Source: Candidatus Iainarchaeum sp.
GTDB taxonomy: Archaea; Iainarchaeota; Iainarchaeia; Iainarchaeales; VGJJ01
NCBI GenBank assembly: GCA_043803765.1
Contig: JAZDJQ010000014.1
Location: forward strand, 1,382 to 65,381
Direction: 5' to 3'
DNA: 64,000 nt
In this document: positions 1 to 64,000 of the stretch, one piece after another
Layout of the letters: every line of letters starts with the position of its first letter
Position numbering within the stretch: the stretch's first letter is position 1
Program-made: the position numbers and the translations under genes
Notes under the pieces: generated by a model
Databases searched by the model: none
The model's input: the letters and a program-made list of their open reading frames with translations, nothing else
What the model was told of the DNA's origin: nothing

Positions 1-349
1 ATCCCATTGGGGCTACTATCGTTAGGCGTGGGATTATTTTTGGTACGAGCCGGGGAAACGGTTATTGTGCTGATCGGTTTATACTGTCTTCTCTATGCCA
101 TAACCGCCTTCCAAACTTTTCGCATGCTGAGTCCTCCTTTCCGTTCAAAAAACGTTCCAACACGCCCCACCATTACAAAAAAAAAGAAATCAAAAAAGTA
201 ATTCTTTTTCCGACACTCTTTTGTTAGAGAAGAATACTATTTAGCACATGGAAGATTCTCTTTTGGATAAAGGTTTTTACGAAGCAAAAGGGCCGCCGCG
301 TAACAATATTTTTCCCGGAGTTTTTTTTCTGGTAAGAAAAAAGAGTTGA

Positions 350-1891
350 TTACCACCCTTCGATCCATTTCTTTTTTCCGTTTTTTCTTTTTTCGTGGTG
401 GAATGCGAAGAGCAATCCGAGGCATGCAATCAGAATGAGAATGAGTGCTTCCGATGGGTTGGACAAGAAGGAAGTATTGGATGGAAGAATGGGTGCTGTT
501 TCATTGGATGAAATAATCGGCATTTCTTCGCGGGATGGTTTTTCCGGTGCGGTTTCGTTTGGGGTGATTATTTTTTCTTCGGGCGGGAGTGGAATTATCC
601 CTATCGCAAATGGTGAAAATCCGTTTGTTTGGGCATCGTAATAATAGTCTTCCTCTGTTTCGAACACTTGAGCGGTTGGAAGTTCCTCCCATTTTCCTAT
701 GAAGTGGTATAGGCGGGCATCGTCAGGGTCGGCATTATTTTCAATTATGACTGTCTTGGGCACGCGAAACCGTATCATCGCAGTCATGTTGGTTGGAAGG
801 GCTTTTCCTTGAGTGGCAATAAAAAAATAGTCGCAGGGTTTCGCGCCGTCGAGTGCTGGAAAATTTCCTTCTGACTCAATCATCATTCCTACCATCGTAA
901 TGCTTTCTGGGGATGTAATGGTGATAGAGTCCACGGGGTGCAGATAGGGGTGGTGGAACTGCAATGTGATTGGGGTTCCAGGTTCTCCCTTGATGAAGGT
1001 TGCCGTCCGTTCGGAAGTGGGGGGATTTGATTTAGTAGATGATGGGGGAGTCGGTTTTCCCTGCAGGTTTCCACCCCCTGTAGTGGAGGCTGTTGTTTCG
1101 ACGGTGATGGTGATGCTTATACTGGCTATGATAGTATTTCCGGCTCCATCCGCGGCTTTCACGTAGAATGTCTGGGCTCCCTCGCTTAGTCCAGTGAACG
1201 TATAGCTCGTGTTGGTTCCATTGTCCGTGTAGGTGCTTCCGTTGGTTGATACGGAGTAGGAGGTGACTCCTGCGCCGGAGTCGGATGCCGAATAGGTTAG
1301 GGTGACACTCGTTTCAGTTGAGCTGCTCCCATTGGATGGAGATAAAATGGTAAGGGTGGGAGGCGTGTTGTCAATCATGAAGCTTGCATCGGATGCGCTG
1401 AATTCCGTATTCGTATTGTCGGATAGTGCGGCTAAAAGGTAATAGTTTCCATCGGTGATGGAGGCAATGTTGAAATCGATTGAACAGACTGTCGCGTTGG
1501 TAAAATTTGTGTCTTCACAGTGGTAGGCTCCGCTTGTGGGAAGCGTGGATAGATTCAAGTCGTTTACGATTATTGTTCCCGTTCCTTGTGAAGAAGTAGT
1601 GGAATAGTTCATGTCCAAAATAGCGTAATTAGAATCGTCACTCACGTTTACATCAATTGTAATATTTCCATCCCGCGTTGATGAGAAAACGGGCAGGGAT
1701 TGGTCATCCGGGTACCCGTCTATTTTCCATACGTTCACGTCCGGTATGGCATTGGTTCCTCCCATGTTGAATAACCAAATGGCGCCGGCTCCGCTTCTCC
1801 CAGGAGGATCGTATCCTGTTGCTCCGATGAATAAGTCATTCGTGTATCCATCATGGTCGGTGTCGGCAAAGATAGGTGGAACCAATCCCAA
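350..1891 (-). CDS. Cell-surface protein with an FG-GAP-like motif, Thr/Ser-rich low-complexity regions, and a C-terminal TM helix followed by a Lys/Arg tail (archaeosortase-type anchor architecture). The start is uncertain: the frame stays open upstream to about 2043 without an ATG.
   Basis: N-terminal motif DTDHDGY...GATGYDPPGRSGAG; long T/S-rich tracts; C-terminus ...SEALILILIACLGLLFAFHHEKRKNGKKK. The ORF tool start at 1891 is a TTG, and no signal peptide is visible there. Confidence 0.5.
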   Translation of the reverse strand: MGLVPPIFADTDHDGYTNDLFIGATGYDPPGRSGAGAIWLFNMGGTNAIPDVNVWKIDGYPDDQSLPVFSSTRDGNITIDVNVSDDSNYAILDMNYSTTSSQGTGTIIVNDLNLSTLPTSGAYHCEDTNFTNATVCSIDFNIASITDGNYYLLAALSDNTNTEFSASDASFMIDNTPPTLTILSPSNGSSSTETSVTLTYSASDSGAGVTSYSVSTNGSTYTDNGTNTSYTFTGLSEGAQTFYVKAADGAGNTIIASISITITVETTASTTGGGNLQGKPTPPSSTKSNPPTSERTATFIKGEPGTPITLQFHHPYLHPVDSITITSPESITMVGMMIESEGNFPALDGAKPCDYFFIATQGKALPTNMTAMIRFRVPKTVIIENNADPDDARLYHFIGKWEELPTAQVFETEEDYYYDAQTNGFSPFAIGIIPLPPEEKIITPNETAPEKPSREEMPIISSNETAPILPSNTSFLSNPSEALILILIACLGLLFAFHHEKRKNGKKKWIEGW

Positions 1892-2177
1892 ATTGTCTGA
1901 TGCGACCGAACCGATGAAATTGTGATCTACGTTTGTTCCCGGGGAGTTGATATCAATAATCCCGCTCTTGCTGGAAATGTCTCCAAACAGAGCCCTTAGC
2001 GTTATTGTTTTCGATTTGGACGGAATTTTGGCAGGAACAAATTACACGTAATTTTGATGGCATTAAGCAACAGGGACGGCAATTGCCCAGTGTATTGGAT
2101 TTAATGAGGACGGGAATTAGGCAATAGAATAGTCATAATGCGTGATTTTATAAACTTTTAGGCATTATGAATAGTCT

Positions 2178-3434
2178 ATGAATGGCGTTCGAGATGTTTT
2201 AACCCTTCAGAAGATGGAATTGGAAAAACGGTTCCAAGAGCAGTATGTGGAACGGGACACCACACTCACAAAAGCCAAGGATAATTTAGTTCGCGTGATA
2301 ATAGGCCCGCGCCGTGCGGGAAAATCTTTTTTTACCGCCCATTGGCTGAAAAAAAATGCCAAATTTGGATACATTAATTTTGATGATGAAAAACTGGTCA
2401 CGGTGAAAGATTTCAACGAATTGCTTGCCATCACCGATACCCTGTATGACATTCCAGAAGTTCTCATGCTGGATGAAATTCAAAATTTGGACAAGTGGTA
2501 ATTGATTGCCAATCGATTACAGCGGGAGGGAAGAAAAATATTCATCACCGGTAGCAATTCAAATCTCTTGAGCAAAGAACTAGCGACTCATCTTACCGGA
2601 AGACACTTGCAGATAAGCATTTTTCCTTTTTCATTCAGCGAATATATTCAATTTCAAAACGAATCATTTACGGAAGTAAAAACAAAAGAAAAATTGATTG
2701 AATATGCCACGAAGGGGGGATATCCTGAACCCATCGTCAAAAATATGGATTACAAAGAATATTTATCCACCCTGCTTAATTCAATAATATATAAAGACAT
2801 CGTAAAAAGGCACAAGATACGAAAACCAAACGCCATCGAGGACATGGTCTTGTTTCTTCTTTCAAATGTGGGAAACGAATATTCCTATCAGCGTTTGGCA
2901 GAGTTAACCCAATCGAAAAGTTCCCATACGGTCCAGAAATATCTTGGTTATTTGGAAGAAGCGTTCGTTCTCTTCTCCCTGAAACGTTTTTCGTACAAAA
3001 CAAGAGAACAGATTACCTCTAACAAAAAAATTTATTCCATCGACAATGGATTTATTGGAGCAAAATCAACCAAGACGACGCAAGATCTCGGCAAGCTGTA
3101 TGAAAACATTGTTGCCATACACTTGAAAAAAGAAGAGATTGATGGAAAGATAAATGTTTATTATTGGAAAAGCCAGCAGCATGAAGAAGTGGATTTTGTC
3201 ATAAAAGAAAGATTGAAAATAAGTAAACTCATCCAAGTTTGCTATGATGCCACAAACCCAGATGCCAAGAAAAGGGAAATTCGTGCGTTGATAAAAGCCA
3301 AACAAGAACTCAAATGCAATGAATTGATTATTCTTACCCACGACTACGAAAACGAAGAGGAAGTAGAATGGTATGGTGAAAAAGCGAAAATTCGGTTTAC
3401 CCCATTATGGAAATGGCTGCTGGGAAAGCAATAA
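2178..3434 (+). pseudogene. COG1373-type AAA+ ATPase (Walker A plus a C-terminal DUF4143-like domain) interrupted by a single in-frame TAA at 2499-2501. It is a paralog of the intact gene at 10495-11775.
   Basis: ORFs 2178-2501 and 2502-3434 are in the same frame. GPRRAGKS is a Walker A motif. ...LDEIQNLDKW*LIANRLQREG aligns with LDEPQGKNGWNQFVNRLYENG of the intact copy. Confidence 0.6.
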
Positions 3435-3442
3435 CACTTTTA

Positions 3443-3456
3443 TGCCTCGGGGGAGG
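3443..3456. repeat. The 14-nt core atgcctcgggggag, identical to the 3' end plus 1-nt flank of tRNA-Met at 32135-32148. Putative att-core remnant.
   Basis: Exact match read directly. Lies immediately downstream of the ATPase pseudogene stop. Confidence 0.6.
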
Positions 3457-3563
3457 TCTTAACCGTCCAGTGCAACATGCTTACTGGTTCAAGCCGGTTG
3501 GATAATACCAATAATACCTACTCGATATTTATTCACTGCATCAAAAAGTGTCACAAGCCGCCA

Positions 3564-5006
3564 TTATTTAATGGACACTCCAGCTGACCAGCCCATAGTC
3601 CCAATAATATTTCGATCCTTATCCGGGCTCATTTCTGCAAGCTTTTGGGCATATTCGGCGAGCATCTTTTCAGCGCCTGAGCCAAGCCGAGTAAAGGTAT
3701 CAAGCCAATACCGCTGGAGAACTTGGTAAGGGATGTAATCTGATTCCTCCAAAAAGGGAAATTTTTCGATTAGTTTCCGATAAGCAGGCGATCCTGGAAT
3801 AATAAATACAATACTCGCAATCACTCTTTCCATGATATCAAGGTTGGCTTTCACAAAATCGACGTTTTCCTTGAGGGATTCTTCAGTTTCTCCGGCCAAT
3901 CCCAGAACAAATCCTGCTTGGATCAAAATGCCATATTTTCTCGCCAAATCAATAGCCTTCTGATGAATTCCCTTTGTTGTCCCCTTCATGTTCAATTTTT
4001 GGACATTGTCATTGGCCGAATCAAAGCCAATGTAGATAATGCGCGTGTTCAGTTTCTTCAGCGCAGCAAAAGAGCGCTCGTTGGCAAAGAGGCTTTGGAC
4101 GTAGAAAATCCACCCAAGGTCATATTCATCATACAATTTTCTCAGCGGTTCATAAGTGACCAGACGCTCTAACATTTCAATCTCAGGCGCAGCGTTATCC
4201 CCATAACATTTCAAAGTTACTTTGGAGCCTTTTGGAACGCTCCACTTTTCAAGATAATGTTTGATTTCATTCGTCACGGCTTCCGGACTTCGAATGGACA
4301 CCACATCCTTCAATCCACAGAATGAACAATAAGCAAATTCATCAGTTGGAATATTTTTCCCCAACTTCAATCGGTTATCCCGATAGCGGCAACCGAAATG
4401 GGTGAAAACCTGGAACATGTACGGTGAAGTAGCATCGATCCTTTCCTGAAAATTCTTCCAATATTCTGAAATGGAAGGAATAAGAATGGACAAATCCAGC
4501 GGCACACTTTCCTCCCAGACATATGGGGCATCTTCCTCTTTCATGTGGACAACGTTTCCGTTTTGATGAAAAGATAAATTGGGAATGCCAGAATAGTTTT
4601 GAGAGCCAATAAGTTGTTCGTAAAGATCGAGGAAAACTTTCTCGCCCTTACCCCGGATCATGAAATCGAAGATATCACCACGAAATGTTCCAATTTGCCG
4701 GTACATTTCGGTAACATAAGGGCCACCCAAAACAATTGTTTTCCCTTGATGCTTGAACCGTGATGCCAAGACAATAGCTTGGTGGTAGACCAGCGAGCTG
4801 GAAATGGAAATGCATACAACATCACCAGTCACCAGATTGGGGGATGCTCCCGCACTGAGATCAATAACTCTGGCGATATTTGGATATTTTTTGTTGAGTC
4901 GTGTCGCCAATGCGAGCAATCCAGTAGGATAGTAGATGGCTACGTTTGCTCCCAGACTGCCTATTTCAACGGGCACGGTAATGAAGTCGACTGTCCGATG
5001 ACCCAT
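3564..5006 (-). CDS. B12-binding-domain / radical SAM family protein.
   Basis: N-terminal Rossmann-like B12-binding region (VVCISISSS...GKTIVLGGPY). Cys cluster GCRYRDN...x20...YCSFCG. C-terminal TIM-barrel-like region. Confidence 0.5.
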   Translation of the reverse strand: MGHRTVDFITVPVEIGSLGANVAIYYPTGLLALATRLNKKYPNIARVIDLSAGASPNLVTGDVVCISISSSLVYHQAIVLASRFKHQGKTIVLGGPYVTEMYRQIGTFRGDIFDFMIRGKGEKVFLDLYEQLIGSQNYSGIPNLSFHQNGNVVHMKEEDAPYVWEESVPLDLSILIPSISEYWKNFQERIDATSPYMFQVFTHFGCRYRDNRLKLGKNIPTDEFAYCSFCGLKDVVSIRSPEAVTNEIKHYLEKWSVPKGSKVTLKCYGDNAAPEIEMLERLVTYEPLRKLYDEYDLGWIFYVQSLFANERSFAALKKLNTRIIYIGFDSANDNVQKLNMKGTTKGIHQKAIDLARKYGILIQAGFVLGLAGETEESLKENVDFVKANLDIMERVIASIVFIIPGSPAYRKLIEKFPFLEESDYIPYQVLQRYWLDTFTRLGSGAEKMLAEYAQKLAEMSPDKDRNIIGTMGWSAGVSIK

Positions 5007-5063
5007 TCAAGTTATGTATCACAACGAGGGTATTATATTCTTGCTGTAAATTATTTACGACAT

Positions 5064-5825
5064 ATGGGCCAAATCGAGAATGCATTAACCAAATATGGAC
5101 TATCCCAAAAGGAGGCAAGCATCTATGCTGCCTGCATTTCGTTGGGAGAGGCAACTGCAAATGAAATCGCCCAAAAGAGTCAAGTTCCAAGAACGTTGAC
5201 ATACGACATTCTCGAACGACTAATGGAAATGGGACTGATTTCCCATCAACTCCAAAATGGAGTCAAATCGTTTGCTGCAGCAGACCCGGACGAATTACTA
5301 CACATTCTGAAAGAAAAAGAAACGGCCATCAGAAAAGCAATGCCTGAATTAAAAGCAATCCAAAAACAAACTGGTTCACGAAGACCCAAAATAAGTCTCT
5401 ATGTTGGGAAAGACGGGATGAAAACGGTCATGAATAACATCTTACGTTCGAATACGAAGGAATTCCTGGCATATGGCAGTTCAAGGTCATCCTACGAATT
5501 GATTCCGGCATTCATGGAACGGTGGCACCAAGAACGAATCGAAAAAGGGGTGTTGATGCGGGCCATTTACAACGATACGAAACAATCCAGGCAGCGCATC
5601 CAAAAATACCAAAAGTCCCTTCGATTATCAGAGTACAGAGTATCCCCTATTACACTCGAATCACCGACAGCCACCCTTATTTATGGGGAAAACGTCATCC
5701 TTCAATCATGGACCCCTGAACCATTCGCTGTTCTCATTCAATCCAAAGAAATGGCCGAAAACCAACGAGAATACTTCAATCAATTATGGAAGGTCATTGG
5801 GAGTAGCTCAGCCAGTTATCTATGA
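5064..5825 (+). CDS. TrmB-family transcriptional regulator (N-terminal HTH). Divergent from the radical SAM gene.
   Basis: LSQKEASIYAACISLGEATANEIAQKSQVPRTLTYDILERLMEMGLI matches the TrmB HTH. An ATG at 5064 avoids overlap with the upstream gene. Confidence 0.6.
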   Translation: MGQIENALTKYGLSQKEASIYAACISLGEATANEIAQKSQVPRTLTYDILERLMEMGLISHQLQNGVKSFAAADPDELLHILKEKETAIRKAMPELKAIQKQTGSRRPKISLYVGKDGMKTVMNNILRSNTKEFLAYGSSRSSYELIPAFMERWHQERIEKGVLMRAIYNDTKQSRQRIQKYQKSLRLSEYRVSPITLESPTATLIYGENVILQSWTPEPFAVLIQSKEMAENQREYFNQLWKVIGSSSASYL

Positions 5826-5852
5826 CAGATAGGGATATTGAACTGAACGATA

Positions 5853-5905
5853 CAATGCCTCGGGGGCGAATAGAAGATAGGGGTAAACTGCCTTTTGTAA
5901 TGAAC
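5853..5905. repeat. tRNA-Met 3'-end core (caatgcctcggggg) followed by a roughly 45-nt conserved extension. Paralogous copy at 14672-14722.
   Basis: Alignment of 5853-5905 against 14672-14722: gcctcggggg..gaagatag.ggtaaactgcc.tttgtaa.gaacaata. Confidence 0.6.
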
Positions 5906-6027
5906 AATATGCAAATGGAAATACCCATAAGATTTCATATCAACAATCCGTATGCCTGCTGTGGATTCTGCGGGGATTGGATCAAACAAAAAAAAACTCG
6001 TTGCATGGGTAAGTTAGAGCAAGGCAT

Positions 6028-7317
6028 TCACTCATAACGTAAAGCCTCAATAGGTCTTAACTTAGAGGCGGTTCGTGCCGGGATGAGTCCTGCAATGACC
6101 CCGATAATGGTGGATAAGATAATGGCCATTAGAATCAACTCAATGGAAACATAGGTAGATGCTCCTCTCGCACCGGGCGTAGGAATGAAGCCCATTCCGG
6201 AAATGGCAAACGAAACAATCGTTCCTAAAATGACCCCAATAATCCCTCCCACGAATCCAAATAACCCTGACTCCATGACAAAAAGCAACAAAACTTCATT
6301 ATTGGTTGAACCCAATGCCTTGAGTATTCCTATTTCCTTTGTCTTTTCCAATACGGAAGTGAACATACTGTTAGCAACCCCCAGCGCTCCTACTACTAAT
6401 GATACTGCTGCTATCGCACCCAAGAAAAGAGTCAATGTTTCGGTTACCGAACCCACTTGTTCTTGAACGGCCTGCGAGGAAGTAACCGAAAAATCTTGGG
6501 TACGTTCAGTCACTTTCCGCGAAATTTGTAGGGAAGCCGTCAAGTCCTGCGTCGTCTGTTCCACTAATTCAGGGGCGGAAACCTTTGCTTGAATACTTGT
6601 GTACGTATCGCGGTTTACATCTTCCACTGTGTTCCACGCACTATTCAGGGACATGTAAATCGTGTTATCGCTTCCGCTTCCTCCAAATCCAGATCCTGAA
6701 GCAGAAAGAATTCCTACCACAGTGAAGGGCTTATCCTCCAATGTAATAATTCGGCCCAAGGTAATAGGTTGTTTGAATGTTTCATTCGCAATTCGATCTC
6801 CAATCACCACCCCGATTGAATCACTTGCTGTCAATAAACGTCCCGAAGCGAGAGAAACATTCGATGTCTGTGGCCACGTCGTGGGGTTAACCCCCTGCAC
6901 GCTCACATTGGATTTTTCTCCAACAAAAACGAGTTCTCCTCGGCCTGAAACAATTTCCGTGACCAATGTCACGTTGGGATTTGCGTTGATAATGATAGAG
7001 TCCTTTTTCGTTAAGGTTGGTTCCTCATCTGTTGTGCTGGTTGAGTTCGTGATAGTAATGGCACCCGACTCACCTCCTCCGGCTCGAAATCCTCCTCCGA
7101 ACCCTTGGGCACGACTAAAACCGGGAGAAATAGTAATGATGTCTGCACCAAAACCGGATAATTGTTGTTGCACATTCGCCTGTGCTCCCTCTCCAATTGA
7201 AATGATTGAAACCACTGCCGCCACTCCAATGATAATTCCCAATAGGGTAAGCCATGACCGTAGGCGGCGATGAAGAATACTGTTCAGAGATAAGGAAAAT
7301 GAATCCTTCAGCTTCAT
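6028..7317 (-). CDS. ABC transporter permease, MacB/FtsX type (N-terminal TM, large periplasmic domain, C-terminal FtsX 3-TM domain).
   Basis: MKLKDSFSLSLNSILHRRLRSWLTLLGIIIGVAAVVSIIS is a MacB-like N-terminus. C-terminal TM bundle. Confidence 0.8.
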   Translation of the reverse strand: MKLKDSFSLSLNSILHRRLRSWLTLLGIIIGVAAVVSIISIGEGAQANVQQQLSGFGADIITISPGFSRAQGFGGGFRAGGGESGAITITNSTSTTDEEPTLTKKDSIIINANPNVTLVTEIVSGRGELVFVGEKSNVSVQGVNPTTWPQTSNVSLASGRLLTASDSIGVVIGDRIANETFKQPITLGRIITLEDKPFTVVGILSASGSGFGGSGSDNTIYMSLNSAWNTVEDVNRDTYTSIQAKVSAPELVEQTTQDLTASLQISRKVTERTQDFSVTSSQAVQEQVGSVTETLTLFLGAIAAVSLVVGALGVANSMFTSVLEKTKEIGILKALGSTNNEVLLLFVMESGLFGFVGGIIGVILGTIVSFAISGMGFIPTPGARGASTYVSIELILMAIILSTIIGVIAGLIPARTASKLRPIEALRYE

Positions 7318-7322
7318 TCCAT

Positions 7323-8879
7323 TTACCTCTTTTCCTTTTTACTACTGCGATTCAGCAATGTCTTTGCTTTTTCCCTCCAATCATTGCGAAAAAACAACAC
7401 CAATCCTATAAGAGAAAGGATGCAGGATACTCCGATGGCTATCTCGTTTCGATTCAAAAGCAAGATAGAAATGAGAAAAACGACAACGATACCTGCCAAC
7501 ACTTTGAGCAACGAAGTCCATTCTCTTTTCGCTTTGAAATGATTGTATCCAATTCCTCCAATTAACACAACGGCGAGTAACCCCCAGGCAAGAAGCGGCG
7601 AAAGACCTGTCGACATCGCCCGATTCGTTTGTCCTATTCCACTATTCAAAGAATTGGCACTCAAACTAATAGTCTTAGTAACGGTTTGCCGCTCTCCTGT
7701 TGTGTCCGTGTAGGCAATTTCCAATTCAAGTGTGCGTGGGATGGGCGGGGCAAACATATTGGTGTCACCTCTACCGGTCGGACGACCTTGAAATCCACTG
7801 CCAAAGCCGTCCGTCCCAGAACCTTGCGGCAAAGTAGAGGTGTCCATTGTTCCGGTTCCAGATAACCCGCTCGCTGTTCCAAGTTGGAATGTTGCAATCG
7901 TAAAGTCTCCTTTATTCAGATTTCCCAATATGGAGATATTGCTTCCGCTCGATGAAACATTCAGCAACTTGGCAACCACTGCGCCTGCATTATTGGAGCC
8001 GATGTTGGCGATACTCACGGACAACTGGTTGCTTACCATTTCTCCACTTACTTCAAAATCGGTTTTTCCGCCAATGATGACTCCTATTTCGGAGGCTTGT
8101 TCTTGGTCCCCGTTGCTATCCGTAAAACTCACATTAATGGACAGGGGATAGATTCCTGTTGTAATATTGGGATCGGCGGCAACAGTGTACTGTAGGGTTG
8201 CCTTTTCTCCTGCGGGGATAATGGGAATGTAGCGTTTGTTATCCGTGCCTACTGGTAAAATAAGCGAGCTTTCTTCTGTCCACGAGAATGAAATATTGGA
8301 TACCGCGGTTCCCCCTACATTCGTAAGAGTAAACGTCACATTCGTTTGGTTCCCGGGATTGATGATGCGGGGTTCGAGTGTCACATCAATGTTTTTCTCG
8401 GCTCCGGACACTGGAATAATTATTTCGTGATTTTCGGTGACGGGAACTCCGTTTCGAATATACGAAAGGGTTAAGAGAGTGGGATAATGACTTGGAGGAG
8501 TATCCGCCTTTATGCGGAAAGTAAAAACCAGTGTTTTGGTTGCATCCGGTAAAATGGAAGAAGCACCATCCTCGATATCCATGGGATCGAATTGTTCTCC
8601 AATATCCAATAATCCATTCAAATCCTGAATGGTGATCGAAGCACCTTTATTGTGAACATCTACTGCCAGACTCACGACGTCACCTGCGTAAATGGTATTC
8701 GGTAGAAAAGTGGTTCCTTGTATTTCAGCCAAATACGCAAATTCACCAGAATAATCCCCTAATTGAGCATGAACGAGTGGAATGGATAATCCAATTCCCA
8801 AGAAGACGAACGCGAAAAATAACAGCGGCCCCCTTCGCATAATATTCCATTCAGTATTTTCATTTTTCCATTCCATCAT
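7323..8879 (-). CDS. Large extracellular or surface protein of the ABC operon (signal peptide, beta-rich repeats, C-terminal TMs).
   Basis: N-terminal signal/TM FFAFVFLGIGLSIPLVHAQ. C-terminal TM helices plus a basic tail. Gene order ATPase - surface protein - permease. Confidence 0.5.
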   Translation of the reverse strand: MMEWKNENTEWNIMRRGPLLFFAFVFLGIGLSIPLVHAQLGDYSGEFAYLAEIQGTTFLPNTIYAGDVVSLAVDVHNKGASITIQDLNGLLDIGEQFDPMDIEDGASSILPDATKTLVFTFRIKADTPPSHYPTLLTLSYIRNGVPVTENHEIIIPVSGAEKNIDVTLEPRIINPGNQTNVTFTLTNVGGTAVSNISFSWTEESSLILPVGTDNKRYIPIIPAGEKATLQYTVAADPNITTGIYPLSINVSFTDSNGDQEQASEIGVIIGGKTDFEVSGEMVSNQLSVSIANIGSNNAGAVVAKLLNVSSSGSNISILGNLNKGDFTIATFQLGTASGLSGTGTMDTSTLPQGSGTDGFGSGFQGRPTGRGDTNMFAPPIPRTLELEIAYTDTTGERQTVTKTISLSANSLNSGIGQTNRAMSTGLSPLLAWGLLAVVLIGGIGYNHFKAKREWTSLLKVLAGIVVVFLISILLLNRNEIAIGVSCILSLIGLVLFFRNDWREKAKTLLNRSSKKEKR

Positions 8880-9608
8880 TTATCCTCTCCTGAGTCGATT
8901 TTTTCCATCGTAACTAATTTTGCCATCCTTCATCTCAATGACGCGGTCCGCATACTTGGCAATATTTGGTTCATGCGTCACCAATACAATCGTCTTTCCC
9001 TGCTTGGAATGCAAGTGGTCTAAGATATCCATGATTTCGTAACTCGTCTTCGTGTCCAAATTTCCAGTAGGTTCATCCGCTAACACCATCGAAGGATTGG
9101 CTGAAAGTGCGCGGGCCACTGCTACCCGTTGCCGTTCTCCTCCAGACAGTTGAGCGGGAAAGTGACTGACACGATGGGAGAGTCCCACTTGGGAGAGTAA
9201 GTCAAGGACCGTTTTCTCAATCGTTTCTTCTTCCAATTCATGAATGCGCATGGGCAGGGCTACATTGTCAAAAACTGTCAACGTGGGATGAAGATTGAAG
9301 GTCTGAAACACAAACCCAATCGTTTTTCCACGCAAACGTGAGACGTGGGATTCATCAAGCGTAGAAAGTGGCTGGCCATCCAAGAGGACTTCCCCTTTGG
9401 TTGGAATATCCAATGCTCCGACTAAATTGAGAAGAGTGGATTTACCCGAGCCGGACGCACCCATTATTGCCACAAACTCCCCTTTTTGGATGGTTAAATT
9501 AACTCCTTTTACGGCAGGGACTTCCACTTGGTCCATTTGGTAGATTTTCCACGCATCCTGGATTTGCAGTAACGGCACCGATCTCTGAATCATGATTTGA
9601 ACACCCAT
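8880..9608 (-). CDS. ABC transporter ATP-binding protein (MacB/LolD-like).
   Basis: Walker A GASGSGKST, signature LSGGERQRVAVARAL, Walker B LADEPTGNLD. Confidence 0.9.
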   Translation of the reverse strand: MGVQIMIQRSVPLLQIQDAWKIYQMDQVEVPAVKGVNLTIQKGEFVAIMGASGSGKSTLLNLVGALDIPTKGEVLLDGQPLSTLDESHVSRLRGKTIGFVFQTFNLHPTLTVFDNVALPMRIHELEEETIEKTVLDLLSQVGLSHRVSHFPAQLSGGERQRVAVARALSANPSMVLADEPTGNLDTKTSYEIMDILDHLHSKQGKTIVLVTHEPNIAKYADRVIEMKDGKISYDGKNRLRRG

Positions 9609-9819
9609 TCAATCATTCAAAAAGCATTCCACTAATTAGACCCAAATCTCACACGGATTAAGGATACTCATTCTATTCTCCAAAATGCCTGTTTCAGCGT
9701 TGGATAAATAAATACGCACGGCAGGGCATCGCAGTATGGGAAAAATTCCTTGGGGGATCCAAGCAGCAAGATGGGACACCTCATTAAAGGAGGAAATATA
9801 AAACCTGAACGATGTCCTG

Positions 9820-10299
9820 TTGAACATGCCTACTCGGCGTTCCCGCAGCCATCGAATAACCCGCCTGTACTACGCCATCAGCCCACGCATAATTCATTTA
9901 GTGGTGGAAAAGGTGGTTTCCAAAAAAAGATTAGGGGAGATACGCGAACACGTACTTGGAAAAAGTATTGTGGAAAGAGAAGGCCGCATCCGATCCACCC
10001 CTGAAGGGCATGTGTGGGCCCTCATCTATAATGGAACAAGCAAATCATGGAGTGAGCTATCGGATGCGCAAAAGGAAAGACATCTGCATCATGTTCTGCA
10101 ATTCATTGGAAAAAATGACGTATTGGTCTCCCTTAGAAGAATACAAAATCTTATGGGAACTAATGAAATAGATGAATTGGGTAGAACTTCTAGACGATCC
10201 GAGCAATACGAAACATTGGTAGAAAGAATACGGCGCAAACAAAACGCGCACTCCATCATTGAAGGCATTATCCGAAAAGTGCAAGAAAAACAAAAATAG
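9820..10299 (+). CDS. Hypothetical protein.
   Basis: ORF only; no recognisable motif. Confidence 0.3.
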   Translation: MNMPTRRSRSHRITRLYYAISPRIIHLVVEKVVSKKRLGEIREHVLGKSIVEREGRIRSTPEGHVWALIYNGTSKSWSELSDAQKERHLHHVLQFIGKNDVLVSLRRIQNLMGTNEIDELGRTSRRSEQYETLVERIRRKQNAHSIIEGIIRKVQEKQK

Positions 10300-10317
10300 A
10301 CGAATGGGAATGGTTTA

Positions 10318-10344
10318 GTGCCTCTGGAATCGACTTGAACTCCC
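10318..10344. repeat. Degenerate tRNA-Met 3'-fragment-like repeat. It shares 26 nt exactly (tgcctctggaatcgacttgaactccc) with 11815-11840.
   Basis: Direct repeat flanking the ATPase gene. T-loop-like gagttcaagtc on the minus strand. Confidence 0.6.
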
Positions 10345-10494
10345 AACCAACGGGTTACGAACGGGTGTCTGCTATTTTTATTTTATTAGAAATTTCGACA
10401 GGGGACGTACTTTCAATATCATTGAAAATAAAATGGATTCTCTTTTCATTACTATTGAAAAGGTTTATATATGGATTTGGAGTAAGTAGAATGG

Positions 10495-11775
10495 ATGGAA
10501 CGCGTTGCACTAGAGTTTGTGGTAAAGGACCAATTTGAAAATCTCCAAAAAAAGGAGCGAGGGTTGCCGCGTGAAACATTGGGTCGAATAACTCCGTTAA
10601 TGCGGCATAAAAGTGCGGTAGTTGTAACAGGAGTTCGTCGCTGCGGGAAATCAACCCTTTTGTTCCAGGTAATGGACCGGTTTTTCTCAAAGGGATTTTT
10701 TTACTTGAACTTTGCCGATGAACGATTGAACGATTTTGAAACAAGGGATTTTCAAGTATTGCATGAGATACTGATTAAGGAATTCGGGGACCAAAAAACA
10801 TTTTTTTTGGACGAACCTCAAGGGAAAAACGGCTGGAACCAATTTGTTAACCGGCTCTATGAAAACGGATACAAGTTCTTTATTACGGGATCAAATGCGG
10901 AGCTATTGAGCAAGGAAATTTCCACTTATTTGACCGGCAGGCACATGGATTTTCCGCTTTTTCCTTTTTCATTTAAGGAGATGTTATCCTTCAGGAATGC
11001 CGGGAAAACGATTAGGTCAACCCAAGACAAGGTACAAATTGAAAGCGCGTTTGAAAAATACATGGAAAAAGGCGGTTTTCCCGAGGTTTGGACGCAGGAA
11101 AACACCGATATTCTGGTTAAAGTATATGATGATATTATCAACAAGGATATTTTGGTTCGGCACCAAGTAAAAGACCAAAAGACATTCAAGGATTTGGCAC
11201 TCTTCCTCATATCCAATTGCGGGAAAGAATTTTCATATAACGCATTAAAAAAACAATTCAATCTTGGAAGCCCTAACACGGCCAAAACGTTTGTCGGATA
11301 TCTAACGGATGCGTTCCTGCTTATCGAGATAAATCAATTCGATTTTTCCTTAAAAAAGCAGGGCTTTTTGCCCAAAAAAATATACGGAATCGACACAGGA
11401 TTAGTCAATAAGATGGGGTTTCGCCTTTCTGACGACAACGGAAGGTTGTTGGAAAATATCGTTCTTCTCGAGCTGCTTAGACAGAACCAAAAAGTATTTT
11501 ATTGGAAAGATGACAAACAACGAGAGGTCGACTTCCTAATCATAGAAAAAAATAAGGTAAAGGAAGCTATCCAAGTTTCTTTTGAATTATCCGATGCTAA
11601 AACGAAAGATAGGGAAATAACCGGGCTAATCAGTGCGATGAAAAAATTCAATCTACAAACGGGAACGATTCTTACACGCCACACGGAAAAAAGCGAAAAG
11701 GCAGATAACAAAACCATCCATTTCATTCCGGTGTGGAAATGGCTAATCGAAAACGACCAATCCGCTGAACATTAA
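10495..11775 (+). CDS. COG1373-type AAA+ ATPase (DUF4143-like C-terminus), intact.
   Basis: Walker A GVRRCGKST; Walker B-like FFLDEPQ. Collinear with the pseudogene at 2178-3434. Confidence 0.75.
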   Translation: MERVALEFVVKDQFENLQKKERGLPRETLGRITPLMRHKSAVVVTGVRRCGKSTLLFQVMDRFFSKGFFYLNFADERLNDFETRDFQVLHEILIKEFGDQKTFFLDEPQGKNGWNQFVNRLYENGYKFFITGSNAELLSKEISTYLTGRHMDFPLFPFSFKEMLSFRNAGKTIRSTQDKVQIESAFEKYMEKGGFPEVWTQENTDILVKVYDDIINKDILVRHQVKDQKTFKDLALFLISNCGKEFSYNALKKQFNLGSPNTAKTFVGYLTDAFLLIEINQFDFSLKKQGFLPKKIYGIDTGLVNKMGFRLSDDNGRLLENIVLLELLRQNQKVFYWKDDKQREVDFLIIEKNKVKEAIQVSFELSDAKTKDREITGLISAMKKFNLQTGTILTRHTEKSEKADNKTIHFIPVWKWLIENDQSAEH

Positions 11776-11812
11776 TCAACTACAACAATGAATGTTGAAC
11801 TGGATGGGACAA

Positions 11813-11864
11813 TATGCCTCTGGAATCGACTTGAACTCCCTACCTCTTGGTTATGAATCCGGCG
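11813..11864 (-). repeat. Degenerate partial copy (pseudo-tRNA) of the 3' roughly 50 nt of tRNA-Met(CAU) on the same strand. Putative attL of the integrated element.
   Basis: Minus strand reads GCCGGATTCATAACC..GGGAGTTCAAGTC....CC.GAGGCA against the tRNA GCCGGATTCATAACCCGGAGGCCGGGAGTTCAAGTCTCCCCCGAGGCA, about 75% identical. The T-stem is no longer complementary. Confidence 0.55.
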
Positions 11865-11882
11865 TGATATTTGCCAGCCTCA

Positions 11883-12278
11883 TCACTTTGCTCCCATGTT
11901 GTTCCCAACGTGCGTGTTTTTCTTTCGGGTTAGACGCTTGAACTTTTTGTTCAATGCTTCGATATCCCTCAAAATCATGCGCTTTAGAACAGTCCATTCG
12001 TACACATTAAGCGTTTTCCCGGAGTATTTGTGGTAGTATTTCCGGGAAAGCGTTTCCGGCGCATCCTCCATCTGCATGAGCTTCCCTTTCCAGAAAACTA
12101 GGAGATATATGTTTCCATTGTGTAGTTCCATGGGCGCGCTCCACCCGCGATAGTGTTTTTCCTCGCAATAGGGAGAAAGATCATCCATCTTTTGGAGATC
12201 CTTTTTGGTCATAGAATTTAATCGCGCGCCAAAATCATTGTGTCTTAGAAAAATAGTTGTGGTTCCCATTCGTTTCAC
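11883..12278 (-). CDS. Hypothetical protein.
   Basis: ORF only. Confidence 0.3.
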   Translation of the reverse strand: MKRMGTTTIFLRHNDFGARLNSMTKKDLQKMDDLSPYCEEKHYRGWSAPMELHNGNIYLLVFWKGKLMQMEDAPETLSRKYYHKYSGKTLNVYEWTVLKRMILRDIEALNKKFKRLTRKKNTHVGNNMGAK

Positions 12279-12303
12279 CTCATTCTCTTTTTTTTTGAAT
12301 TTT

Positions 12304-13008
12304 TCATTGCACCTTTTTTATTTTTTCGACAAGCTCCTTTTTCTTTTTGGTCCATTCGTTGTAGTTTATTCCAAGATAGCGTTTGGAATCAATGGGGTTG
12401 AATTGGGTTATTTCCGTTAGTAGCTCGCGCGGGTAATTCTTTTTCCGGTATTTTTCAAGCAGCTCCTGATATTTTTTTAGGTCAATAGGGGCATATACCA
12501 GTAATGTCAAAATATCAATCGTATCTTTTTGCCCCTTGATAGATTCCCTTCGGTCTATTTCCGCTCCCTGTTTTAGGATTAACAACATTTCGCTGCGAAT
12601 GGTTTTTATCCCTTCGATTTGGATTGTTTCTTTCAAGAGGTCTTCGATGGGGATGGCCAGAGTCGAATAATATGGAGTATAAATGTCGATATCGAATTCC
12701 GATAGTTTTATTTCATATTTTTTTAGTCGATCGTTTTTTTCCAACGAGTATTTTTTCTTTAGAATGGAAAGCGTTTCAAAGTCAACAAGGATGTCGATGT
12801 CTTTACTCTTGTGTTGTTTTGTCCATAACCATACACTCCACCCACCAATAACAGTCAGATTTATCTCCTTGGAAAGCTCCTGTAGCTTCTTCCAACTTTT
12901 TTCCGTCAGGCTTTCGTGCCAGAATTCAGTGGTTCGCATTATTCCAACCCCATTCGGCGCCGCAATGCCTGAATAAATTCCTTGGCATACCATTCTTTCA
13001 GATTCCAC
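12304..13008 (-). CDS. Nucleotidyltransferase-fold protein (minimal pol-beta-like NTase motif).
   Basis: VIGGWSVWLWTKQHKSKDIDILV fits hG[GS]-x13-DxD. A further acidic motif EFDIDIY follows. Confidence 0.4.
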   Translation of the reverse strand: MESERMVCQGIYSGIAAPNGVGIMRTTEFWHESLTEKSWKKLQELSKEINLTVIGGWSVWLWTKQHKSKDIDILVDFETLSILKKKYSLEKNDRLKKYEIKLSEFDIDIYTPYYSTLAIPIEDLLKETIQIEGIKTIRSEMLLILKQGAEIDRRESIKGQKDTIDILTLLVYAPIDLKKYQELLEKYRKKNYPRELLTEITQFNPIDSKRYLGINYNEWTKKKKELVEKIKKVQ

Positions 13009-13502
13009 AAATCCACAAACAATAGCTCATTAGACACAATTTTAATGGATTCGAGAATAGGAGGTGTTGCCAGAACAATAAGATTGGTCGGTCCATCATG
13101 AGGCGGAAATCTTTTTTTGATTTCAGAAAGGGTCTCCACATCGGCATACACGTATATTTCACTATAATCAGCCGGCACATCATCGAATCGAAATTTATAT
13201 CCACTAAAAGCAGTGAAAACAGCTTTCGCCGGCATCATTTTTTCGATATTGCGGACGCTGCCAGTGTGGGTTCGATAAATGATATCCCTGTCCAGATTCC
13301 GCATGTTTGCCCAATAGATGAGAGCCTTTTCCCGGTCTATTATGCGAAAACCGAATTTCCTTTTTTCGATAGCTCCCAACCGAGCAAGGGGACCCAACGC
13401 ATGATTCACCGTACTTAATGAAATTCCCCATTTTTGGGCTATTTCCAATTGGGTTTTAGCTCCCTGAAATAGAGAATAGAACACCCATTCGGATTTCTTC
13501 AT
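12939..13502 (-). CDS. Winged-helix DNA-binding protein, overlapping or partnering the NTase gene.
   Basis: N-terminal wHTH (TQLEIAQKWGISLSTVNHALGPLARLGAIEKRK). 70-nt overlap with the downstream NTase ORF. Confidence 0.4.
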   Translation of the reverse strand: MKKSEWVFYSLFQGAKTQLEIAQKWGISLSTVNHALGPLARLGAIEKRKFGFRIIDREKALIYWANMRNLDRDIIYRTHTGSVRNIEKMMPAKAVFTAFSGYKFRFDDVPADYSEIYVYADVETLSEIKKRFPPHDGPTNLIVLATPPILESIKIVSNELLFVDLWNLKEWYAKEFIQALRRRMGLE

Positions 13503-13933
13503 AGTAATAATATCCCATAAGTGTTTATATTGCTTTCGAATATCGTCGAAATAACTCCACTATACACAATGGGGATAGGACCCCAATTAAGCAGCCGGTT
13601 GGTAGCCGTACTTGTCCATGTGTAGGTGTCGAGCATAGGACACCATAATTTGGATAGGACCAACTCGATGGATTTCTTTTTTCGGGAGTCGGTTTCATTA
13701 TCATGCAAATCTTGGAGGACAATATACAAATCCACGTACATGGAACCATCAAAACGACGACCCATCGGTCGCAGGTTTCCAAAAGTGTTTACCGCGGCAA
13801 ACCTCACTTTTCCGCTTTTGTCTACAATATTTTTGAAGAAAACATCCATGACTTCTCCGATTTTCTCGTCAAAAATGGCTGAAATGGAAATAAAGAAATA
13901 CGCGGATGAAAAATACGCAGCGGAGGGTAACAC
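13499..13933 (-). CDS. Hypothetical protein.
   Basis: ORF only. Confidence 0.25.
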   Translation of the reverse strand: MLPSAAYFSSAYFFISISAIFDEKIGEVMDVFFKNIVDKSGKVRFAAVNTFGNLRPMGRRFDGSMYVDLYIVLQDLHDNETDSRKKKSIELVLSKLWCPMLDTYTWTSTATNRLLNWGPIPIVYSGVISTIFESNINTYGILLL

Positions 13934-13960
13934 TTTATTCTAGGGTGATAGAATCCGGCG

Positions 13961-14390
13961 CTATGGCAGACTCTCGATTATTTCTTTTGTGGAATAGATT
14001 TTGATTTTTTCTTGCGTTCCCAAAAGTTTATCGTTTGTCCAAATGGGAGACTTTTCTTTTAAAGCGAGGGCTAGAAAATCAATGTCTTCCGACAGTTCCT
14101 TATGATGGGTTTTTTCGGTCGATTCGATTAAATTTTTCGCTGTTTTCAAAAAAGAAGAATATTCTTCCAGTGGAATGAACTCCACACACGGCCAAATCAA
14201 ATCGTGCTTTTTCAAACTCTTCAATGGTTATTTCCGTTTTGTGCAATATCTCTTTTTGATGATTGTTTATCTCCTCTAACGCATACTCAGGAGAAACGAA
14301 TTCAAAGTCCTGACTGGTTGACAGTGACTTGAAAACAGAATTAGACCAAAAACAGGTAATCAGAATATTGGTATCGACCACGAGCTTCAT
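13961..14390 (-). pseudogene. PIN-domain (VapC-like) toxin gene split by a frameshift.
   Basis: N-terminal MKLVVDTNILI (ORF 14100-14390). The C-terminal PIN motif DIDFLALALKEKSPIWTNDKLL lies in the overlapping ORF 13961-14224. Homopolymer runs occur in the overlap. Confidence 0.6.
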
Positions 14391-14432
14391 TCATATCAAG
14401 CCCTTTGCCTTCAAGGAATCTAATCGGCCCTT

Positions 14433-14597
14433 TCAGTCCATTCGTACCAATTTGACAGACCAGCCCGAAATCGCTTCTTCTTCATTCAGTTTTCCAATCA
14501 ACTGTTTCTTCCGCTCAAAAGAAAGAATAGTCAAAACCTTTTCTTCAATATCTGACAGTTTGGCTTGAATCTGCTTGAGAGTAACCGCTTCGCTCAT
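14433..14597 (-). CDS. Putative antitoxin (54 aa) immediately upstream of the PIN gene. Below the ORF-track cutoff.
   Basis: My own translation of the minus strand gives MSEAVTLKQIQAKLSDIEEKVLTILSFERKKQLIGKLNEEEAISGWSVKLVRMD. It ends 40 nt before the PIN start. Confidence 0.35.
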   Translation of the reverse strand: MSEAVTLKQIQAKLSDIEEKVLTILSFERKKQLIGKLNEEEAISGWSVKLVRMD

Positions 14598-14671
14598 ACA
14601 ACAAAATCATTCCTTAGACTATAAAAACACGCTTTAACCAAAACACCAAAATGCACTTTATTCCTGGACAA

Positions 14672-14722
14672 TATGCCTCGGGGGAGGGTGGAAGATAGCG
14701 GTAAACTGCCATTTGTAAGGAA
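14672..14722. repeat. tRNA-Met 3'-end core (atgcctcgggggag) plus a conserved extension. Paralog of 5853-5905.
   Basis: Exact 14-nt core, then roughly 45 nt that is about 85% identical to the 5.9-kb copy. Confidence 0.6.
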
Positions 14723-14822
14723 CAATACCGAACAGTATGTAGGAGTAAATAAAGGTTTCCGAGCCTGCGAGGGGGACATCACCATTTTGGAAAGCAAATC
14801 GATAGTTATTTTTTCAGATTGA

Positions 14823-15221
14823 TCATATTTTCTTTTTTGCTCCAACTTGCATCAACCGCTTTTGAATGTCCGTAAAAAGATTGTCTATTTTTTCGATTTC
14901 TTTGGCATCAAATGTGTATCCTACACCTTTGTAAACAAAAATTTGTGGATTTGTCCCAATAACAGGATTGCCGTGCTTTGTGATATTTGCCACATGGTTT
15001 AAGGAGCCAAGATCTTTATCCAATTGGACTAAATCGACTTCAGTTCCGATCTTTTCGGCCAATTTTAAAAATCGTTTAAAACGATTTAGTGTTGAACCAG
15101 TTTGTGATACCTGATGTTGATGTAAAACACTATTGATAATTATTTCCGAGCTGTTGATCATCGTGGTCACACGGCCAATAAACTGTTGTGCATCAAATAT
15201 TTGACGCTCAAATTCTTCCAT
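14823..15221 (-). CDS. Hypothetical protein.
   Basis: ORF only. Confidence 0.3.
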   Translation of the reverse strand: MEEFERQIFDAQQFIGRVTTMINSSEIIINSVLHQHQVSQTGSTLNRFKRFLKLAEKIGTEVDLVQLDKDLGSLNHVANITKHGNPVIGTNPQIFVYKGVGYTFDAKEIEKIDNLFTDIQKRLMQVGAKKKI

Positions 15222-15232
15222 TCAAACACCGC

Positions 15233-16525
15233 CTATCGCGAATCAGGATTTTCACGCAGATTAATTATCCAGTAAAACCCTGCTCCAATTATTAAAAATA
15301 AAAATAAAATCTGAAGATAGCCCCAGTCACTTGTTTGATCCCAATAAGAGTTGTAAAACACGGTTCCTTTGAAGGCCTTATCCTTGGCTGATGCATAATG
15401 TCCTGCTTTGTATTCAGATTCGCTTCCACTATTGTATAAAACGTAGCCGAGCCAGCTAACTATTTTCAGAGGATTTCCTTTGGACATGTTCTTTTCACGC
15501 AAATCGTTTTCTAAACGCATTTGGGTGTCGGCTGGTCGTTGCAAATCAGCCAAGGCCGAACGATACTTGTCATTTGCCAATTTGCTTTCCGATATTACAT
15601 TTTGAGTGGCGAGTACACTCGGCTCTATGTCCTTTTTGAAATTGTAACCGATGCAATACTGTTCACTGGTTCCAAGATTCCCAATCGCCTCTACCGGCTC
15701 GGAAAAATCAATCTCATCTGATTGAGTTAAAATCCAGAGCGCGAAGTTCGTTTGATCGATGCGTGAGACTGTTTCGCTCGAGTAGTTTCGATTTTTCGCG
15801 TCGTAAAACGGTTGCCGGATTTCATTTGACAGGTTGAACATCGACAAGTCAACCTTGTCCGTGAGGGTACATGAAAGATCGCGTGTTAGCTGTAGGAAAA
15901 TGAAATATTCTGATCCTTGAATGGCCACTACCTTTTTTGAAAAGCGAATCCATTCTCTGCCGGCACGCTCGACAATTTCCCATCCATTTTGTTGCGCCTT
16001 TTCAGCAAATACATCAAAAACTTCTTCGGGAACGGTGGCTGAAATATTCCAAACGTTCGAGTCCACGAAGCTTACGATTTTTCCCGTAAAATTACAAATG
16101 TCGTTGGCCCCAGAAGCCCATTTCTTACACTGAATAGTGTTATCATATGTGGAAAAGGGGAGCTGGTAAATGCTGTTGTAATGGTAGATTGCTTCGAAAA
16201 CCGTTTGCGACTCATTTTCGTTCGTCACGAAACGACATTGGCCACTTTCATTTTTTACGAGGGCTGTCCAATTGGAATCGAACGTCAAGAGGAAGTAACT
16301 TTTTTCATCAAATTCGAGATTCTGGTATTTGAAATCGGGGTTAAACGACCCGTATTCGGGGGCAAAATGATTTGCGTCACAGTATTGAATGTACGCGTAG
16401 TTCGTTTTCGGCTCAATGATATTTCTATCGCCAAGTCCCTTAGCGGCAAACATGAAAAGCCAGCTCCCAACAACCACTACAAGGATGATTGCCACGACCC
16501 ATGCATCCACTTTAGAACCAGACAT
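15233..16525 (-). CDS. Membrane-anchored extracellular protein (TM helices at both ends).
   Basis: N-terminal AWVVAIILVVVVGSWLFMF; C-terminal ILFLFLIIGAGFYWIINL. Confidence 0.4.
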   Translation of the reverse strand: MSGSKVDAWVVAIILVVVVGSWLFMFAAKGLGDRNIIEPKTNYAYIQYCDANHFAPEYGSFNPDFKYQNLEFDEKSYFLLTFDSNWTALVKNESGQCRFVTNENESQTVFEAIYHYNSIYQLPFSTYDNTIQCKKWASGANDICNFTGKIVSFVDSNVWNISATVPEEVFDVFAEKAQQNGWEIVERAGREWIRFSKKVVAIQGSEYFIFLQLTRDLSCTLTDKVDLSMFNLSNEIRQPFYDAKNRNYSSETVSRIDQTNFALWILTQSDEIDFSEPVEAIGNLGTSEQYCIGYNFKKDIEPSVLATQNVISESKLANDKYRSALADLQRPADTQMRLENDLREKNMSKGNPLKIVSWLGYVLYNSGSESEYKAGHYASAKDKAFKGTVFYNSYWDQTSDWGYLQILFLFLIIGAGFYWIINLRENPDSR

Positions 16526-16580
16526 TAAATAGCAAAATATTGATTAACACCTTTTCAACCTTTCGGAGTTTATCATTAGA

Positions 16581-17276
16581 ATGGACCCCCAAATCAAAGA
16601 TGTTCTCACGCTTCTCGACGAAGCGGCCCATAAACGATGGTCGATTCGAGAAGAGCAGTTCAAGATGTATAAAATTGATACAACCGCAGTCGCCCAAGCC
16701 CAACAAATGGGTTTTATTCATTGGACCGGCGCAAACTATATTCTCACCGCAACAGGTCACGAAAAATTGTTACAATACGAGTCAGTCGATTCTCTACGAG
16801 AGATCCGAAAACACCTCCGAGTGGATAAAAAAGGCGTCATTTTTGATAGCAACGCGTACGATAAAATTCTAGAAGGAGCTTTGACAAAGAGTGATATCGA
16901 ATTGAGCCGACACAAAGGATTCGATTATTATATCACACACATCCAGGCAGACGAGGTTGTGCGTTGCCCGGAAGTCGACAGACGCCAGCGATTAACCCTT
17001 GCAATGCTCACGCTAAAGCCAATTGTTATCCCTACCGATTCAACGGTAGCAGGAGTATCACGGGTGGGATTTTCACGGTTAAGTGATGGACAAGACATGG
17101 AAAGCATTCGTAATGGCAGTCAAAGGCATACGAATGACGCATTGATAGGAGAAACTGCAATAAAAAATAAATTAATTCTTGTAACAGAGGACGATAGGCT
17201 TCGAACCAAAGTAAAAGATGCGAAGGGTATCGCAATGACTATCGCTGAATTCAAAAATGAAATCGAAAAAGAATAA
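16581..17276 (+). CDS. PIN-domain protein with an N-terminal extension of about 80 aa.
   Basis: GVIFDSNAY (first Asp motif) and the C-terminal DALIGETAIKNKLILVTEDD (PIN C-terminal motifs). Confidence 0.55.
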   Translation: MDPQIKDVLTLLDEAAHKRWSIREEQFKMYKIDTTAVAQAQQMGFIHWTGANYILTATGHEKLLQYESVDSLREIRKHLRVDKKGVIFDSNAYDKILEGALTKSDIELSRHKGFDYYITHIQADEVVRCPEVDRRQRLTLAMLTLKPIVIPTDSTVAGVSRVGFSRLSDGQDMESIRNGSQRHTNDALIGETAIKNKLILVTEDDRLRTKVKDAKGIAMTIAEFKNEIEKE

Positions 17277-17809
17277 TGAGAGTTATATTCATGAATTTTC
17301 AACCTTCAAACCAGCACCAAAAGTTTTTCGTCGAACATATATTGGCGGCTGGCAAAAAGTATACGAAACCAAAACCAATGGCCACATTACGTCGAACAGA
17401 CTTTGGAAAGGATGGATTTCTGGATTGCTATAATTCCTTTAACCAATATCTAAGGTGGCACTACTCTGGAACAGATAGGGACATGATAAATAGTTTTGTA
17501 CAAAATTTTGGTGCTACCTACCAAACTACTTATGATGGAGGATATCCAGAAAAGTTATATCGGGATTTAACATTCCTACAGAAAAAACAGGTTCCAAATC
17601 TAAGTCAACCAGGAAAATCAATTATCGGGATAAACGATCCGAAAGACTTGTCCCAAGTTATTGATTATTTGTATGTTATCCGATGTAATTTTAATCATGG
17701 ATCATTTTCAGTTCATGACGAACTTTACCAATCTATTGCGATACCTTCTTTTGAGGTTTTTTACTTAATTCTGTTCAAGATTCTTCGCCACGAAATACCA
17801 AATCAGTAA
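17276..17809 (+). CDS. Hypothetical protein.
   Basis: ORF only; its start overlaps the stop of the PIN gene. Confidence 0.3.
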   Translation: MRVIFMNFQPSNQHQKFFVEHILAAGKKYTKPKPMATLRRTDFGKDGFLDCYNSFNQYLRWHYSGTDRDMINSFVQNFGATYQTTYDGGYPEKLYRDLTFLQKKQVPNLSQPGKSIIGINDPKDLSQVIDYLYVIRCNFNHGSFSVHDELYQSIAIPSFEVFYLILFKILRHEIPNQ

Positions 17810-17827
17810 TCATTCTATCTCTAAAAA

Positions 17828-18337
17828 TCACTCAAAATGTATTGTTCCGTTTTCGGCTATTCGTGCGATTTGCCAGTCGTATTTCTTTTCTTTGACTACT
17901 TGGTTTAGTTGTTCTCGTTGTGCGTTAAGCGGGGAGTTTTTCAGGTTTTTTGATAGGAGTAAAATTTCGTCTACTGTTCCATTTTTTGTCATGCCGTCGA
18001 AGACCACGAAGTCGATTGGATTCAATATAGGTTTCATGTCGTAGGGGTTTATTTTCAGTTCTTTAAGGATGGGCGAGATCGCTTTTCTTATTACTTTTTC
18101 TGCGCCTAATTGCCCTTTTTCGATTTGAATTTTTCGAATGTTGGCTTCTTTTTCCTCAAACGATTCGACATTCTGTTCCAATACATTCATCTGTTTCTCG
18201 TAGTCGTCCAGCCATGTTTTTGGTGTTGGGGTTTTGGTGAATATCCGAAGGTCGGATACCCTGACTATTTCGTCACAGCACGGACAAAGGCAGAGTATTT
18301 TTCTAAATTCTTGGTACTCTTCTCCGAATCCTTTCAT
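17828..18337 (-). CDS. Zinc-ribbon plus Hjc-like (PD-(D/E)xK-fold) domain protein, paralog A. The catalytic ExK is apparently degenerate.
   Basis: LCLCPCCDEI Cys cluster; GAEKVIRKAISPILKELK...PIDFVVFDG...VDEILLLSKN. The start is taken at MKGFGEE (ATG 18335-18337), overlapping the upstream paralog's TGA as ATGA. Confidence 0.45.
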   Translation of the reverse strand: MKGFGEEYQEFRKILCLCPCCDEIVRVSDLRIFTKTPTPKTWLDDYEKQMNVLEQNVESFEEKEANIRKIQIEKGQLGAEKVIRKAISPILKELKINPYDMKPILNPIDFVVFDGMTKNGTVDEILLLSKNLKNSPLNAQREQLNQVVKEKKYDWQIARIAENGTIHFE

Positions 18338-18831
18338 TTTACCACCTTGAAGGATACTTTTTTGTCGTTTACTGCGTCTTTGACGGCTTTTTGGTGGGAG
18401 TTCAATCGTGCATTTCCTGTTTTTACTTCGATGAAACTCATGGATTCTATTTTGTTGTTGCAACAACCGTTGAAGGTGATCATGTCAATGGGTTCGCCTA
18501 AAAACCGACAATCGGGCAACGCCCATTTGAAATCTTTTAAGATCGGAAAGAATACTTCCATTTCTTGCCCGAAGCCAACCGCTCTTGCCGTGATCTCTAT
18601 TTTTTTAGTGTCTTCCAATGATTTACTCCTTTTCTCGAAATCTTTCTTTTGTTGCTCAAAATCTTTAAGCAAACGTGCCCGCACAGCTAAGGCTTCGGGA
18701 GGAAAAGACTTCGTTCCATCAAATAAGAATGCTTCACCCAGCTTGAAACTTTCATTACATGAAGGACATTCCGCGTAAAGCTTCGAATCCTTCAACTCAA
18801 GAATCGTTTCTTTGGTGTCTTTACCATCCAT
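18334..18831 (-). CDS. Zinc-ribbon plus Hjc-like PD-(D/E)xK nuclease domain protein, paralog B. The catalytic motifs are intact.
   Basis: ECPSCNESF; GQEMEVFFPILKDFKW...PIDMITFNG...IEVKTGNARL (E..., PD, ExK). The start is taken at MDGKDTK (18831) to avoid overlapping the upstream gene. Confidence 0.45.
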   Translation of the reverse strand: MDGKDTKETILELKDSKLYAECPSCNESFKLGEAFLFDGTKSFPPEALAVRARLLKDFEQQKKDFEKRSKSLEDTKKIEITARAVGFGQEMEVFFPILKDFKWALPDCRFLGEPIDMITFNGCCNNKIESMSFIEVKTGNARLNSHQKAVKDAVNDKKVSFKVVK

Positions 18832-18847
18832 ATTTTCGCTCCATCGA

Positions 18848-19453
18848 TCACTTTTTCTTTTTCGGGGATAGGATAGTGAATTTCGCAACCAGTCCAAGGA
18901 CAATCAATCCGCCCACTATGAGAGCGATAGAAGAAAAATCGGATTCCGGTACTTTACTTTCAACAAAGTTCATTGTATTGGCATCTTCTCCCATATTTAG
19001 AGTAGAAGCCGATTTGAATGACACTGTATAATCGTCAACCAGTTCCCCGTTGTGAGTGGTAACCTTCGAAGGCATTGTAACTTTCGTAAGGATAGAAACT
19101 CCGGCAGGAGTCCTCTTATCCTCATAACGCAAATACTTTCCGTCCGTTTTTACAATAATTTTTACCGGATTTCCGCCTTCAGATGGAGATAAATCATATT
19201 CGATTATGAGTTCGGAATCAGTCTCTCTGCAAACGTTGTCGATTCGACTCAGGACAGATGGATCGGCTTCTGGACTATTTTGTGCCATATTTTTGAGCGA
19301 ATTACAACTAGCGTTCGCCAATATCCCCGTTTTATCCAAAGAAACAAGACGATGTACGCTACCGTCAGCATTCACTTTCTCAGTCTGGCTACCGGAAATA
19401 CAGCCAGAAAGTACGACCATTCCAACCAAAAAAATCAAAATCACCTGCTTCAT
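18848..19453 (-). CDS. Lipoprotein or membrane-anchored secreted protein.
   Basis: Signal peptide plus lipobox MKQVILIFLVGMVVLSGC. C-terminal TM plus KKKK. Confidence 0.5.
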   Translation of the reverse strand: MKQVILIFLVGMVVLSGCISGSQTEKVNADGSVHRLVSLDKTGILANASCNSLKNMAQNSPEADPSVLSRIDNVCRETDSELIIEYDLSPSEGGNPVKIIVKTDGKYLRYEDKRTPAGVSILTKVTMPSKVTTHNGELVDDYTVSFKSASTLNMGEDANTMNFVESKVPESDFSSIALIVGGLIVLGLVAKFTILSPKKKK

Positions 19454-19466
19454 TTTTTGCCTCGTT

Positions 19467-20192
19467 TTATTGCTCCGTATAATTTCTGAATCGTGCCCTT
19501 ATTTGGTCTCCACCTATTCTTGCTACTCCGTTTATTTCAACTTTGTTAAATTGGCTTACATCGAGGGTTCCGGTGTAAACCAATGTTCCATTGTAGTAGA
19601 CATTGTACCCCGTTAGTGTCTTTTGGATTTTGTAGGTGTCAAAAGTTGAAGAAGGTAAATCGGGAGAGACATATTTGAAACTGTCGCTACCGTTTACCCG
19701 TTCGATAATGAATACGTTTGAGTTGTATTGCGGGTCGGTAATGTCCCTATGCTTGTTTACAATGAGGGCATTTTGATTATCTTTAACAAACCAAATACCT
19801 GCTGAAGCCGCGCTCGAGGGCAAATTTTCCAACGCAACATCAACTTGCACAGTCGTTTTGGTTGTTGGCCTACTGATTCTTCCCTCACTAACCCATGCCC
19901 CTTGCCAAGAATTAGTTATCGACTGGCCTTCAACCGTTAGAATAGGCTGATTACTACCTGAAACGGTCACACCAAACAGAGGCATACTATTCCAATTCCA
20001 AGAGTATCCGCCCCAAGAAAATCCTGGTCGACAAATTTGAACGGCAGTAGTAACTGACTGTGCGGAAACATTTTGAAAAGAAACAAACAGGACGGAAGCG
20101 AACAAGAGCAATACCAAGAGAGTTGCTCTATTTCTCCCAAGTCCGAAAAGAGCTTGGGGTTTAGCGCTGTTGACAGTTTTTTTCGTTATCAT
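19467..20192 (-). CDS. Secreted beta-rich protein, possibly a lectin/LamG-like fold.
   Basis: Signal peptide ...LLVLLLFASVLFVSFQNVSAQ. Confidence 0.45.
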   Translation of the reverse strand: MITKKTVNSAKPQALFGLGRNRATLLVLLLFASVLFVSFQNVSAQSVTTAVQICRPGFSWGGYSWNWNSMPLFGVTVSGSNQPILTVEGQSITNSWQGAWVSEGRISRPTTKTTVQVDVALENLPSSAASAGIWFVKDNQNALIVNKHRDITDPQYNSNVFIIERVNGSDSFKYVSPDLPSSTFDTYKIQKTLTGYNVYYNGTLVYTGTLDVSQFNKVEINGVARIGGDQIRARFRNYTEQ

Positions 20193-20262
20193 AGGGTACT
20201 CATAGCGAGGATATTTAATAAGTCACATGATTACTCGAATTGTCAAACCACAAATAGTGCAC

Positions 20263-20409
20263 TCAAACACTTCTTTCTTCCATTCTTCCAGAATGACATT
20301 CACCGCAACTGCTCGAAGAGTTACAGGATGAGCACGCACTCAAACCGCACTTATTGCATATTTTTACCCTGGACGTTGTTCTCTCACAATTATGGCATTT
20401 TATTGACAT
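20263..20409 (-). CDS. Small Cys-rich protein (48 aa, four CxxC motifs). Below the ORF-track cutoff; speculative.
   Basis: My own translation gives MSIKCHNCERTTSRVKICNKCGLSACSSCNSSSSCGECHSGRMEERSV. Confidence 0.2.
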   Translation of the reverse strand: MSIKCHNCERTTSRVKICNKCGLSACSSCNSSSSCGECHSGRMEERSV

Positions 20410-20492
20410 CCAACCACCTCAAATAAGCATTATTCTCCAGGTTTAAAATATTACCCCAAAAATGGGGTTATTTACAAGAAGAATACGCAGGA

Positions 20493-20756
20493 TTAATCCA
20501 TTTTGACCTTGTCCAAATTTATGTTGGCTTTGACCAGCATTTCTCGGCCATCCCGCCGCTTCTCTACCAATCCCTCTTTCTCCAGCATAGTGACGTAATC
20601 TGCACACTTATTGTAGGCCAGATTGGTCTCTCTACTAAGTTCTGTCACCGTTTTGGACCCATTTTGGGTTAGCTCGAGCATCCTGAACCGAGTCTTATTG
20701 GCCATGACTCTGATTTTTCGATAAAGCTCCTCACGACGAATACCAGTCTTGAACAT
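20493..20756 (-). CDS. Winged-helix (ArsR/MarR-like) transcriptional regulator, divergent from mod. Possible controller of the R-M system.
   Basis: RFRMLELTQNGSKTVTELSRETNLAYNKCADYVTMLEKEGLVEKRRDGRE is an ArsR-like HTH. Confidence 0.55.
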   Translation of the reverse strand: MFKTGIRREELYRKIRVMANKTRFRMLELTQNGSKTVTELSRETNLAYNKCADYVTMLEKEGLVEKRRDGREMLVKANINLDKVKMD

Positions 20757-20825
20757 ACACCATTTTCAGGGTACCTTTTATAACTCAATAGAACACCACT
20801 TTTGGTGTAGTATTTGGGTTGTTGA

Positions 20826-22874
20826 TTGGAAATGCCGGACTCCTTGATTGAAGAACTTCCTCGCATAATGGCGTATGGAAAAAAGGAAGCTCAGCGCATC
20901 TTAGACGGACTCTCCAAGCAAAATCGGGTTAGTTTACAAACAAATGAAATGGTTTTGCCCACGAAGGCCAAGGCCGGAATTTTCTCCCATTTTGGCCAGG
21001 CTCTACACAGTTCTACTGATGTTGAATGGTTCAACCGAATGATTTACGGAGACAACATTCTAACGATGCAGGCTTTATTAGCCGGCGACTCCGAAACAGG
21101 GCTGCCTTCCATGCGAGGAAAAATAGACCTAATCTACATCGACCCACCATTTGACTCCAAAGCAGATTATCGGACAAAAATTCATTTACCGCATACAGAC
21201 ATTGAGCAGCGTCCAACTGTCATTGAACAATTTGCTTATTCAGACACATGGGAACATGGGACAACATCATACTTGAAAATGATGGTACCACGACTTATCC
21301 TCATGAGGGAACTACTAAGCGAGAAGGGAAGTATCTACATTCACATTGATTGGCACGTTGGACACTATGTAAAAGTAATGATGGATGAAATATTCGGAAA
21401 AGAGAATTTTATCAACGAGATTATTTGGCAAAAAGTAAGGTCTTCAAAAGGACAAGCAAAATCGTTTGGCAATGTTCATGATTCAATTTTTGTTTATGCG
21501 AAAACAAAATCTTATTTCTTCAATAAATTGTATACCGAACACGATCAAGAAAGACTTGATACTCATTATAATAATATCGAATTAGAAACTGGTAGGAAAT
21601 ATCAACTGGCAGATTTTACACAAAAAGGTCAAGGTGAACCAAAAAAATTTTCGAATATATTACTGACACCTCCTACTGGTAAACATTGGATTTGGTCACA
21701 GGAAAGAATTAATGAGGGAATGGTAAAGGGATTAATTGTTTTTACTAAATCAGGCAAGCCAAGAGTAAAAAGATTTTTAGATGAGTCGCAAGGATCTCCA
21801 ATTGAAGACATTTGGACTGATGTATTTCCAATTAACTCTCAAGCCATCGAATCTATCGGTTACCCAACACAAAAACCAGAAGGACTTCTAGAACGAATAA
21901 TCAAGGCATCTTCAAACGAAGGAGATTTAGTTTGCGACTTCTTTTGTGGTTCTGGCACAACAGCTACTATCGCAGAAAAACTTGGTAGAAAATGGATTGC
22001 TTCTGATTTAGGTAAGCCAGCTTGCATGATTATGCGGAAAAGATTGATTGACCAAGATGCGAAGCCTTTTTTGTATCAGTCTATTGGAGATTATCAGAAG
22101 GAGCAGTTCGAACATTCGCAACACAAGACAATCGGAGAGCTATCCCATGTCGTGATAAATTTGTATGGGGCATTACCTTTTCCTTACGGCCAGCATCCAC
22201 AAAATAATTTAGGGTATATCAAGCAGTCTAAAACCCTTGTTTTTGTCGATTCGCCTTCTAAAATGACGGGGGCTAATACTTTGAAAAGAGCGCGGGAGTT
22301 GCGTGCTTCTTTTGCAGGAGGGTGGGAGAAAGTAGTTGTTTTGGGTTGGAATTTTGTCTGGGATATTGGACAAATCGTTGAAACAATGAATGACCCAAAA
22401 TTAGAGGTTTTGGTCATTCCGCCCGACCTACTTGATCGCTTGAAAACCAAGGCCAGTTATGAGCAACTAATCAAATCAGGAAAAATCCGCTTTTCCTCCC
22501 TGCAGTATTTGACCGTGAAACCCATCATTAAGAACGATTCCGATAACGATCAGGACGAGTTGATTGTTTCCCTTGACAATTATATTCTGTTATCCCCAGA
22601 CGCGCTTCCACTGGACAAAGAGAACAAGGAAAAGCTAGAAAAAACAATCGAGAAAGACCCATTGAGCTTGGTAGAATATTGGAATATTGACCCCGATTAC
22701 GATGGAGAAATTTTTCGCAGCAAATGGCAGGAATATCGAGAAAACAACAAAGACCTCCGAATTAAACGAACCGCCAAAATTCTCGTACCCAAAATCAAAG
22801 GGAAGCGAAAAGTATGTGTGAAAGCAGTCGATGTTTTTGGTTTTGAAAGCGCTACTGTCCAGGAGATTGATTAA
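20826..22874 (+). CDS. mod: Type III restriction-modification DNA methyltransferase (Mod), N6-adenine/N4-cytosine beta class.
   Basis: Motif [11 protein letters not shown] precedes motif [10 protein letters not shown]. Directly followed by res, with the stop abutting the start. Confidence 0.8.
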
Positions 22875-25775
22875 ATGGTTAATATCAAATCTCTTGGAAC
22901 GGGAAGTATCCCGCTTCGGTTAGCCGATTTGATTTCTGAAATGGCCAATAAGGAATGGGAAGAAGGAACATTTATCGAGAAAACGACTCCTATCACGCGA
23001 GATCTAATGCGGTATTGGGACCCGAAAGGAACTTTTTCCGATTCAAGGAAAGTAAATTTCCACGAGGGACAATGGCAGGCTATTTTGAATGCTATTTATG
23101 TCCATGAAATATTGAAAGTGAAAAGCGTCCACGACTTGTATATGTCTATTCGCCCGGAGTTATTGGCTGAGATGGATATGATAGATTTGAAAAAAGAGAA
23201 ATACGACTACCCGAAATATTGTATCCGAATGGCAACCGGAACGGGAAAAACATGGATTTTATCGGCATTGTTGATTTGGCAATATCTTAATGCGAAATAT
23301 GAAGAAAAACCGTCGAATCGATTTTTCAAAAATTTTTTATTGGTCGCGCCGGGAATTATTGTATATGAGCGGTTACTGGATGCATACCTTGGTAAACGAA
23401 AGGAAGATAGCAAAAGGGAATTTGAGGAGTCCGATTTCAAAAAATTCGAATCGCTTTTAATTCCAACTGCCTATACTGAAGAGATCTTAGGTTTTATCCA
23501 ATCTAGCGTGTGCCAAAAAGACGAAATTGGAAGTAAAGTCACTGGAGACGGGCTGATTGCGATTACTAATTGGCACTTATTAATGGGGGACGAAGAAGAC
23601 GATGAAGAAGGGACCCCGCTTGACACACCATACAAGGCTATTCGAAAAATGCTTCCCATTACTCCCGGCAAAACGGGAAAGCATTCGTTGGAAACGTTGG
23701 ACAATCAATACCTGCGCGGGAAGGGGATGGATTTCCTGGTGAATCTTACGGACTTGGTTGTATTCAATGATGAAGCCCACCATTTGGGTGAATTCAAGAA
23801 AGAGGATGAAATACTGGAGAAGAAATGGCAACAAGCATTGGACATGATTGCAAAAAGTAAAAGGAACTCTTTTTTGCAAGTTGATTTTTCCGCCACCCCA
23901 TATATCATAACGGGATCGAAAAAGAGAACGAAACACTTTTTCCCGCATATTATTACTAATTTTGAAATTGTTCGAGCCATTAAACTTGGATTGGTTAAAA
24001 CGGTGGCCATTGATAAGCGAAAGGAAATTGCTTCACTACCATTGGAGTTCAAGGCTGAACGAGAGGGGAACACAATCAATTTGTCCGATGGTCAGCGGAT
24101 CATGCTCAGCGCAGGGTTGGAACGGTTAAAAATTTTGGAAGAGGGATTTGAAAAAGAAGACAAAAAAAAGCACCCGAAAATGTTGGTGACGTGCGAAGAC
24201 ACCTCTGTGGTGCCGTTAGTAACGGAATTTCTGAAACAAAAAGGATTATCCGAAGAAGAAATACTTGAAATCCATTCCAATAAAAAAGGAGAAATCGGCC
24301 AGGTAGAATGGGAAAAAATAAAGATGCGATTATTCAATGTGGACAAGAGCCAAAACCCAAAAATAATCATTTCTGTGCTGATGCTGCGCGAGGGCTTTGA
24401 TGTGAATAATATTTGCGTAATTGTCCCTCTACGCTCAAGCACATCCTATGTTTTATTGGAACAGACGATTGGCAGGGGTCTCCGACTCATGTGGCGTGAG
24501 CCAATATACGAGGACAGCAAACGCGAAAACAGGGAAAAATTATTGATTCGAAAGGAAGAACCAGATAACTATATGGATATTTTGTCCATTGTCGAGCATC
24601 CCGCATTTATCGAGTTTTATGAAAAGGAGTTAAGCGAAGCGATTGGACAGACCAAAGTGCTTCCAAAAAAGGATAAAGTGGTGGGGGATATCATTTCCAT
24701 CGGCCTGAAAGAAAATTATCAAAATTACGATTTCTTCTGGCCAGTTATAATCCATGATAAAGAAGAATACCTGAAATCCGAGGAACTTTCCATCGAAAAA
24801 CTGCAACCTTTTCCAATCAGTTTGGAAGAACTAAAACCATTCATCAATCGAGCAGGTGACACATTCTATGGGGAAGAATTGACCGTCAAGACAAAGTTTG
24901 GGGAATACACAGTAACTTCTGATATTTTTTCAGCCAAGAGCTATAATTCGTTTATTCAAAAAATTGTGAACGCTGTCAGCACTATCACAGTAAAAATTGG
25001 GAAAAAATCGCCTAAAAATTTTCCTACCATGCAAATCAATACTGCCATCGTGGCAAAATTAACTGATGAATACATTCGGACGAGGTTATTTGGGCAAAAG
25101 TTCGACCCTTTACTCGGAAATAACTGGAGAGTCTTGGTCATAACACAGGAACGAATCATTCAGCACATTATCAAAAATATTAGTCAATGCATTTATGACT
25201 TACAAAATAACCTAGACGTTCGCGATGCCCGAATTGAAAAGAGGTATTTTTCCAGTATTGGAGAGATGAAAATACGGGATACATATTCTATCAATGTAGC
25301 CAAAACAATCTACGATAAAATAGGGTTTCCATCGAATAAAGGGGGATTTGAAAAAGCATTTATCGAGTTCATTGATTCGGATTCAAAGGTAAAGGCTTTC
25401 ATGAAAATCAACGAGTATTACCATGATTTTGCCTGTATAATGTACCTTCGGGATGATGGAATGCTGCCTCGATATTATCCCGATTTCATTGTTCGTATAG
25501 CTGACCAAGTCTATTTAGTTGAAACAAAAGCCGACAGGGATCTGAATAATGTGAACGTCAAACAAAAACGATTGGCGACGTTGGATTGGATTGCTAAAGT
25601 GAATAAGTTAAAACTGGAAGATCGAATGAGTTGTATCTGGAATTATGTTCTACTCGGCGAAAATACATTCTATGGAATGAGTGAAAAAGGCGCCACTACC
25701 CAGGAAATACTCGAGTACGCCAAACTATCTAAGGCCAAAGTCGAAGGAACACTTGGAGACTATTTGACACAATGA
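22875..25775 (+). CDS. res: Type III restriction enzyme Res subunit (SF2 helicase plus C-terminal PD-(D/E)xK nuclease).
   Basis: Walker A MATGTGKTW, DEAH box VVFNDEAHHLG, helicase motif VI QTIGRGLR. C-terminal YPDF...VYLVETK. Confidence 0.8.
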   Translation: MVNIKSLGTGSIPLRLADLISEMANKEWEEGTFIEKTTPITRDLMRYWDPKGTFSDSRKVNFHEGQWQAILNAIYVHEILKVKSVHDLYMSIRPELLAEMDMIDLKKEKYDYPKYCIRMATGTGKTWILSALLIWQYLNAKYEEKPSNRFFKNFLLVAPGIIVYERLLDAYLGKRKEDSKREFEESDFKKFESLLIPTAYTEEILGFIQSSVCQKDEIGSKVTGDGLIAITNWHLLMGDEEDDEEGTPLDTPYKAIRKMLPITPGKTGKHSLETLDNQYLRGKGMDFLVNLTDLVVFNDEAHHLGEFKKEDEILEKKWQQALDMIAKSKRNSFLQVDFSATPYIITGSKKRTKHFFPHIITNFEIVRAIKLGLVKTVAIDKRKEIASLPLEFKAEREGNTINLSDGQRIMLSAGLERLKILEEGFEKEDKKKHPKMLVTCEDTSVVPLVTEFLKQKGLSEEEILEIHSNKKGEIGQVEWEKIKMRLFNVDKSQNPKIIISVLMLREGFDVNNICVIVPLRSSTSYVLLEQTIGRGLRLMWREPIYEDSKRENREKLLIRKEEPDNYMDILSIVEHPAFIEFYEKELSEAIGQTKVLPKKDKVVGDIISIGLKENYQNYDFFWPVIIHDKEEYLKSEELSIEKLQPFPISLEELKPFINRAGDTFYGEELTVKTKFGEYTVTSDIFSAKSYNSFIQKIVNAVSTITVKIGKKSPKNFPTMQINTAIVAKLTDEYIRTRLFGQKFDPLLGNNWRVLVITQERIIQHIIKNISQCIYDLQNNLDVRDARIEKRYFSSIGEMKIRDTYSINVAKTIYDKIGFPSNKGGFEKAFIEFIDSDSKVKAFMKINEYYHDFACIMYLRDDGMLPRYYPDFIVRIADQVYLVETKADRDLNNVNVKQKRLATLDWIAKVNKLKLEDRMSCIWNYVLLGENTFYGMSEKGATTQEILEYAKLSKAKVEGTLGDYLTQ

Positions 25776-25972
25776 CTGACTTTGAAGAAATGAGTGTAAT
25801 GTGCCCCAAATGCGGGGAAAAGAACACAATTATGTGGTTCCCTGCGAGACACCATTATGTTAGACAAAAAGGAACAACGGGCGGATCGGAATTAGCCTTT
25901 CGAGGCAAAAACGAAAAAGTACAGGGAAAATGTAAGTGTGGTTATACATTCAAGCCAAAGGATTTAGACTAA
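25772..25972 (+). CDS. Small zinc-ribbon protein, translationally coupled to res (ATGA overlap).
   Basis: CPKCGEK...CKCGYTF. Its ATG at 25772 overlaps the res TGA at 25773-25775. Confidence 0.45.
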   Translation: MTDFEEMSVMCPKCGEKNTIMWFPARHHYVRQKGTTGGSELAFRGKNEKVQGKCKCGYTFKPKDLD

Positions 25973-26095
25973 TATCGACGAACCGATTAGCTCAGTGGAG
26001 AGTGGCCGGAAGTTAGATGGGCGGGATGAATTTTCGTATGAGTACCCGTGCCGTCAAGTGCATCTTTTATAGGTTGAAGGCTGGATAGGTTTTCT

Positions 26096-26638
26096 ATGCC
26101 CACTTTTTATTTTGATATTGAGACTACGGGTTTGGATGAGAAATCGTGCAAAGTGATTACCATCCAGTATCAGGAGTTAGATCGGAATTCGGGTAAACCA
26201 ATTGGTGAACTCGTTATTTTGAAGGAGTGGGAGTCTTCCGAGCGCGATATTTTAGAAAAGTTTTTGATGGATACAGGGGCAGGAAACCCGCACCCTTTTT
26301 CGTTTGTTCCTGTGGGTTATAATTTAACGTTTGAGCATAATTTTTTGAAGGAGCGAACGACAGTGAATCGTTTTGCACCATTCGATATTCTGAATAAACC
26401 TTGTATTGATTTACGGCCCATTGGTGTGATTATGAATCGAGGAGAGTTCAAAGGATCAGGCCTCGATAAAATTACTGGAAAACCCATGAACGGAAGCCAA
26501 GTACCCTCTTGGTATGCCAACAAAGAATATCAAAGAATTGTGGAATACGTTCAAGCCGAGGCCAAAGCATTCAATGAACTAAACGTATGGCTATACCAAA
26601 AACTGCCCGAATTTCTAACAACATTCAAGCAAAAATAG
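26096..26638 (+). CDS. DEDD-family 3'-5' exonuclease (DnaQ/RNase T-like).
   Basis: Exo I FYFDIETTGLD; Exo II-like VGYNLTFEHNFL. Confidence 0.6.
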   Translation: MPTFYFDIETTGLDEKSCKVITIQYQELDRNSGKPIGELVILKEWESSERDILEKFLMDTGAGNPHPFSFVPVGYNLTFEHNFLKERTTVNRFAPFDILNKPCIDLRPIGVIMNRGEFKGSGLDKITGKPMNGSQVPSWYANKEYQRIVEYVQAEAKAFNELNVWLYQKLPEFLTTFKQK

Positions 26639-26656
26639 TGTCTGGAATCCATTTTT

Positions 26657-27049
26657 TTAGTTCTCTTCCGGTACTCGCAATCGCTTGACAATATCCTCGA
26701 CGGTAATCCGATTTTCATCGTCCGCAGGAGGTACTTTTTCCATGGCTTTTACCGTAATCCCGCAAAGGAATCCAATACAGTTCGCATGATTGATAGTAAC
26801 GCGATTTTGGCGGACATCGTTGACCGTTTGTTCCAATAACGCTACCACATCCTTAACACTCTTGATGGCTACCGAATCTTCGGCTGGTTCCAACACCACT
26901 TTGCGTCCATTACGACCGCCTTCTACCTTAGCCAAGTGGCGCTTCTCCACCATCTCAGGCAGTTGTGAGTGTGCAAAACAATACACATCACTCAAGATTG
27001 CCTGTGCTTGGCACATGTTCCCGTCTTCCTTGATATACGTGCATTCCAT
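26657..27049 (-). CDS. Hypothetical protein.
   Basis: ORF only. Confidence 0.3.
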   Translation of the reverse strand: MECTYIKEDGNMCQAQAILSDVYCFAHSQLPEMVEKRHLAKVEGGRNGRKVVLEPAEDSVAIKSVKDVVALLEQTVNDVRQNRVTINHANCIGFLCGITVKAMEKVPPADDENRITVEDIVKRLRVPEEN

Positions 27050-27064
27050 GCCTGATCCTCCGGT

Positions 27065-27496
27065 CTACTTCGTGGTACTGATTAGAAAGGCATAATCACT
27101 ACGGACAAATGGATTGTTTTTTCGCCACAACTTGATAGAAAAGCAGTCCGAATAGCAATCGGATTCACCCGTGAAAATTACTTCGTAATCCATTTTCTTG
27201 ACTACGTCTAAAACGGTTTGAATTTCCATCCCAGTAACTAAGCACGGTTGCAAAGTGATTACGTGTGTTTTTGGATTATACCTCGCTTCGTGGGTGACAC
27301 GGCTATGGCCTTTTGGGGCGAGCTTATTCAGAATCGATAACTCTGGATTCGTGTAAGCTAGACATTGTGGGTCACCACATAAATAATCCTCGATAGCCCC
27401 GTGGTTCATGTATTCCTTGGTACGATAAACTGTTTTACCGCACTCTGGACAGGGAAAGTCGTTTGCTTGTATCTCTATTCTTTCAGTTTCATTCAT
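27065..27496 (-). CDS. Hypothetical zinc-ribbon protein.
   Basis: CPECGKT...CGDPQC. Confidence 0.35.
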   Translation of the reverse strand: MNETERIEIQANDFPCPECGKTVYRTKEYMNHGAIEDYLCGDPQCLAYTNPELSILNKLAPKGHSRVTHEARYNPKTHVITLQPCLVTGMEIQTVLDVVKKMDYEVIFTGESDCYSDCFSIKLWRKNNPFVRSDYAFLISTTK

Positions 27497-27544
27497 ATTT
27501 TCACCTCGTTTTTAGAGAGAGCGAGCACGCGCCCACCCCACATG

Positions 27545-29065
27545 TTATAGTTGTTCAGTTGCCCCTCCCGTATTTGCTGTGCTACCCGTTTCTGCTGTGG
27601 AGAGATCTATTCCGCCTAATTCGTCTCCACTCAACGAAGCACGGGTGTCACGGGCCGCACGGGAGTTACGGGAGAGCCACCGTTTCGCATTATATTTTGC
27701 GAACAGGCTGTTCATTGAGGCATCCTCCCATTGAATCGCGCGGATACTATTCCCCTCTGAATTTTTCTCGTAATCGACACGGATTCCAAGTGCTTTCAGA
27801 CGCTTCCCAATAATCCCCCCTCTGTCAGTCCTATTCAGAACTGTAGTCGCAACGTCGCTGGGGGTGATTTCTTTTGTTAGGTTCGCCTCACTCCGCTCGA
27901 TAAGATAGTGAACGATTTGCCCATCCAAAGTGGATTCACGTTCCTTTACCACACGAAGGTTGTACCCGTATACAAAATTGGTGAACTTGTCCCATAGAAC
28001 AGGGTCGTTTCCAAAAAGAACGGAAAAAGCAAGCATGGCCTGCTTAATACGTGAGTCCGCCCCGCCCAGTTGCATTTCCTGGATGATGTCAACGTTAAGC
28101 TTGTTCCGGTTACGCAACCGATACATCAAGAGCTTCCCGCGCAGTTCCTCCTGTTCGAGATAAAACCATGATGGAAGTATATTTGGAATATCATCACGCT
28201 TCGTTTCCTTCATTTCCTCCGTAATACATCGACTTTCGAGTGCTGAATCGGAAAAAGTCGACCGCGAACTAATTACCTTAGGGCCAAAAACGTCATGAGT
28301 TTCAATGTCATTTGGATCGTTTACATCACATCGCAAAACAGGCTTATTTCGCTCATATCCACAGTTAAGAATTTTCACGACCTCATCGGCATGGTCACTT
28401 TTTCTACGATCCGCTTCTTCGATAATGACGGTACCTTTCCAAACGCTCTGCATCCGATACAAAGGCGCCGCTGTTACTGCACCATTTGAAAGGATTGGAC
28501 GATAACACAAATGCCCAACCGCATCCAAACCGCGTGTCTTTCCAGTCGAAAAGTCTCCAATGAAACGGAGATATGGAACGGTGTGCAGAATATCAAATAC
28601 CCATGAAAGGAGAACGTAATACGCTGAAAAAAGTTCAAAATCGCTGGAAACATCTACGTACTTGTGAACAAACGCGCGAACATCTTCAACCAGTTTTTCC
28701 TCGCTTTCGTATTCTATGGCTTTCTTTGGCAAAATGACCGCGCGCTTTTTTACAGTTTCATTAACGAGCGGACAATACCTTTTCCCTAAGTAGTCCACGA
28801 AGTCAGAGTATTCTATTTTTCCTTCTTCCGTCAAGTGTACGAATTGTGCAGTATTACCATCAAACACAAGTTCGTAAATGGTGTTCCCAACTTCCACCAT
28901 AGGTGTCTCCTCTTCTTCAAGGCCCATGAACGAAAACTTTTCGCCACTACATCCAGAACATTTTTCAGGAGGATTCTGGGAGGCCATTATTACGGTGCAG
29001 TTATTGCACGCCCACGCTTGCGGGGTTAGATATAGTTTTCCTCGTGCCATTTTATTCACCCCCAT
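27545..29065 (-). CDS. P-loop NTPase with an N-terminal zinc ribbon. Putative SF3-like helicase or replication protein of the integrated element.
   Basis: Zn ribbon CNNCTV...CSGCSG. Walker A IGDFSTGKTRG. Walker B GTVIIEEAD. Confidence 0.5.
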   Translation of the reverse strand: MGVNKMARGKLYLTPQAWACNNCTVIMASQNPPEKCSGCSGEKFSFMGLEEEETPMVEVGNTIYELVFDGNTAQFVHLTEEGKIEYSDFVDYLGKRYCPLVNETVKKRAVILPKKAIEYESEEKLVEDVRAFVHKYVDVSSDFELFSAYYVLLSWVFDILHTVPYLRFIGDFSTGKTRGLDAVGHLCYRPILSNGAVTAAPLYRMQSVWKGTVIIEEADRRKSDHADEVVKILNCGYERNKPVLRCDVNDPNDIETHDVFGPKVISSRSTFSDSALESRCITEEMKETKRDDIPNILPSWFYLEQEELRGKLLMYRLRNRNKLNVDIIQEMQLGGADSRIKQAMLAFSVLFGNDPVLWDKFTNFVYGYNLRVVKERESTLDGQIVHYLIERSEANLTKEITPSDVATTVLNRTDRGGIIGKRLKALGIRVDYEKNSEGNSIRAIQWEDASMNSLFAKYNAKRWLSRNSRAARDTRASLSGDELGGIDLSTAETGSTANTGGATEQL

Positions 29066-29324
29066 TACGTCGAACAGAGTCTGTTAGCCCAACGATTAGA
29101 AAAGCCTCGCCGTTCGAAACTGCCGGACTAATTGACACGGTACTGCACGAGCCATAACCATTTACCATAGAGCTCGGGATGCGCAGCATGTAACATCTTC
29201 GTTCTTTTGCCCACAGACTGCGTTCAATTCGCAATCCGCGAAAAACGTCAAATTGCTGAGAGGTTGTTCCGGGAATTGTAGTTACCTGCACTCCCGCCTC
29301 ATTTTTAACTATCGTTCGATCCAT
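29052..29324 (-). CDS. Hypothetical protein. A shorter start at MDRTIVK is preferred.
   Basis: ORF only. Confidence 0.25.
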   Translation of the reverse strand: MDRTIVKNEAGVQVTTIPGTTSQQFDVFRGLRIERSLWAKERRCYMLRIPSSMVNGYGSCSTVSISPAVSNGEAFLIVGLTDSVRRNGGE

Positions 29325-29713
29325 ATTGTGTGTCCTGTGGCTTTCCGTTCTCGGCGAGCCACTTTTTTTGGGCTTCCGTCGGCAAAAACCCCCCTTCAAC
29401 GGCTTTACGAAGAAGCGTGATATATGCCGGCGGGGGCGAAAACTCCAATTTAGGGAGATTGGGTTGCATCCGTTTCTCCCTTTTCCATTTCCTTTTGCAG
29501 ACAATACCGGATAAGTCCGCTTAGGGTTCGACCACTATTTTGGCCGTATTCCTTCGCGGCCTCCGCAACGTTGGGTGGCAAGGAAATGGTGATTTTTCGG
29601 TATTTTTCGTGTTTATCGCCCATAACCAGTATGGTCGAGCGCTTATTTTTAAGTATTACGGTAAACTATTCTGTCATATACCAATAATACTTCAGTCATC
29701 GGAGGCTGGTGTC

Positions 29714-30784
29714 ATGGCTCGAAAGAAGGCGACAATAGACCCATATTTCAGGGAGTTGGATAACGAATCAGTTGCAAGTGTTGTCGTGTTCATCTATAAA
29801 ACCCAAAAGGAGACAAACCTACCGGTTCGCTATTTAACAATTAAAAACGAGATTTGTATCGTCAGAAAAATAATGTCCGAAAAGCACCTAACCACTATTT
29901 TGGGGATGTTATTTGAAAAAGAGTTATTGGAAAGGAGAGAAGAAAATCGAAAAAAGGTTTTTTACAGCATTAATCCAAATCTTCGGAATCAAATCCCGCC
30001 CTTTTTTGTTCGTTCATCCGATAGGCAAATCCTTTCATCATATTCTCAAAAAGAAATTGTGGTAGACCAAAAAGTTCGTGCGTATGGACTGGATCATGAA
30101 ACTTTTGATAAACCAGCCAGCCAGCTCTTTTTCCACGGAGTAGGTGTTTCAGATATTTTCCCGATTAAAGAAGATGAGGTAATAGTTATTCTTCCAGACA
30201 GCATGACAAATTCTAAACTGATTATTGGGAAAATATACAAACAGGTACATGAAATAAGCAATAGGAAAGTTTCAATAATGTCGAGATCGCAGCCGCTTTC
30301 TGGGATTCTTCCGGTTTTGAGAAATCTATTGTATAGAACGGCAGAAATATCAAAAGAAAACCGAGCAGGCGAATTAAAAAAATACTATGAAACATATACA
30401 TCACAAGAAAAAGTGATTTCGTCTTTTTTAGGGAGAAACGAAGAAATCCTCCTGCACTTTTTGAGTAAAAAGAATTGGGACAGGGAATCAATTTTGGAAA
30501 ATTTGAAACGTCCCATAATAGGAACCCGAATTGATGATTCCAATTACACCCCAACATGGCATGGAAAAGACATTACTGAACCTTTTTTGAAGGAACTACA
30601 AGAACTGAATATAGAGGAACGAGAAAAGATAGCCAATTTCTTCGTGAGTGTAACACAAAAATGTAAACCTCTCCCTCAAAAAATAAGTCTCGTTGCCCAT
30701 TCGTTAGATCCAATTTTTGAAAAATCGGACTACATCGACAAACATGCAAAAACGTTTATGGATAATATAGATAAACAATTGTAA
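29714..30784 (+). CDS. Hypothetical protein with an N-terminal winged-helix-like region.
   Basis: Start at MARKKATIDPYF, with a GGAGG sequence 8 nt upstream. The longer ORF-track start at 29540 is rejected. Confidence 0.4.
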   Translation: MARKKATIDPYFRELDNESVASVVVFIYKTQKETNLPVRYLTIKNEICIVRKIMSEKHLTTILGMLFEKELLERREENRKKVFYSINPNLRNQIPPFFVRSSDRQILSSYSQKEIVVDQKVRAYGLDHETFDKPASQLFFHGVGVSDIFPIKEDEVIVILPDSMTNSKLIIGKIYKQVHEISNRKVSIMSRSQPLSGILPVLRNLLYRTAEISKENRAGELKKYYETYTSQEKVISSFLGRNEEILLHFLSKKNWDRESILENLKRPIIGTRIDDSNYTPTWHGKDITEPFLKELQELNIEEREKIANFFVSVTQKCKPLPQKISLVAHSLDPIFEKSDYIDKHAKTFMDNIDKQL

Positions 30785-30785
30785 A

Positions 30786-32075
30786 CTATCTGGGTCGCAT
30801 GACTTCGAGTGCTTGCTCAGGAGTCAGTTGATCTACTTTTACGTTGAGTTTGTTCATCGCTTCAACCATCGCATTCAGCACGCTTCGTATTTGCCCATTC
30901 TCCTCCTGCATTTGTGTTAATTTATCTTTGTATTCCAGTCGCGCTTCCAATGTGAGGGGATTGTTGCATTTTTTGCAAAGAAGATTCGTGAACTCATTTA
31001 GTTCACCGCAGATATTGCACAATCGTGGTTTTAGAATACTTTCCTCGTCCTTTTCTTTTTTCCCTAATCCATAGATTTTTCGAACGGCGTCGTGAACATC
31101 GCGCCCAGAAAGATGAATATAGGTAGCGGGCATTTCACTACCAATTTGCCAGCCCATGACCTTGCACAATTGGGCCTCCGTTAATCGTCCAGCCAAATAA
31201 GTTGCGCGGGAGTGCCTCCAGTGATGCGGATTATAGGGTTTGTTGATACCTGCCCTCGTTGTTGTTTCGTCCAGAATTTTTCGGATTGAAGCATAGGAGA
31301 GTCTTTTTCCGCGATGTACGGGAGAAACAATCACAAACAAAGGCGCATTCTTGTCATCGCGTAGGGGGTGAATGTCTAACCATCCGCGAAGAAACGGAAC
31401 ACTGGACACCAAAAGGACTTGCCTCATTCCGGTTTTTCCATCAAGCATGGCTGTGGCTTCGGTTCCATCAAATTGAATTGATTTAATTTTAGCATTACCA
31501 ATCTCACCGATGCGCGCACCCGTTTCCCACAAAATAGAAATGAGCGCTTTTTTCATGGGATGATCGGCCACTTGAATGATTTTGATGATTTCGTCCTCTG
31601 ATAGCATCTCTTCTGGCAGTTTGTGCGAGTTTCCGCTTCGGATGCATTTAATCCATCGGACTTGGGACGGAAAAAAGTCGTTGTCGCCCAACAACCATTT
31701 GTAAAAGGCCTTGAGCATGCGTTTGTGCATAGTTCTTGTAGTCTCCCCCCACCCATTTCGATTCACGATTTGAGAAACAAGGTGTTCAATATCTTCTCGT
31801 GTAGCGGACTCGAAATCCTTCCCGATCATTTCAGCCAAATTAGCCATCGTGAATAATACGCGGATTCGGCGGGCAAGACTGATGCCTCCTTCATTTTCCA
31901 AATGAATTCGATAGCGTTCAATCGTGCGTTTGTTTGTCTCGCTGATAATGTACGGTTTACCCTGCTTTCCGTGCTTCTTCTCAAAATCGCGTGGATATTT
32001 TTCTGGGAAAATTCGACTTAACAATAGCTCGTAGCGTCTTTCGTAGTTATGAAAACTCGTGGCTTCTGGCGGCAT
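30786..32075 (-). CDS. int: Tyrosine recombinase/integrase (XerC/D-phage integrase family) with a C-terminal zinc ribbon.
   Basis: Catalytic residues: WETGARIGE (Arg), HHWRHSRATY (HxxR), YIHL (Tyr). C-terminal CNICG...CKKC. Immediately adjacent to the tRNA-Met 3' end. Confidence 0.85.
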   Translation of the reverse strand: MPPEATSFHNYERRYELLLSRIFPEKYPRDFEKKHGKQGKPYIISETNKRTIERYRIHLENEGGISLARRIRVLFTMANLAEMIGKDFESATREDIEHLVSQIVNRNGWGETTRTMHKRMLKAFYKWLLGDNDFFPSQVRWIKCIRSGNSHKLPEEMLSEDEIIKIIQVADHPMKKALISILWETGARIGEIGNAKIKSIQFDGTEATAMLDGKTGMRQVLLVSSVPFLRGWLDIHPLRDDKNAPLFVIVSPVHRGKRLSYASIRKILDETTTRAGINKPYNPHHWRHSRATYLAGRLTEAQLCKVMGWQIGSEMPATYIHLSGRDVHDAVRKIYGLGKKEKDEESILKPRLCNICGELNEFTNLLCKKCNNPLTLEARLEYKDKLTQMQEENGQIRSVLNAMVEAMNKLNVKVDQLTPEQALEVMRPR

Positions 32076-32135
32076 ATAGGCACTCCCCGTTCGGTTGGTT
32101 TTATTCTTTACGGGGGCACTTTACTGCCATCTTCA

Positions 32136-32209
32136 ATGCCTCGGGGGAGACTTGAACTCCCGGCCTCCGGGTTATGAATCCGGCGCTCTAACCAACTGAG
32201 CTACCAAGG
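32136..32209 (-). tRNA. tRNA-Met/Ile2 (anticodon CAU), elongator type (G1:C72). No encoded CCA.
   Basis: Manual fold: GCCTTGG-TA-GCTC-AGTTGGTTA-GAGC-G-CCGGA-TTCATAA-CCCGG-AGGCC-GGGAG-TTCAAGT-CTCCC-CCGAGGC-A. Confidence 0.8.
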
Positions 32210-32295
32210 CGGTGGATGAGAAGAATCGCCAAAGAAACCCTTTAAAATGAGCGGAGGTGAAGACTGGAAATAACCTCTTGTTAGTGTCTTATTCC

Positions 32296-32970
32296 TCACT
32301 CGTCGAATTCCAGCCGGCTTTTTACGGTGATTTTTTCTTCTCCCGCGAGTAATAATCGGTCGGCCATTCCTAGGAAGAGTCCTGTTTCTAATACTCCGGG
32401 GATGAGCCGTGCTTGCGTGTCTATTTCTTCGGGGGTTAATCCTTCGTCTATTTCTACTTCGACTAAATAATGGCCTGATTCTGTTTTTTCCGGCTCCTGA
32501 GTGTATTGGGCGTGCCCTACTCTTCCTATTTGTTCTAATAATAGTAGTGTTCTTTTCCATCCGAATGCGCTTATTTCGAATGGGACTTTTCCATGTAGTT
32601 TTTCAACGTACTCGTTTTCGGGGAGTATGGCAATGAGTTCGGCTGCGGATTGGGCAATCATTTTGTCTCGTATAAGTGAGAGAGAATAGCGTTTGATGAA
32701 CGAGTAATCGTGATCGGCTTGTCCTACAAATTCGATGGCTAAATCTACTTCTCTTTCATTGAGCGTGGTTAAGGGTAGATGAAATGTTTGGGCGGTCTGT
32801 ACTTGGCTGGTGGATGTGGGGATAATGGTTATTTCCCATTTTTCCTTTTCGCATAATAATCCTATTTTTTTGAGTAATAATTCCCCTAATTGGTTTGTTC
32901 CTACGGCAAGTACTTGGTCTTTTTTCACATATTTGGATATGAATGCGTCAATCGTGTCTTCGGATAGCAT
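32296..32970 (-). CDS. rpiA: Ribose-5-phosphate isomerase A (RpiA-like).
   Basis: The C-terminal GVLETGLF motif and overall length. Start taken at MLSEDTID. Confidence 0.55.
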   Translation of the reverse strand: MLSEDTIDAFISKYVKKDQVLAVGTNQLGELLLKKIGLLCEKEKWEITIIPTSTSQVQTAQTFHLPLTTLNEREVDLAIEFVGQADHDYSFIKRYSLSLIRDKMIAQSAAELIAILPENEYVEKLHGKVPFEISAFGWKRTLLLLEQIGRVGHAQYTQEPEKTESGHYLVEVEIDEGLTPEEIDTQARLIPGVLETGLFLGMADRLLLAGEEKITVKSRLEFDE

Positions 32971-33555
32971 ACTGGTTGAGCGTAGCGTAGTGGGGAATTT
33001 AAGGGAATTGGGAAAAAAAGGGAGACCCGGCATATGAGCGGCCGGGTGCAAAAGGAATGGTTGGGCTTTGTCCGCGGCGTTATGCTCGGCGGGCTCGGCG
33101 TCTTGTACTGGAGCGGCGAGCGCTGGATTCGCGTGATGCGCTGGCTCTTGCTCTTCGTGCTGCCATGATGTTTCATCCTCCTTTTGTTTTTTTTTGTTGG
33201 TTCCGGTCGTGCCGGAAAAAAGGGTCCATTCCGCGTCTTTTTTCTTATCGCTTCTTGGACTTTCTTGCTTTATGAGCTGCCTTATGGGCTGCTTTCTTTT
33301 TTGGCATTGTGTGTCTTCACCTTTTCTTCGAGACCGAAAATTTCGAAAAATTTTCGTTATTTGGTATGATGCGTTGTGCTATTTAAAGGTGTGTCTAAAA
33401 CAAGCGTTTTGTTTCTGAGAAAAAAAATAATCGAACGAGATGAATGTCATGGAGCCGCGTATTCGCTTGACAAAAAAAGTTCCATGATGAACGAATTTCG
33501 TGCAGGTGGGAATAAGGAAGATGAGCAGTAAATAGAACGAAGACTTTCTGCTGGT

Positions 33556-34405
33556 ATGGTTACTCGAGCGAACATGACCCGGGGGAAAGGGTGGAAGGGT
33601 ATCGTGAGCGGGGACATTCGGATTCACTCCATTGGACCCTTGGGGAGACCCACCAAGTCGAGACATGTATTGAAACCCGGTGCCTCGGCGCATGCGATGG
33701 TGAAAGAGCACCCCTTGGGTCATCGGGGGATGATTCCACAGATCTCGGCTAGGAGTATTTTGGCCCGGCTGGGGGTCCAGGTCCATTTTTCTCAAGAACA
33801 GATCAGGGAATTGGTCTCAGGGGATCTTCCTCGGCAAGTCACTCTATCTCATTCGGGGCATATTCCCATCCAGATCCGCCGGGGTAATCGCACCCATCGA
33901 GTGTATTATCCCAATCATTCATTATCCGTGGGAAAAAAGGAGGCAAGGATATTGCTGAAACGGGGGGACTTGGTTCTCGGCAATGATTTCAAGTGGCTTC
34001 CTTCCGGGATGCTCGAATTGACCCCGCATGCTGTAGTATATGAGATTCCTAGGAGTGATATTGCGACTCTTTCCAAAATCAATTGGGCTACTGGAAGCAA
34101 GCGAAAAGTGTTGATGCAGTACCTCCAGAGGAAAAAAAAACCTCTTCGGACGGATTTAGGTAGGATTGTCTTGACCGAGTGTAAGTATGTCAAGCTCCCC
34201 AACGGTGGGAATGCTCCTCTTAGGGTCTACGGATGGGACTTCACAGCACATCCATTCCTGCTTCATTGATCCGGGGTATGAGGGTTCTATTGTTCTGGAG
34301 CTTTTGGGATTCAAGGAAAATGTGAAGCCGGAGAAGATTCTCGTCCGGCTTATTCGTCCGGTAGATGGGAACCTAATACCAAGGTCTGCCCAGAGGAAAA
34401 AATGA
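33556..34405 (+). pseudogene. dcd: Degraded dCTP deaminase/dUTPase-family gene (frameshift plus internal deletion) within a GC-elevated segment.
   Basis: FIDPGYEGSIVLEL (IDPGWxG.IVLE motif) is in frame +2 at 34187-34405. The upstream VKLPNGG...GWD is in another frame, and the GRSS motif is missing. Confidence 0.45.
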
Positions 34406-34707
34406 GCAGAGTCTCTGGCCTGCCTATTTTTTTACAGAATTTTTTTTATTCAAAAAAAACATTTGATGGAGCAAAGTTTTGGCAGGCTTTTTCCTAAAAC
34501 CGGTGTTTGAAACGCGCGGCCCATTTGCCACCCGCTCCAACATATGTCCACCTCTCCGTGCGAGAAAAAAATATCAAGAAATAGTCAACCGCTGCACGCG
34601 CATCGTGCGCAGAAAGTGATAAACTAGTTTTCACGCCAATTTTTTGTGGGTTTCACAACCTGAAAAATTTTCCCTTAGTTTAAAGGATTTTAGTCCAAAT
34701 CTCAGGC

Positions 34708-35055
34708 ATGGAACTCGTAAAATACACGCGCCGCATTACGTTGAGCGAGGAAGAGGCCGATTTCTTCTATTCGGAGATTCTACTCGAGAAGAAGACTAAA
34801 AAAGTGGTGAATTTCTCCGTCATACAAACATATCAGCCGCATGAAACCGAGTTTTTAGTGAAAAAGCACGATTGCTCGCACGGAAACTATCACATCCACC
34901 ATTTTTATCGGGGCAAAGGAACTATTATTGAGGAAACGAATGAACCCCTAACCAACGAGTTGTTTGATCAAGCCAAACAGGACATTCTGCAGAATTGGTT
35001 TGTTTATCGTACGCAATTCTGCAACCGGGGGTTAGATCAAGAAAATAAACGATAG
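34708..35055 (+). CDS. Hypothetical protein.
   Basis: ORF only. Confidence 0.3.
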   Translation: MELVKYTRRITLSEEEADFFYSEILLEKKTKKVVNFSVIQTYQPHETEFLVKKHDCSHGNYHIHHFYRGKGTIIEETNEPLTNELFDQAKQDILQNWFVYRTQFCNRGLDQENKR

Positions 35056-35086
35056 AGTTATAATCTTCATGTTATACATGTGATGT

Positions 35087-35455
35087 ATGAAAGAACTTTT
35101 GACGGTCATCATCGGCGGGGGCATGGATGCGGATGACCGAGAATTGTTTACCAACCCCGAAAAAGGAATGAAACAGCCGCGAAACGTGCTGTATGTCAAA
35201 TCATTCACCCAGATGGAACGCCTTCTTTCGGCCAAAAAACTGGACTTGCTCCAATATCTTATTAAAATCAAGAAATCCAAAAAGAAAAAATCGGTTAGCA
35301 TCATTGCGAACGAACTTGAACGCAAACAAGAGGCCATTTCACTCGATTTGCACAAACTCGCCGCCTTGCATGTAATTGAACTCAAACGCGAAGGGCAAAG
35401 TGTTTACGCTACCACCCAATTCGATGGGATTGAGATACAGACAGCGAAGACGTAG
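35087..35455 (+). CDS. Hypothetical protein, possibly an HTH regulator.
   Basis: ORF with weak HTH-like features. Confidence 0.3.
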   Translation: MKELLTVIIGGGMDADDRELFTNPEKGMKQPRNVLYVKSFTQMERLLSAKKLDLLQYLIKIKKSKKKKSVSIIANELERKQEAISLDLHKLAALHVIELKREGQSVYATTQFDGIEIQTAKT

Positions 35456-35526
35456 CAAAAAAAATAGCCTCTGGGAGATTGAAAATCTTCCAATTCTTTC
35501 CGCACGATTGGAGGTTACCGATTCGG

Positions 35527-35600
35527 GAAAAACCTCTGGCTTGCCCACTTTTTCAATGGTTTTTGCAAAGCAAAAAGCCTCTGGCTTGCCCACTTTTTGC
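35527..35600. repeat. Two extra copies of the tRNA-Thr 3'-end motif (gcctctggc) embedded in A-run/T-run hairpins (gcaaaaag..ctttttgc). With the tRNA end itself this makes a triplicated acceptor-end plus T-run unit.
   Basis: aaaaacctctggcttgcccactttttc at about 35527, caaaaagcctctggcttgcccactttttgc at about 35570, and taaaaagcctctggcgagag at the tRNA 3' end. Confidence 0.6.
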
Positions 35601-35621
35601 AGGCTTTTTACGTGAGTAAAA

Positions 35622-35694
35622 AGCCTCTGGCGAGAGTTGAACTCGCGACCTCCACATTACCAATGTGGCGCTCTAACCACTGAGCTACAGAGGC
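35622..35694 (-). tRNA. tRNA-Thr (anticodon GGU).
   Basis: Manual fold: GCCTCTG-TA-GCTC-AGTGGTTA-GAGC-G-CCACA-TTGGTAA-TGTGG-AGGTC-GCGAG-TTCAACT-CTCGC-CAGAGGC-T. Confidence 0.85.
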
Positions 35695-35904
35695 GTTCCT
35701 TAGTGAAAGACATCGAAAAAAGCATTTAAATGGGCGGTTGGCCGGTGTGGGGATTAATATGGGCTAAGATAGTTGGTAGGGGGGTGATAGGATGGATGAT
35801 AAAGGAATGAGTCGTTTGACTACTCGTAAGCGGTTGGGAAGGATGCCCAATCGGGGGCATGGGGTTAATTATGGGAAGCCGAAGCGGGTTGGTTGATAGG
35901 GTAG

Positions 35905-37194
35905 TCATTTTTTGGGATTAGGGAGAGAGTGAGAGGTTAGTTCTTTGATGAGCGAGTCGAGTGGGGTTGTTTTCACCATTTTTTCCTCCCCGCTTTCCAT
36001 GTTTCGTATTTTTACGCTGTTTTGTTTGAGTTCGTCTTCTCCTAGGAATACTACGTAGGGGAATTTTTTAGTGTTGGCATAATTCATGTTTTTTCCTATG
36101 CTTCTTCCCATGAGGTCGAGCTCGATGCGTAGTCCTTTCTCTCTTAGTTTTCCGGCTAATTGTTGTGCGTCGGGATATACTTTTCCAATGGGCAGGATGT
36201 AGGCATTCATTCTTTCTTCATCCCATTTTTCAATGAGTATGTCCATGAGTCGGTCGACTCCAAATGATATTCCTACTGCGGGCATTTCCAATCCCCCAAG
36301 CGATTGAATGAGTTCGTCGAATCGTCCTCCTCCTCCTACGCTCACGCGGGCACCGGCGAATACTTCAAACACGGTTCCGGTGTAGTATTCGAGTCCCCGC
36401 ATGAGAGAGGGGTCGAACTTTAGGTAGGATTGTTTTTTTTGTGTGGCAATCGTGTCAAATAGTTGTTCGAGTGCAGTAACTCCCGTCAAATCCAGTTTGG
36501 CTTGGGTGAGTTCTTTCTTTATTTTGGATAATGGGCTTTCCATGTAGGCTAGGATGCTCGTTGATAGGAATTGTTTTTCTAATTCTTCTTTTACTCCTTC
36601 TAATCCTATTTTGTCTAGTTTGTCTAATATGCGCATTGCATCTTTTGATTTCGCGGGGGGAATATCGCATAATGTGAGTAGTTCGTTGATGATGCGTCGG
36701 TCATTGATTCGGATAAAGAATTGGGTGAAACCCAGCTCTTTCATCACATCGATGGCGAATGAAATGCATTCAGCATCCGCGGCAGGATGGGTTGTTCCAA
36801 TAATGTCGCAGTCCGCTTGGGTGAATTCCCTGTACCGCATGGCTTGCGGATTATCATACCGGTATACGGTTCCCATGTTGAATGTTTTCACGGGTTTGGG
36901 TAAATCGGGGTTTCCTGCTAGTACGCGGGCGAGGCTTGTTGTGTGTTCAAACCGTAATCCTAGTTTCCTACCGGATTGGTCATCTAATAGGTATAGTTCT
37001 TTTGCTGCTTCTTCCCCTCCTCCCCCTTTGATTGTTAATGTTTCCAAGTGTTCTAATATGGGGAATTGGACGGGTTCGAACGCATAACGGTATGCGCATT
37101 CTTGGATTGTTTTTTCAATCCATTTTTTGAGGCGTGCTTGTTTTCCAATGATATCGCGCATTCCTTTCACAGGACTCGTTGAGCGTGGAGGCAT
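35905..37194 (-). CDS. hisS: Histidyl-tRNA synthetase (class II). The true start is probably MRDIIGK at 37161.
   Basis: RYREFTQADCDIIG (motif 2) and the GGGGRFDELI HisRS signature. Confidence 0.9.
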   Translation of the reverse strand: MPPRSTSPVKGMRDIIGKQARLKKWIEKTIQECAYRYAFEPVQFPILEHLETLTIKGGGGEEAAKELYLLDDQSGRKLGLRFEHTTSLARVLAGNPDLPKPVKTFNMGTVYRYDNPQAMRYREFTQADCDIIGTTHPAADAECISFAIDVMKELGFTQFFIRINDRRIINELLTLCDIPPAKSKDAMRILDKLDKIGLEGVKEELEKQFLSTSILAYMESPLSKIKKELTQAKLDLTGVTALEQLFDTIATQKKQSYLKFDPSLMRGLEYYTGTVFEVFAGARVSVGGGGRFDELIQSLGGLEMPAVGISFGVDRLMDILIEKWDEERMNAYILPIGKVYPDAQQLAGKLREKGLRIELDLMGRSIGKNMNYANTKKFPYVVFLGEDELKQNSVKIRNMESGEEKMVKTTPLDSLIKELTSHSLPNPKK

Positions 37195-37349
37195 ACCTCC
37201 AAGTGGAGTGATAAAAGGAATTTAAACCCGGTTCTGTGTTGGAAAAAAGCGGGGTGCTGAAACGATAGATTAGAATGGTATTGCTTTCGTGGGGGGGGCT
37301 GGCACAACCTCCTTTAAAAGTATTCATTGAACCTTTTTCCATAGTGAAT

Positions 37350-37421
37350 GGCCCGCGCAGTGTGGTGGTCGCATACAAGCCTGTGGAGCTTGTGGTACGG
37401 GTTCGAATCCCGTCGTGGGCA
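37350..37421 (+). tRNA. tRNA-His (anticodon GUG) with an encoded G-1. Divergent from hisS.
   Basis: G-1 plus GCCCGCG...; anticodon stem-loop CAAGC-CTGTGGA-GCTTG; T-arm ACGGG-TTCGAAT-CCCGT; 3' acceptor CGTGGGC-A. The D-stem has wobble pairs. Confidence 0.7.
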
Positions 37422-37480
37422 TAAGTTGCTGGAGATGTAGCCCCCATATCTATAAACGCCACTTCAATAAGCAATAGTTT

Positions 37481-38146
37481 ATGGGGAGAGTTGGTAGAGT
37501 AGCTCGACAAAAAAAGTCTTACATTCATCAAAAGTATCTTCCCTTTACCAAAAAATTCGCAAAAGAAATAGAGTGGAAAGGAAGAGTGACAGAAATTTTT
37601 CAACAAAACGATATTCACTTACGAGGAGTAAAACTAAAGCCAAAAAGTATATTGGTCGAATTAGGCTCTTGGAAGGAAAAACCGGGTGGACTAATGCTTG
37701 ACTATTCAAATGTAATGAAAATATCGTCTCATTTTGGATTGAAAGTTAAAGCCGAATATTCTGATCGGAATGGAAGAGCAGAGCACGGAAACTATTTTTA
37801 TCGAGAAGTAGGAGATGGAATGATTGAAACCCTGAACCTCAAAGAATCGGGCGAGTTACAGGCTTTCAAGAATCCACGCGAGTATCTTGAGTTACCATCA
37901 AAAGTTCAAAAACGAAGACTGGGACGAATCCACTCAGTCGTTTTCACCGATAATAAAGGAAATCATGTTTTCACCTATCATCATTATGTAGGCCGTGAAC
38001 ATATGCCGCAACAATTTCTAACTCATCGCGGGTATGTTGAATTCTTTGCTCATAAGTTAGCTCCTGTTTTGGCAAAAATGCTCACTGAAAGAAAAGCACG
38101 AAAAACAGGGCCAAAATATTTGAAGTGGCTCAGCATGCAAAAATAA
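37481..38146 (+). CDS. Hypothetical protein.
   Basis: ORF only. Confidence 0.3.
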   Translation: MGRVGRVARQKKSYIHQKYLPFTKKFAKEIEWKGRVTEIFQQNDIHLRGVKLKPKSILVELGSWKEKPGGLMLDYSNVMKISSHFGLKVKAEYSDRNGRAEHGNYFYREVGDGMIETLNLKESGELQAFKNPREYLELPSKVQKRRLGRIHSVVFTDNKGNHVFTYHHYVGREHMPQQFLTHRGYVEFFAHKLAPVLAKMLTERKARKTGPKYLKWLSMQK

Positions 38147-38168
38147 ACGCAAAAAAAATTGAAAGTAA

Positions 38169-38414
38169 CTACTGATATTTCGCAAAATCCTCTTCATTTA
38201 TTTTTGCTAATTCCAATGCGCTTTTCAGTGTGGACATTTTCAATTCTTTATGAACAGGCACTACCGTTCCAACCGTTCCCTCCGGAGTCACTTTCTTCAA
38301 CACGACGTGGCTTCCACGTTGACGTGCAATGGAGAAACCAAACTTGTTGCACAGTATTTTGATGCATTCCTTTCCAGAAATGCGCTTAAGCTCGGGCATT
38401 TCCCGCCACCTCAA
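38169..38414 (-). CDS. hicA: HicA-family toxin (mRNA interferase).
   Basis: KECIKILCNKFGFSIARQRGSHVVLKK is the HicA/YcfA signature. Confidence 0.7.
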   Translation of the reverse strand: MRWREMPELKRISGKECIKILCNKFGFSIARQRGSHVVLKKVTPEGTVGTVVPVHKELKMSTLKSALELAKINEEDFAKYQ

Positions 38415-38598
38415 AAGTAGTAAAGACGGGTCTGGAAACGCTTTCTAATGGAAATTCCTCCAAATACAATTCGGTGGCTTCTTTCAGATTGGCTACGGCT
38501 TCTTCAATGGTGTTGCCTTGACTGGCTGTGCCGACTTCGGGGCACTTAGCCACATACATATCTTCTTCTTTGTGAACCACGGCAGTTAGAGTGTACAT
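38386..38598 (-). CDS. hicB: HicB-family antitoxin (UPF0150).
   Basis: MYTLTAVVHKEEDMYVAKCPEVGTASQGNTIEEAVANLKEATELYLEE. GGAGG lies about 15 nt upstream of the ATG at 38598. Overlaps hicA. Confidence 0.6.
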   Translation of the reverse strand: MYTLTAVVHKEEDMYVAKCPEVGTASQGNTIEEAVANLKEATELYLEEFPLESVSRPVFTTFEVAGNARA

Positions 38599-38717
38599 AT
38601 ACACCAATAAGCAACCTCCTTTTTTTAACCTTAAGTTATACCCCTTTTCTGATAGTGGGCGTATTGCCTCACTAACTCCTGCCCCTCGTGGGCACTTGGA
38701 AACGCTACGGATGATAG

Positions 38718-39725
38718 TCACAGGAAAATATTCCAATAGTTTTCAGTAAACTCTTTGGTAAGGAATGCGACGAGTTTTTCATAGGATTTGGGTGCTGATT
38801 TGAATAACTCGGCTTTATCGGCTTCCTGCAAGGTATCAATGTATATTGACCGGTTTTTTTGGCGAATAATGGTGGGGGGATACTTGTTTTTCAAAAGAAT
38901 GTAGTTGAATAGCATTCTCCCCGTTCTTCCATTCCCGTCCATGAACGGATGAATTTTTTCAAATTTGTGGTGGAGGAGGGTAGCTAAAACGAACGGGTGA
39001 AGTTTATTTTTGTTTTCCTGATACCACTCCAACAAGAGATTCATGTCAGTCTTAACAAAGGGTGCGGGGGTTGATTTGAAATTAGCTCTTGTTACACGCA
39101 CATCGTGTGCTCGATACCCTGTACGCGAATCAATATTTTTTAAGAGCCCTGAGTGAATCCTCACGATAAGATCGTGATTTAGCTCTTCAGTAGAATCCTT
39201 CATTTTTAGAAAAACTTTTTCGGTATTCTGCAGGTCGTAAATCTCTCGCAGACTCTTGTTTTTGGGAGTCAACCCTTCTTCCAATAGGTTTCGTGCCTCC
39301 GCCAGCGTGATCGTGTTACCTTCTATAGCCGCGGTGTTGAACGAGAACTCCACAATAAAGTTCTTCCAAACTTCTTCTTTGGTCAACGAATCCAGTTTTT
39401 CAAAATCGGAATGAAAATGAAGACGGCATGCTTCAATATCCTCCAGTTTTTCCTTCAAGTAGGGGTCGTGCTTTAATTTGAGGGACTTAGCCTTCTCCGT
39501 GAATCGGTTGGACTCCAAGAAGTTTTGGATGGTACGATGGGATTTGCGAATTTTCGCCTGTTGAGCAGGCAAATGTTCGAGTGCCTCTTTCGCTTCCGTA
39601 AGCGAAGTCCCTAAGTACGCGACATCCTTGACCATCAGCTTAGAGCCTTTTCTCTCTGAAACACGCAAGTAATAGTAAAACTTCCCGCCCACCTTTTTCT
39701 TGTAGAGATAAACCATACCAATCAA
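38718..39725 (-). CDS. Fic-family (AMPylation/filamentation) protein.
   Basis: Fic motif HPFMDGNGRTGR. Confidence 0.85.
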   Translation of the reverse strand: MIGMVYLYKKKVGGKFYYYLRVSERKGSKLMVKDVAYLGTSLTEAKEALEHLPAQQAKIRKSHRTIQNFLESNRFTEKAKSLKLKHDPYLKEKLEDIEACRLHFHSDFEKLDSLTKEEVWKNFIVEFSFNTAAIEGNTITLAEARNLLEEGLTPKNKSLREIYDLQNTEKVFLKMKDSTEELNHDLIVRIHSGLLKNIDSRTGYRAHDVRVTRANFKSTPAPFVKTDMNLLLEWYQENKNKLHPFVLATLLHHKFEKIHPFMDGNGRTGRMLFNYILLKNKYPPTIIRQKNRSIYIDTLQEADKAELFKSAPKSYEKLVAFLTKEFTENYWNIFL

Positions 39726-40042
39726 AGAGCATTAGCCAATATAAACATACCCTTTACAACATTAATTTTATAATGTAAAGGGTAAGTTATTTGAGTTAGA
39801 AGAAGATATTAACCCCTCGGCGTCATTTCTGTCATAAAGGGTTTGCGGGCTTCGCCCCCAGCGCTTTTAGTCCCTCGTGGGCACTTTCCTTAGGTGATTG
39901 GTTCAAAATCCCTTCGAGGAGAAAAATAGGATTAGAATGGTTTTTGCCCCTAGAGGGTAGTCTGGACAGAAAAAGCACTTTGTAAATCTTCACGGCGGAA
40001 CAGTTGGGTTGACCTTTTATTTAAAATAAAAGGGACTCATGC

Positions 40043-41092
40043 ATGTCGAGGCTATTATTGGATAAAGAAAATCGCAAGCTCCTTTTTGACATTCTAAAAA
40101 GGCATTACCGGATTTTGACAGTAAGACAATTAGCCGAAAAAATGGGTTTTAGTTATCAAACACTTAAAACGTGGCAAATGGGAAAATACCTTGTTCCGGC
40201 GAGAGCGATACCAAAGCATATTTTGAAAGCAATAAAAATAGATGAAATCAAAGCGGCAGATTGGGGAAAATTAAAGATACAAGAGATGCAAAAAAAAGAC
40301 CTGTTGTTTCTCCGGCGAGCAAAGATGCAGAAGAAAATAAAATTACTGCAGAATCACGCATATTCGTTCATGAACAGAAAGATAAAATTAGATAATGAAA
40401 CTGTTTTGTTCAGTCATCATGATCTTCGAAAGGGAGTCACGCTTCCTGTAGAAATGACTCCTGAACTAGCCGAAGAGATAGGAATGCATATTGGAGACGG
40501 CACGCTACCAGTCAAGAAATATAGTTATTCTCTTCGAGGGGATATCTTGGAGGAGGAGTATTATACAAATCATGTTCAACCGTTATATAAGAAAGTATTT
40601 GGGATCAAAACGCGATTATTGAAACGACCTCCTATTTGTGGGATAGAATTTGATTCCAAGGCCATTTACACATTCAAGAGTAGGGTGCTGGGATTGACAA
40701 TTGGGGAGAAAAAAGAATGTGTTTCTGTTCCGCGGGCGATTATGGATTCGGATAATCCAGATGTATACAAAGCATTTCTCCGTGGAATCGTTGATACGGA
40801 TGGTTGTTTCTATATGCCATCCACTAAACAGTATCCGCGCGTGGATATCTGTATCCTCTCAAGGCCATTAATCAGGGATATGGATTTGATTCTCAAACGA
40901 TTGGGATTTATGCCTTCCACCAGTTTCAAGTTTTGTACCATACGACTAAATGGGACGGTGCAGTTTCATAAGTGGATGAATGAAATCGGGTCAAAGAACC
41001 CAAAGCACTTAAAAAGGATTCACCAGATAAAATCTCTCATCCCATGGAAGGAAATCGTCAAAACAATTGAGAATTCTGCCCGTGTAGTGTAA
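40043..41092 (+). CDS. LAGLIDADG-type endonuclease-like protein with an N-terminal HTH domain. Its last 5 codons overlap the tRNA-Arg 5' end.
   Basis: LAEEIGMHIGDGTL (motif 1) and FLRGIVDTDGCF (motif 2). Confidence 0.55.
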   Translation: MSRLLLDKENRKLLFDILKRHYRILTVRQLAEKMGFSYQTLKTWQMGKYLVPARAIPKHILKAIKIDEIKAADWGKLKIQEMQKKDLLFLRRAKMQKKIKLLQNHAYSFMNRKIKLDNETVLFSHHDLRKGVTLPVEMTPELAEEIGMHIGDGTLPVKKYSYSLRGDILEEEYYTNHVQPLYKKVFGIKTRLLKRPPICGIEFDSKAIYTFKSRVLGLTIGEKKECVSVPRAIMDSDNPDVYKAFLRGIVDTDGCFYMPSTKQYPRVDICILSRPLIRDMDLILKRLGFMPSTSFKFCTIRLNGTVQFHKWMNEIGSKNPKHLKRIHQIKSLIPWKEIVKTIENSARVV

Positions 41093-41151
41093 TCTGGATA
41101 TCACACGGGTTTGCGGAACCCGTAATCTGGGTTCAAATCCCAGCACGGGTG
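41078..41151 (+). tRNA. tRNA-Arg (anticodon GCG).
   Basis: Manual fold: GCCCGTG-TA-GTGT-AATCTGGATA-TCAC-A-CGGGT-TTGCGGA-ACCCG-TAAT-CTGGG-TTCAAAT-CCCAG-CACGGGT-G. Confidence 0.6.
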
Positions 41152-41285
41152 CTTAGGGGGCTTCGGCCCCCATTTTTCTTTTGACTGGGCGTCTACTTTT
41201 CTTTTTCTCAAAAAGAAAAGGAGTGCGTTCCCGAATCCAAGCAGGGGTGCTTTTGACAAAAAAACGGTTGGATTTGCGCGTTCGT

Positions 41286-42386
41286 TTAGGTGGGTGTTTC
41301 TTCCGTGTGGGTGTAGGTTGGTTGCTGGGGTACGGTTGGTGGAGCACTCGATGGTAGCGTTTCGTATCCTCCTGTGTTGTCTTCTTTTTCATTCGTTGAG
41401 TCGGTGTTTTCGTTTTCGTATGTTTCGGATGGGATGAACAAATACAGGAGTGTTCCAAATACTGCGGATAATGGTTGTAGGATGAATGTTGCGATGAGAA
41501 TGAATAGCATTGTTCCCATGAATGCTGCGATTGCCCAGTAGAAGTCGTGCAGTGCTTTGTATCCTGGAACGCTTTTTTGTATTTGGCTGATTAATACATC
41601 GGTGTTTATTTTCTTTTGCTGTTCTTCTACTTGTGCGTCTATTTTGTCTTTGTAGTTTGGAGAATTCACGTTTTGTAGTGTTTGGTCCATGAGCGTGACA
41701 AATTGTATCACGTCCGGGTCGGTGCTATCGCGTAGTTGTGAAAAGGATTGGGTTTCCATCACTTGAACAAGGGTGTTTCGTTGGGTGGTGATGAGGAAAT
41801 CGGATGTGATGGTTTGTAGGTTTAGTTGTTGAACTATTTTCCCTTGGAATAACGCATCCTCGAATTGGGAGTAGAGGTTTTGGCTTTGGGGGATGGCAAC
41901 AATCGATAGTGTGACAAGTACTCCTATTCCGAGTATTTGCATTCCTCGTTGTGCTCCGGCGAAACTGGAGCGGAACACGACGAAATTTTTTAGTTCTAAT
42001 CGTTTCATTCGGCTGGTTTCAATCATGAGTGGAATCGCTCCAAAATAGAATAGGGCGAGCGGGTACCATTGTGCGAATTTTGAAAAGAGTATTGCCCCGA
42101 TCGCACATGCGATAATAGATGGAATGATAGTTCCTACGTACACGCGTCCTCTTTCGTCTTTGTCTGCGGTAGCGGTAATGAGTGAAATGGTGAGGGAGAA
42201 AAACAGTACGAATAATGCGAAGGGTAATGAGAGGATGAATCCAACCGATTGGATGTTTCCCACGCTTATGAGCAGCGTGTCAGGGGTTATTCCAAGTTGG
42301 TCGAGGAAGAATGCCCATGCAAGAGTGAATACGAGTATTCCTCCTGCTATGACTATTGTTTTGCGCGAGGCCCATTCTCCATTCAT
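41286..42386 (-). CDS. Polytopic integral membrane protein, function unknown.
   Basis: Multiple hydrophobic helices. C-terminal acidic, T/P-rich tail. Confidence 0.45.
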   Translation of the reverse strand: MNGEWASRKTIVIAGGILVFTLAWAFFLDQLGITPDTLLISVGNIQSVGFILSLPFALFVLFFSLTISLITATADKDERGRVYVGTIIPSIIACAIGAILFSKFAQWYPLALFYFGAIPLMIETSRMKRLELKNFVVFRSSFAGAQRGMQILGIGVLVTLSIVAIPQSQNLYSQFEDALFQGKIVQQLNLQTITSDFLITTQRNTLVQVMETQSFSQLRDSTDPDVIQFVTLMDQTLQNVNSPNYKDKIDAQVEEQQKKINTDVLISQIQKSVPGYKALHDFYWAIAAFMGTMLFILIATFILQPLSAVFGTLLYLFIPSETYENENTDSTNEKEDNTGGYETLPSSAPPTVPQQPTYTHTEETPT

Positions 42387-43291
42387 ACTAGACGGAGGAC
42401 TTTTTTATCGTTTATTAAGATGGTAGTCTCGAACTGGGAAACGATGGCTCCTTTCTTTTCTTGTAACACCGGATGGGGAGTTAGTGCTCCGAATTTTACG
42501 AGTTCTCGCAGGGCGATTTTTCGTTGAAAGGAAGTTATTTTCATGTCTCGTGCAATCCATCGTTCAGCGAATGGTAATCCATCGTATGTTTCGGCGCAGA
42601 AATCATATAGTTTTCGTGCGATGGGATTCCGCACCGTGTTTGTTTTTTCGTTTACTTCGAAAATGTCCACTCGGCTTCCTTCGCTGATACGGCCGGTCCC
42701 TTGGATGGAAGCAAATGGTTCGAGTGCGTAGGCGTGATTATCTTCTAATACGGTGGATTCTCCTGTTTCGATATTGGGAATGGTGGGAGAGCAGTGTGCA
42801 TGGTATTGGTCGACTCCATGCCCGGATAGATTGTGAATGGGGTCTACTTTTCGTTCTTTGAGTTTTTTTTGGATTGCTTTTCCAATATCTGAAACGAATG
42901 CTCCTTCTTTGACTTGTGTGAATCCTTCTTCGAGTGCTTCTTTTGTTGCCTCGAGAAGGTTTTTCACTTCGTTTTTTTTGGAAAAATCGAGTGTGATGGC
43001 CGCGTCAACGATGTATCCTTTTTGGTGCACTCCGATGTCTACTTTTAATACGTCTCCTTTTTCGACTCGTGTGTCATCTTCTTCGCTTGGCGTGTAGTGC
43101 GCAGCTAATTCGTTAAGTGAAAGATTGAGCGGGAATGCTATTCCGCACCCGTTTTTTTTCATGAGGGGTTCTATTTCTTCTGCGATATCCAATAATTTCA
43201 TTCCGGGTTGGATGAATTCTTCTGCTCGTTTTCGGCATAGTGCGTGTACTTTTGCTGCCGTTTGGTAGTGTTCGACAATGGAATGTTCCAT
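42383..43291 (-). CDS. map: Methionine aminopeptidase, type 2 (archaeal).
   Basis: DVLKVDIGVHQKGYIVDAAIT, NLSGHGVDQYHAH, and metal-ligand motifs. Confidence 0.85.
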   Translation of the reverse strand: MEHSIVEHYQTAAKVHALCRKRAEEFIQPGMKLLDIAEEIEPLMKKNGCGIAFPLNLSLNELAAHYTPSEEDDTRVEKGDVLKVDIGVHQKGYIVDAAITLDFSKKNEVKNLLEATKEALEEGFTQVKEGAFVSDIGKAIQKKLKERKVDPIHNLSGHGVDQYHAHCSPTIPNIETGESTVLEDNHAYALEPFASIQGTGRISEGSRVDIFEVNEKTNTVRNPIARKLYDFCAETYDGLPFAERWIARDMKITSFQRKIALRELVKFGALTPHPVLQEKKGAIVSQFETTILINDKKVLRLV

Positions 43292-43347
43292 ACGTATGAA
43301 AAAGTGTCCAAAAGGTTAATTAATCCGCAAGGCGAGTCAAGGATACG

Positions 43348-43755
43348 ATGAAACCTCGTAGGTCTAATCCTTCTCCAAGGAAGAGAACTCTTCTGCCCAA
43401 GCGAAAGCAGGAATATATTCGGTCGTTTAAACGAGCGTTAGAATCTCACATGAAATCCGTTGAGGAAATGGAAGAATACAATCGTATTCCTTCCCAGAAA
43501 CGAAAAAGCCCGGGGCGGTATACTCGGAGTCGTTCGCAATGGGCGGAATGGAAAAAATCCGCTCATATTGCTAATGCTATTAGACGGGAGTTAACATCAA
43601 AGTATGGGAAAGAATTGTTTTCAATGTGGGAGAAATCCCATAAAAGCCCTGCGCGTGCATTCCTTCAATCGGTTGATAACGAGTTGAGAGTATTGAAAAA
43701 GGAAATTCCTGAAGCAAAAACAATGATTCCAAAATGGATAAGCGTGGTTGAGTAA
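43348..43755 (+). CDS. Hypothetical basic protein.
   Basis: ORF only. Confidence 0.3.
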   Translation: MKPRRSNPSPRKRTLLPKRKQEYIRSFKRALESHMKSVEEMEEYNRIPSQKRKSPGRYTRSRSQWAEWKKSAHIANAIRRELTSKYGKELFSMWEKSHKSPARAFLQSVDNELRVLKKEIPEAKTMIPKWISVVE

Positions 43756-43893
43756 AAAAAATAGTATTCTAGAACCCCAGCGCCCTCTTACAGTGATGGA
43801 GCAGGCAGCTGATTTGCTTTATTTGGCTCGTTGCCGGAGGCGGATGGAACAGGAGGATAGAGAAATGGTATTAGCGAATATTCCGCATTGATT

Positions 43894-46332
43894 TTAGGCA
43901 AATGCCCCTAATCCTGTTTGTTTTCCCCCTCGTTCCAAATCCGTGGTATCATATCCTAGTTCTAGGAATATTTTTTTGATAGCAGGAAGTATTTGGTTGT
44001 GGACATAGTATTCCGCGTCATAGTCTCCTTCTTTTACGAATTCTTCTAATTCTGCTTTGTCGGAGATGCTTTTTCCTGTTTGGGTGATAATGTATCCGAG
44101 GAGTTGGCCTACTTTTATTTCTTTTCCTCTTTTTTGTGCTTTTAGTGCTGCGGCTACGTGCGGTCCGATTGAAGTATAGGATTCGGGTTTTCGTTGCAAT
44201 TGTGTTAGCACCACCAGTTCTTTTTTTGGAACTTTTCCTGCACGGAGTTGAATAATAACATCGAATACAATGCGATGGGCGTTCTCGGGTTTTCCATTTA
44301 TGAGTATTTCGTATAATACTTTTTTTTGTGTTTCTCTTGCAATGAGTGAATGGTCTCGTCGTACATACTCAAATCCTACTATCGTGAGGTGGTGGTCATA
44401 ATCTGCCAGCGCGTATCTTTTTTTGGCGGCGCGTCCTTCTTTTTTGGTAACAAAGAGTCCTCGTTTATAGAGTCCTTCGAATTCTAATTCCATTCTTCCG
44501 GGTAGTTTTTTGTTCACGTTCTCGACGAATTTTTTGATGTCGGTTTCTTTTTGGGCTGGGTTTAGTAATAGGAATGCTGAATCCGAGTCAGCGTAAAGTG
44601 GAGAATATCCTTCTTTCTCTGCCCATTGTAGTGTTTGGTGGATGTAGTGCCGTGCCCATGCGGTGATGGCTCGGGCGCTTTCTCTTGAATACCATCGGAA
44701 TCGGGGATAGGCGAGTGTTCCAAAAAACGAGTTGAGTAGTATTTTCAGTGCTTGTTTTCTTCCTTTAAGAAAGGGGAGTTGTGGGTCATTTTGGGGTGTT
44801 TCGTCTATTTTTTTTTGTACGGCGATTCGTGCGTCGAGTATTCGTTCTAATACGATGGTGAATAATCCTTTTTGTTTTGTGCAAAACCAGTGTTCGGTAG
44901 GAGAAAGGTTGGCTCCTTTTTTGCATGCAGGATGCTTGCAATCCAGTGTTTCGGGTGAAATGTTGTGGGATATCATGATGCTGGGGTACATGGAGCGGAA
45001 ATCGAGTACGGCTAAATGCGTGTGTAATCCTGCCACGGGTTCTTTGACGTATCCTCCTTCGATTGGGTTTTGTAATCGTCCTTGTACTTGGGAATCGGTT
45101 GGGGGTTGCGGGAAAATCTGTTGGAGGCGTGCGCTTTCGTTCATGAGAATGGTTTCGACTAGTTGGGAGGCGGTGCTTCGCGAAACATCGTATAAGGGCA
45201 AATGTACTAGTCGGCTGAGTTCCAGTAATAGGGGTAGAAATTCGTCCCCTAAACGTTGAGTGTATTCGGCATCGGTGAGATTGTATTTGGCCAGTTTGTC
45301 TAATCCTTTTTGCGTGTTCCATGTTTCCCATATTTGGGAATGATTGAGTGTTTTTTCTCCTTCTCCAAATACGGTTCGCATGACGCTTTCCAAGTCAAGT
45401 TTGGGTGATTTTAGTACTTGAAAGCGTGTTAATAGTTTCATGAGCTGTAACACGTCGATATGTTGTATTCCTTGGAGTCGTGCATATTTGTTTGCTCCTC
45501 GTGTAATAAGTTGAACGTTTCCAAAACCAAATAGTGGGGTTATTCCTGCATGTTTGGCGCGTTCATGAATGAAAGGGAAGTCGAATCCATCTCCATAATA
45601 CGTGTAGAGAATGTCCACGTCTCCTAGTGAAAGGAATGTAAAAAATTGGTTGAGTATTGCTGATTCGTTTCCGCATCCAACCGTGTAGGCGTTGTGGTAG
45701 TCGTTTGCCATGAATACTTTTTTTCCTGCGGGAGTTGTTGCTGCAATGGAAATGATTTCGTTTTTTTCGGGTGTGGGGATTTTTCCCGTGCCATATGTTT
45801 CGATGTCGAATGCTCCTGTGCGAAAAACGTAGGGAGAAGCGTCTGTTTGTGTAATCGTGTTAATCGTTCCTTCTTGGGTGAGGGTGATGGTTACTCCTTC
45901 CGTAGGAGTGAGTTGTTTGTCGAGGAGATACCGTTTAGTATAGGGGATGTTGGCTTCGCACACGTTGTGTGTGAAAGGATAATGGAGGATTTCTTCCCTT
46001 GCACGCAGGAGGTCTTCAATTGTGGAAAAGGAAAAGCGCAGATAGGAGTGCATTTCTCGCTCCACGAATTCTATCTGAATAGGCTTGGTTCCGCCGATGT
46101 GGGTTTCTTCTTTGAGCTGTTTGACGAGTGTTTTTCCATTCGTTGAGGGGACTAATTCCACATAGAAATAAGGTGAAAATCCTTCATCGGTGAGGCAAAT
46201 GACATTGGATTCTTCATTGGAAGAGGAGGGGATTTGTCGCCGTACATATACGTCAATAACACTCTTTCCTTTGCTTTCACGCGTCTGAACGTCAAGGAGT
46301 ACCCCTTTGAGGCATGTTGGAGTGGGGGGCAT
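43894..46332 (-). CDS. polB: DNA polymerase, family B.
   Basis: Exo I FDIETYG; Exo II YNLTD.EY/FDFPF; Pol motif A DFRSMYPSIM; motif C LYADSDS. Confidence 0.9.
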   Translation of the reverse strand: MPPTPTCLKGVLLDVQTRESKGKSVIDVYVRRQIPSSSNEESNVICLTDEGFSPYFYVELVPSTNGKTLVKQLKEETHIGGTKPIQIEFVEREMHSYLRFSFSTIEDLLRAREEILHYPFTHNVCEANIPYTKRYLLDKQLTPTEGVTITLTQEGTINTITQTDASPYVFRTGAFDIETYGTGKIPTPEKNEIISIAATTPAGKKVFMANDYHNAYTVGCGNESAILNQFFTFLSLGDVDILYTYYGDGFDFPFIHERAKHAGITPLFGFGNVQLITRGANKYARLQGIQHIDVLQLMKLLTRFQVLKSPKLDLESVMRTVFGEGEKTLNHSQIWETWNTQKGLDKLAKYNLTDAEYTQRLGDEFLPLLLELSRLVHLPLYDVSRSTASQLVETILMNESARLQQIFPQPPTDSQVQGRLQNPIEGGYVKEPVAGLHTHLAVLDFRSMYPSIMISHNISPETLDCKHPACKKGANLSPTEHWFCTKQKGLFTIVLERILDARIAVQKKIDETPQNDPQLPFLKGRKQALKILLNSFFGTLAYPRFRWYSRESARAITAWARHYIHQTLQWAEKEGYSPLYADSDSAFLLLNPAQKETDIKKFVENVNKKLPGRMELEFEGLYKRGLFVTKKEGRAAKKRYALADYDHHLTIVGFEYVRRDHSLIARETQKKVLYEILINGKPENAHRIVFDVIIQLRAGKVPKKELVVLTQLQRKPESYTSIGPHVAAALKAQKRGKEIKVGQLLGYIITQTGKSISDKAELEEFVKEGDYDAEYYVHNQILPAIKKIFLELGYDTTDLERGGKQTGLGAFA

Positions 46333-46367
46333 AGCCTTTTTTTAAGGGCCAAAGCCTCTTTTAATCC

Positions 46368-46817
46368 ATGCCCGTACCCTCTCCTAATTCATCATCTGCT
46401 CCTTCTCAAAAGGGTGGCGAATATGTCTTTACACTTAATCGGGATGTGAAGGCGTTGAATGCGGCCGTCATGGTGATGATGCAGAAGATTAAACTCCTTG
46501 TTCGGAATGAGAAAATATTGGGGCGTAATCTTATTGTTCTAAATAAGAGGGTTCGTGACATTCAGATGCAGGCGGGGGCAAATGGCAATCAGGAAATGTC
46601 CGATTCGGTAAGGGAAACAATAGATGAATTGGCAACCGGCATGCGTGCGGTTTCTCAGCGGTTAGTTGAATTAGAATCTAAGTTGGATGAGTTGTCTCGT
46701 CAGTCGGCTAAAGCGGAGGATGTGAAAGAAATAAAGTATGTGGTGGACACAATGAATCCATTGCATTTTGTTACGATTGAACAGGCCAATGAAATGATTG
46801 GAAAAAACAGGAAGTAG
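46368..46817 (+). CDS. Hypothetical coiled-coil protein.
   Basis: ORF only. Confidence 0.3.
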   Translation: MPVPSPNSSSAPSQKGGEYVFTLNRDVKALNAAVMVMMQKIKLLVRNEKILGRNLIVLNKRVRDIQMQAGANGNQEMSDSVRETIDELATGMRAVSQRLVELESKLDELSRQSAKAEDVKEIKYVVDTMNPLHFVTIEQANEMIGKNRK

Positions 46818-46824
46818 TAGGAGC

Positions 46825-47430
46825 ATGGTCCTAAAAATAACCGCTATTATTTTTGATTGGGGCGGGGTACTATCGAGTAAGTCTGCGTTGAGGGATTTTT
46901 TGAAAGAGTATGCCAAGCAACATGGAGTGAATCCTATTGAGTTAGAAGAAAAGATTATGAATGCTTTTCAGGAAGCAAAGGTGGGCAAAATGACCTCTGA
47001 GGATTTTTATGGTGTTATTGCCAAAATGACAAAGACGAAACCGGCCGACATCCATGATTCGTTTCAATCGTTTTTTAGAAGCAATTATGATAGCATTGAA
47101 TTGGCTCGCATTCTCAAGAAGAGGTACAAGGTAGCCTTGTTAACGAACAATATTGGGATTTGGATAGAATCCGCGCTTCATAAAAACAAACTAACCGACT
47201 TTTTTGATGTGGTCATTTCCTCTCATTCGGTTAAGATGGCTAAACCAAATCCTGAAATTTACCATGAGATCCTTCGCGCACTCGGAGTCTCTAGTGCGGA
47301 ATGCGTATTCATTGATGATAAACAAAAAAATGTGGATACGGCTAATAGCATGGGAATGCACGGCATCACATTCACGTCAACGGCTCAACTCAAGCGGGAC
47401 TTAGAAAAGTTGGGTGTGACTACGACATAA
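46825..47430 (+). CDS. HAD-superfamily hydrolase.
   Basis: Motif I IIFDWGGVL. C-terminal FIDDKQKNVDTANSMGM (motif IV). Confidence 0.7.
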   Translation: MVLKITAIIFDWGGVLSSKSALRDFLKEYAKQHGVNPIELEEKIMNAFQEAKVGKMTSEDFYGVIAKMTKTKPADIHDSFQSFFRSNYDSIELARILKKRYKVALLTNNIGIWIESALHKNKLTDFFDVVISSHSVKMAKPNPEIYHEILRALGVSSAECVFIDDKQKNVDTANSMGMHGITFTSTAQLKRDLEKLGVTTT

Positions 47431-48970
47431 AAAAGTCCTTAATTACCGGTTGAGAGTACGTGTCTCGGATGTTCACGCGGTAATTTTTTCTTCCTGCTAG
47501 TGTTACGGCGGCTTCCCTTCCGGCTACTACACTTAGTTTGGCGTCTAATATCCCTAATAGTCCTTTTGGAATATCGGCTTCTTGTGCGGAGGATACTAGG
47601 AATCCGACATCTTGATTTACGCTTAATGTGAGAAGCCGTTCAATTTCTTTTCCTATAATGGTTGCGTGTAGGTCATTGAATAGTTTTCCTGCTTCTGGAA
47701 TGAGGATGAATGTTTTTACTCTGCCGGATACTCCTTTGCGGGAGTACATTTCGTATATTCCTTTTAGTACGGCATGAATGAGTATTTTTTGCAGTTTGGG
47801 TGCGACGTTTTTCAATCGTAATACTCCTACTCGTCCAATGGATTGGAACCATGATTTGCTTATTTCTTCCGTTGGATTGATTCCATTGAACAATCCGGGG
47901 TAGATTTGGTTGAGTAGGGTGAATATTCTTCCTATGCTTCCCATTTGGAATGCATTGAATGTTTGGGATGGGGGTAGTTGTCTTAGAATCCCGTGTATTT
48001 CGTCTACTGAACTTACGTGATGTTCTCGTAAGAATTCGATTAGCCGGTTTCCTAATTCCGTGTGAGATAGTCCGAGTGCTTCGGTTAATCCTTCTGGGTG
48101 GACTTGGGATAAGTCTATTTTTAGGTTTTCGGGTGGAACAAACTCTTTGAGTGGAAATCCGATTGGGTCTCCTTCGATTTTTTGTTCTCGTAATCGTTGA
48201 GTATTGGGATTGGGGCTTCGCATGACCGAATATTCGTTTTCCCAATCCACGATGACGAGGGGGATGTTTGAAAATAGGGCTCCTTCTCCTATGATTTGGA
48301 GGATGTGTTTTCGATGTTCTGCACGTGCGTTGAATATTCCTGTTTTTTTGAAGAATGATATGGGTTCTTTTACAACAAGGTTGTTTCCCGTTATTCCCAG
48401 TACGAATTCTCCGGGCATTGCCCCCATGTGTCCGGATGCGGTAGCAGCAGCCAGCACTCCTTGGTCGGCATTCTCCACGAAATGGGCATTTGTGGTAATA
48501 CTCGTATAGAGTAATGGCATGGAGAAGAATGCTTCGGCGATAGAGGGGGGATTTTCATTCATGGGTTTAAGTGTAATATCGTATGCTTTTCCTACTTCTT
48601 GGAGTAATCCTGCTCCCATGTCCAGTTTTTTGAGAAGAATATCCGTCTGTTCAAGTACAATTCCTTCTTCCCATACTACGGAAATAGGGGTGCTGCCTAA
48701 TAGCAGGAATGAAGATGTTTCTCCGGGCGAGTGTTTCGTTAGTAGAAGTATCTCTCTTGGTAGTGTTTGAATGAATCCGTTTACATCCCCCGTAGCATAG
48801 TAGGGGTGGTAGAATTCGCACGTTGCATGGGTATAGTTTCCATTTTCCTTTTGTAAAAGTTGTACAAATAGTGTTTTCTGGGGATTGAGGTATATTTCCA
48901 TCTCCCTCTCTTTGACGGTTCCTTTTAGGAGTAATGTCCATGGTCCTTGCGCGATTTTGAATAATGGCAT
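47420..48970 (-). CDS. Conserved hypothetical protein (516 aa).
   Basis: Long ORF with no confident motif. Confidence 0.35.
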   Translation of the reverse strand: MPLFKIAQGPWTLLLKGTVKEREMEIYLNPQKTLFVQLLQKENGNYTHATCEFYHPYYATGDVNGFIQTLPREILLLTKHSPGETSSFLLLGSTPISVVWEEGIVLEQTDILLKKLDMGAGLLQEVGKAYDITLKPMNENPPSIAEAFFSMPLLYTSITTNAHFVENADQGVLAAATASGHMGAMPGEFVLGITGNNLVVKEPISFFKKTGIFNARAEHRKHILQIIGEGALFSNIPLVIVDWENEYSVMRSPNPNTQRLREQKIEGDPIGFPLKEFVPPENLKIDLSQVHPEGLTEALGLSHTELGNRLIEFLREHHVSSVDEIHGILRQLPPSQTFNAFQMGSIGRIFTLLNQIYPGLFNGINPTEEISKSWFQSIGRVGVLRLKNVAPKLQKILIHAVLKGIYEMYSRKGVSGRVKTFILIPEAGKLFNDLHATIIGKEIERLLTLSVNQDVGFLVSSAQEADIPKGLLGILDAKLSVVAGREAAVTLAGRKNYRVNIRDTYSQPVIKDFFMS

Positions 48971-49626
48971 GCCAATTCCACCCAGGGTATTTTTATAGCA
49001 GGCGACTCTCGTATATAAATATCAGTAAGGGAGCGCGTATGAACGAGGAAGTAGTGCATAATACCATCCAGAAAATGAGGGATGCCGGCCTTTCCGAGAG
49101 TGTGATTTCTTCCACGCTCACCGATTTGGGTCTTTCTCCAGCACAGACGCAGGCTTATTTGGCTGGGAGAAGCAGTCCTGTTCCTTCTCCTGTTTCTAAT
49201 TCTGTTTCGCAAGGCCAAAATGATTCGTCGCGTGGGGAAGAGTATTCTCCTTCTCTTTCGGATGCTGATCATGAAGTGATTTCGTCTCGTACGAGTGATA
49301 AGGTAGTGCAGCGTTTGGATGAGCGGAATTCTTTTCGTGAGGAAGAAAATTCTCTTAAGGATAATATTACGCATCTTGCATTGGAACAGCATGGGGTACA
49401 GTTGCGGGATACTCATCAGGCGGTTATTGAGTTGCATGATAAATTGGATGGAACGAATCTTGATACGATGTCCAGTCGTCTTAGTTCCCTTGTTACGCGT
49501 ATGGAACAGTTGCAGCAAAGTCAATCGGATACTAGGGCGTTGGCGGGGGCATTGCAATTATTATTACAGAAGGTGTTGGAGACAAATCAGCAAATTTTGT
49601 TTGAATTGAAGAAGGAAAAAAAATGA
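48964..49626 (+). CDS. Hypothetical coiled-coil protein.
   Basis: ORF only. Confidence 0.3.
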   Translation: MACQFHPGYFYSRRLSYINISKGARMNEEVVHNTIQKMRDAGLSESVISSTLTDLGLSPAQTQAYLAGRSSPVPSPVSNSVSQGQNDSSRGEEYSPSLSDADHEVISSRTSDKVVQRLDERNSFREEENSLKDNITHLALEQHGVQLRDTHQAVIELHDKLDGTNLDTMSSRLSSLVTRMEQLQQSQSDTRALAGALQLLLQKVLETNQQILFELKKEKK

Positions 49627-50132
49627 GGAAACCTTCAGCGCATAAGGGAATTATGGCGTTCCGCCGCAAAATAGCCAGGGGAGTGAAAGTGGATAGAGTA
49701 GTGTATACCGGTCGTGAGAGGAGGGCTTCTCCTAATCCTTGGTCAGGTCGCCGCGGAAAGAATGGTTGGAGGGTAGTGGGGGAGAATAGTTTCTTGAAAT
49801 CTTTTCCGGAAGAACACCGTGGAGAAGTGCAGAAGCAGATTCAGGCATTGCGGAATGTTTTCACAATAATGAAAAAAGAAGCAGGGGGGAACGAACGGGC
49901 GGCGAAGGCCCGTTTGATTAGATCACTAAATAGAATGGGGTTAGCCATCACCTATCGAGGGGAATTCCTAGGGGCGATACTGATTGAGGAGGTAGCGGTC
50001 GGGGAATCGAAAAGGTTTTCCAAAATCGCGTTTGATCCCATCCGGAACAAGTTCTACTATGTGAATACGCGCCGTCATCCTAATACGCTTACTGAAAGGG
50101 AGCCGGATTGGGATAAGATGGGTCGTGGATGA
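49623..50132 (+). CDS. Hypothetical protein.
   Basis: ORF only. Confidence 0.3.
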   Translation: MRKPSAHKGIMAFRRKIARGVKVDRVVYTGRERRASPNPWSGRRGKNGWRVVGENSFLKSFPEEHRGEVQKQIQALRNVFTIMKKEAGGNERAAKARLIRSLNRMGLAITYRGEFLGAILIEEVAVGESKRFSKIAFDPIRNKFYYVNTRRHPNTLTEREPDWDKMGRG

Positions 50133-50164
50133 TAGTGAAGGGGGGGAAATAGTTGGACTGGAAC

Positions 50165-50857
50165 CTATTTTCGTGCATAGAAAATGCTGAATGCTCCGTG
50201 CATCCATTTGATTTGAATGTTTTGAAAACCGGCTTCTTTTAGCAACTCGATTGATTCCATTGGTGTTAATGGATAATCGTGTTTTGTCTCCTTATCAAAA
50301 TTTTCTCGTGCGAATTCTTGGGTCGCTCCTTTTTCTAGGGCAAATCGAAGTCTTTGATTCAAGACGTGTTGTTGGATTTTCTCGTCGGAATATTTTATCA
50401 GGTCCGACCAGACCAATACTCCACCATCGGCGAGCCACCCGTTTATTCTTTCGAATAGTGCCGGCTTTCTTTTGTATGGCACATTATGCAGCACAATGTT
50501 GGATACTACCGCATCGTAGGATTCGTTTGGTAGAAAATCTAAAATGTCTTGGTTAATTACTTGCACTTTCCTAGCATATTGTTCCAGATTTATTCTTGAT
50601 GTCCTTGCCATGTCCGGTGAGGTTTCTACGCAGGCGATGGTTGAATTGGGTAGCTTTTGGAAAATCAGTCTCTCGATATTTCCTATGCCTGAACCGATGT
50701 CCAATATGCGAGTAGGAGAGAATAGTGTGAGTATGTCAGTCACTTCTTCTGCCATTTCATCGTATTTTGGTATAAATCGCCTTGCTTCTAGGAGATATTT
50801 TTCTCCTGTTCCTTGTGCAAGACTGCCATAGAATCCTTGAGCGACTCTATTGTCCAT
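50165..50857 (-). CDS. Class I SAM-dependent methyltransferase.
   Basis: Motif I ILDIGSGIGN. A start at MDNRVAQG (50857) avoids overlap with the next gene; the ORF track extends it to 50983. Confidence 0.7.
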   Translation of the reverse strand: MDNRVAQGFYGSLAQGTGEKYLLEARRFIPKYDEMAEEVTDILTLFSPTRILDIGSGIGNIERLIFQKLPNSTIACVETSPDMARTSRINLEQYARKVQVINQDILDFLPNESYDAVVSNIVLHNVPYKRKPALFERINGWLADGGVLVWSDLIKYSDEKIQQHVLNQRLRFALEKGATQEFARENFDKETKHDYPLTPMESIELLKEAGFQNIQIKWMHGAFSIFYARK

Positions 50858-50898
50858 ACAATGGAATGATACGAAGTTCTTATGAATCTTTAGATGGA

Positions 50899-51306
50899 TT
50901 ACTTGGAGAATAGTTTTCCTAAACTGTCGAGTATTTTTTGAGCGCTGTCCGCTGTTTTTTCTACTGGTTTTTTGATTGTCCATTTTGAGTTTTGGGCATC
51001 TCGATAACTTTTGGCGTGGCTTGGTGCCTGTTGTTCGTTTATTTTTTCCACTATTCCTTTTCCTACTGAGTCAAAAAAGTTTTTTGGATACTTTCCGTTT
51101 GTTGCTTCTAATTCCTTCATTTCTTCTTCATACACTTTTTTTGTTTTTTTTCCCATTCGGCGGATAGTGGAATTCGTTCCTTCTCCTGCACGTGCTAGGA
51201 AGTAGGCTAGAATAAGCAGTCCTGCAACGGCTATCCAAAATATTTGGTTGGTTTGAAATAGTATCCAGAGAAATACAGTAAGTGTGAGTAGGGAGAATGC
51301 ATTCAT
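50899..51306 (-). CDS. Small membrane protein.
   Basis: Two TM helices. Confidence 0.3.
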   Translation of the reverse strand: MNAFSLLTLTVFLWILFQTNQIFWIAVAGLLILAYFLARAGEGTNSTIRRMGKKTKKVYEEEMKELEATNGKYPKNFFDSVGKGIVEKINEQQAPSHAKSYRDAQNSKWTIKKPVEKTADSAQKILDSLGKLFSK

Positions 51307-51313
51307 AGGAGCA

Positions 51314-51676
51314 TCACCGATACTCCCCCATCCCGCCCATTCCACCCATTCCTCCATATTGGTCTCCTTGTCCTCCCATTCCTTGGAGCATGGCCATCAT
51401 GTCGGGGCTCATTCCTTCTGGAGTGTCTTCGGATGGTTTTACTCCTATGAGGTATGCGAGGATGACGAGTCCTACTATAATATAGAATAGTTCTCCTTGC
51501 AGTTCTCCCCCTAGGAAGAAGAAAGTAATCCCGGTTACGAGTGTGAGGAGTATTCCGGAGATGGAATGAAGGGATAGGAGTAGAAAGAGGAGAATGATTA
51601 ATCCTAACCATGTAATAGGATATTGCATGGCGATGGCAAGTAGAAAAACGGCCACGGCATATGTTAAAGTGTCCAC
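51314..51676 (-). CDS. Small membrane protein with a Gly/Met-rich C-terminus.
   Basis: TM helices; GMGGMGGMGEYR tail. Confidence 0.3.
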   Translation of the reverse strand: MDTLTYAVAVFLLAIAMQYPITWLGLIILLFLLLSLHSISGILLTLVTGITFFFLGGELQGELFYIIVGLVILAYLIGVKPSEDTPEGMSPDMMAMLQGMGGQGDQYGGMGGMGGMGEYR

Positions 51677-51691
51677 GTCATTCGTTCCTCC

Positions 51692-51937
51692 TTATTTGTC
51701 AAATATTCCTACTTTGGTGAATACGTCTTTTCCAAATGTGGCGAATGCCCACAATCCTACTAATAACCATACGAGTTCTGGGAACTGATAAAAAGTGAGG
51801 AATACAATCACGATTGCGGTTACAATAGCGAGGCGTGAACTTCCTACGTTTCCTTTTGCCCAGTTGTATATCCAGATGAATAGGAAAATGGTAATGGCCA
51901 AATGGACGTTGTCGAGCAAGGCGTCGTACCAGAGCAT
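51692..51937 (-). CDS. Small membrane protein.
   Basis: Two TM helices. Confidence 0.3.
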   Translation of the reverse strand: MLWYDALLDNVHLAITIFLFIWIYNWAKGNVGSSRLAIVTAIVIVFLTFYQFPELVWLLVGLWAFATFGKDVFTKVGIFDK

Positions 51938-51981
51938 ACGTACTATTGCGGCTGGATTGTCCTATTTAAGGGGTGCTCTTT

Positions 51982-53568
51982 TCACCCGTCATAGGAGCGG
52001 GATTCATCCGCATGATGCAGGTATTTTTCCCATGTTATGCGTCGTAGTTCTTCTCCTGTTTGGGTGGGGTATTTTCCGGTGAGGCAGGCGGTGCAGAGAT
52101 GTTCTTCGTCCAGTTGCAGTGCGGTAAATAATCCTTTTAGTGTTTGATAGTGCAGTGTTTCGACTCCTATTTCGTGTGCGAGTTTTTTTTCAATCGTGTG
52201 AATAATTTCTTCTTTTTCTTGGGTTATTGTTTGAGCGTAGGGTACGGCTGCCAGTTCTTTGTAGGTTGTCATGTCGATTCCATAGAAACAGGGGTGGAGA
52301 ATAGGAGGGCAGGAGATTCGGGCGTGGACTTCAAGCGCTTTTCCTTCTTTTCGAATGCGTTCAGCTAGTATTCGTAGCGTATTTCCTCGTACGAGGGAGT
52401 CCTCTACGAGTATGACTTTTTTTCCTTTTAGTACCGATGCATTGATCGTGAATTTTTCTTTTATTTTGTCTTGCCATTCTCCTCCTTCAATGAATGTTCT
52501 TCCTATGTATCGGTTTCGTAGTAATCCTTCTTTTGCTGGCAGGTTAAGTGTGTAGGCATATCCGTCTGCTGCGGGTTTGCTTGTATCCGGTACATTGACT
52601 ACAATATAGTCTGTTCGATTTGTTTTGATTTTTTCATTTTGTGCGAGTTGTACTCCTAATTGGTAGCGTGTTTCATAAACTGGCCTAGTTGAGAGTGTGC
52701 TTCCTGCTGATGCAAAATAGACCCATTCGAACATGCAGTGTGCGGACTGTTCGTGTGTTCCCATATATCTCGTATGAGTAAGTTTGTTGTGATGCACGCG
52801 CAGTATTTCTCCTGGTTTGATGTCGTGTATTCCATTGGGTACGAAGGGTAGGATGGCACAGTTTTCACTTGCTGCGAGGAAAAAATCGGGCGTGTCTACG
52901 TAGCATAGTGGTTTGAATCCTTTTGGGTCGCGTGCAAGAACGAGTTCTCCCATTGCGTTGATAAAAGCAAGTGAGTAGGCTCCTTCTGCTTGTTCAAATA
53001 AATCGTGGAATGCGTTTTCGATTGGTCGTGGTTCATCGCTTCCGAGTTGATGGGCAATAAGGTGCATGAGTGTTTCGGTGTCTGATTTTCCATGAAAATA
53101 ATAGGATTCTTTAACTAAGTGTTCTCGTATGTGCGGTGCATTAGTAATCGTTCCATTGAATGCGTAGGCGAACCATTTCCACATTCGTGCGTGTGTTCGT
53201 TCAAAGGGTTGGGCGTCATCGCATGTGTTGCTTCCGCTTGTAGAATAGCGTGTGTGGCCGATTCCTATTGTTCCTTCGTTTTGTGTAAGGGTGTTTTTTC
53301 CTTTTTCAGTATCACCTAGGGAGAATACCTCATGTACGAGTCCGTTTCCTTTGTGCGTGCGGATGAGTGGGACTCGTTTTTCGTGGTAGGTTGAAATGCC
53401 GGCGGATAATTGTCCGCGATGTTGGAGTTGTTGGAGCATTTTTTGGAGGAAGAATGCCGCTCCTCCTGGTGGATAATGCGATAATTCCTTTTTGAGGTAG
53501 ACGGCGGCAATACCGCAGGCTTCATGCGGGTGTGTATTAAAAGTAATGGGGGTGGATTTCATTCTCAT
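51982..53568 (-). CDS. purF: Amidophosphoribosyltransferase.
   Basis: Ntn Cys in ACGIAAV; PRTase motif VILVEDSLVRGNT. Confidence 0.85.
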   Translation of the reverse strand: MRMKSTPITFNTHPHEACGIAAVYLKKELSHYPPGGAAFFLQKMLQQLQHRGQLSAGISTYHEKRVPLIRTHKGNGLVHEVFSLGDTEKGKNTLTQNEGTIGIGHTRYSTSGSNTCDDAQPFERTHARMWKWFAYAFNGTITNAPHIREHLVKESYYFHGKSDTETLMHLIAHQLGSDEPRPIENAFHDLFEQAEGAYSLAFINAMGELVLARDPKGFKPLCYVDTPDFFLAASENCAILPFVPNGIHDIKPGEILRVHHNKLTHTRYMGTHEQSAHCMFEWVYFASAGSTLSTRPVYETRYQLGVQLAQNEKIKTNRTDYIVVNVPDTSKPAADGYAYTLNLPAKEGLLRNRYIGRTFIEGGEWQDKIKEKFTINASVLKGKKVILVEDSLVRGNTLRILAERIRKEGKALEVHARISCPPILHPCFYGIDMTTYKELAAVPYAQTITQEKEEIIHTIEKKLAHEIGVETLHYQTLKGLFTALQLDEEHLCTACLTGKYPTQTGEELRRITWEKYLHHADESRSYDG

Positions 53569-53611
53569 TAGTTGGTTTTCAATCTACTTAAACGTAAGGA
53601 GGGAAAACGAA

Positions 53612-54337
53612 TTAGGAATCCCCGCCTAATCCGGCTGCTGCTTCATAGCGATTAGTAAATTTTCTTTCTCGTCTCTTTCGTTTGGGTCCGCGGTCTTCTC
53701 CTTCTCCATCTTTTATGGGGTATTCGAAATCCTCTACTTTTTTTGGAAACGCTTCTTCGTTTGGAATGTCTCCTTTTTGAAGCATTATTTCTTTGGCTAA
53801 TAGCCAGTACACGAGTGCAAGGGATTTTCTTCCTTTGTTGTTGATGGGGATAACCACGTCCACGTTTGCGAGGACATTGTTTGTGGAGGCGAGTGCTACT
53901 ACTACTGCGCGTACTTTGCTTGCTTCGGCGATCGCTTGTGCGTCGGATTCGGGTTCGGTAATAATAACAAGTTGGGGTTGGATGAATTCTTTTCCTTCTG
54001 GATTGGTGAATGTTCCGGGTACGAATCTCCCGGTAATCGCATACGCTCCTATGCTTTTGGCGAATTCCTCTGCGGGTGTTTTTCCATAGAGTTTTCGTGA
54101 GACGATTACTATTTTCTTTGAGTCGAACTTTGAAAGGAATTGTCCTACTTGTTTTACTCGTTCGTCGATTACTTGTACGTCTAATACTTTCAATCCGTCT
54201 TTGCGTTGTTTGTAGATATAGCGCAACATGTCCCCGCTCTTGAATCGGGTTCCGATGTGTGCCCCGGTGGTGAGGTATTTTTCGATTGCCGGATTGGCAA
54301 CCGGAACATTTTGGTTGTCTTCTTGGATATCAGTCAT
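53612..54337 (-). CDS. rps2: 30S ribosomal protein S2 (uS2).
   Basis: YLTTGAHIGTRF...; archaeal uS2 with a C-terminal acidic/basic tail. Confidence 0.85.
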   Translation of the reverse strand: MTDIQEDNQNVPVANPAIEKYLTTGAHIGTRFKSGDMLRYIYKQRKDGLKVLDVQVIDERVKQVGQFLSKFDSKKIVIVSRKLYGKTPAEEFAKSIGAYAITGRFVPGTFTNPEGKEFIQPQLVIITEPESDAQAIAEASKVRAVVVALASTNNVLANVDVVIPINNKGRKSLALVYWLLAKEIMLQKGDIPNEEAFPKKVEDFEYPIKDGEGEDRGPKRKRRERKFTNRYEAAAGLGGDS

Positions 54338-54360
54338 ATATTTTCGTTCCTCTTAATCAT

Positions 54361-54555
54361 TTAGGTATTGTATCTCATTACATCGTCAATGAGCTCAACG
54401 TGTGCCATGAGCATGCGGCGGCAACAATAGCGTGTTATGCCAAGTTCTTTGAATACTTCTTCGGGTGTTTCTCCTTTTAGCGTTCGCTGTTTGTATTCTT
54501 CGAATTGTCCGGCGAGGGGTTTTCCGCAGGAAAAGCATCGGATGGGTGTGATCAT
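54361..54555 (-). CDS. rpoN: DNA-directed RNA polymerase subunit N (Rpo10).
   Basis: MITPIRCFSCGK...RYCCRRM. Confidence 0.8.
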   Translation of the reverse strand: MITPIRCFSCGKPLAGQFEEYKQRTLKGETPEEVFKELGITRYCCRRMLMAHVELIDDVMRYNT

Positions 54556-54575
54556 GGTTTTTCGTTCCTCCTGTT

Positions 54576-54983
54576 TCATCGTTTTGAGTGTTGTTTCTTA
54601 GTACGTGCTTTTGGTCCTAATGGCTTTTTGGGTTCTGTTCGGCGGGAATCGTCGACTAATAGCATTCGGTCGTATGCTAAATATTTCTTTTTGAGTTTTT
54701 CGTCTCGTGTGTAGCCCATAATTGCTTTTGCGATACTGGTTCGGGCGGCGACGGCTTGGCTCATGGCTCCTGACCCTGTTACGTTGACGGAAATGTTGAT
54801 TCCTTGTATTGCGTCTCCTGCAAGAATGATAGGTTCTCGTATGAGGGCTTGGACAATGGCCGGTTCTACTAGTTCTAGTCTTCGTGAGTTAATACGTATA
54901 ATTCCTTTTCCTTCTGATACGGTTGCTTTGGCGACGGCTTCTTTTTTGGTTGCTTTGAATTGTGTTTCTTTTTTCTTTGCCAT
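54576..54983 (-). CDS. rps9: 30S ribosomal protein S9 (uS9).
   Basis: GGGAMSQAVAARTSIAKA; C-terminal ...KARTKKQHSKR. Confidence 0.85.
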   Translation of the reverse strand: MAKKKETQFKATKKEAVAKATVSEGKGIIRINSRRLELVEPAIVQALIREPIILAGDAIQGINISVNVTGSGAMSQAVAARTSIAKAIMGYTRDEKLKKKYLAYDRMLLVDDSRRTEPKKPLGPKARTKKQHSKR

Positions 54984-54987
54984 ACTG

Positions 54988-55476
54988 TTATCCCTTCACC
55001 GGTTGATGATATCCTAGTGCGCGTGCTAATTCCAATACGCTTGTAATGTTTTTTGTTTTGGTGTTGCGTGCTTTCTCGAATATTTCGATTCCTTCTTTTT
55101 TGACGTTCGACGGAATGCCAATGTATGTTTTGAGTCGTCTCATGGCATCGCGTCCCCGTTCTTGTTTAGAGGGAACCATTCCTTCTACTATTTCGCGTAC
55201 AATACGGTCGGGTGTTTTGTGGAATATTGGTCCGTATTCGGGGTTTCCTCTTGGTCGTAAATCCAATCGTGTCTGCCATCGCTTTACTAGTAATCGGTCA
55301 TTTCCTGTGAATACGGCTTTTTCCGTGTTAATGATAATAATCGTGTCTCCTTTTAGTAGTTTTTCTGCCACGAGGCTGGCCATTCTTCCTACGATGAGGT
55401 TGGTAGCATCAATCGTGTGCGTTCGCTGCATTTTTACCGTAATGGTCTTTTTTGTTGTTTGGTTTGGAGTAGTCAT
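54988..55476 (-). CDS. rpl13: 50S ribosomal protein L13 (uL13).
   Basis: Conserved uL13 core. Gene order L18e-L13-S9-RpoN-S2. Confidence 0.85.
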   Translation of the reverse strand: MTTPNQTTKKTITVKMQRTHTIDATNLIVGRMASLVAEKLLKGDTIIIINTEKAVFTGNDRLLVKRWQTRLDLRPRGNPEYGPIFHKTPDRIVREIVEGMVPSKQERGRDAMRRLKTYIGIPSNVKKEGIEIFEKARNTKTKNITSVLELARALGYHQPVKG

Positions 55477-55483
55477 AGGAGTA

Positions 55484-55852
55484 TTATTTCACCAATACTA
55501 GTTTTTTGGATGGGATTTTTTCCTTTACTAATTCTTCTAATAGGTGTGCTTTTCCTTTTGCTTCTTCTATTTTTCTCTTGGCGCTTCCCGTATAACGTAA
55601 TGCGGCTACGTGGATTGGCTGGTTAAGTGTTCCATTTCCTAATACGATTCCCGGTACCAAAAGTATTTTGTCGGGGTGGGTTGTTCCCATTTTGTTGAGA
55701 TGCGTTAAGTTTACCTCTGTTCGTCTTCGTGTGGAAGTGGTGAGTAAAGTAGAGAGTACAGTATAGGCTCCTTCTTTGGTTGCCTTTCCATGTTTCTCAA
55801 TGGCAACTACCAGGGCTCTGGTTCTAATGTGGGTTGGTCCGGTGCGTTTCAT
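55484..55852 (-). CDS. rpl18e: 50S ribosomal protein L18e.
   Basis: MKRTGPTHIRTRALV... Confidence 0.8.
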   Translation of the reverse strand: MKRTGPTHIRTRALVVAIEKHGKATKEGAYTVLSTLLTTSTRRRTEVNLTHLNKMGTTHPDKILLVPGIVLGNGTLNQPIHVAALRYTGSAKRKIEEAKGKAHLLEELVKEKIPSKKLVLVK

Positions 55853-55887
55853 AGTAAATCATGGATTGTTTTTTTCTTGTTTGAAAT

Positions 55888-55971
55888 GCAGGAGACAGGA
55901 TTCGAACCTGCGAAGGCACTAAGCCACGGGATCTTAAGTCCCGCCCCTTTGACCGCTCGGGAACTCCTGCG
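55888..55971 (-). tRNA. tRNA-Leu (anticodon UAA), long variable arm.
   Basis: Manual fold: GCAGGAG...CGGGA-CTTAAGA-TCCCG; long variable arm; GCAGG-TTCGAAT-CCTGT-CTCCTGC-A. Confidence 0.8.
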
Positions 55972-56038
55972 GGTAGCAAGAAATGGACCCCGATAGCGTT
56001 AATAAGGTGGGCTTTTTCTCCCTTTTTTTCACGTGGTG

Positions 56039-56806
56039 TTACAACCCCTCCTCGATTTGGTGATGGAAATCTTTTGTTTTTTCGATTAATACGTTGCAGG
56101 CTGAATGGAGGATGTCCTTGTTGCTCATTCCCCCGTGCGTTTCCATCATGAGAATAAACCCTGAGTCATCGGCATCTACTTGGATGTGTTGGCTTCCCCC
56201 TACTTCCTCGCAACGTCCGCAGAGGGTACAGTCTCCTGCTTCGGTGATGCTGAGTTTTTTTCCTTTTGTTTCGATAATGTTGACGGGGCAGCTTTTGATT
56301 ATTTTTTCCATTATTGCGGGAGAAATAGTATCGGCGATGGTGAAAATGGGGAGGGCGCGGTATCCTATTACGGCGGGTTGGAACTTGACATGGTCTTTTC
56401 CTTGTCCCATGATGGCTTCTCCTTCTAGTCGGATGCGTTGGTCTGCTTTAAGTTTTGTGAGTGGTATTTTTTCATCGACTATTTTGATTCCGGGGTCGGC
56501 TATTTTGATGTCTTTGCTGTATACCGTTCCGGGCCCTGCTATGTCAAGGGAGATTTTTATTTTGTCTCCTAATTTGTATGATTTAACATCCGTTGTGAGT
56601 GGGATAAGTCCGAGTCGGTGGCCTAAAAACTCGTCAAATAATACCCCGTTATTTTCGTAGATGGATAATTCTTCGATTGCGAGAGTGGGAACTTCGCTCA
56701 TTACTACTCGGCGAAGCGCGTTGATTGTAGATGTACTTGTTCCTTTGATTAAAATGTGGGAAGTATTTCCCTTATCCGTTAATACTTTGATTGCGTTTCG
56801 TGCCAT
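56039..56806 (-). CDS. rpoD: DNA-directed RNA polymerase subunit D (Rpo3).
   Basis: Archaeal RpoD fold with Cys cluster CTLCGRC. Confidence 0.85.
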   Translation of the reverse strand: MARNAIKVLTDKGNTSHILIKGTSTSTINALRRVVMSEVPTLAIEELSIYENNGVLFDEFLGHRLGLIPLTTDVKSYKLGDKIKISLDIAGPGTVYSKDIKIADPGIKIVDEKIPLTKLKADQRIRLEGEAIMGQGKDHVKFQPAVIGYRALPIFTIADTISPAIMEKIIKSCPVNIIETKGKKLSITEAGDCTLCGRCEEVGGSQHIQVDADDSGFILMMETHGGMSNKDILHSACNVLIEKTKDFHHQIEEGL

Positions 56807-56824
56807 ATGTTGTAGTCCTCCATC

Positions 56825-57229
56825 CTAGACTTTCTTGCTCCGGTGTTTCTTTTTCTTTCGTGTTCCATCGTGCGGGGTAGGAGTTACATTCTCAATGGAG
56901 AGGATGCGTATCCCATTTCGTGTTAAGCTTCGAATGCCTGCTTCTGCTCCCTGCCCCGGGTTGCGTGGTCGTATTCCTCCTTTGGCGCGCACACGCACAT
57001 GTACGGTGAAAATTCCTTTTTCTCTTGCTTTTTGGGCGATGATTTCGGCTATTTTCATTGCGGCGTACGGGCTTCCTTCTTTATGCTGTGTTTTGATAAC
57101 GACTCCGCCTGAGCACTTGGCCAGTGTCTCGGACCCTGTGGCGTCGGTTAGGAGCATGATGGTGTTGTTGTGCGTTGCGAAAATGTGCACTAATCCTATT
57201 TTGTCTTCGCGTCCGGTCATGGTATTCAC
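56825..57229 (-). CDS. rps11: 30S ribosomal protein S11 (uS11).
   Basis: Conserved uS11 core. Confidence 0.85.
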   Translation of the reverse strand: MNTMTGREDKIGLVHIFATHNNTIMLLTDATGSETLAKCSGGVVIKTQHKEGSPYAAMKIAEIIAQKAREKGIFTVHVRVRAKGGIRPRNPGQGAEAGIRSLTRNGIRILSIENVTPTPHDGTRKKKKHRSKKV

Positions 57230-57882
57230 TTCCCTTCCTTTGTTTCGGCTTCATTCAATGCATCGGTTGCATCGGGCGATACGGGTTTTTCTGTTTCTTC
57301 TCCTGCTAATACTGTTTCTACTCCTGTTGGTTCGCCCCGCATTTCGGCGAAGTCTTTTTCGATTTGTTTTTTATCCTTTTTTGCTGTTTCTGGACTTTCG
57401 AGTATCATGGGTTTTCCAAAATAGGCGATGGTTGCTTCTTCTTCTTTTGTTACCATGTAGGATGGAATGGTTACTTTTTTGTTATTGATTCCAATATGAC
57501 CGTGCGTAATGAATTGTCGTGCCTGTTTGGTGGTGTTGGCTAAGTGTTTTCTCCATACAATTGTTTGAAGCCTTCTTTCCATTAGGCTTTCGAGTGTTAA
57601 TCCTAATACTTCGCTCACGGTTGGTTTTCCTCTCATTATCCCTGCGTGTACAAGTGAATTGAGTAGTTCTTTTTCTTTTTCTACTCTTTTTTCCAGTGGG
57701 AGCGCTAATACTTTTTTGGCGTTCGCTCTTTTGTTTCGCAGTAATTCATTCACTCGCCGTAACTCGCGTTTATTGTGAAGGCCGTATAATTCAAGTGTTT
57801 CTTTTTCTTGGTCTAACAGCTTTTTATCCCACGGCTTCTTGGGGTTGCTGTATTTTTTTCGTGCGAATCTTGGGTCTCCCAT
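57226..57882 (-). CDS. rps4: 30S ribosomal protein S4 (uS4).
   Basis: MGDPRFARKKYSNPKKPW... Confidence 0.85.
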   Translation of the reverse strand: MGDPRFARKKYSNPKKPWDKKLLDQEKETLELYGLHNKRELRRVNELLRNKRANAKKVLALPLEKRVEKEKELLNSLVHAGIMRGKPTVSEVLGLTLESLMERRLQTIVWRKHLANTTKQARQFITHGHIGINNKKVTIPSYMVTKEEEATIAYFGKPMILESPETAKKDKKQIEKDFAEMRGEPTGVETVLAGEETEKPVSPDATDALNEAETKEGK

Positions 57883-57894
57883 GTGTGTTCACCT

Positions 57895-58410
57895 TTATTT
57901 TTTCTTTGCTCCGGTTTCCGGTGCCGCTGGTTTTCCTGCAGTAGCGGGCTTTTCTTCTTTCTTCTTTTCTACTCCTACTGCTGCTCCTTTGTTTCGTCCG
58001 CTTGTTTTGGTGCGTTGTCCTCGTACGGTTAGGCCGAGTGAGTGGCGTATTCCTTTGTAGGATCGGAGTTTCTTCATTGTTTGCAAATCGTTTCGGATGG
58101 CAAAGTCGAGTTCATTTGTTACAAGGTGGGCCGTGTTTCCGTTTATTGCGCGTCGGCGGTTCAGCATCCATTCGGGGATGCGATGCTGGTCAGGGTGCAT
58201 GACAATATCCTCTAGTTTGGCATCCTGTTCTTCAGTAATGCTTCCTAATGGAGCGGTATGGGCTACTCCAAATTCTTTTTCGAATTGGTAGGCTATTGCG
58301 CGTGCCATTCGGGTTCCAATTCCTTTGATTCCGGTTAGTGCCCTGAAAATGGGCTTGTTTCCGTTTAGGTCGCGGTTGGCAATTCGTACAAAGTAGCGGT
58401 GTTCGGCCAT
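57895..58410 (-). CDS. rps13: 30S ribosomal protein S13 (uS13).
   Basis: ...GIGTRMARAI...; Lys-rich C-terminal tail. Confidence 0.85.
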   Translation of the reverse strand: MAEHRYFVRIANRDLNGNKPIFRALTGIKGIGTRMARAIAYQFEKEFGVAHTAPLGSITEEQDAKLEDIVMHPDQHRIPEWMLNRRRAINGNTAHLVTNELDFAIRNDLQTMKKLRSYKGIRHSLGLTVRGQRTKTSGRNKGAAVGVEKKKEEKPATAGKPAAPETGAKKK

Positions 58411-58423
58411 ACTGTTTTCTCCT

Positions 58424-58651
58424 TTATCCTTTCAGCGCCTCGCTGAGTTGTTTTCGAGTGTAATTTTCTGGAAGGCTGATGATTTGACTTGTTGGGAGTA
58501 AGTGTTGGATGTTTGCTTTTGATTTTTTGGTTTGCGGTCCTTCAATTACTACCATTCCTTTTTTTGTTTTTTCTAAAACAATTACTTTTTGTCCTGCATC
58601 TCGTCCGTGTGTTTTGTAGCACACTCTTCCCTGCGTGAATATTTCAATCAT
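58424..58651 (-). CDS. rpl14e: 50S ribosomal protein L14e (KOW domain).
   Basis: GRVCYKTHGRDAGQKVIV. Confidence 0.75.
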   Translation of the reverse strand: MIEIFTQGRVCYKTHGRDAGQKVIVLEKTKKGMVVIEGPQTKKSKANIQHLLPTSQIISLPENYTRKQLSEALKG

Positions 58652-58989
58652 GCGCTCACCTTTTTGTCAAGCTGTTGTACGTAGGGTTTGATTCGTAAAT
58701 CTAAATCGTTTGTTTTTTTGGTTCCTGTTTTTACTCGAATTGTTTCAATAATCACTTTGCTTCGGCATTCTGAGCACAAAATGCCTGCGAACACTCCAGT
58801 GGGGCGTCGTTGTGTTTTTGTTTTTCCTTTTCGTTGTGCGTTATTTAGTCCGTTGGGAACTCCGTGAAGATTTTTTTGGCATAATGCGCACGTAAGTTTA
58901 GCGTGCTTTTTTCCTTTAACCACCATCTTGGTTCCTTTAGCGGTGCGGCGGAAGACGCGGTGTTTTCTTCTATCGGATTTAGTTGGCAT
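58648..58989 (-). CDS. rpl34e: 50S ribosomal protein L34e.
   Basis: MPTKSDRRKHRV...CALC...CSEC zinc-ribbon form. Confidence 0.75.
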   Translation of the reverse strand: MPTKSDRRKHRVFRRTAKGTKMVVKGKKHAKLTCALCQKNLHGVPNGLNNAQRKGKTKTQRRPTGVFAGILCSECRSKVIIETIRVKTGTKKTNDLDLRIKPYVQQLDKKVSA

Positions 58990-59509
58990 GATTTTTTCCT
59001 TCGGATGGTAGTAGTTGTGCGTGGATGGGTTGTTTTTCTTCCTGTTTTTTGAAATACCAGTTAATGACATGGTTCACGAAGAGCGAGATGATGAAGCTGC
59101 ATAGGACATAGTACCAGAACCAATCGGTTGTTTTCCATATCCAATTGAATGGTGGAAATAATGGTACGGTGATTCCTTGATATACTTGGCTTATCATCGC
59201 ATAGAGGGGGATGAACACAATCATGTTGCCAATCATCAGCTTGGGCATTGTTTTCATGCTCATGGTTGTGAGTGACATCATTTCTTGTTGTACTCTCTCC
59301 AATTCCTGCGGATTCGCTTCTTTTCCTTTCGCCATCAACTCCTTGTATTCCTTGTTTTTTTCCTGCATTTTTTTTTGGTTTTTTCTCATTTCTTTTCTGT
59401 CCGTGAGCACCGTTTGGATGGTTTGGGTGATGACCGCGAATAGGGCGGCGACGAGTACCAAATCCACTTGGGGGCTGACGAACATAGTTTTTTTGCTGGA
59501 AAATGCCAA
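58979..59509 (-). CDS. DUF106-family membrane protein (archaeal YidC/Oxa1/EMC3-like insertase).
   Basis: Three-TM topology with a coiled-coil cytoplasmic loop. Conserved position between secY and L34e. Confidence 0.7.
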   Translation of the reverse strand: MAFSSKKTMFVSPQVDLVLVAALFAVITQTIQTVLTDRKEMRKNQKKMQEKNKEYKELMAKGKEANPQELERVQQEMMSLTTMSMKTMPKLMIGNMIVFIPLYAMISQVYQGITVPLFPPFNWIWKTTDWFWYYVLCSFIISLFVNHVINWYFKKQEEKQPIHAQLLPSEGKNHAN

Positions 59510-59595
59510 AATCCCTCAGGATAAGGGGTTTTTCCTACCCAATCCCCTTGAGGAATGTTTTAAAACAGTGGTTGGTCGTTTCCTGCATTTTCCTC

Positions 59596-60981
59596 CTATT
59601 TTTCTCCAAAGAAGGCCTTGAGGGCAGGATGCATGTCCATCAGCTGGGCTTTGGCCAATTCTTCGTATAATCGGTATACGATTCCTACGGCGAGTAATAC
59701 CCCTGTTCCGGATACGAGAGAGGCGACTGTAATATCGGATAGGCCGGCGAGTAACCCTACAAAAATGGACCCTAGAATCGTGACTTGGGGGATGTAGCGG
59801 TCAAGCACTTTTTGCATAATCCTCGGGTCTCGTCTAAATCCCGGAATGCTCATCCCGCTTCGGTCGAGTTGCTCCGATACGGCTTTGCTTCCTTGCCCGC
59901 CTAACTCGATCCAGAATTTTCCAAATACGACACAGGCAAGTACGAGTAATACCAAATAGACGATGGCCTGCACCACTTCCATAGCGGTTGTGGATGTAAT
60001 TCCCAATGTTAATAGTCCTTCAATAAGTGAAAATCCTCCTCCTACTCGTGGGGGTTGTGTTGCCCAAGAGAGGCCTGAGAAGAGCGTGTTGAGGTAAGGT
60101 ATTCCTGCGGTGAGGGCGGCCCATAATTGTACGTTGGCGAATAAAGCGGCGGCGAGAATCACGGGCATGTTGCTCACGTAGAGGAATTTTACTGGAAATC
60201 GTCCTCCTGCTCCTGTTTGTCCCATGGCAATGGGAATGTTTACATGCATTCCTTCGGCAAATACCACTCCGAGGAAAATGAGGATAACAAATAGAATAGG
60301 AACAAGTCCTACGAATGCACTGTATGCGTTTCCTTCGATTAGGGATTGTGCAATGGTAAATATTCGTCCTGCGCTTCCAAATGCGTCAGCAGGTCGGAAG
60401 ACTTGCCAGAAAAACCCTTGGGCGACTCCTCCTGCAATGAATAATCCTATTCCGCTTCCAATTCCCCATTTTGAAACCATTTCGTCTAAGTATAACAGGA
60501 CAATACTTCCTATGGCAATTTGAAGCATGACAAATGGAAACATTCCTTCTCCTGCTTGTAGGAATCCTACTCCGGGTATGCCAAACCCAAGAAATGCGGC
60601 TCCTTCAAAGAAAGAAAGAATAATGGCGAGTAATTTTTGGGTGCTGGTAAAACGTGCTTTGTTTTCTGGGATGGATAAATCTATCTTTAGAAATCCTCCT
60701 CCTACAAGTAATTGCAGAATAATGGATGCTAACACAATGGGTCCAATTCCTACTGTGATGAGCGACCCGATATCGGATGCTAAAATGGTTTGGAGCGCTT
60801 CCACTTGTTGAATGGACTGTCCCGTGAGTCCGATTAGTTCAATTTGACTCATGGAAAAGAATAGAATGAGTGCTGCTGCTGAATAGAATATGCGGCGCAT
60901 GAGCGGGGGGCTTGTTTCCGGTCGGCGAACCTCGGGTAACATTTTGAGAATGGGGTCCAGCTTCGCGAAGACATCCACCAT
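59596..60981 (-). CDS. secY: Preprotein translocase subunit SecY.
   Basis: Ten-TM SecY architecture. Plug and hinge motifs. Confidence 0.9.
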   Translation of the reverse strand: MVDVFAKLDPILKMLPEVRRPETSPPLMRRIFYSAAALILFFSMSQIELIGLTGQSIQQVEALQTILASDIGSLITVGIGPIVLASIILQLLVGGGFLKIDLSIPENKARFTSTQKLLAIILSFFEGAAFLGFGIPGVGFLQAGEGMFPFVMLQIAIGSIVLLYLDEMVSKWGIGSGIGLFIAGGVAQGFFWQVFRPADAFGSAGRIFTIAQSLIEGNAYSAFVGLVPILFVILIFLGVVFAEGMHVNIPIAMGQTGAGGRFPVKFLYVSNMPVILAAALFANVQLWAALTAGIPYLNTLFSGLSWATQPPRVGGGFSLIEGLLTLGITSTTAMEVVQAIVYLVLLVLACVVFGKFWIELGGQGSKAVSEQLDRSGMSIPGFRRDPRIMQKVLDRYIPQVTILGSIFVGLLAGLSDITVASLVSGTGVLLAVGIVYRLYEELAKAQLMDMHPALKAFFGEK

Positions 60982-61466
60982 TATGCATCGCCGTCCCGCA
61001 GTGAAGGGTCGTTGACTTTCGTCTCGCCCGCATCTGCATTGAATGTGTCTTCAATTTCTCCCTCGGCTTCTTCTATTTTTTGCCGGGCTTTTTCACTTAC
61101 TTTAATATGGCGAATATACAAGTTTTCGGGAACAATTCCCGATCCTAATAGTTTGGATACTCCTACTTTTCTTCCATCAATAATCCATAATCCGTCTTCT
61201 TGTACTATTTTTCCTTGGTCTGCCCATTTGGGCAGGTAGGAAGCAAGTTGGGAAACATTAATAGCGATCCCTTTCGTTGTGCGTGGGTTTTGTCTTACTT
61301 TGACACCGAATGTTGCATGGTATTTAGAGAACTTGTGTTTGTGGCTTCCTGCTTTTCCTCTTCCTCCGCGGTTCCCTGCTCCACGTCTGTTCTTGGTGTC
61401 GCCGTGTCCGTGCGTCCGCTCTCCTCGTTGCTTGTTTCGGGTTGTTTTTTTGCTTCGAACGACCAT
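60981..61466 (-). CDS. rpl15: 50S ribosomal protein L15 (uL15).
   Basis: G/R-rich N-terminus. Confidence 0.85.
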   Translation of the reverse strand: MVVRSKKTTRNKQRGERTHGHGDTKNRRGAGNRGGRGKAGSHKHKFSKYHATFGVKVRQNPRTTKGIAINVSQLASYLPKWADQGKIVQEDGLWIIDGRKVGVSKLLGSGIVPENLYIRHIKVSEKARQKIEEAEGEIEDTFNADAGETKVNDPSLRDGDA

Positions 61467-61478
61467 TTTTTCACCTTT

Positions 61479-61937
61479 TTACATCATGCTTGCGAGGAGT
61501 GCATCCATTCCTTCTGGATGAAAACCGAGCGGTCCTTTTAATGTGACTGGTTTCTTTGTCCCTTTTCTTCCGAATCCCTTTCGCGGTGCATTGAGCCGGA
61601 AAACGGGTTTGATTCCTATTTTAGATAGTGTTGTTTTCTTTTCACTCATATCGTTTGCGAGCGCGTCAAATGAACTAATCTTTTTTTCTTTCAAATAGTC
61701 AAGAGTAAGCGCCTTGTCTCCTTCAATGTGTCCTCTTTTTTGTAGAAGCTTGGTTAGTGTTTCTTTTTTCACGTTTCCGTACGCCACATAGTCTTTTACT
61801 TTTGTAAGGATTCCTTCCATTCCTTTTTCTTGGATAATCACGCAATGGTTTTTCCTATCCAAGTTGAGTGTGGCGAGCGCGGCTTGAATATCTGCTCGCA
61901 CATGCTTGAGTCCACGAATACGTATAATGGCGAACAT
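61479..61937 (-). CDS. rpl30: 50S ribosomal protein L30 (uL30).
   Basis: MFAIIRIRG... Confidence 0.85.
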   Translation of the reverse strand: MFAIIRIRGLKHVRADIQAALATLNLDRKNHCVIIQEKGMEGILTKVKDYVAYGNVKKETLTKLLQKRGHIEGDKALTLDYLKEKKISSFDALANDMSEKKTTLSKIGIKPVFRLNAPRKGFGRKGTKKPVTLKGPLGFHPEGMDALLASMM

Positions 61938-62779
61938 TATGCGTGTCCTCCTTTGGTTAGTTTAGTATGAATATCGGGGGATGCGCGCATTTGGTTTAAT
62001 CGTTCTAATGCATTATAGGCTGCACGTATATAGTTGAGACGGGTATCGCTGCTTCCAGTAGTGCGTCCCCATACGTCCGTGATTCCTGCAAACCTGAAAA
62101 CGTCTTGGATTTGTTTTCCTACTACTAATCCTGTTCCTTGAGGGGCAGGAGATAATGTTACTCGTACGGAACCGCATTTTCCAGTAATTTTGAATGGCAC
62201 GCTTCGTGTCGTATCGGAATAGTCTTCCCATGAGCCTGACCCTACTCGTACGGGTATGAGATTAAGTCGTGCTACTCGTGAGGCTTTGCGTATTGCCCCG
62301 TATCGTTCCTTATCCGACCCTAGTCCTAGTCCTAAATATTTTTTTCCATCTCCTACTAATACGTAGGCGGAGAAGTTGAAGCTTCTTCCGGCGGCACGAA
62401 CATACGTTGTCTTTCGCGTATCGAGTACTTTTTCGGTTAGGTCGGGTACAAGCGTGTCAATAATCTCTGATTCTAAAATGGGGACGTTTCGTGCCCATAA
62501 TTCTTCCATAGTTGAAATCTCTCCTTTTTGAACTAGTTTTCCTGCTTCGGTTTTGGGATTCCATGCTTGTAATGCGGATTGTCGATCGCGCTGTTCGCTT
62601 GTGAGTGGAGCGGAAGCTTCCATTTCTTTTAGTTGTTCATCCGTTAAGAGTTCTTTTCTTGGTAGTTCTCCTGATCGTCCGCGTCGCATTGGGCCGCGTG
62701 AACTATTGCGTGTGTTTCCTCTTCCGAATGGTTTTCGAGGACCTCTTCCTCTAGTACTAGGTGATCGTGATCCCATCAT
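61937..62779 (-). CDS. rps5: 30S ribosomal protein S5 (uS5) with an RG-rich N-terminal extension.
   Basis: Conserved uS5 core. Confidence 0.85.
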   Translation of the reverse strand: MMGSRSPSTRGRGPRKPFGRGNTRNSSRGPMRRGRSGELPRKELLTDEQLKEMEASAPLTSEQRDRQSALQAWNPKTEAGKLVQKGEISTMEELWARNVPILESEIIDTLVPDLTEKVLDTRKTTYVRAAGRSFNFSAYVLVGDGKKYLGLGLGSDKERYGAIRKASRVARLNLIPVRVGSGSWEDYSDTTRSVPFKITGKCGSVRVTLSPAPQGTGLVVGKQIQDVFRFAGITDVWGRTTGSSDTRLNYIRAAYNALERLNQMRASPDIHTKLTKGGHA

Positions 62780-63357
62780 GCGTTTCCGCCCTCCATTATT
62801 TCTTTTTTGGCCAATTCAACCGTTTTGGTGAATGCGCGGGTATCTATTTTTTTTCCTGCGTATGTGGAGAATTGGTTCGTATTGGTTTTTGAGGATGCGT
62901 GCTGGGCAAACTCTTCTATGTGTTTTCCTGTTAATCGTCCTTCTTTTGGGAATGAGGTGGTATCGGCGTGTACGGTGACACCGGCGTCTTGTATTCCTTT
63001 TACTGCGGCAAACAATCGTGTTCCTAGAACGGGTGGCTGTACTCCTAAATCAACAATGATTTCTTTTACATCCTTTTTGAGCATTCGTTTTCCTGCAAGT
63101 AACCCGGTAAGGTAGGCGGCAGGAATATTTCCCCCGTGTCCGTTGTACGAAAACTTTCCTAATTCTTTTGTGTGGGCCGCTGCGATTATTTTGTCTTTTC
63201 CTTCGGTAGATTTGACGCATTGAATGTTCATGTGATTCGTTGATTTTCGTATCACTGCGCGTGAAAATCCGCTTTTTAGGAAAGCCAATCGTTTAGTGTA
63301 ATTGGTTCTTCCTTCCGCTCGGCGTCGGAATGGTTTCAGATAGGTGCTGGTACTCAT
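62776..63357 (-). CDS. rpl18: 50S ribosomal protein L18 (uL18).
   Basis: Conserved uL18 core. Confidence 0.85.
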   Translation of the reverse strand: MSTSTYLKPFRRRAEGRTNYTKRLAFLKSGFSRAVIRKSTNHMNIQCVKSTEGKDKIIAAAHTKELGKFSYNGHGGNIPAAYLTGLLAGKRMLKKDVKEIIVDLGVQPPVLGTRLFAAVKGIQDAGVTVHADTTSFPKEGRLTGKHIEEFAQHASSKTNTNQFSTYAGKKIDTRAFTKTVELAKKEIMEGGNA

Positions 63358-63800
63358 TTCGCTTCCCCCTGAACGGTTTGCTCTAAATGTTTCTTTCCTC
63401 TAAAGTGGTTTCCTTTTACTTGGCGATAAAGCGTGCGATACGTTTGGGTGACTTTTCCTTCTTTTCTTAGCTGGCGCAGTGTTTTTCGTAGTGCGCGTAC
63501 TCGTGTAATCCATTGTTTTCTTGGTTTGGAGCGTGCTTTTTTTGTCCCGGTGCGTTTTCCTTTTCCTGTTTTTCTTCCCAGTCTTTTTTTTGCGTGCAGG
63601 ATGCGTGCTCCTCCGCGTGAGTGGTGTTGGTCCTTTCTTTTTCGTACAATGCGTTGACTGATAAGATTGCGCACATCATCTCGTGTCATGGCTTCCGCTG
63701 CTTTGGTCATTTGGTCGGGGTCCACCCAGATTTTGGACTCTCCTACTTGCATGATTTCGGCAGCCATTCTTTTTAGTTTTCTTGGATTCATATCATTCAT
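63354..63800 (-). CDS. rpl19e: 50S ribosomal protein L19e.
   Basis: MNDMNPRKLKRMAAEIMQVGESKIWVDPD. Confidence 0.85.
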   Translation of the reverse strand: MNDMNPRKLKRMAAEIMQVGESKIWVDPDQMTKAAEAMTRDDVRNLISQRIVRKRKDQHHSRGGARILHAKKRLGRKTGKGKRTGTKKARSKPRKQWITRVRALRKTLRQLRKEGKVTQTYRTLYRQVKGNHFRGKKHLEQTVQGEAK

Positions 63801-63803
63801 TCC

Positions 63804-64000
63804 TTTAGTTCAGTACATGGATTTTCTTCTCGTTTGCTAGTTGGATGAGTTCGATTCTCTTTTTTCTCCCAATAGTAGATGAAATTCGTGCTGCGTGAGT
63901 GGGTTGAATCATTTCGAGGTCTTTTTTTGTGTAGACCATTATTTCACGGTAACCGGATGGGTGTATTCCTCGTGTTGCTTTGGGTGTGCGATAACCCGTG
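63804..64000 (-). CDS. rpl32e: 50S ribosomal protein L32e, partial (N-terminus lies beyond the window end).
   Basis: My own translation of the minus strand gives ...HPSGYREIMVYTKKDLEMIQPTHAARISSTIGRKKRIELIQLANEKKIHVLN*. Confidence 0.7.

Follow-up and report, generated by a model that had tools for sequence, protein, structure and literature searches.

The closest described relatives of the gene pair analyzed here belong to PF10107/COG4741, a domain family placed in the PD-(D/E)xK superfamily in 2005 and 2012 (PMC1189080, PMC3424549). The family has a conserved catalytic motif, E-(V/I)D-E(V/I)K, and an N-terminal hydrophobic helix that may be a transmembrane or a leader helix (PMC1189080). In the classical form, the gene stands alone and its product has a transmembrane (TM) helix at the N terminus. 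In our searches, 2,645 clusters at 50% identity matched the family profile at E ≤ 1e-3. For some 20 years, PF10107/COG4741 has stood as a predicted family of nucleases without experimental characterization, and no solved structure was retrieved by sequence and profile searches of the PDB. A second system that invites comparison is the Holliday junction resolvase Hjc, exemplified by the Pyrococcus furiosus enzyme (1GEF), a homodimer of about 120 to 140 aa per chain with a minimal PD-(D/E)xK core and two active sites.

The pair lies in a 64,000-nucleotide stretch of a contig from Candidatus Iainarchaeum sp., referred to below as the window. It consists of two overlapping genes, which we call A and B, with the following layout.

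18334-18831, minus strand: gene A, 165 aa, ATG at 18831; PF10107 PD-(D/E)xK nuclease, predicted catalytic subunit
17828-18337, minus strand: gene B, 169 aa; degenerate PF10107 paralog (pseudo-nuclease)
18334-18337, minus strand: ATGA overlap of the TGA stop of A and the ATG start of B, read from the sequence
18342-18346, minus strand: GGTGG, a Shine-Dalgarno-like motif 4 nt upstream of the ATG of B, inside the last codons of A

A preliminary description of this DNA had proposed a tandem, ATGA-overlapping and translationally coupled pair of paralogs, and both ORFs, the overlap, and the paralogy were recovered. A and B are paralogs over nearly their full length (BLASTP identity of 25%, E = 3e-13), and profile-profile comparison with hhalign gave a probability of 97.9% (E = 3.3e-13) over 136 aligned columns, including the cysteine knuckle discussed below. 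The start of A at 18831 agrees with the N termini of its homologs. The overlap is consistent with translational coupling, and GGTGG may serve as the ribosome signal for B.

Both proteins match PF10107, with 81.9 bits for A (E = 5.7e-23) and 58.5 bits for B (E = 9.1e-16) against a curated gathering score of 23.8 bits, and the domain is precomputed on 240 of the 240 homologs listed. The domain itself is therefore known. NCBI names proteins of the A and B types “Holliday junction resolvase-like protein,” and NCBIfam has no match for either. The architecture had been thought not to be a described one. This holds for the paired form, since literature searches on PF10107/COG4741 and its annotated name yielded just two surveys of the superfamily (PMC1189080, PMC3424549) and incidental mentions, in which the pair does not appear. 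It does not hold for the domain; what is undescribed is a subfamily, a paired soluble variant within a catalogued family.

The resemblance to Hjc that had also been suggested is confined to motifs. Pyrococcus furiosus Hjc shows the same pattern as A (GxxxE, 24 residues, D, ExK), and the top hhalign segment between the two sets PID/FIEVK of A on VD33/IEVK46-48, in register with D33, E46, and K48, although this alignment is not significant. Neither A nor B has a Pfam match to PF01870 (Hjc) at E ≤ 1. Against a Thermococcales Hjc profile built from a low-diversity alignment, hhalign gave a probability of 1.2% for the nuclease-domain profile of A and 0.14% for B. Since these values are not significant, we rejected membership in the Hjc family. 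Hjc also lacks the knuckle, the long helix, and the inactive partner found here, and the conservation of an active gene together with an inactive one argues against a simple Hjc-like homodimer.

Within PF10107, the pair differs from the classical members in several respects. By hydropathy, an N-terminal TM helix is absent from both proteins: the maximum over 19 residues is 0.89 in A and 1.13 in B, versus 2.0 to 3.5 in TM-type singletons (loci L061 to L087). The A/B subfamily is soluble, with a Cys/His knuckle and a long helix in place of the TM helix, and it carries conserved stretches of its own, namely, LFDGTKPFP in A and RVSDL...TWLD in B. It also comes as a catalytic gene plus a degenerate one, whereas the classical proteins are singletons. 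The nuclease motifs of the singletons, by comparison, are nearly identical to those of the pair (GxxxEQxxP...D.RF.G.PID..VFNG...FVEVK.G). Soluble single-gene active forms with a B-like N terminus occur as well (L065, P0302, and P0318).

The nuclease-type domains occupy the C-terminal parts of both proteins.

18337-18588, minus strand: residues 82 to 165 of A, minimal nuclease domain (Pfam match, residues 81 to 164)
17831-18124, minus strand: residues 72 to 169 of B, degenerate nuclease-like domain with an extra C-terminal beta-hairpin (Pfam match, residues 58 to 159)

One of the two copies had been reported to keep the full E/D/ExK set and the other to have lost it. The full set belongs to the upstream gene, at 18334-18831, and the asymmetry extends across the family. 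The motifs quoted earlier are all present: A has G88..E92, P114-I-D116, and I134-E135-V-K137, and in B, P107-I-D109 is accompanied by ILLLSK where ExK would be expected. The family motif E-(V/I)D-E(V/I)K is accordingly complete in A (E92, I115-D116, and E135-V-K137) and reduced to I108-D109 in B. In A, the pattern reads GxxxE92, 24 residues, D116, 19 residues, E135-x-K137, and every one of the 74 homologs has these four residues, E92, D116, E135, and K137. B keeps the aspartate of PID (D109) and has K85 instead of the helix Glu and S129 and N131 instead of the ExK residues. Among 78 archaeal B homologs, D109 is invariant, position 131 is variable, the helix Glu position is Lys in 47 and Glu in 1, and the position of the ExK Glu is Ser in 69. 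In bacterial and viral copies of B, the ExK position still holds an Asp, and an inactive partner may thus be a feature of the archaeal clade only. The 78-homolog alignment of B contains 22 invariant columns, and mean column identity in the A and B families is 65 to 67%. For a defense gene, the sequences of A and B are highly conserved, which counts against the explanation we favor below. The B protein is 100% identical to P0121, from a Candidatus Diapherotrites metagenome-assembled genome.

The PD-(D/E)xK core is an alpha-beta-beta-beta-alpha-beta unit in which helix 1 contributes the Glu, strand 2 begins with the Asp, and strand 3 carries (D/E)xK. The AF2 model of A follows the order alpha-beta-beta-beta-alpha at low confidence (pLDDT <50 in the nuclease domain) and was too poor there for a structure search; that of B (pLDDT about 70 to 78) follows alpha-beta-beta-beta-alpha-beta-beta. 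PDB searches with A, its family profile, and a profile of the nuclease domain alone returned just coiled-coil or chance matches. A Foldseek search of the PDB with the B model gave no significant match, and the fold assignment therefore rests on profile membership and the order of secondary structure elements; in BFVD, the sole match to the B model was a viral protein of the same family (E = 0.014).

Each protein had been described as a Cys cluster, a coiled-coil linker, and a C-terminal nuclease domain, and in both we found a Cys cluster, a long helix, and a PD-(D/E)xK-type motif, in that order. The N-terminal elements are as follows.

18739-18780, minus strand: residues 18 to 31 of A, beta-hairpin knuckle with C22-P-S-C25 (AF2 strands 19 to 22 and 27 to 30, pLDDT >83)
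18541-18699, minus strand: residues 45 to 97 of A, long helix running into the catalytic helix with E92 (AF2), putative coiled coil
18248-18298, minus strand: residues 14 to 30 of B, knuckle C16-x-C18-P-C20-C21 followed by RVSDL (AF2 strands 15 to 17 and 24 to 26)

The long helix of B spans residues 42 to 86 in the AF2 model. PDB sequence-profile matches to the helical stretch of A were coiled-coil proteins only. The Cys cluster had been called a zinc ribbon in each protein, a label that does not fit: a zinc ribbon has two CxxC-type knuckles on two beta-hairpins in one chain, with four ligands, and both A and B have a single knuckle and lack a second. With two ligands per chain, a tetrahedral site would need two chains. 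The presence of one Cys/His knuckle per chain thus suggests a zinc site shared between A and B. In this regard, the A knuckle offers two Cys/His ligands across more than 50 loci, where the variants CPCG, CPxC, SPCGH, and EHxxC amount to Cys-to-His swaps; a few distant A-type representatives (e.g., P0241 and P0272) have a single obvious ligand. In B, C16, C18, P19, and C21 are invariant in the 78 archaeal homologs, and the CPxC motif (C18 and C21) is retained in bacterial and viral B proteins too. Most archaeal B members carry one or two extra adjacent cysteines in the knuckle and, with three or four clustered Cys, could bind metal alone.

Conservation of the pair elsewhere had been set in advance as a test that could refute the initial interpretation, and the pair is conserved: A is followed by B in 52 nonredundant loci. 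The distance between the genes is −4 to +2 nt in 49 of these and exactly the −4 overlap in 27. The distance matrices of A and B are strongly correlated (r = 0.90, Mantel P = 0.001, 49 pairs). Where the contig extends beyond A, the single case lacking B is L044, a 3′-truncated remnant; in L030, B is frameshifted and A appears intact. No conserved third gene emerged among 260 flanking ORFs pooled from the 52 loci, and the pair is a self-contained module.

This arrangement may be explained in more than one way. First, A and B could be independent proteins, each acting alone or as a homo-oligomer, with their adjacency a relic of tandem duplication. Their heteromer is itself deduced from sequence, and a B protein with three or four Cys could fold around its own metal. 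Yet the order is fixed, the start/stop overlap recurs in most of the 52 loci from archaea, bacteria, and viruses, the two genes have diverged in step, and a dead B under purifying selection strong enough to fix 22 columns is hard to explain without a partner. We therefore give this scenario very little credence. Alternatively, A and B may form an obligate heteromer, a metal-dependent PF10107 PD-(D/E)xK endonuclease with one active site, carried as island cargo and probably serving defense or the maintenance of its element. We rate this second scenario, taken as a whole, at about even chances.

In the heteromer that we infer, A would be the catalytic subunit, and B, a paralog without three of the four catalytic residues, would be a structural or DNA-binding partner. 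Translational coupling would favor 1:1 stoichiometry. The helices, of some 45 to 50 residues each, could keep the subunits in register as a parallel coiled coil, and one Cys/His knuckle from each chain would complete a shared zinc site, in the manner of a hook of the Rad50 type or of a zinc ribbon divided between two chains. This putative clamp of knuckle and helix would take the place of the membrane helix of classical members. With a single active site, an A:B heterodimer would be expected to introduce nicks or to cleave a single strand of a DNA structure, unlike a homodimeric resolvase with its paired cuts.

The pair is present in DPANN, Bathyarchaeia, Thorarchaeota, methanogens, Nitrosopumilus, some bacteria, and two viral contigs. 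This distribution is patchy over distant phyla, at 45 to 60% identity, and one-genome-per-species scans of 185,579 species returned about 57 pair-type loci, a number that depends on the motif pattern used. Among close relatives, homology covers the pair and nothing more, and the DNA on either side is rearranged. Viral contigs, phages, and plasmids seldom carry the pair, which we counted against the favored heteromer explanation. In the window, it lies within a putative integrated element.

11828-32210: putative integrated element of about 20 kb holding the pair, supported by tRNA-Met, integrase, the 37-nt repeat, and GC content
11828-11864: partial direct copy of the tRNA-Met 3′ half (37-nt repeat, 89% identity)
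20826-25775: Type III restriction-modification (R-M) system, element cargo 2 kb from the pair
30786-32075, minus strand: tyrosine integrase abutting tRNA-Met (Pfam PF00589, E = 8.7e-17)
32137-32210: intact tRNA-Met, element boundary

GC content is about 0.40 over 10 to 26 kb, versus about 0.44 to 0.47 in the flanks. The mobile-element context proposed at the outset is thereby substantiated by a tRNA-Met/integrase element with a direct repeat around the pair. As for the neighbors named at the time, the PIN genes are real element cargo, one of them a weak match and the other frameshifted; an NTase gene near the pair was not found with Pfam, NCBIfam, or PADLOC. Three 429-aa ORFs (6028, 30786, and 35905-37194) were considered as IS copies and rejected because they are mutually unrelated, two of them being a MacB/FtsX permease and the integrase. 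Elsewhere, a tyrosine integrase lies within 6 kb of the pair in 7 of the 52 loci and in 0 of 20 singleton loci; R-M genes, defense genes, and integrases recur near pair loci, and many pair loci sit among ribosomal-protein and other housekeeping genes. No family of PADLOC-DB v2.0.0 (2023 library) matches A or B at E ≤ 1.

Under the heteromer explanation, the pair would spread horizontally as cargo of integrated elements and of variable or defense islands, and its most likely role would then be in conflicts of the host, or of the element, with foreign DNA. A defense or addiction role is plausible, although the absence of PADLOC matches and the many pair loci amid housekeeping genes weigh against it. 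A more specific form of this idea, that A and B are an unrecognized, self-contained two-gene conflict system, widespread among archaea and shared with some bacteria and viruses, in which a zinc “hook” and a parallel coiled coil clamp together a nuclease with one active site, is tentative, and we hold it to be possible rather than probable; it would give PF10107/COG4741 its first function.

The same context can be read differently. The pair could be a DNA repair or recombination enzyme of the host or the element, cutting flaps, forks, or junctions as a structure-specific endonuclease in the manner of Mus81-Eme1 or XPF-ERCC1, with no defense role. The motif pattern and E-to-D spacing shared with Pyrococcus furiosus Hjc agree with such an enzyme, as do the high conservation across phyla, the many loci in small DPANN genomes that lie amid core genes, including those of the ribosome and of tRNA modification, the retention of the pair in related integrated elements whose other cargo differs, and the lack of a linked sensor or regulator gene. 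Vertical inheritance, however, would be expected of a core repair enzyme, whereas the pair is sporadic, its similarity crosses phyla, its flanks are rearranged even in close relatives, and R-M, defense, and integrase genes recur nearby. On balance, we regard a purely repair-related role as unlikely, though it deserves serious weight.

The R-M genes raise the possibility of a heterodimeric restriction endonuclease, be it one of Type II with its methyltransferase close by, as for BbvCI and Bpu10I, or a modification-dependent one of Type IV. In L008 and L009, the gene immediately after the pair, on the same strand, encodes a C5 methyltransferase; methyltransferase domains occur in about 8 of the 260 neighboring genes, and the window has its Type III system close by. 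That system, however, has its own Res subunit, and the closest relative, L013, has the pair without an R-M system. Most pair loci have no adjacent methyltransferase, so that the consistently linked cognate enzyme that defines Type II R-M is not found across the 52 loci; no specificity or reader domain is recognizable, and 45 to 60% identity across phyla is atypical of restriction enzymes. We consider a restriction enzyme highly improbable.

A toxin-antitoxin-like addiction module would instead make A a toxic homodimeric nuclease and B a paralogous decoy, binding A into a heterodimer that is inactive or has a single site, so that losing B or the element would free A and kill the cell. The module has two coupled, tightly coevolving genes, it is cargo of integrated elements, and in the window, PIN toxin genes lie beside it; the single-gene active forms with a B-like N terminus make homodimeric activity plausible. 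On the other hand, B has no recognizable autoregulatory DNA-binding domain (no HTH, RHH, or AbrB in the Pfam search) and matches A in size and conservation, traits seldom seen in a labile antitoxin. With the toxin gene first, the order would be a minority arrangement, and decay has struck both genes (L044) or B alone with A apparently intact (L030), a state that would be lethal if A alone were toxic. Addiction of this kind therefore appears quite improbable to us.

By its sequence, then, A/B is a well-defined gene pair, a predicted nuclease in an already catalogued domain family. For that family, the paired subfamily is a tractable entry point, being soluble and of about 165 aa per subunit, and it yields concrete predictions: a 1:1 complex, a shared zinc, and one active site. 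The pair is one of few conserved accessory modules common to DPANN, Bathyarchaeia, Asgard (Thorarchaeota), methanogens, and Thaumarchaeota, lineages whose defense and mobile-element biology is poorly known, and as a defense or addiction module, it would be a new system for archaea.

Several known systems share features with the pair. In BbvCI and Bpu10I, too, the two PD-(D/E)xK subunits are paralogs encoded side by side, and mutants of these enzymes act as nickases. Both of their subunits are catalytic, however, and to our knowledge, a cognate methyltransferase is always linked, whereas B is dead and the pair has no consistently linked methyltransferase. The heterotetrameric (alpha2beta2) tRNA-splicing endonuclease of Nanoarchaeota and Crenarchaeota offers a parallel in its evolution, as duplication was followed by subfunctionalization into catalytic and structural subunits. 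This endonuclease cleaves RNA without metal, using a Tyr-His-Lys triad, is unrelated to A/B in sequence, and gave insignificant Foldseek matches (E >4); a role like that of the splicing endonuclease was rejected because the catalytic chemistry differs and no match was significant.

The Rad50 zinc hook resembles the proposed clamp in form. There, a CxxC from each of two chains holds one shared Zn, and each A or B chain has a single CPxC(G)-type knuckle beside a long helix. In Rad50, the hook lies at the tip of an intramolecular, antiparallel coiled coil and links two copies of the same chain. The A/B knuckle, by contrast, is located at the N terminus with a single helix behind it, and through putative zinc binding, it would connect two distinct paralogs. 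In the division of labor between subunits, the likeness is to Mus81-Eme1 and XPF-ERCC1, structure-specific nucleases in which a catalytic subunit is paired with a paralog that lacks catalytic residues, leaving one active site. These eukaryotic enzymes are of the ERCC4/XPF fold family and dimerize via HhH2 domains; A/B belongs to a different fold family, and the resemblance is one of analogy only. Should the pair be a repair enzyme, it would represent a prokaryotic analogue of the eukaryotic active/inactive heterodimeric nucleases.

Two candidate nuclease genes lie on the minus strand of the window, and the two genes upstream of them code for predicted secreted or membrane proteins:

17828-18337, minus strand: gene B, 169 aa, head to tail with A
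18334-18831, minus strand: gene A, 165 aa, ATG at 18831
18848-19453, minus strand: 201-aa predicted secreted/membrane protein directly upstream of A, weak LppM-like match
19467-20192, minus strand: 241-aa predicted secreted/membrane protein upstream of A, no match

The TGA stop codon of A and the ATG start codon of B share the four bases ATGA, and a Shine-Dalgarno-like motif (GGTGG) lies within the last codons of A, 4 nt 5' of the B start. The proteins are paralogous over nearly their full length (25% identity and E=3e-13 by BLASTP), and profile-profile comparison of the family alignments gave 97.9% probability (E=3.3e-13, 136 columns). ORFs, overlap, and both comparisons confirm the tandem overlapping paralogs of the preliminary description; the copy that it saw to keep IEVK is the upstream gene, A (18334-18831). 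The stop of the upstream neighbor is 16 nt from the ATG of A.

Both proteins belong to PF10107 (Endonuc_Holl), A with 81.9 bits and B with 58.5 bits against a Pfam cutoff of 23.8. Pfam describes this family, which equals COG4741, as an [quoted passage not shown] Profile methods placed it in the PD-(D/E)xK superfamily in 2005 and 2012, as a minimal core that carries the motif E-(V/I)D-E(V/I)K after an N-terminal transmembrane helix and without an assigned function (PMC1189080, PMC3424549). In addition, B is 100% identical to a Candidatus Diapherotrites MAG protein that NCBI names "Holliday junction resolvase-like protein." The domain is therefore already known. The identical protein also marks the window as DPANN archaeal DNA. 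In an exhaustive profile search, the wider family comprised 2,645 clusters (50% identity) with E<=1e-3, of which 1,512 reached E<=1e-10. PADLOC and NCBIfam hold no model matching A or B, and PDB sequence and profile searches detected no solved structure of any relative.

The pair is conserved as a unit elsewhere. B follows A in 7/7 genome contexts of homologs, and a scan across 185,579 species, each represented by one genome, returned 77 loci, among which A and B HMMs identified 52 non-redundant A/B pairs. Wherever a high-scoring A is followed by enough sequence, B comes immediately 3' of it; the low-scoring matches are transmembrane-anchored single-gene members. The gap is -4 nt at 27 of the 52 loci, -1 at 9, 0 at 7, and +1 or +2 at 6, and the other three have a frameshifted B (L030) or start-codon or spacing differences (L038 and L073). 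The L030 copy (6475-6955) is decayed, the frameshift splitting B. On long contigs, A lacks a B only in L044 (1040-1483), where A itself is a decayed remnant truncated at its 3' end. Across 49 pairs, the matrix of pairwise distances among A proteins correlates with that among B proteins (r=0.90, Mantel p=0.001). That A and B act as independent proteins seems very improbable to us.

The archaeal hosts in the scan include DPANN (Diapherotrites and Woese-, Pace-, Nano-, Aenigm-, and Micrarchaeota), Bathyarchaeia, Thorarchaeota, Methanoregula, Methanomassiliicoccales, Thermoplasmatota, and Nitrosopumilus. The pair also occurs in a small number of bacterial MAGs, Bacteroidota and others (L058, L060, L063, and L073), and on two IMG/VR viral contigs (L089 and L090); in L090, two small ORFs lie between A and B. 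Deposited phages and plasmids yielded distant singletons only.

The two proteins differ in their catalytic residues. Across 74 homologs of A, E92, D116, E135, and K137 are invariant, as are G88, P96, R109, P114, G139, and Q147. In 78 homologs of B, the helix-Glu position holds Lys in 47 and Glu in just 1, the ExK Glu position holds Ser in 69, and the ExK Lys position varies; the PID-motif Asp, D109, is invariant, as are D100, P107, L128, and R159. Given these substitutions, B is predicted to be a pseudo-nuclease, conserved as such across the archaeal clade. Bacterial and viral copies of B retain Asp where ExK has its Glu (LLD-S/H-K), so the inactivation may be clade specific.

The N-terminal Cys cluster reported for each protein is present, yet "zinc ribbon" is wrong for A or B alone, since each chain has a single Cys/His ligand hairpin, or knuckle, and a second is absent from both. 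The knuckle of A reads CPSC in the window and CPCG in most homologs; those without the first Cys have either a shifted Cys (SPCGC) or a His adjoining the other Cys (SPCGH, EHxxC). Such exchanges between Cys and His are typical of metal ligands. In B (CxCPxC), C16, C18, and C21 are invariant in archaeal members and C20 occurs in 61/78, while bacterial and viral copies retain only CPxC of the cluster. The simplest reading would be a four-ligand site built from one A knuckle and one B knuckle. In the classical family members that these scans also returned, the N-terminus is instead a strong transmembrane helix (hydropathy 2.0-3.5, versus 0.9 for A and 1.1 for B). The few soluble single-gene members (L065, 812-1285; P0302; P0318) combine a B-like N-terminus (CxCPxC..RxSD..WLD) with the full E/D/ExK set and probably represent a homodimeric ancestor of the pair.

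The pair lies in a low-GC stretch (~0.40 across 10-26 kb, about 0.44-0.47 in the flanks) within a putative integrated element of ~20 kb, whose cargo includes the Type III R-M system and the two PIN genes. The list covers the element and its surroundings:

2502-3434, plus strand: AAA_14/DUF4143 ATPase gene, seemingly N-terminally truncated
10495-11775, plus strand: second AAA_14/DUF4143 ATPase gene, immediately beyond the element's left end
11828-11864: direct copy of the tRNA-Met 3' half, 37 nt, 89% identical, ~20 kb from the tRNA
13961-14390 and 14433-14597, minus strand: PIN_2 (PF10130) toxin gene, split in two overlapping ORFs
16581-17276, plus strand: 231-aa protein, its C-terminus weakly matching PIN (E=3.9e-4, below cutoff)
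17276-17809, plus strand: 177-aa protein, no match in Pfam, NCBIfam, or PADLOC
20493-20756, minus strand: small winged-helix (wHTH) regulator, divergent, ahead of the Type III R-M system
20826-25775, plus strand: complete Type III R-M system, Mod 682 aa (N6_N4_Mtase), Res 966 aa (ResIII/Helicase_C/RE_endonuc)
30786-32075: tyrosine integrase, adjoining tRNA-Met
32137-32210: intact tRNA-Met

Integrase, tRNA-Met, and the 37-nt direct repeat around the pair bear out the proposed mobile-element context. Similarity of the tRNA copy reaches about 11814-11872 when mismatches are allowed. The motif ATGCCTCGGGGG(AG), 12-14 nt, matches the 3' acceptor end of tRNA-Met (32134-32149) and recurs at 3442-3455, 5853-5866, and 14673-14686; ~55-90 nt around the copies also match contig L013. 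These copies may be relics of earlier att sites or belong to a small repeat element.

Of the neighbors noted earlier, PIN genes are present, one weak scoring and one frameshifted, and no NTase gene was detected near the pair with Pfam, NCBIfam, or PADLOC. The PIN_2 halves match profile positions 1-64 and 63-115, reflecting either pseudogenization by a frameshift or a sequencing error; its antitoxin could be encoded by an upstream 54-aa ORF. The 231-aa and 177-aa genes form a second start/stop-overlapping pair, convergent with the nuclease pair. For the latter, a toxin/decoy-antitoxin module is an unlikely explanation, and a heterodimeric restriction enzyme is unlikelier still.

In close relatives (L001, L012, and L013; about 86% nucleotide identity), homology begins and ends at the pair borders (window about 17821-18817) and flanking sequence is rearranged; of the three, L013 retains the pair together with the integrase/tRNA end and lacks the R-M and PIN blocks. 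By this pattern, the pair behaves like a separate module within a variable element. Nucleotide similarity to the 241-aa gene is detectable 5' of the pair in L012 and L013, and L013 has two same-strand ORFs there, an arrangement that more distant loci do not show.

The best-supported mechanism would be an obligate heteromeric PD-(D/E)xK endonuclease with A catalytic and B non-catalytic, its subunits held together by two long helices and the shared Cys/His metal site and its A:B stoichiometry set by translational coupling. We consider a heteromeric nuclease with one active subunit probable; that it also has a defense or conflict role is tentative, falling somewhat short of even, and the combined statement of both we place at an even balance. 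The preliminary interpretation is, overall, partly supported. Its claim of an undescribed architecture applies to the paired soluble subfamily, and the domain is the known PF10107/COG4741: we found no description of a soluble, knuckle-bearing, strictly paired active/inactive subfamily, or of its distribution, in the literature or PADLOC. The domain family and superfamily assignment are known. For poorly studied archaea, the pair is a clean module open to testing, with no surprising mechanism so far.

The suggested Hjc-like domain holds for the motif pattern but not for family identity. Neither protein matches PF01870 (Hjc) in Pfam at E<=1, and the nuclease-domain profile reached only 1.2% probability against a Thermococcales Hjc profile, so we rejected Hjc identity. 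Within that 1.2% comparison, the best segment places PID/FIEVK on VD33/IEVK46-48 of Hjc, and the GxxxE-to-D spacing (24 residues) is identical to that of Pyrococcus furiosus Hjc. A structure-specific repair or recombination nuclease is possible, although we consider it rather unlikely. Hjc makes symmetric paired cuts, whereas the proposed A/B heterodimer, having one active site, would be expected to nick or cut one strand. The shared metal site of this heterodimer would amount to a split zinc ribbon, with a logic like that of the Rad50 hook.

Follow-up and report, generated by a model that had tools for sequence, protein, structure and literature searches.

The window, a 64-kb stretch of DNA from Candidatus Iainarchaeum sp., contains a 17.5-kb element integrated at a tRNA-Met gene, with a Type III-like restriction-modification (R-M) operon as its cargo. 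All four ORFs that the first-pass annotation had placed here, namely a wHTH gene, mod, res, and a 66-aa ORF with four cysteines (called ZR, for zinc ribbon, below), appear in the ORF list at those positions. The features of the locus are as follows.

14673-32210, integrated element, with direct copies of the tRNA-Met 3' end at 14673-14686 and 32136-32149
20493-20756, minus strand, wHTH gene, 87 aa, HTH_24/ArsR-like, candidate repressor/controller of the operon
20757-20825, divergent control region of 69 nt, with a TATA-like box, a palindrome, and a degenerate copy of the palindrome
20826-22874, plus strand, mod, 682 aa from a TTG start, beta-class N6/N4 DNA methyltransferase, Type III Mod-like
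22875-25775, plus strand, res, 966 aa, SF2 helicase-nuclease, Type III Res-like
25772-25972, plus strand, ZR, 66 aa, stand-alone zinc-ribbon gene of a family linked to methyltransferases (MTases) and R-M modules
30786-32075, minus strand, tyrosine integrase, within the integrated element
32137-32210, minus strand, tRNA-Met, the integration site

Both gene junctions had been described correctly: the mod stop codon ends at 22874 and the res ATG follows at 22875, and the sequence ACA CAA TGA, with the ZR ATG at 25772, confirms that ZR overlaps the res stop as ATGA. The 14-mer ATGCCTCGGGGGAG has four direct-orientation occurrences against an expectation of 0.

Domain searches uphold the assignment of a Type III-like mod-res operon. 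Mod matches Pfam N6_N4_Mtase (3.1e-46) and PADLOC MTase_III (9e-80), whereas Res matches Pfam ResIII (1.4e-13) and Helicase_C (1e-05) and PADLOC REase_III (1.4e-28), with an additional weak Pfam match to RE_endonuc (0.0022) that lies below the cutoff. The Mod translation shows DPPF (IDPPF) and FCGSGTT, corresponding to the DPPY/F and FxGxG motifs of a beta-class Type III Mod, and the Res translation shows the SF2 helicase motifs GTGKT and DEAHH together with a C-terminal YPDF...VETK (PD...ETK) of the PD-(D/E)xK endonuclease type. The operon thus shares with the Type III systems EcoP15I and EcoP1I a beta-class N6/N4 Mod followed directly, on one strand, by an SF2-helicase Res with a C-terminal PD-(D/E)xK nuclease; it differs from canonical systems in adding the divergent wHTH gene and the trailing ZR gene. 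The NCBIfam Type III equivalog cutoffs are not reached (33 bits against 564 for PRK15483 and 207 against 800 for BPTD_3080), and judged by these scores the window system is a divergent lineage outside both equivalogs. Res has 4393 relatives, including a protein of a Ca. Diapherotrites MAG that matches it at 100%, and close relatives of the system carry an extra gene of 158-240 aa between mod and res that the window copy lacks. An ATG at 20832 lines up with the region where relatives begin, and this codon, not the TTG, is probably the true mod start. Mod is the only DNA MTase detected within the 64-kb window.

The product of the divergent gene matches Pfam HTH_24 (3e-07) and HTH_45 (4e-07). It falls below the ArsR/SmtB cutoffs of both NCBIfam (NF033788, 37.5 bits against 55) and Pfam (HTH_5, 20.5 against 22), and on these scores it is a generic winged helix outside the ArsR/SmtB metalloregulators. 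Neither Pfam nor NCBIfam gives an HTH_3/Xre match, the matches being to HTH_24, HTH_45, TrmB, and ArsR-like families. The earlier proposal that this gene belongs to the system is borne out by its conservation, as the two closest relatives, loci L021 and L022, have 61-62% identical orthologues that are placed divergently in the same way. At a further locus, L008, a weaker wHTH gene stands in the equivalent divergent position.

The spacer between the wHTH gene and mod contains a TATA-like sequence, TTTTATAA, at 20776-20783 and the palindrome ACACCA-N4-TGGTGT at 20793-20808, and a degenerate copy of the palindrome at 20757-20773 abuts the wHTH start codon. Aligned with L021 and L022, the spacer has a mean column identity of 81%, and the palindrome arms are invariant. 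This palindrome is unique within the window (0.07 occurrences expected), and among 52 loci it recurs in only L021 and L022, at the equivalent place. Its place would be ≈20-30 nt past the TATA box, covering the site where archaeal transcription of mod is expected to begin. A conserved wHTH gene, a shared TATA-like box, and an invariant palindrome fit a controller-like repressor, and the wHTH protein is most likely a repressor of mod-res and of itself, a functional analogue of the controller (C) proteins whose logic in R-M systems has been reviewed (PMC12707154). It would act by binding ACACCA-N4-TGGTGT and its degenerate copy, which flank the shared TATA box; we infer this operator binding from conservation in L021 and L022, two relatives that are both closely related. 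As with C.PvuII and C.Esp1396I, the R-M genes have at their head a gene for a small DNA-binding protein beside a conserved palindrome, in a placement that would permit control of both R-M transcription and its own. C proteins, however, are Xre-type HTH proteins whose genes are usually co-oriented with, and ahead of, the REase gene, whereas the window protein is a winged helix encoded divergently from mod in a Type III-like archaeal system, with a shared-TATA promoter architecture that appears archaeal. The wHTH gene and its palindrome would therefore represent a rare case of controller-type regulation in such a system.

ZR is a genuine gene rather than an ORF that arose by chance, because it belongs to a family of 57 related clusters in which the reading frame is kept, and because it differs from its nearest relative, at L001, by 32 synonymous and only 5 non-synonymous changes. 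Synonymous sites are saturated in this comparison, and ZR is, by this measure, under strong purifying selection. In the window it is co-transcribed with res and probably translationally coupled to it. The gene was apparently not called in the deposited MAG, as no matching protein is present in the collection searched.

The family is rare: ZR has only four close clusters, a search of 1.84 billion representative proteins returned 18 relatives, and a profile search extended the family to ≈57 protein clusters, whose members are all stand-alone proteins of 47-106 aa. Invariant positions are C11, P12, C14, G52, and C54, with W22, G34, V50, C56, Y58, F60, K61, D64, and L65 nearly so. The window protein carries the cysteine motif CPKC...CKC and, in keeping with the zinc-ribbon class, the family has two Cys knuckles bracketing beta-strands, CPxC and CxC/CxxC being invariant. 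An AF2 model of moderate confidence (mean pLDDT 66.6) is all-beta with five strands. ZR has no family match in Pfam, NCBIfam, PADLOC, or PHROGs, although 20-32 of 56 members show sub-threshold, single-knuckle matches to TFIIS, TFIIB, and Zn_ribbon_3/4. A sequence-profile search of the PDB yielded nothing significant, and a Foldseek search of the PDB and BFVD with the AF2 model gave no match with E<0.1. Its top rows (eS27, the RadD ribbon, Cren7) say no more than "small beta/zinc protein." Two ZR alignments, A1 and A3, found no confirmed relatives in IMG/VR viral contigs, and in a scan of JGI metagenomes the narrow alignment A1 gave none and A3 gave 24 loci. An Rfam search over 20300-26700, which includes a tRNA-like string downstream of ZR, found nothing. 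The ZR family is previously undescribed and has no database model.

The first-pass annotation had taken this small ORF to be an accessory partner of the Type III Res subunit. Its standing as a genuine, constrained, co-transcribed gene holds, whereas the partnership with Res does not. ZR is missing from all five close res-homologue loci examined (L007, L008, L009, L021, and L022; 62-77% Res identity), which represent 5 of about 4400 res relatives; the census on the res side was limited, as a single-sequence scan of genome contigs with Res gave only three loci. Of the two refuting conditions named in the first-pass annotation, absence of the ORF at homologous res loci thus holds for these close homologues, and lack of a conserved frame in relatives does not hold. 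Conversely, near-identical ZRs stand beside unrelated systems. One copy that is 92% identical to the window ZR follows a res whose product is only 25% identical, with Mods that are 36% identical; another, 83% identical, precedes a Type I hsdM; and a near-identical ZR also lies beside an orphan MTase of a virus. DNA similarity between these loci is confined to the ZR ORF. Because the five closest R-M homologues lack it, ZR is dispensable for Mod and Res function, and its occurrence in archaeal viruses and beside DNA MTases of every R-M type shows that it is no specific partner of Type III Res.

The genomic contexts of ZR point instead to the methyltransferase. Of 24 non-redundant contexts, about 22 have an MTase or R-M module within three genes of ZR (binomial p < 1e-9 even at a 30% background); it is usually 0-2 genes distant and shares the ZR strand, and the gaps measure -4 to +75 nt. 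These neighbors are Type I, IIG, IIS, II, and III MTases and orphan viral MTases, and ZR may be 5' or 3' of them, as follows.

Type III: the window, L001, L035, L044
Type I: L005, L014, L038, L040, L051
IIG-like: L010, L012, L030, L041
IIS AlwI or paired alpha/beta MTases: L018, L015, L052
Beta MTases of viruses or mobile elements: L003, L017, L023/L046/L048, L043
PLD-helicase with an MTase: L045

R-M types are intermixed within ZR sequence clusters. Two contexts are weak or negative: at L034 the only neighbors are Shedu and Mrr (Mrr_cat), and at L042 ≈3 kb separate ZR from the closest MTase, the gene after ZR being GmrSD-like (GmrSD_N). The only constant neighbor of ZR is a DNA amino-methyltransferase, of any R-M type or orphan viral.

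Co-location of this kind could arise with no functional link at all, if ZR were a mobile-element gene of unrelated role that accumulates in R-M-rich cargo or defense islands. Such islands gather many unrelated genes, close homologues of the window R-M system do without ZR, and no MTase is near it at L034. We nevertheless hold this explanation to be improbable, since adjacency is immediate, holding for about 22 of the 24 contexts and spanning six kinds of MTase system, ZR sits inside the operon of the sole MTase in 64 kb, and no other neighbor family recurs across ZR contexts apart from single locus pairs and integrases. We also considered whether ZR anchors a conserved mobile-element backbone and rejected this, as integrases are all that the window element and the other loci have in common. 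For the locus as a whole, we judge it moderately probable that this is a horizontally mobile Type III-like R-M operon on a tRNA-Met element in a DPANN archaeon, in which the wHTH protein serves as repressor and ZR is linked to MTases and is not a partner of Res.

For ZR, the data show that the gene is real, under selection, and independent of Res, and they show its distribution and the statistics of its neighborhood; any account of its biochemistry is an inference. How ZR might act can be framed by known parallels. Our top-ranked mechanism, still a tentative one, is that ZR is a generic accessory on the modification side resembling Trm112. Its synthesis would accompany that of the methyltransferase, and by binding something that amino-MTases, or their DNA substrates, have in common it would stabilize, activate, or target methylation, much as Trm112 assists unrelated class I methyltransferases, of which there are many. 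Through a main-chain beta-zipper Trm112 engages many MTases, and the methyltransferases associated with it include (D/N)PPY amino-MTases (PMC6144793). The likeness is that of one small conserved zinc-type protein serving many sequence-diverse Rossmann-fold methyltransferases. In contrast to Trm112, the ZR model is all-beta, its putative partners are DNA rather than tRNA, rRNA, or protein MTases, and close homologues of the MTase next to ZR manage without it. The Pfam family Trm112p gives no match to the window ZR at E<=1 and is not among the 25 most-matched of 108 Pfam families for 56 ZR members. Were the Trm112-like reading correct, a portable ZR that fits orphan viral MTases as well as those of Types I, II, and III would be the DNA-methylation counterpart of Trm112; it could govern how efficiently, or at what time, methylation proceeds upon entry of an R-M module or virus into a new cell, and it might cooperate with the EVE-like modified-base reader that accompanies ZR in some Type I loci. 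That the family is a dedicated portable co-factor of DNA amino-MTases in DPANN-type archaea and their viruses is a more doubtful proposition.

Ranked second, and rather unlikely in our estimate, is a Com-like role, in which ZR would be an RNA-binding regulator that switches translation of the adjacent modification-gene mRNA on or off, a post-transcriptional activator of MTase expression that times methylation relative to restriction or the viral cycle. Mu Com is likewise a four-Cys zinc protein of ≈60 aa encoded beside a DNA-modification gene, and com zinc-finger genes immediately precede mom or, in Mu-like phages, DNA adenine MTase genes (PMC6483171, PMC3299994). ZR is small and basic, and in all contexts from viruses or mobile elements (L003, L017, L023, L046, L048, L043), as well as in L035 and L044, it stands directly 5' of a co-oriented MTase gene. 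The two genes overlap, are up to 20 nt apart, or are separated by a single small ORF, an order that matches the com-mom and com-MTase operons. One ZR member has a weak PHROG match to "translational regulator" (E=0.0096, one knuckle only). However, ZR lies 3' of MTase or R-M genes in the window, where it follows res, and in 10 other contexts; its cysteine spacing is CxxC-x39-CxC or CxxC against CxxC-x16-CxxC in Mu Com; hhalign gives a probability of only 17.7% over 17 columns; and no Com family appears among the Pfam matches. ZRs that are 83-92% identical also stand beside unrelated R-M mRNAs that have no common k-mer at their translation-initiation regions.

A related possibility is that ZR is a DNA-binding transcriptional controller, analogous to a C protein, of the R-M genes it adjoins. 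In its favor are the ability of zinc ribbons to bind DNA, the tight linkage of ZR to R-M operons, and the weak likeness to TFIIS and TFIIB described above. Yet no operator travels with the gene, DNA similarity ending at the borders of the ZR ORF; promoter regions share no common motif; ZR is often at the 3' end of the operon; it also accompanies orphan viral MTases; and the window operon already has a conserved wHTH gene with its own palindrome. We give this explanation little credence. Both the Com-like and the C-like variants are disfavored because we find no cis motif shared upstream of MTase/ZR genes: k-mers did not exceed shuffled controls either 5' of these genes in the first 11 contexts or at four loci with 71-92% identical ZRs.

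Finally, ZR could be an anti-restriction or counter-defense factor of mobile elements, such as one that inhibits methylation-dependent (Type IV) nucleases, to which DNA modified by the co-carried MTase would otherwise be exposed; ZR and MTases would then cluster as two means of evading host restriction. Nearly every ZR context belongs to a virus, an ICE-like element, or an integrated element with an integrase, and Type IV-type genes adjoin ZR at L014 (Mrr_cat) in addition to L034 and L042, with another near it at L015. ZR is also small and stand-alone, as many anti-defense proteins are. Set against this are its 92% amino-acid identity with synonymous sites saturated, unusual for arms-race proteins, its placement at the 3' end of complete R-M operons, and a tblastn search that found nothing in INPHARED phages or PLSDB plasmids, and we regard the idea as quite unlikely.

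R-M systems are usually regarded as self-sufficient modules of two or three genes. A ZR whose conservation far exceeds that of the enzymes next to it, and which travels among R-M systems of all types as well as viral orphan MTases, points to an unrecognized need or weakness common to DNA methylation; it may concern establishment in a new host, the stability of the MTase, or the interplay with methylation-dependent restriction.

At L035, where two ZR copies surround an R-M unit, we rejected the idea that they are inverted terminal repeats, as they are 48% identical paralogues with no DNA similarity. L015 and L018 share a trio near ZR that consists of a 300-aa protein, ThsB_TIR, and 8xMP, and L001 and L014 share a PDDEXK_1 protein near ZR.

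The ORF list and the sequence itself reproduce every coordinate that the first-pass annotation had given for this operon, whose genes lie as follows.

20493-20756 (-), winged-helix (wHTH) ORF of 87 aa, from ORF list and sequence
between 20756 and 20826, spacer of 69 nt separating the wHTH gene from mod, from the sequence
20826-22874, mod, with a TTG start in the ORF list
22875-25775, res, starting at the base right after the mod stop
25772-25972 (+), zinc-ribbon ORF of 66 aa (ZR), whose ATG overlaps the res TGA (caATGAct)

The true start of mod is probably the ATG at 20832, which aligns with the start region of its relatives. The restriction-modification (R-M) core is ordinary. Family searches assign Mod to the beta-class N6_N4 methyltransferases (3e-46), PADLOC calls it MTase_III, and it is the sole DNA methyltransferase detected in the 64 kb; Res hits ResIII and Helicase_C, and RE_endonuc weakly, and GTGKT, DEAHH, and PD...ETK motifs are seen in its translation. 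Res is also 100% identical to a protein from a Candidatus Diapherotrites metagenome-assembled genome (MAG), which places the window in a DPANN archaeon. In R-M relatives among the loci fetched for comparison (L001-L052, carrying ZR or Res relatives), an extra gene of 158-240 aa separates mod from res (L021 4525-5001; L022 4525-5001; L009 5499-5993; L008 5275-5997). Its product has no Pfam match and a hydrophobic N terminus that may be a membrane anchor; the window, where mod abuts res (22874/22875), has no counterpart.

ZR carries a CPKC...CKC arrangement and matches no family model. Its relatives amount to 4 close clusters in a word-indexed search, 18 proteins when 1.84 billion representative proteins were scanned in full with HMMER, and 57 clusters in a profile search. 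All members are stand-alone proteins of 47-106 aa with the pattern CPxC-x6-[VIL]xWFP...G[TS][TR][GA]G...EKVxGxC(x)xCGYxFKxxDL(D/E), some of them bearing acidic C-terminal tails. Judged from its sequence, the gene is real: of the changes between the window and L001 copies, 32 are synonymous and only 5 nonsynonymous, with synonymous sites saturated, a sign that the copies diverged long ago under very strong constraint. A 15-billion-protein collection does not contain the exact window protein, whereas it does contain the adjacent Res at 100% identity, so the ORF probably went uncalled in the deposited MAG. Named sources of the family are all Candidatus Diapherotrites and the remaining contexts are unassigned contigs. 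Taxonomy is lacking for most contexts, which are short metagenomic contigs, and archaeal or viral features occur on some of the unassigned ones (TBP in L017, PolB in L003, and terminase in L023).

An AF2 model of ZR, built on a 56-sequence alignment, is all-beta with five strands and of moderate confidence (mean pLDDT 66.6). Foldseek comparison of this model with the PDB and BFVD returned nothing significant, and neither did a profile search of the PDB yield any match. Pfam gave sub-threshold single-knuckle matches only, to the TFIIS ribbon in 32 of the 56 members and to TFIIB, Zn_ribbon_3, and Zn_ribbon_4 in 20-28 of them. By sequence and predicted model, ZR belongs to the zinc ribbons but fits none of their described families; no account of a ZR-like family turned up in the literature searched, and we regard it as a genuinely undescribed small-protein family.

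The first-pass annotation had proposed that ZR is an accessory partner of Type III Res, a proposal that the comparison of loci contradicts. No ZR family member occurs at any of the five close Res-homologue loci, the only five inspected (L007, L008, L009, L021, and L022; Res 62-77% identical), as judged by an HMM on six-frame ORFs for L007-L009 and by called-gene tables for L021 and L022. Near-identical ZRs stand instead beside a res of low identity, an hsdM, and a viral methyltransferase gene. A 92%-identical ZR follows a Type III res of only 25% identity in L001, where mod is only 36% identical; an 83%-identical ZR in L005 is followed, after 74 nt, by a Type I hsdM; and on L003, a PolB-encoding virus-like contig, a 71%-identical ZR precedes an orphan N6_N4 methyltransferase gene, with one small gene between them. 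DNA similarity among the window and these three loci ends at the ZR ORF borders, and ZR is much better conserved than its neighbors. Because it is missing from the closest homologues of the window R-M system, ZR is dispensable for catalysis. The small gene in L003 (10209-10493), between ZR and the orphan methyltransferase, encodes another four-Cys protein (94 aa; CGKCG...CEKC) that is unrelated to ZR.

Further contexts came from exact-protein look-ups and a metagenome scan, and were annotated by phmmer against reference DNA amino-methyltransferases (MTases) plus Pfam.

Genomic contexts of ZR, by neighboring system
Type III: ZR after res in the window and L001; before mod in L035 and L044
Type I: ZR before hsdM in L005; after hsdM in L038; after hsdR plus one small gene in L014, L040, and L051
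Single-chain IIG-like: ZR directly after the enzyme in L012 and L041; MTase upstream with a gap of ~1 kb in L030; one gene away and convergent in L010; divergent, with a putative MTase, in L033
IIS or multi-MTase Type II: ZR after AlwI in L018; divergent from a beta plus alpha MTase operon in L015; also L052
Orphan beta MTase in viruses: L003, L017, and L023/L046/L048, in the order ZR then MTase always
Orphan beta MTase next to an IS: L043
PLD-helicase plus MTase system: L045
Weak or negative: hsdM ~3 kb off and a GmrSD-like gene right after ZR in L042; Shedu and Mrr neighbors only in L034

An amino-MTase or R-M module lies at most three genes from ZR in ≈22 of 24 nonredundant contexts (binomial p < 1e-9, with an assumed, not measured, background of 30%), usually on the same strand and separated by -4 to +75 nt. 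The association is broader than the originally noted link to Res, taking in MTases and R-M modules generally, including those of archaeal viruses. ZR associates with MTases regardless of their class (alpha, beta, or gamma), the viral MTases beside it are 38-44% identical to one another, and ZR sequence clusters do not track R-M type. Since the viral MTases are orphans and the position of ZR relative to R subunits varies, the coupling of ZR is to genes for DNA methylation rather than for restriction. A function as an anti-restriction or anti-Type IV factor seems improbable to us. Beyond MTases and R-M subunits, no neighbor family recurs across the ZR contexts, the few modules found each being common to one locus pair, and we think it unlikely that ZR is merely co-resident in cargo islands.

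The best-fitting explanation is that ZR would be a generic accessory of the modification side that acts in trans and is co-produced with the MTase. By analogy with Trm112, a small zinc-type protein that serves many unrelated Rossmann MTases via a main-chain beta-zipper (PMC6144793), we tentatively suggest that ZR might bind and activate MTases. Our second choice, a rather doubtful one, is that ZR acts as a translational activator resembling Com. The gene for that small zinc protein immediately precedes mom or, in Mu-like phages, a DNA adenine MTase gene (PMC6483171, PMC3299994). Viruses show a matching order, ZR then MTase, but ZR sits 3' in cellular operons, has no homology to Com, and is accompanied by no RNA motif in common. 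Nor did we find a cis element that moves with ZR or is common to the neighboring start sites, and we consider it very unlikely that ZR is a DNA-binding controller of the C type.

Several ZR loci have further features of their own. The otherwise different islands of L015 (12155-14164) and L018 (11499-13334) have in common a module of a 300-aa protein, a ThsB-type TIR, and 8xMP (36-60% identity). In L035, two oppositely oriented ZR paralogues that are 48% identical and lack DNA similarity (101-307, + and 5111-5323, -) lie on either side of a single Type III mod-res pair; the second is probably part of an adjacent system past the contig end. A conserved protein of ~128 aa with no Pfam match is encoded directly before or after ZR in several Type I loci (L038 6195-6578; L040 5570-5965; L051 5579-5965; L032 222-602; L050 1274-1660). 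Among PDB sequences its best match, near full length, is PH1033 (1wmm; E=0.023), which has an EVE domain, and this EVE-like protein may be a modified-base reader pairing with ZR.

At the other end of the operon, the wHTH matches HTH_24 (3e-07), and its likeness to ArsR in the family search is only sub-threshold. The closest operon relatives, L021 and L022 (Res 77% identical), both encode an 86-aa wHTH of 61-62% identity to that of the window, equally divergent and 67-71 nt from mod. A small divergent wHTH also occupies the equivalent position in L008 (Res 64% identical), and none does in L009. The wHTH-mod intergenic DNA, at 81% conservation, contains the following elements.

20757-20773, degenerate copy of the palindrome, abutting the wHTH start codon
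20776-20783, one TATA-like element TTTTATAA, nearly palindromic, with ~20 nt to the wHTH ATG and ~45-50 nt to the start of mod
20793-20808, palindrome ACACCA-N4-TGGTGT, arms invariant

The palindrome occurs once in the window and in 2 of the 52 fetched loci, L021 and L022, at the equivalent spot. It lies ~20-30 nt downstream of the TATA-like box, and archaeal start sites are expected ~20-30 nt downstream of a TATA box. From this position we infer that the wHTH is a repressor of mod-res and of itself, which would occlude mod-res initiation at the palindrome and autoregulate via the second, degenerate site. The TATA-like element could serve both divergent transcripts, in which case the wHTH mRNA would be leaderless. 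The first-pass annotation had likened the position of this gene to that of R-M controller (C) genes, whose logic is reviewed in PMC12707154. C proteins have an Xre-type HTH, and their genes usually point the same way as the nuclease gene, whereas the window protein is a winged helix divergent from mod and would be a functional analogue rather than a family member. Together, the wHTH and palindrome make a credible, mildly unusual controller arrangement. Directly downstream of the wHTH gene, a candidate ORF (20263-20409, -) encodes a Cys-rich 48-aa product (CHNC...CNKC...CSSC...CGEC) with no Pfam match.

The surroundings of the operon include an integrase and repeated tRNA-Met sequence.

3442-3455, 5855-5868, 14673-14686, and 32136-32149, four direct copies of the tRNA-Met 3' end ATGCCTCGGGGGAG (0 expected by chance)
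11813-11864, degenerate tRNA-Met copy of 50 nt
30786-32075 (-), tyrosine integrase, abutting tRNA-Met
32137-32210, tRNA-Met

The direct copies and the integrase indicate that the operon is cargo of a 17.5-kb integrated element (14673-32149). This looks like the innermost of a tandem array, suggesting successive integrations at tRNA-Met. Other ORFs within its bounds are the following.

17828-18466 and 18334-18903 (-), two ORFs with a 133-nt overlap, both matching Endonuc_Holl (Holliday-junction-resolvase-like nuclease)
26096-26638 (+), RNase_H_2/DEDDh-like exonuclease
27065-27496 (-), 143-aa protein with a weak HVO_2753-like zinc-finger match
27545-29065 (-), 506-aa protein with a rubredoxin-like knuckle at its N terminus

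The last three are further cargo of the element and have no homologues in other ZR loci. Just 3' of the ZR stop, ccgattagctcagtggagagtggccgg (25980-26010) looks like the 5' portion (D-arm) of a tRNA, and ARAGORN and Rfam (E<=1) returned nothing there. The Endonuc_Holl pair may represent either tandem paralogues whose starts were wrongly extended or a single gene with a frameshift.
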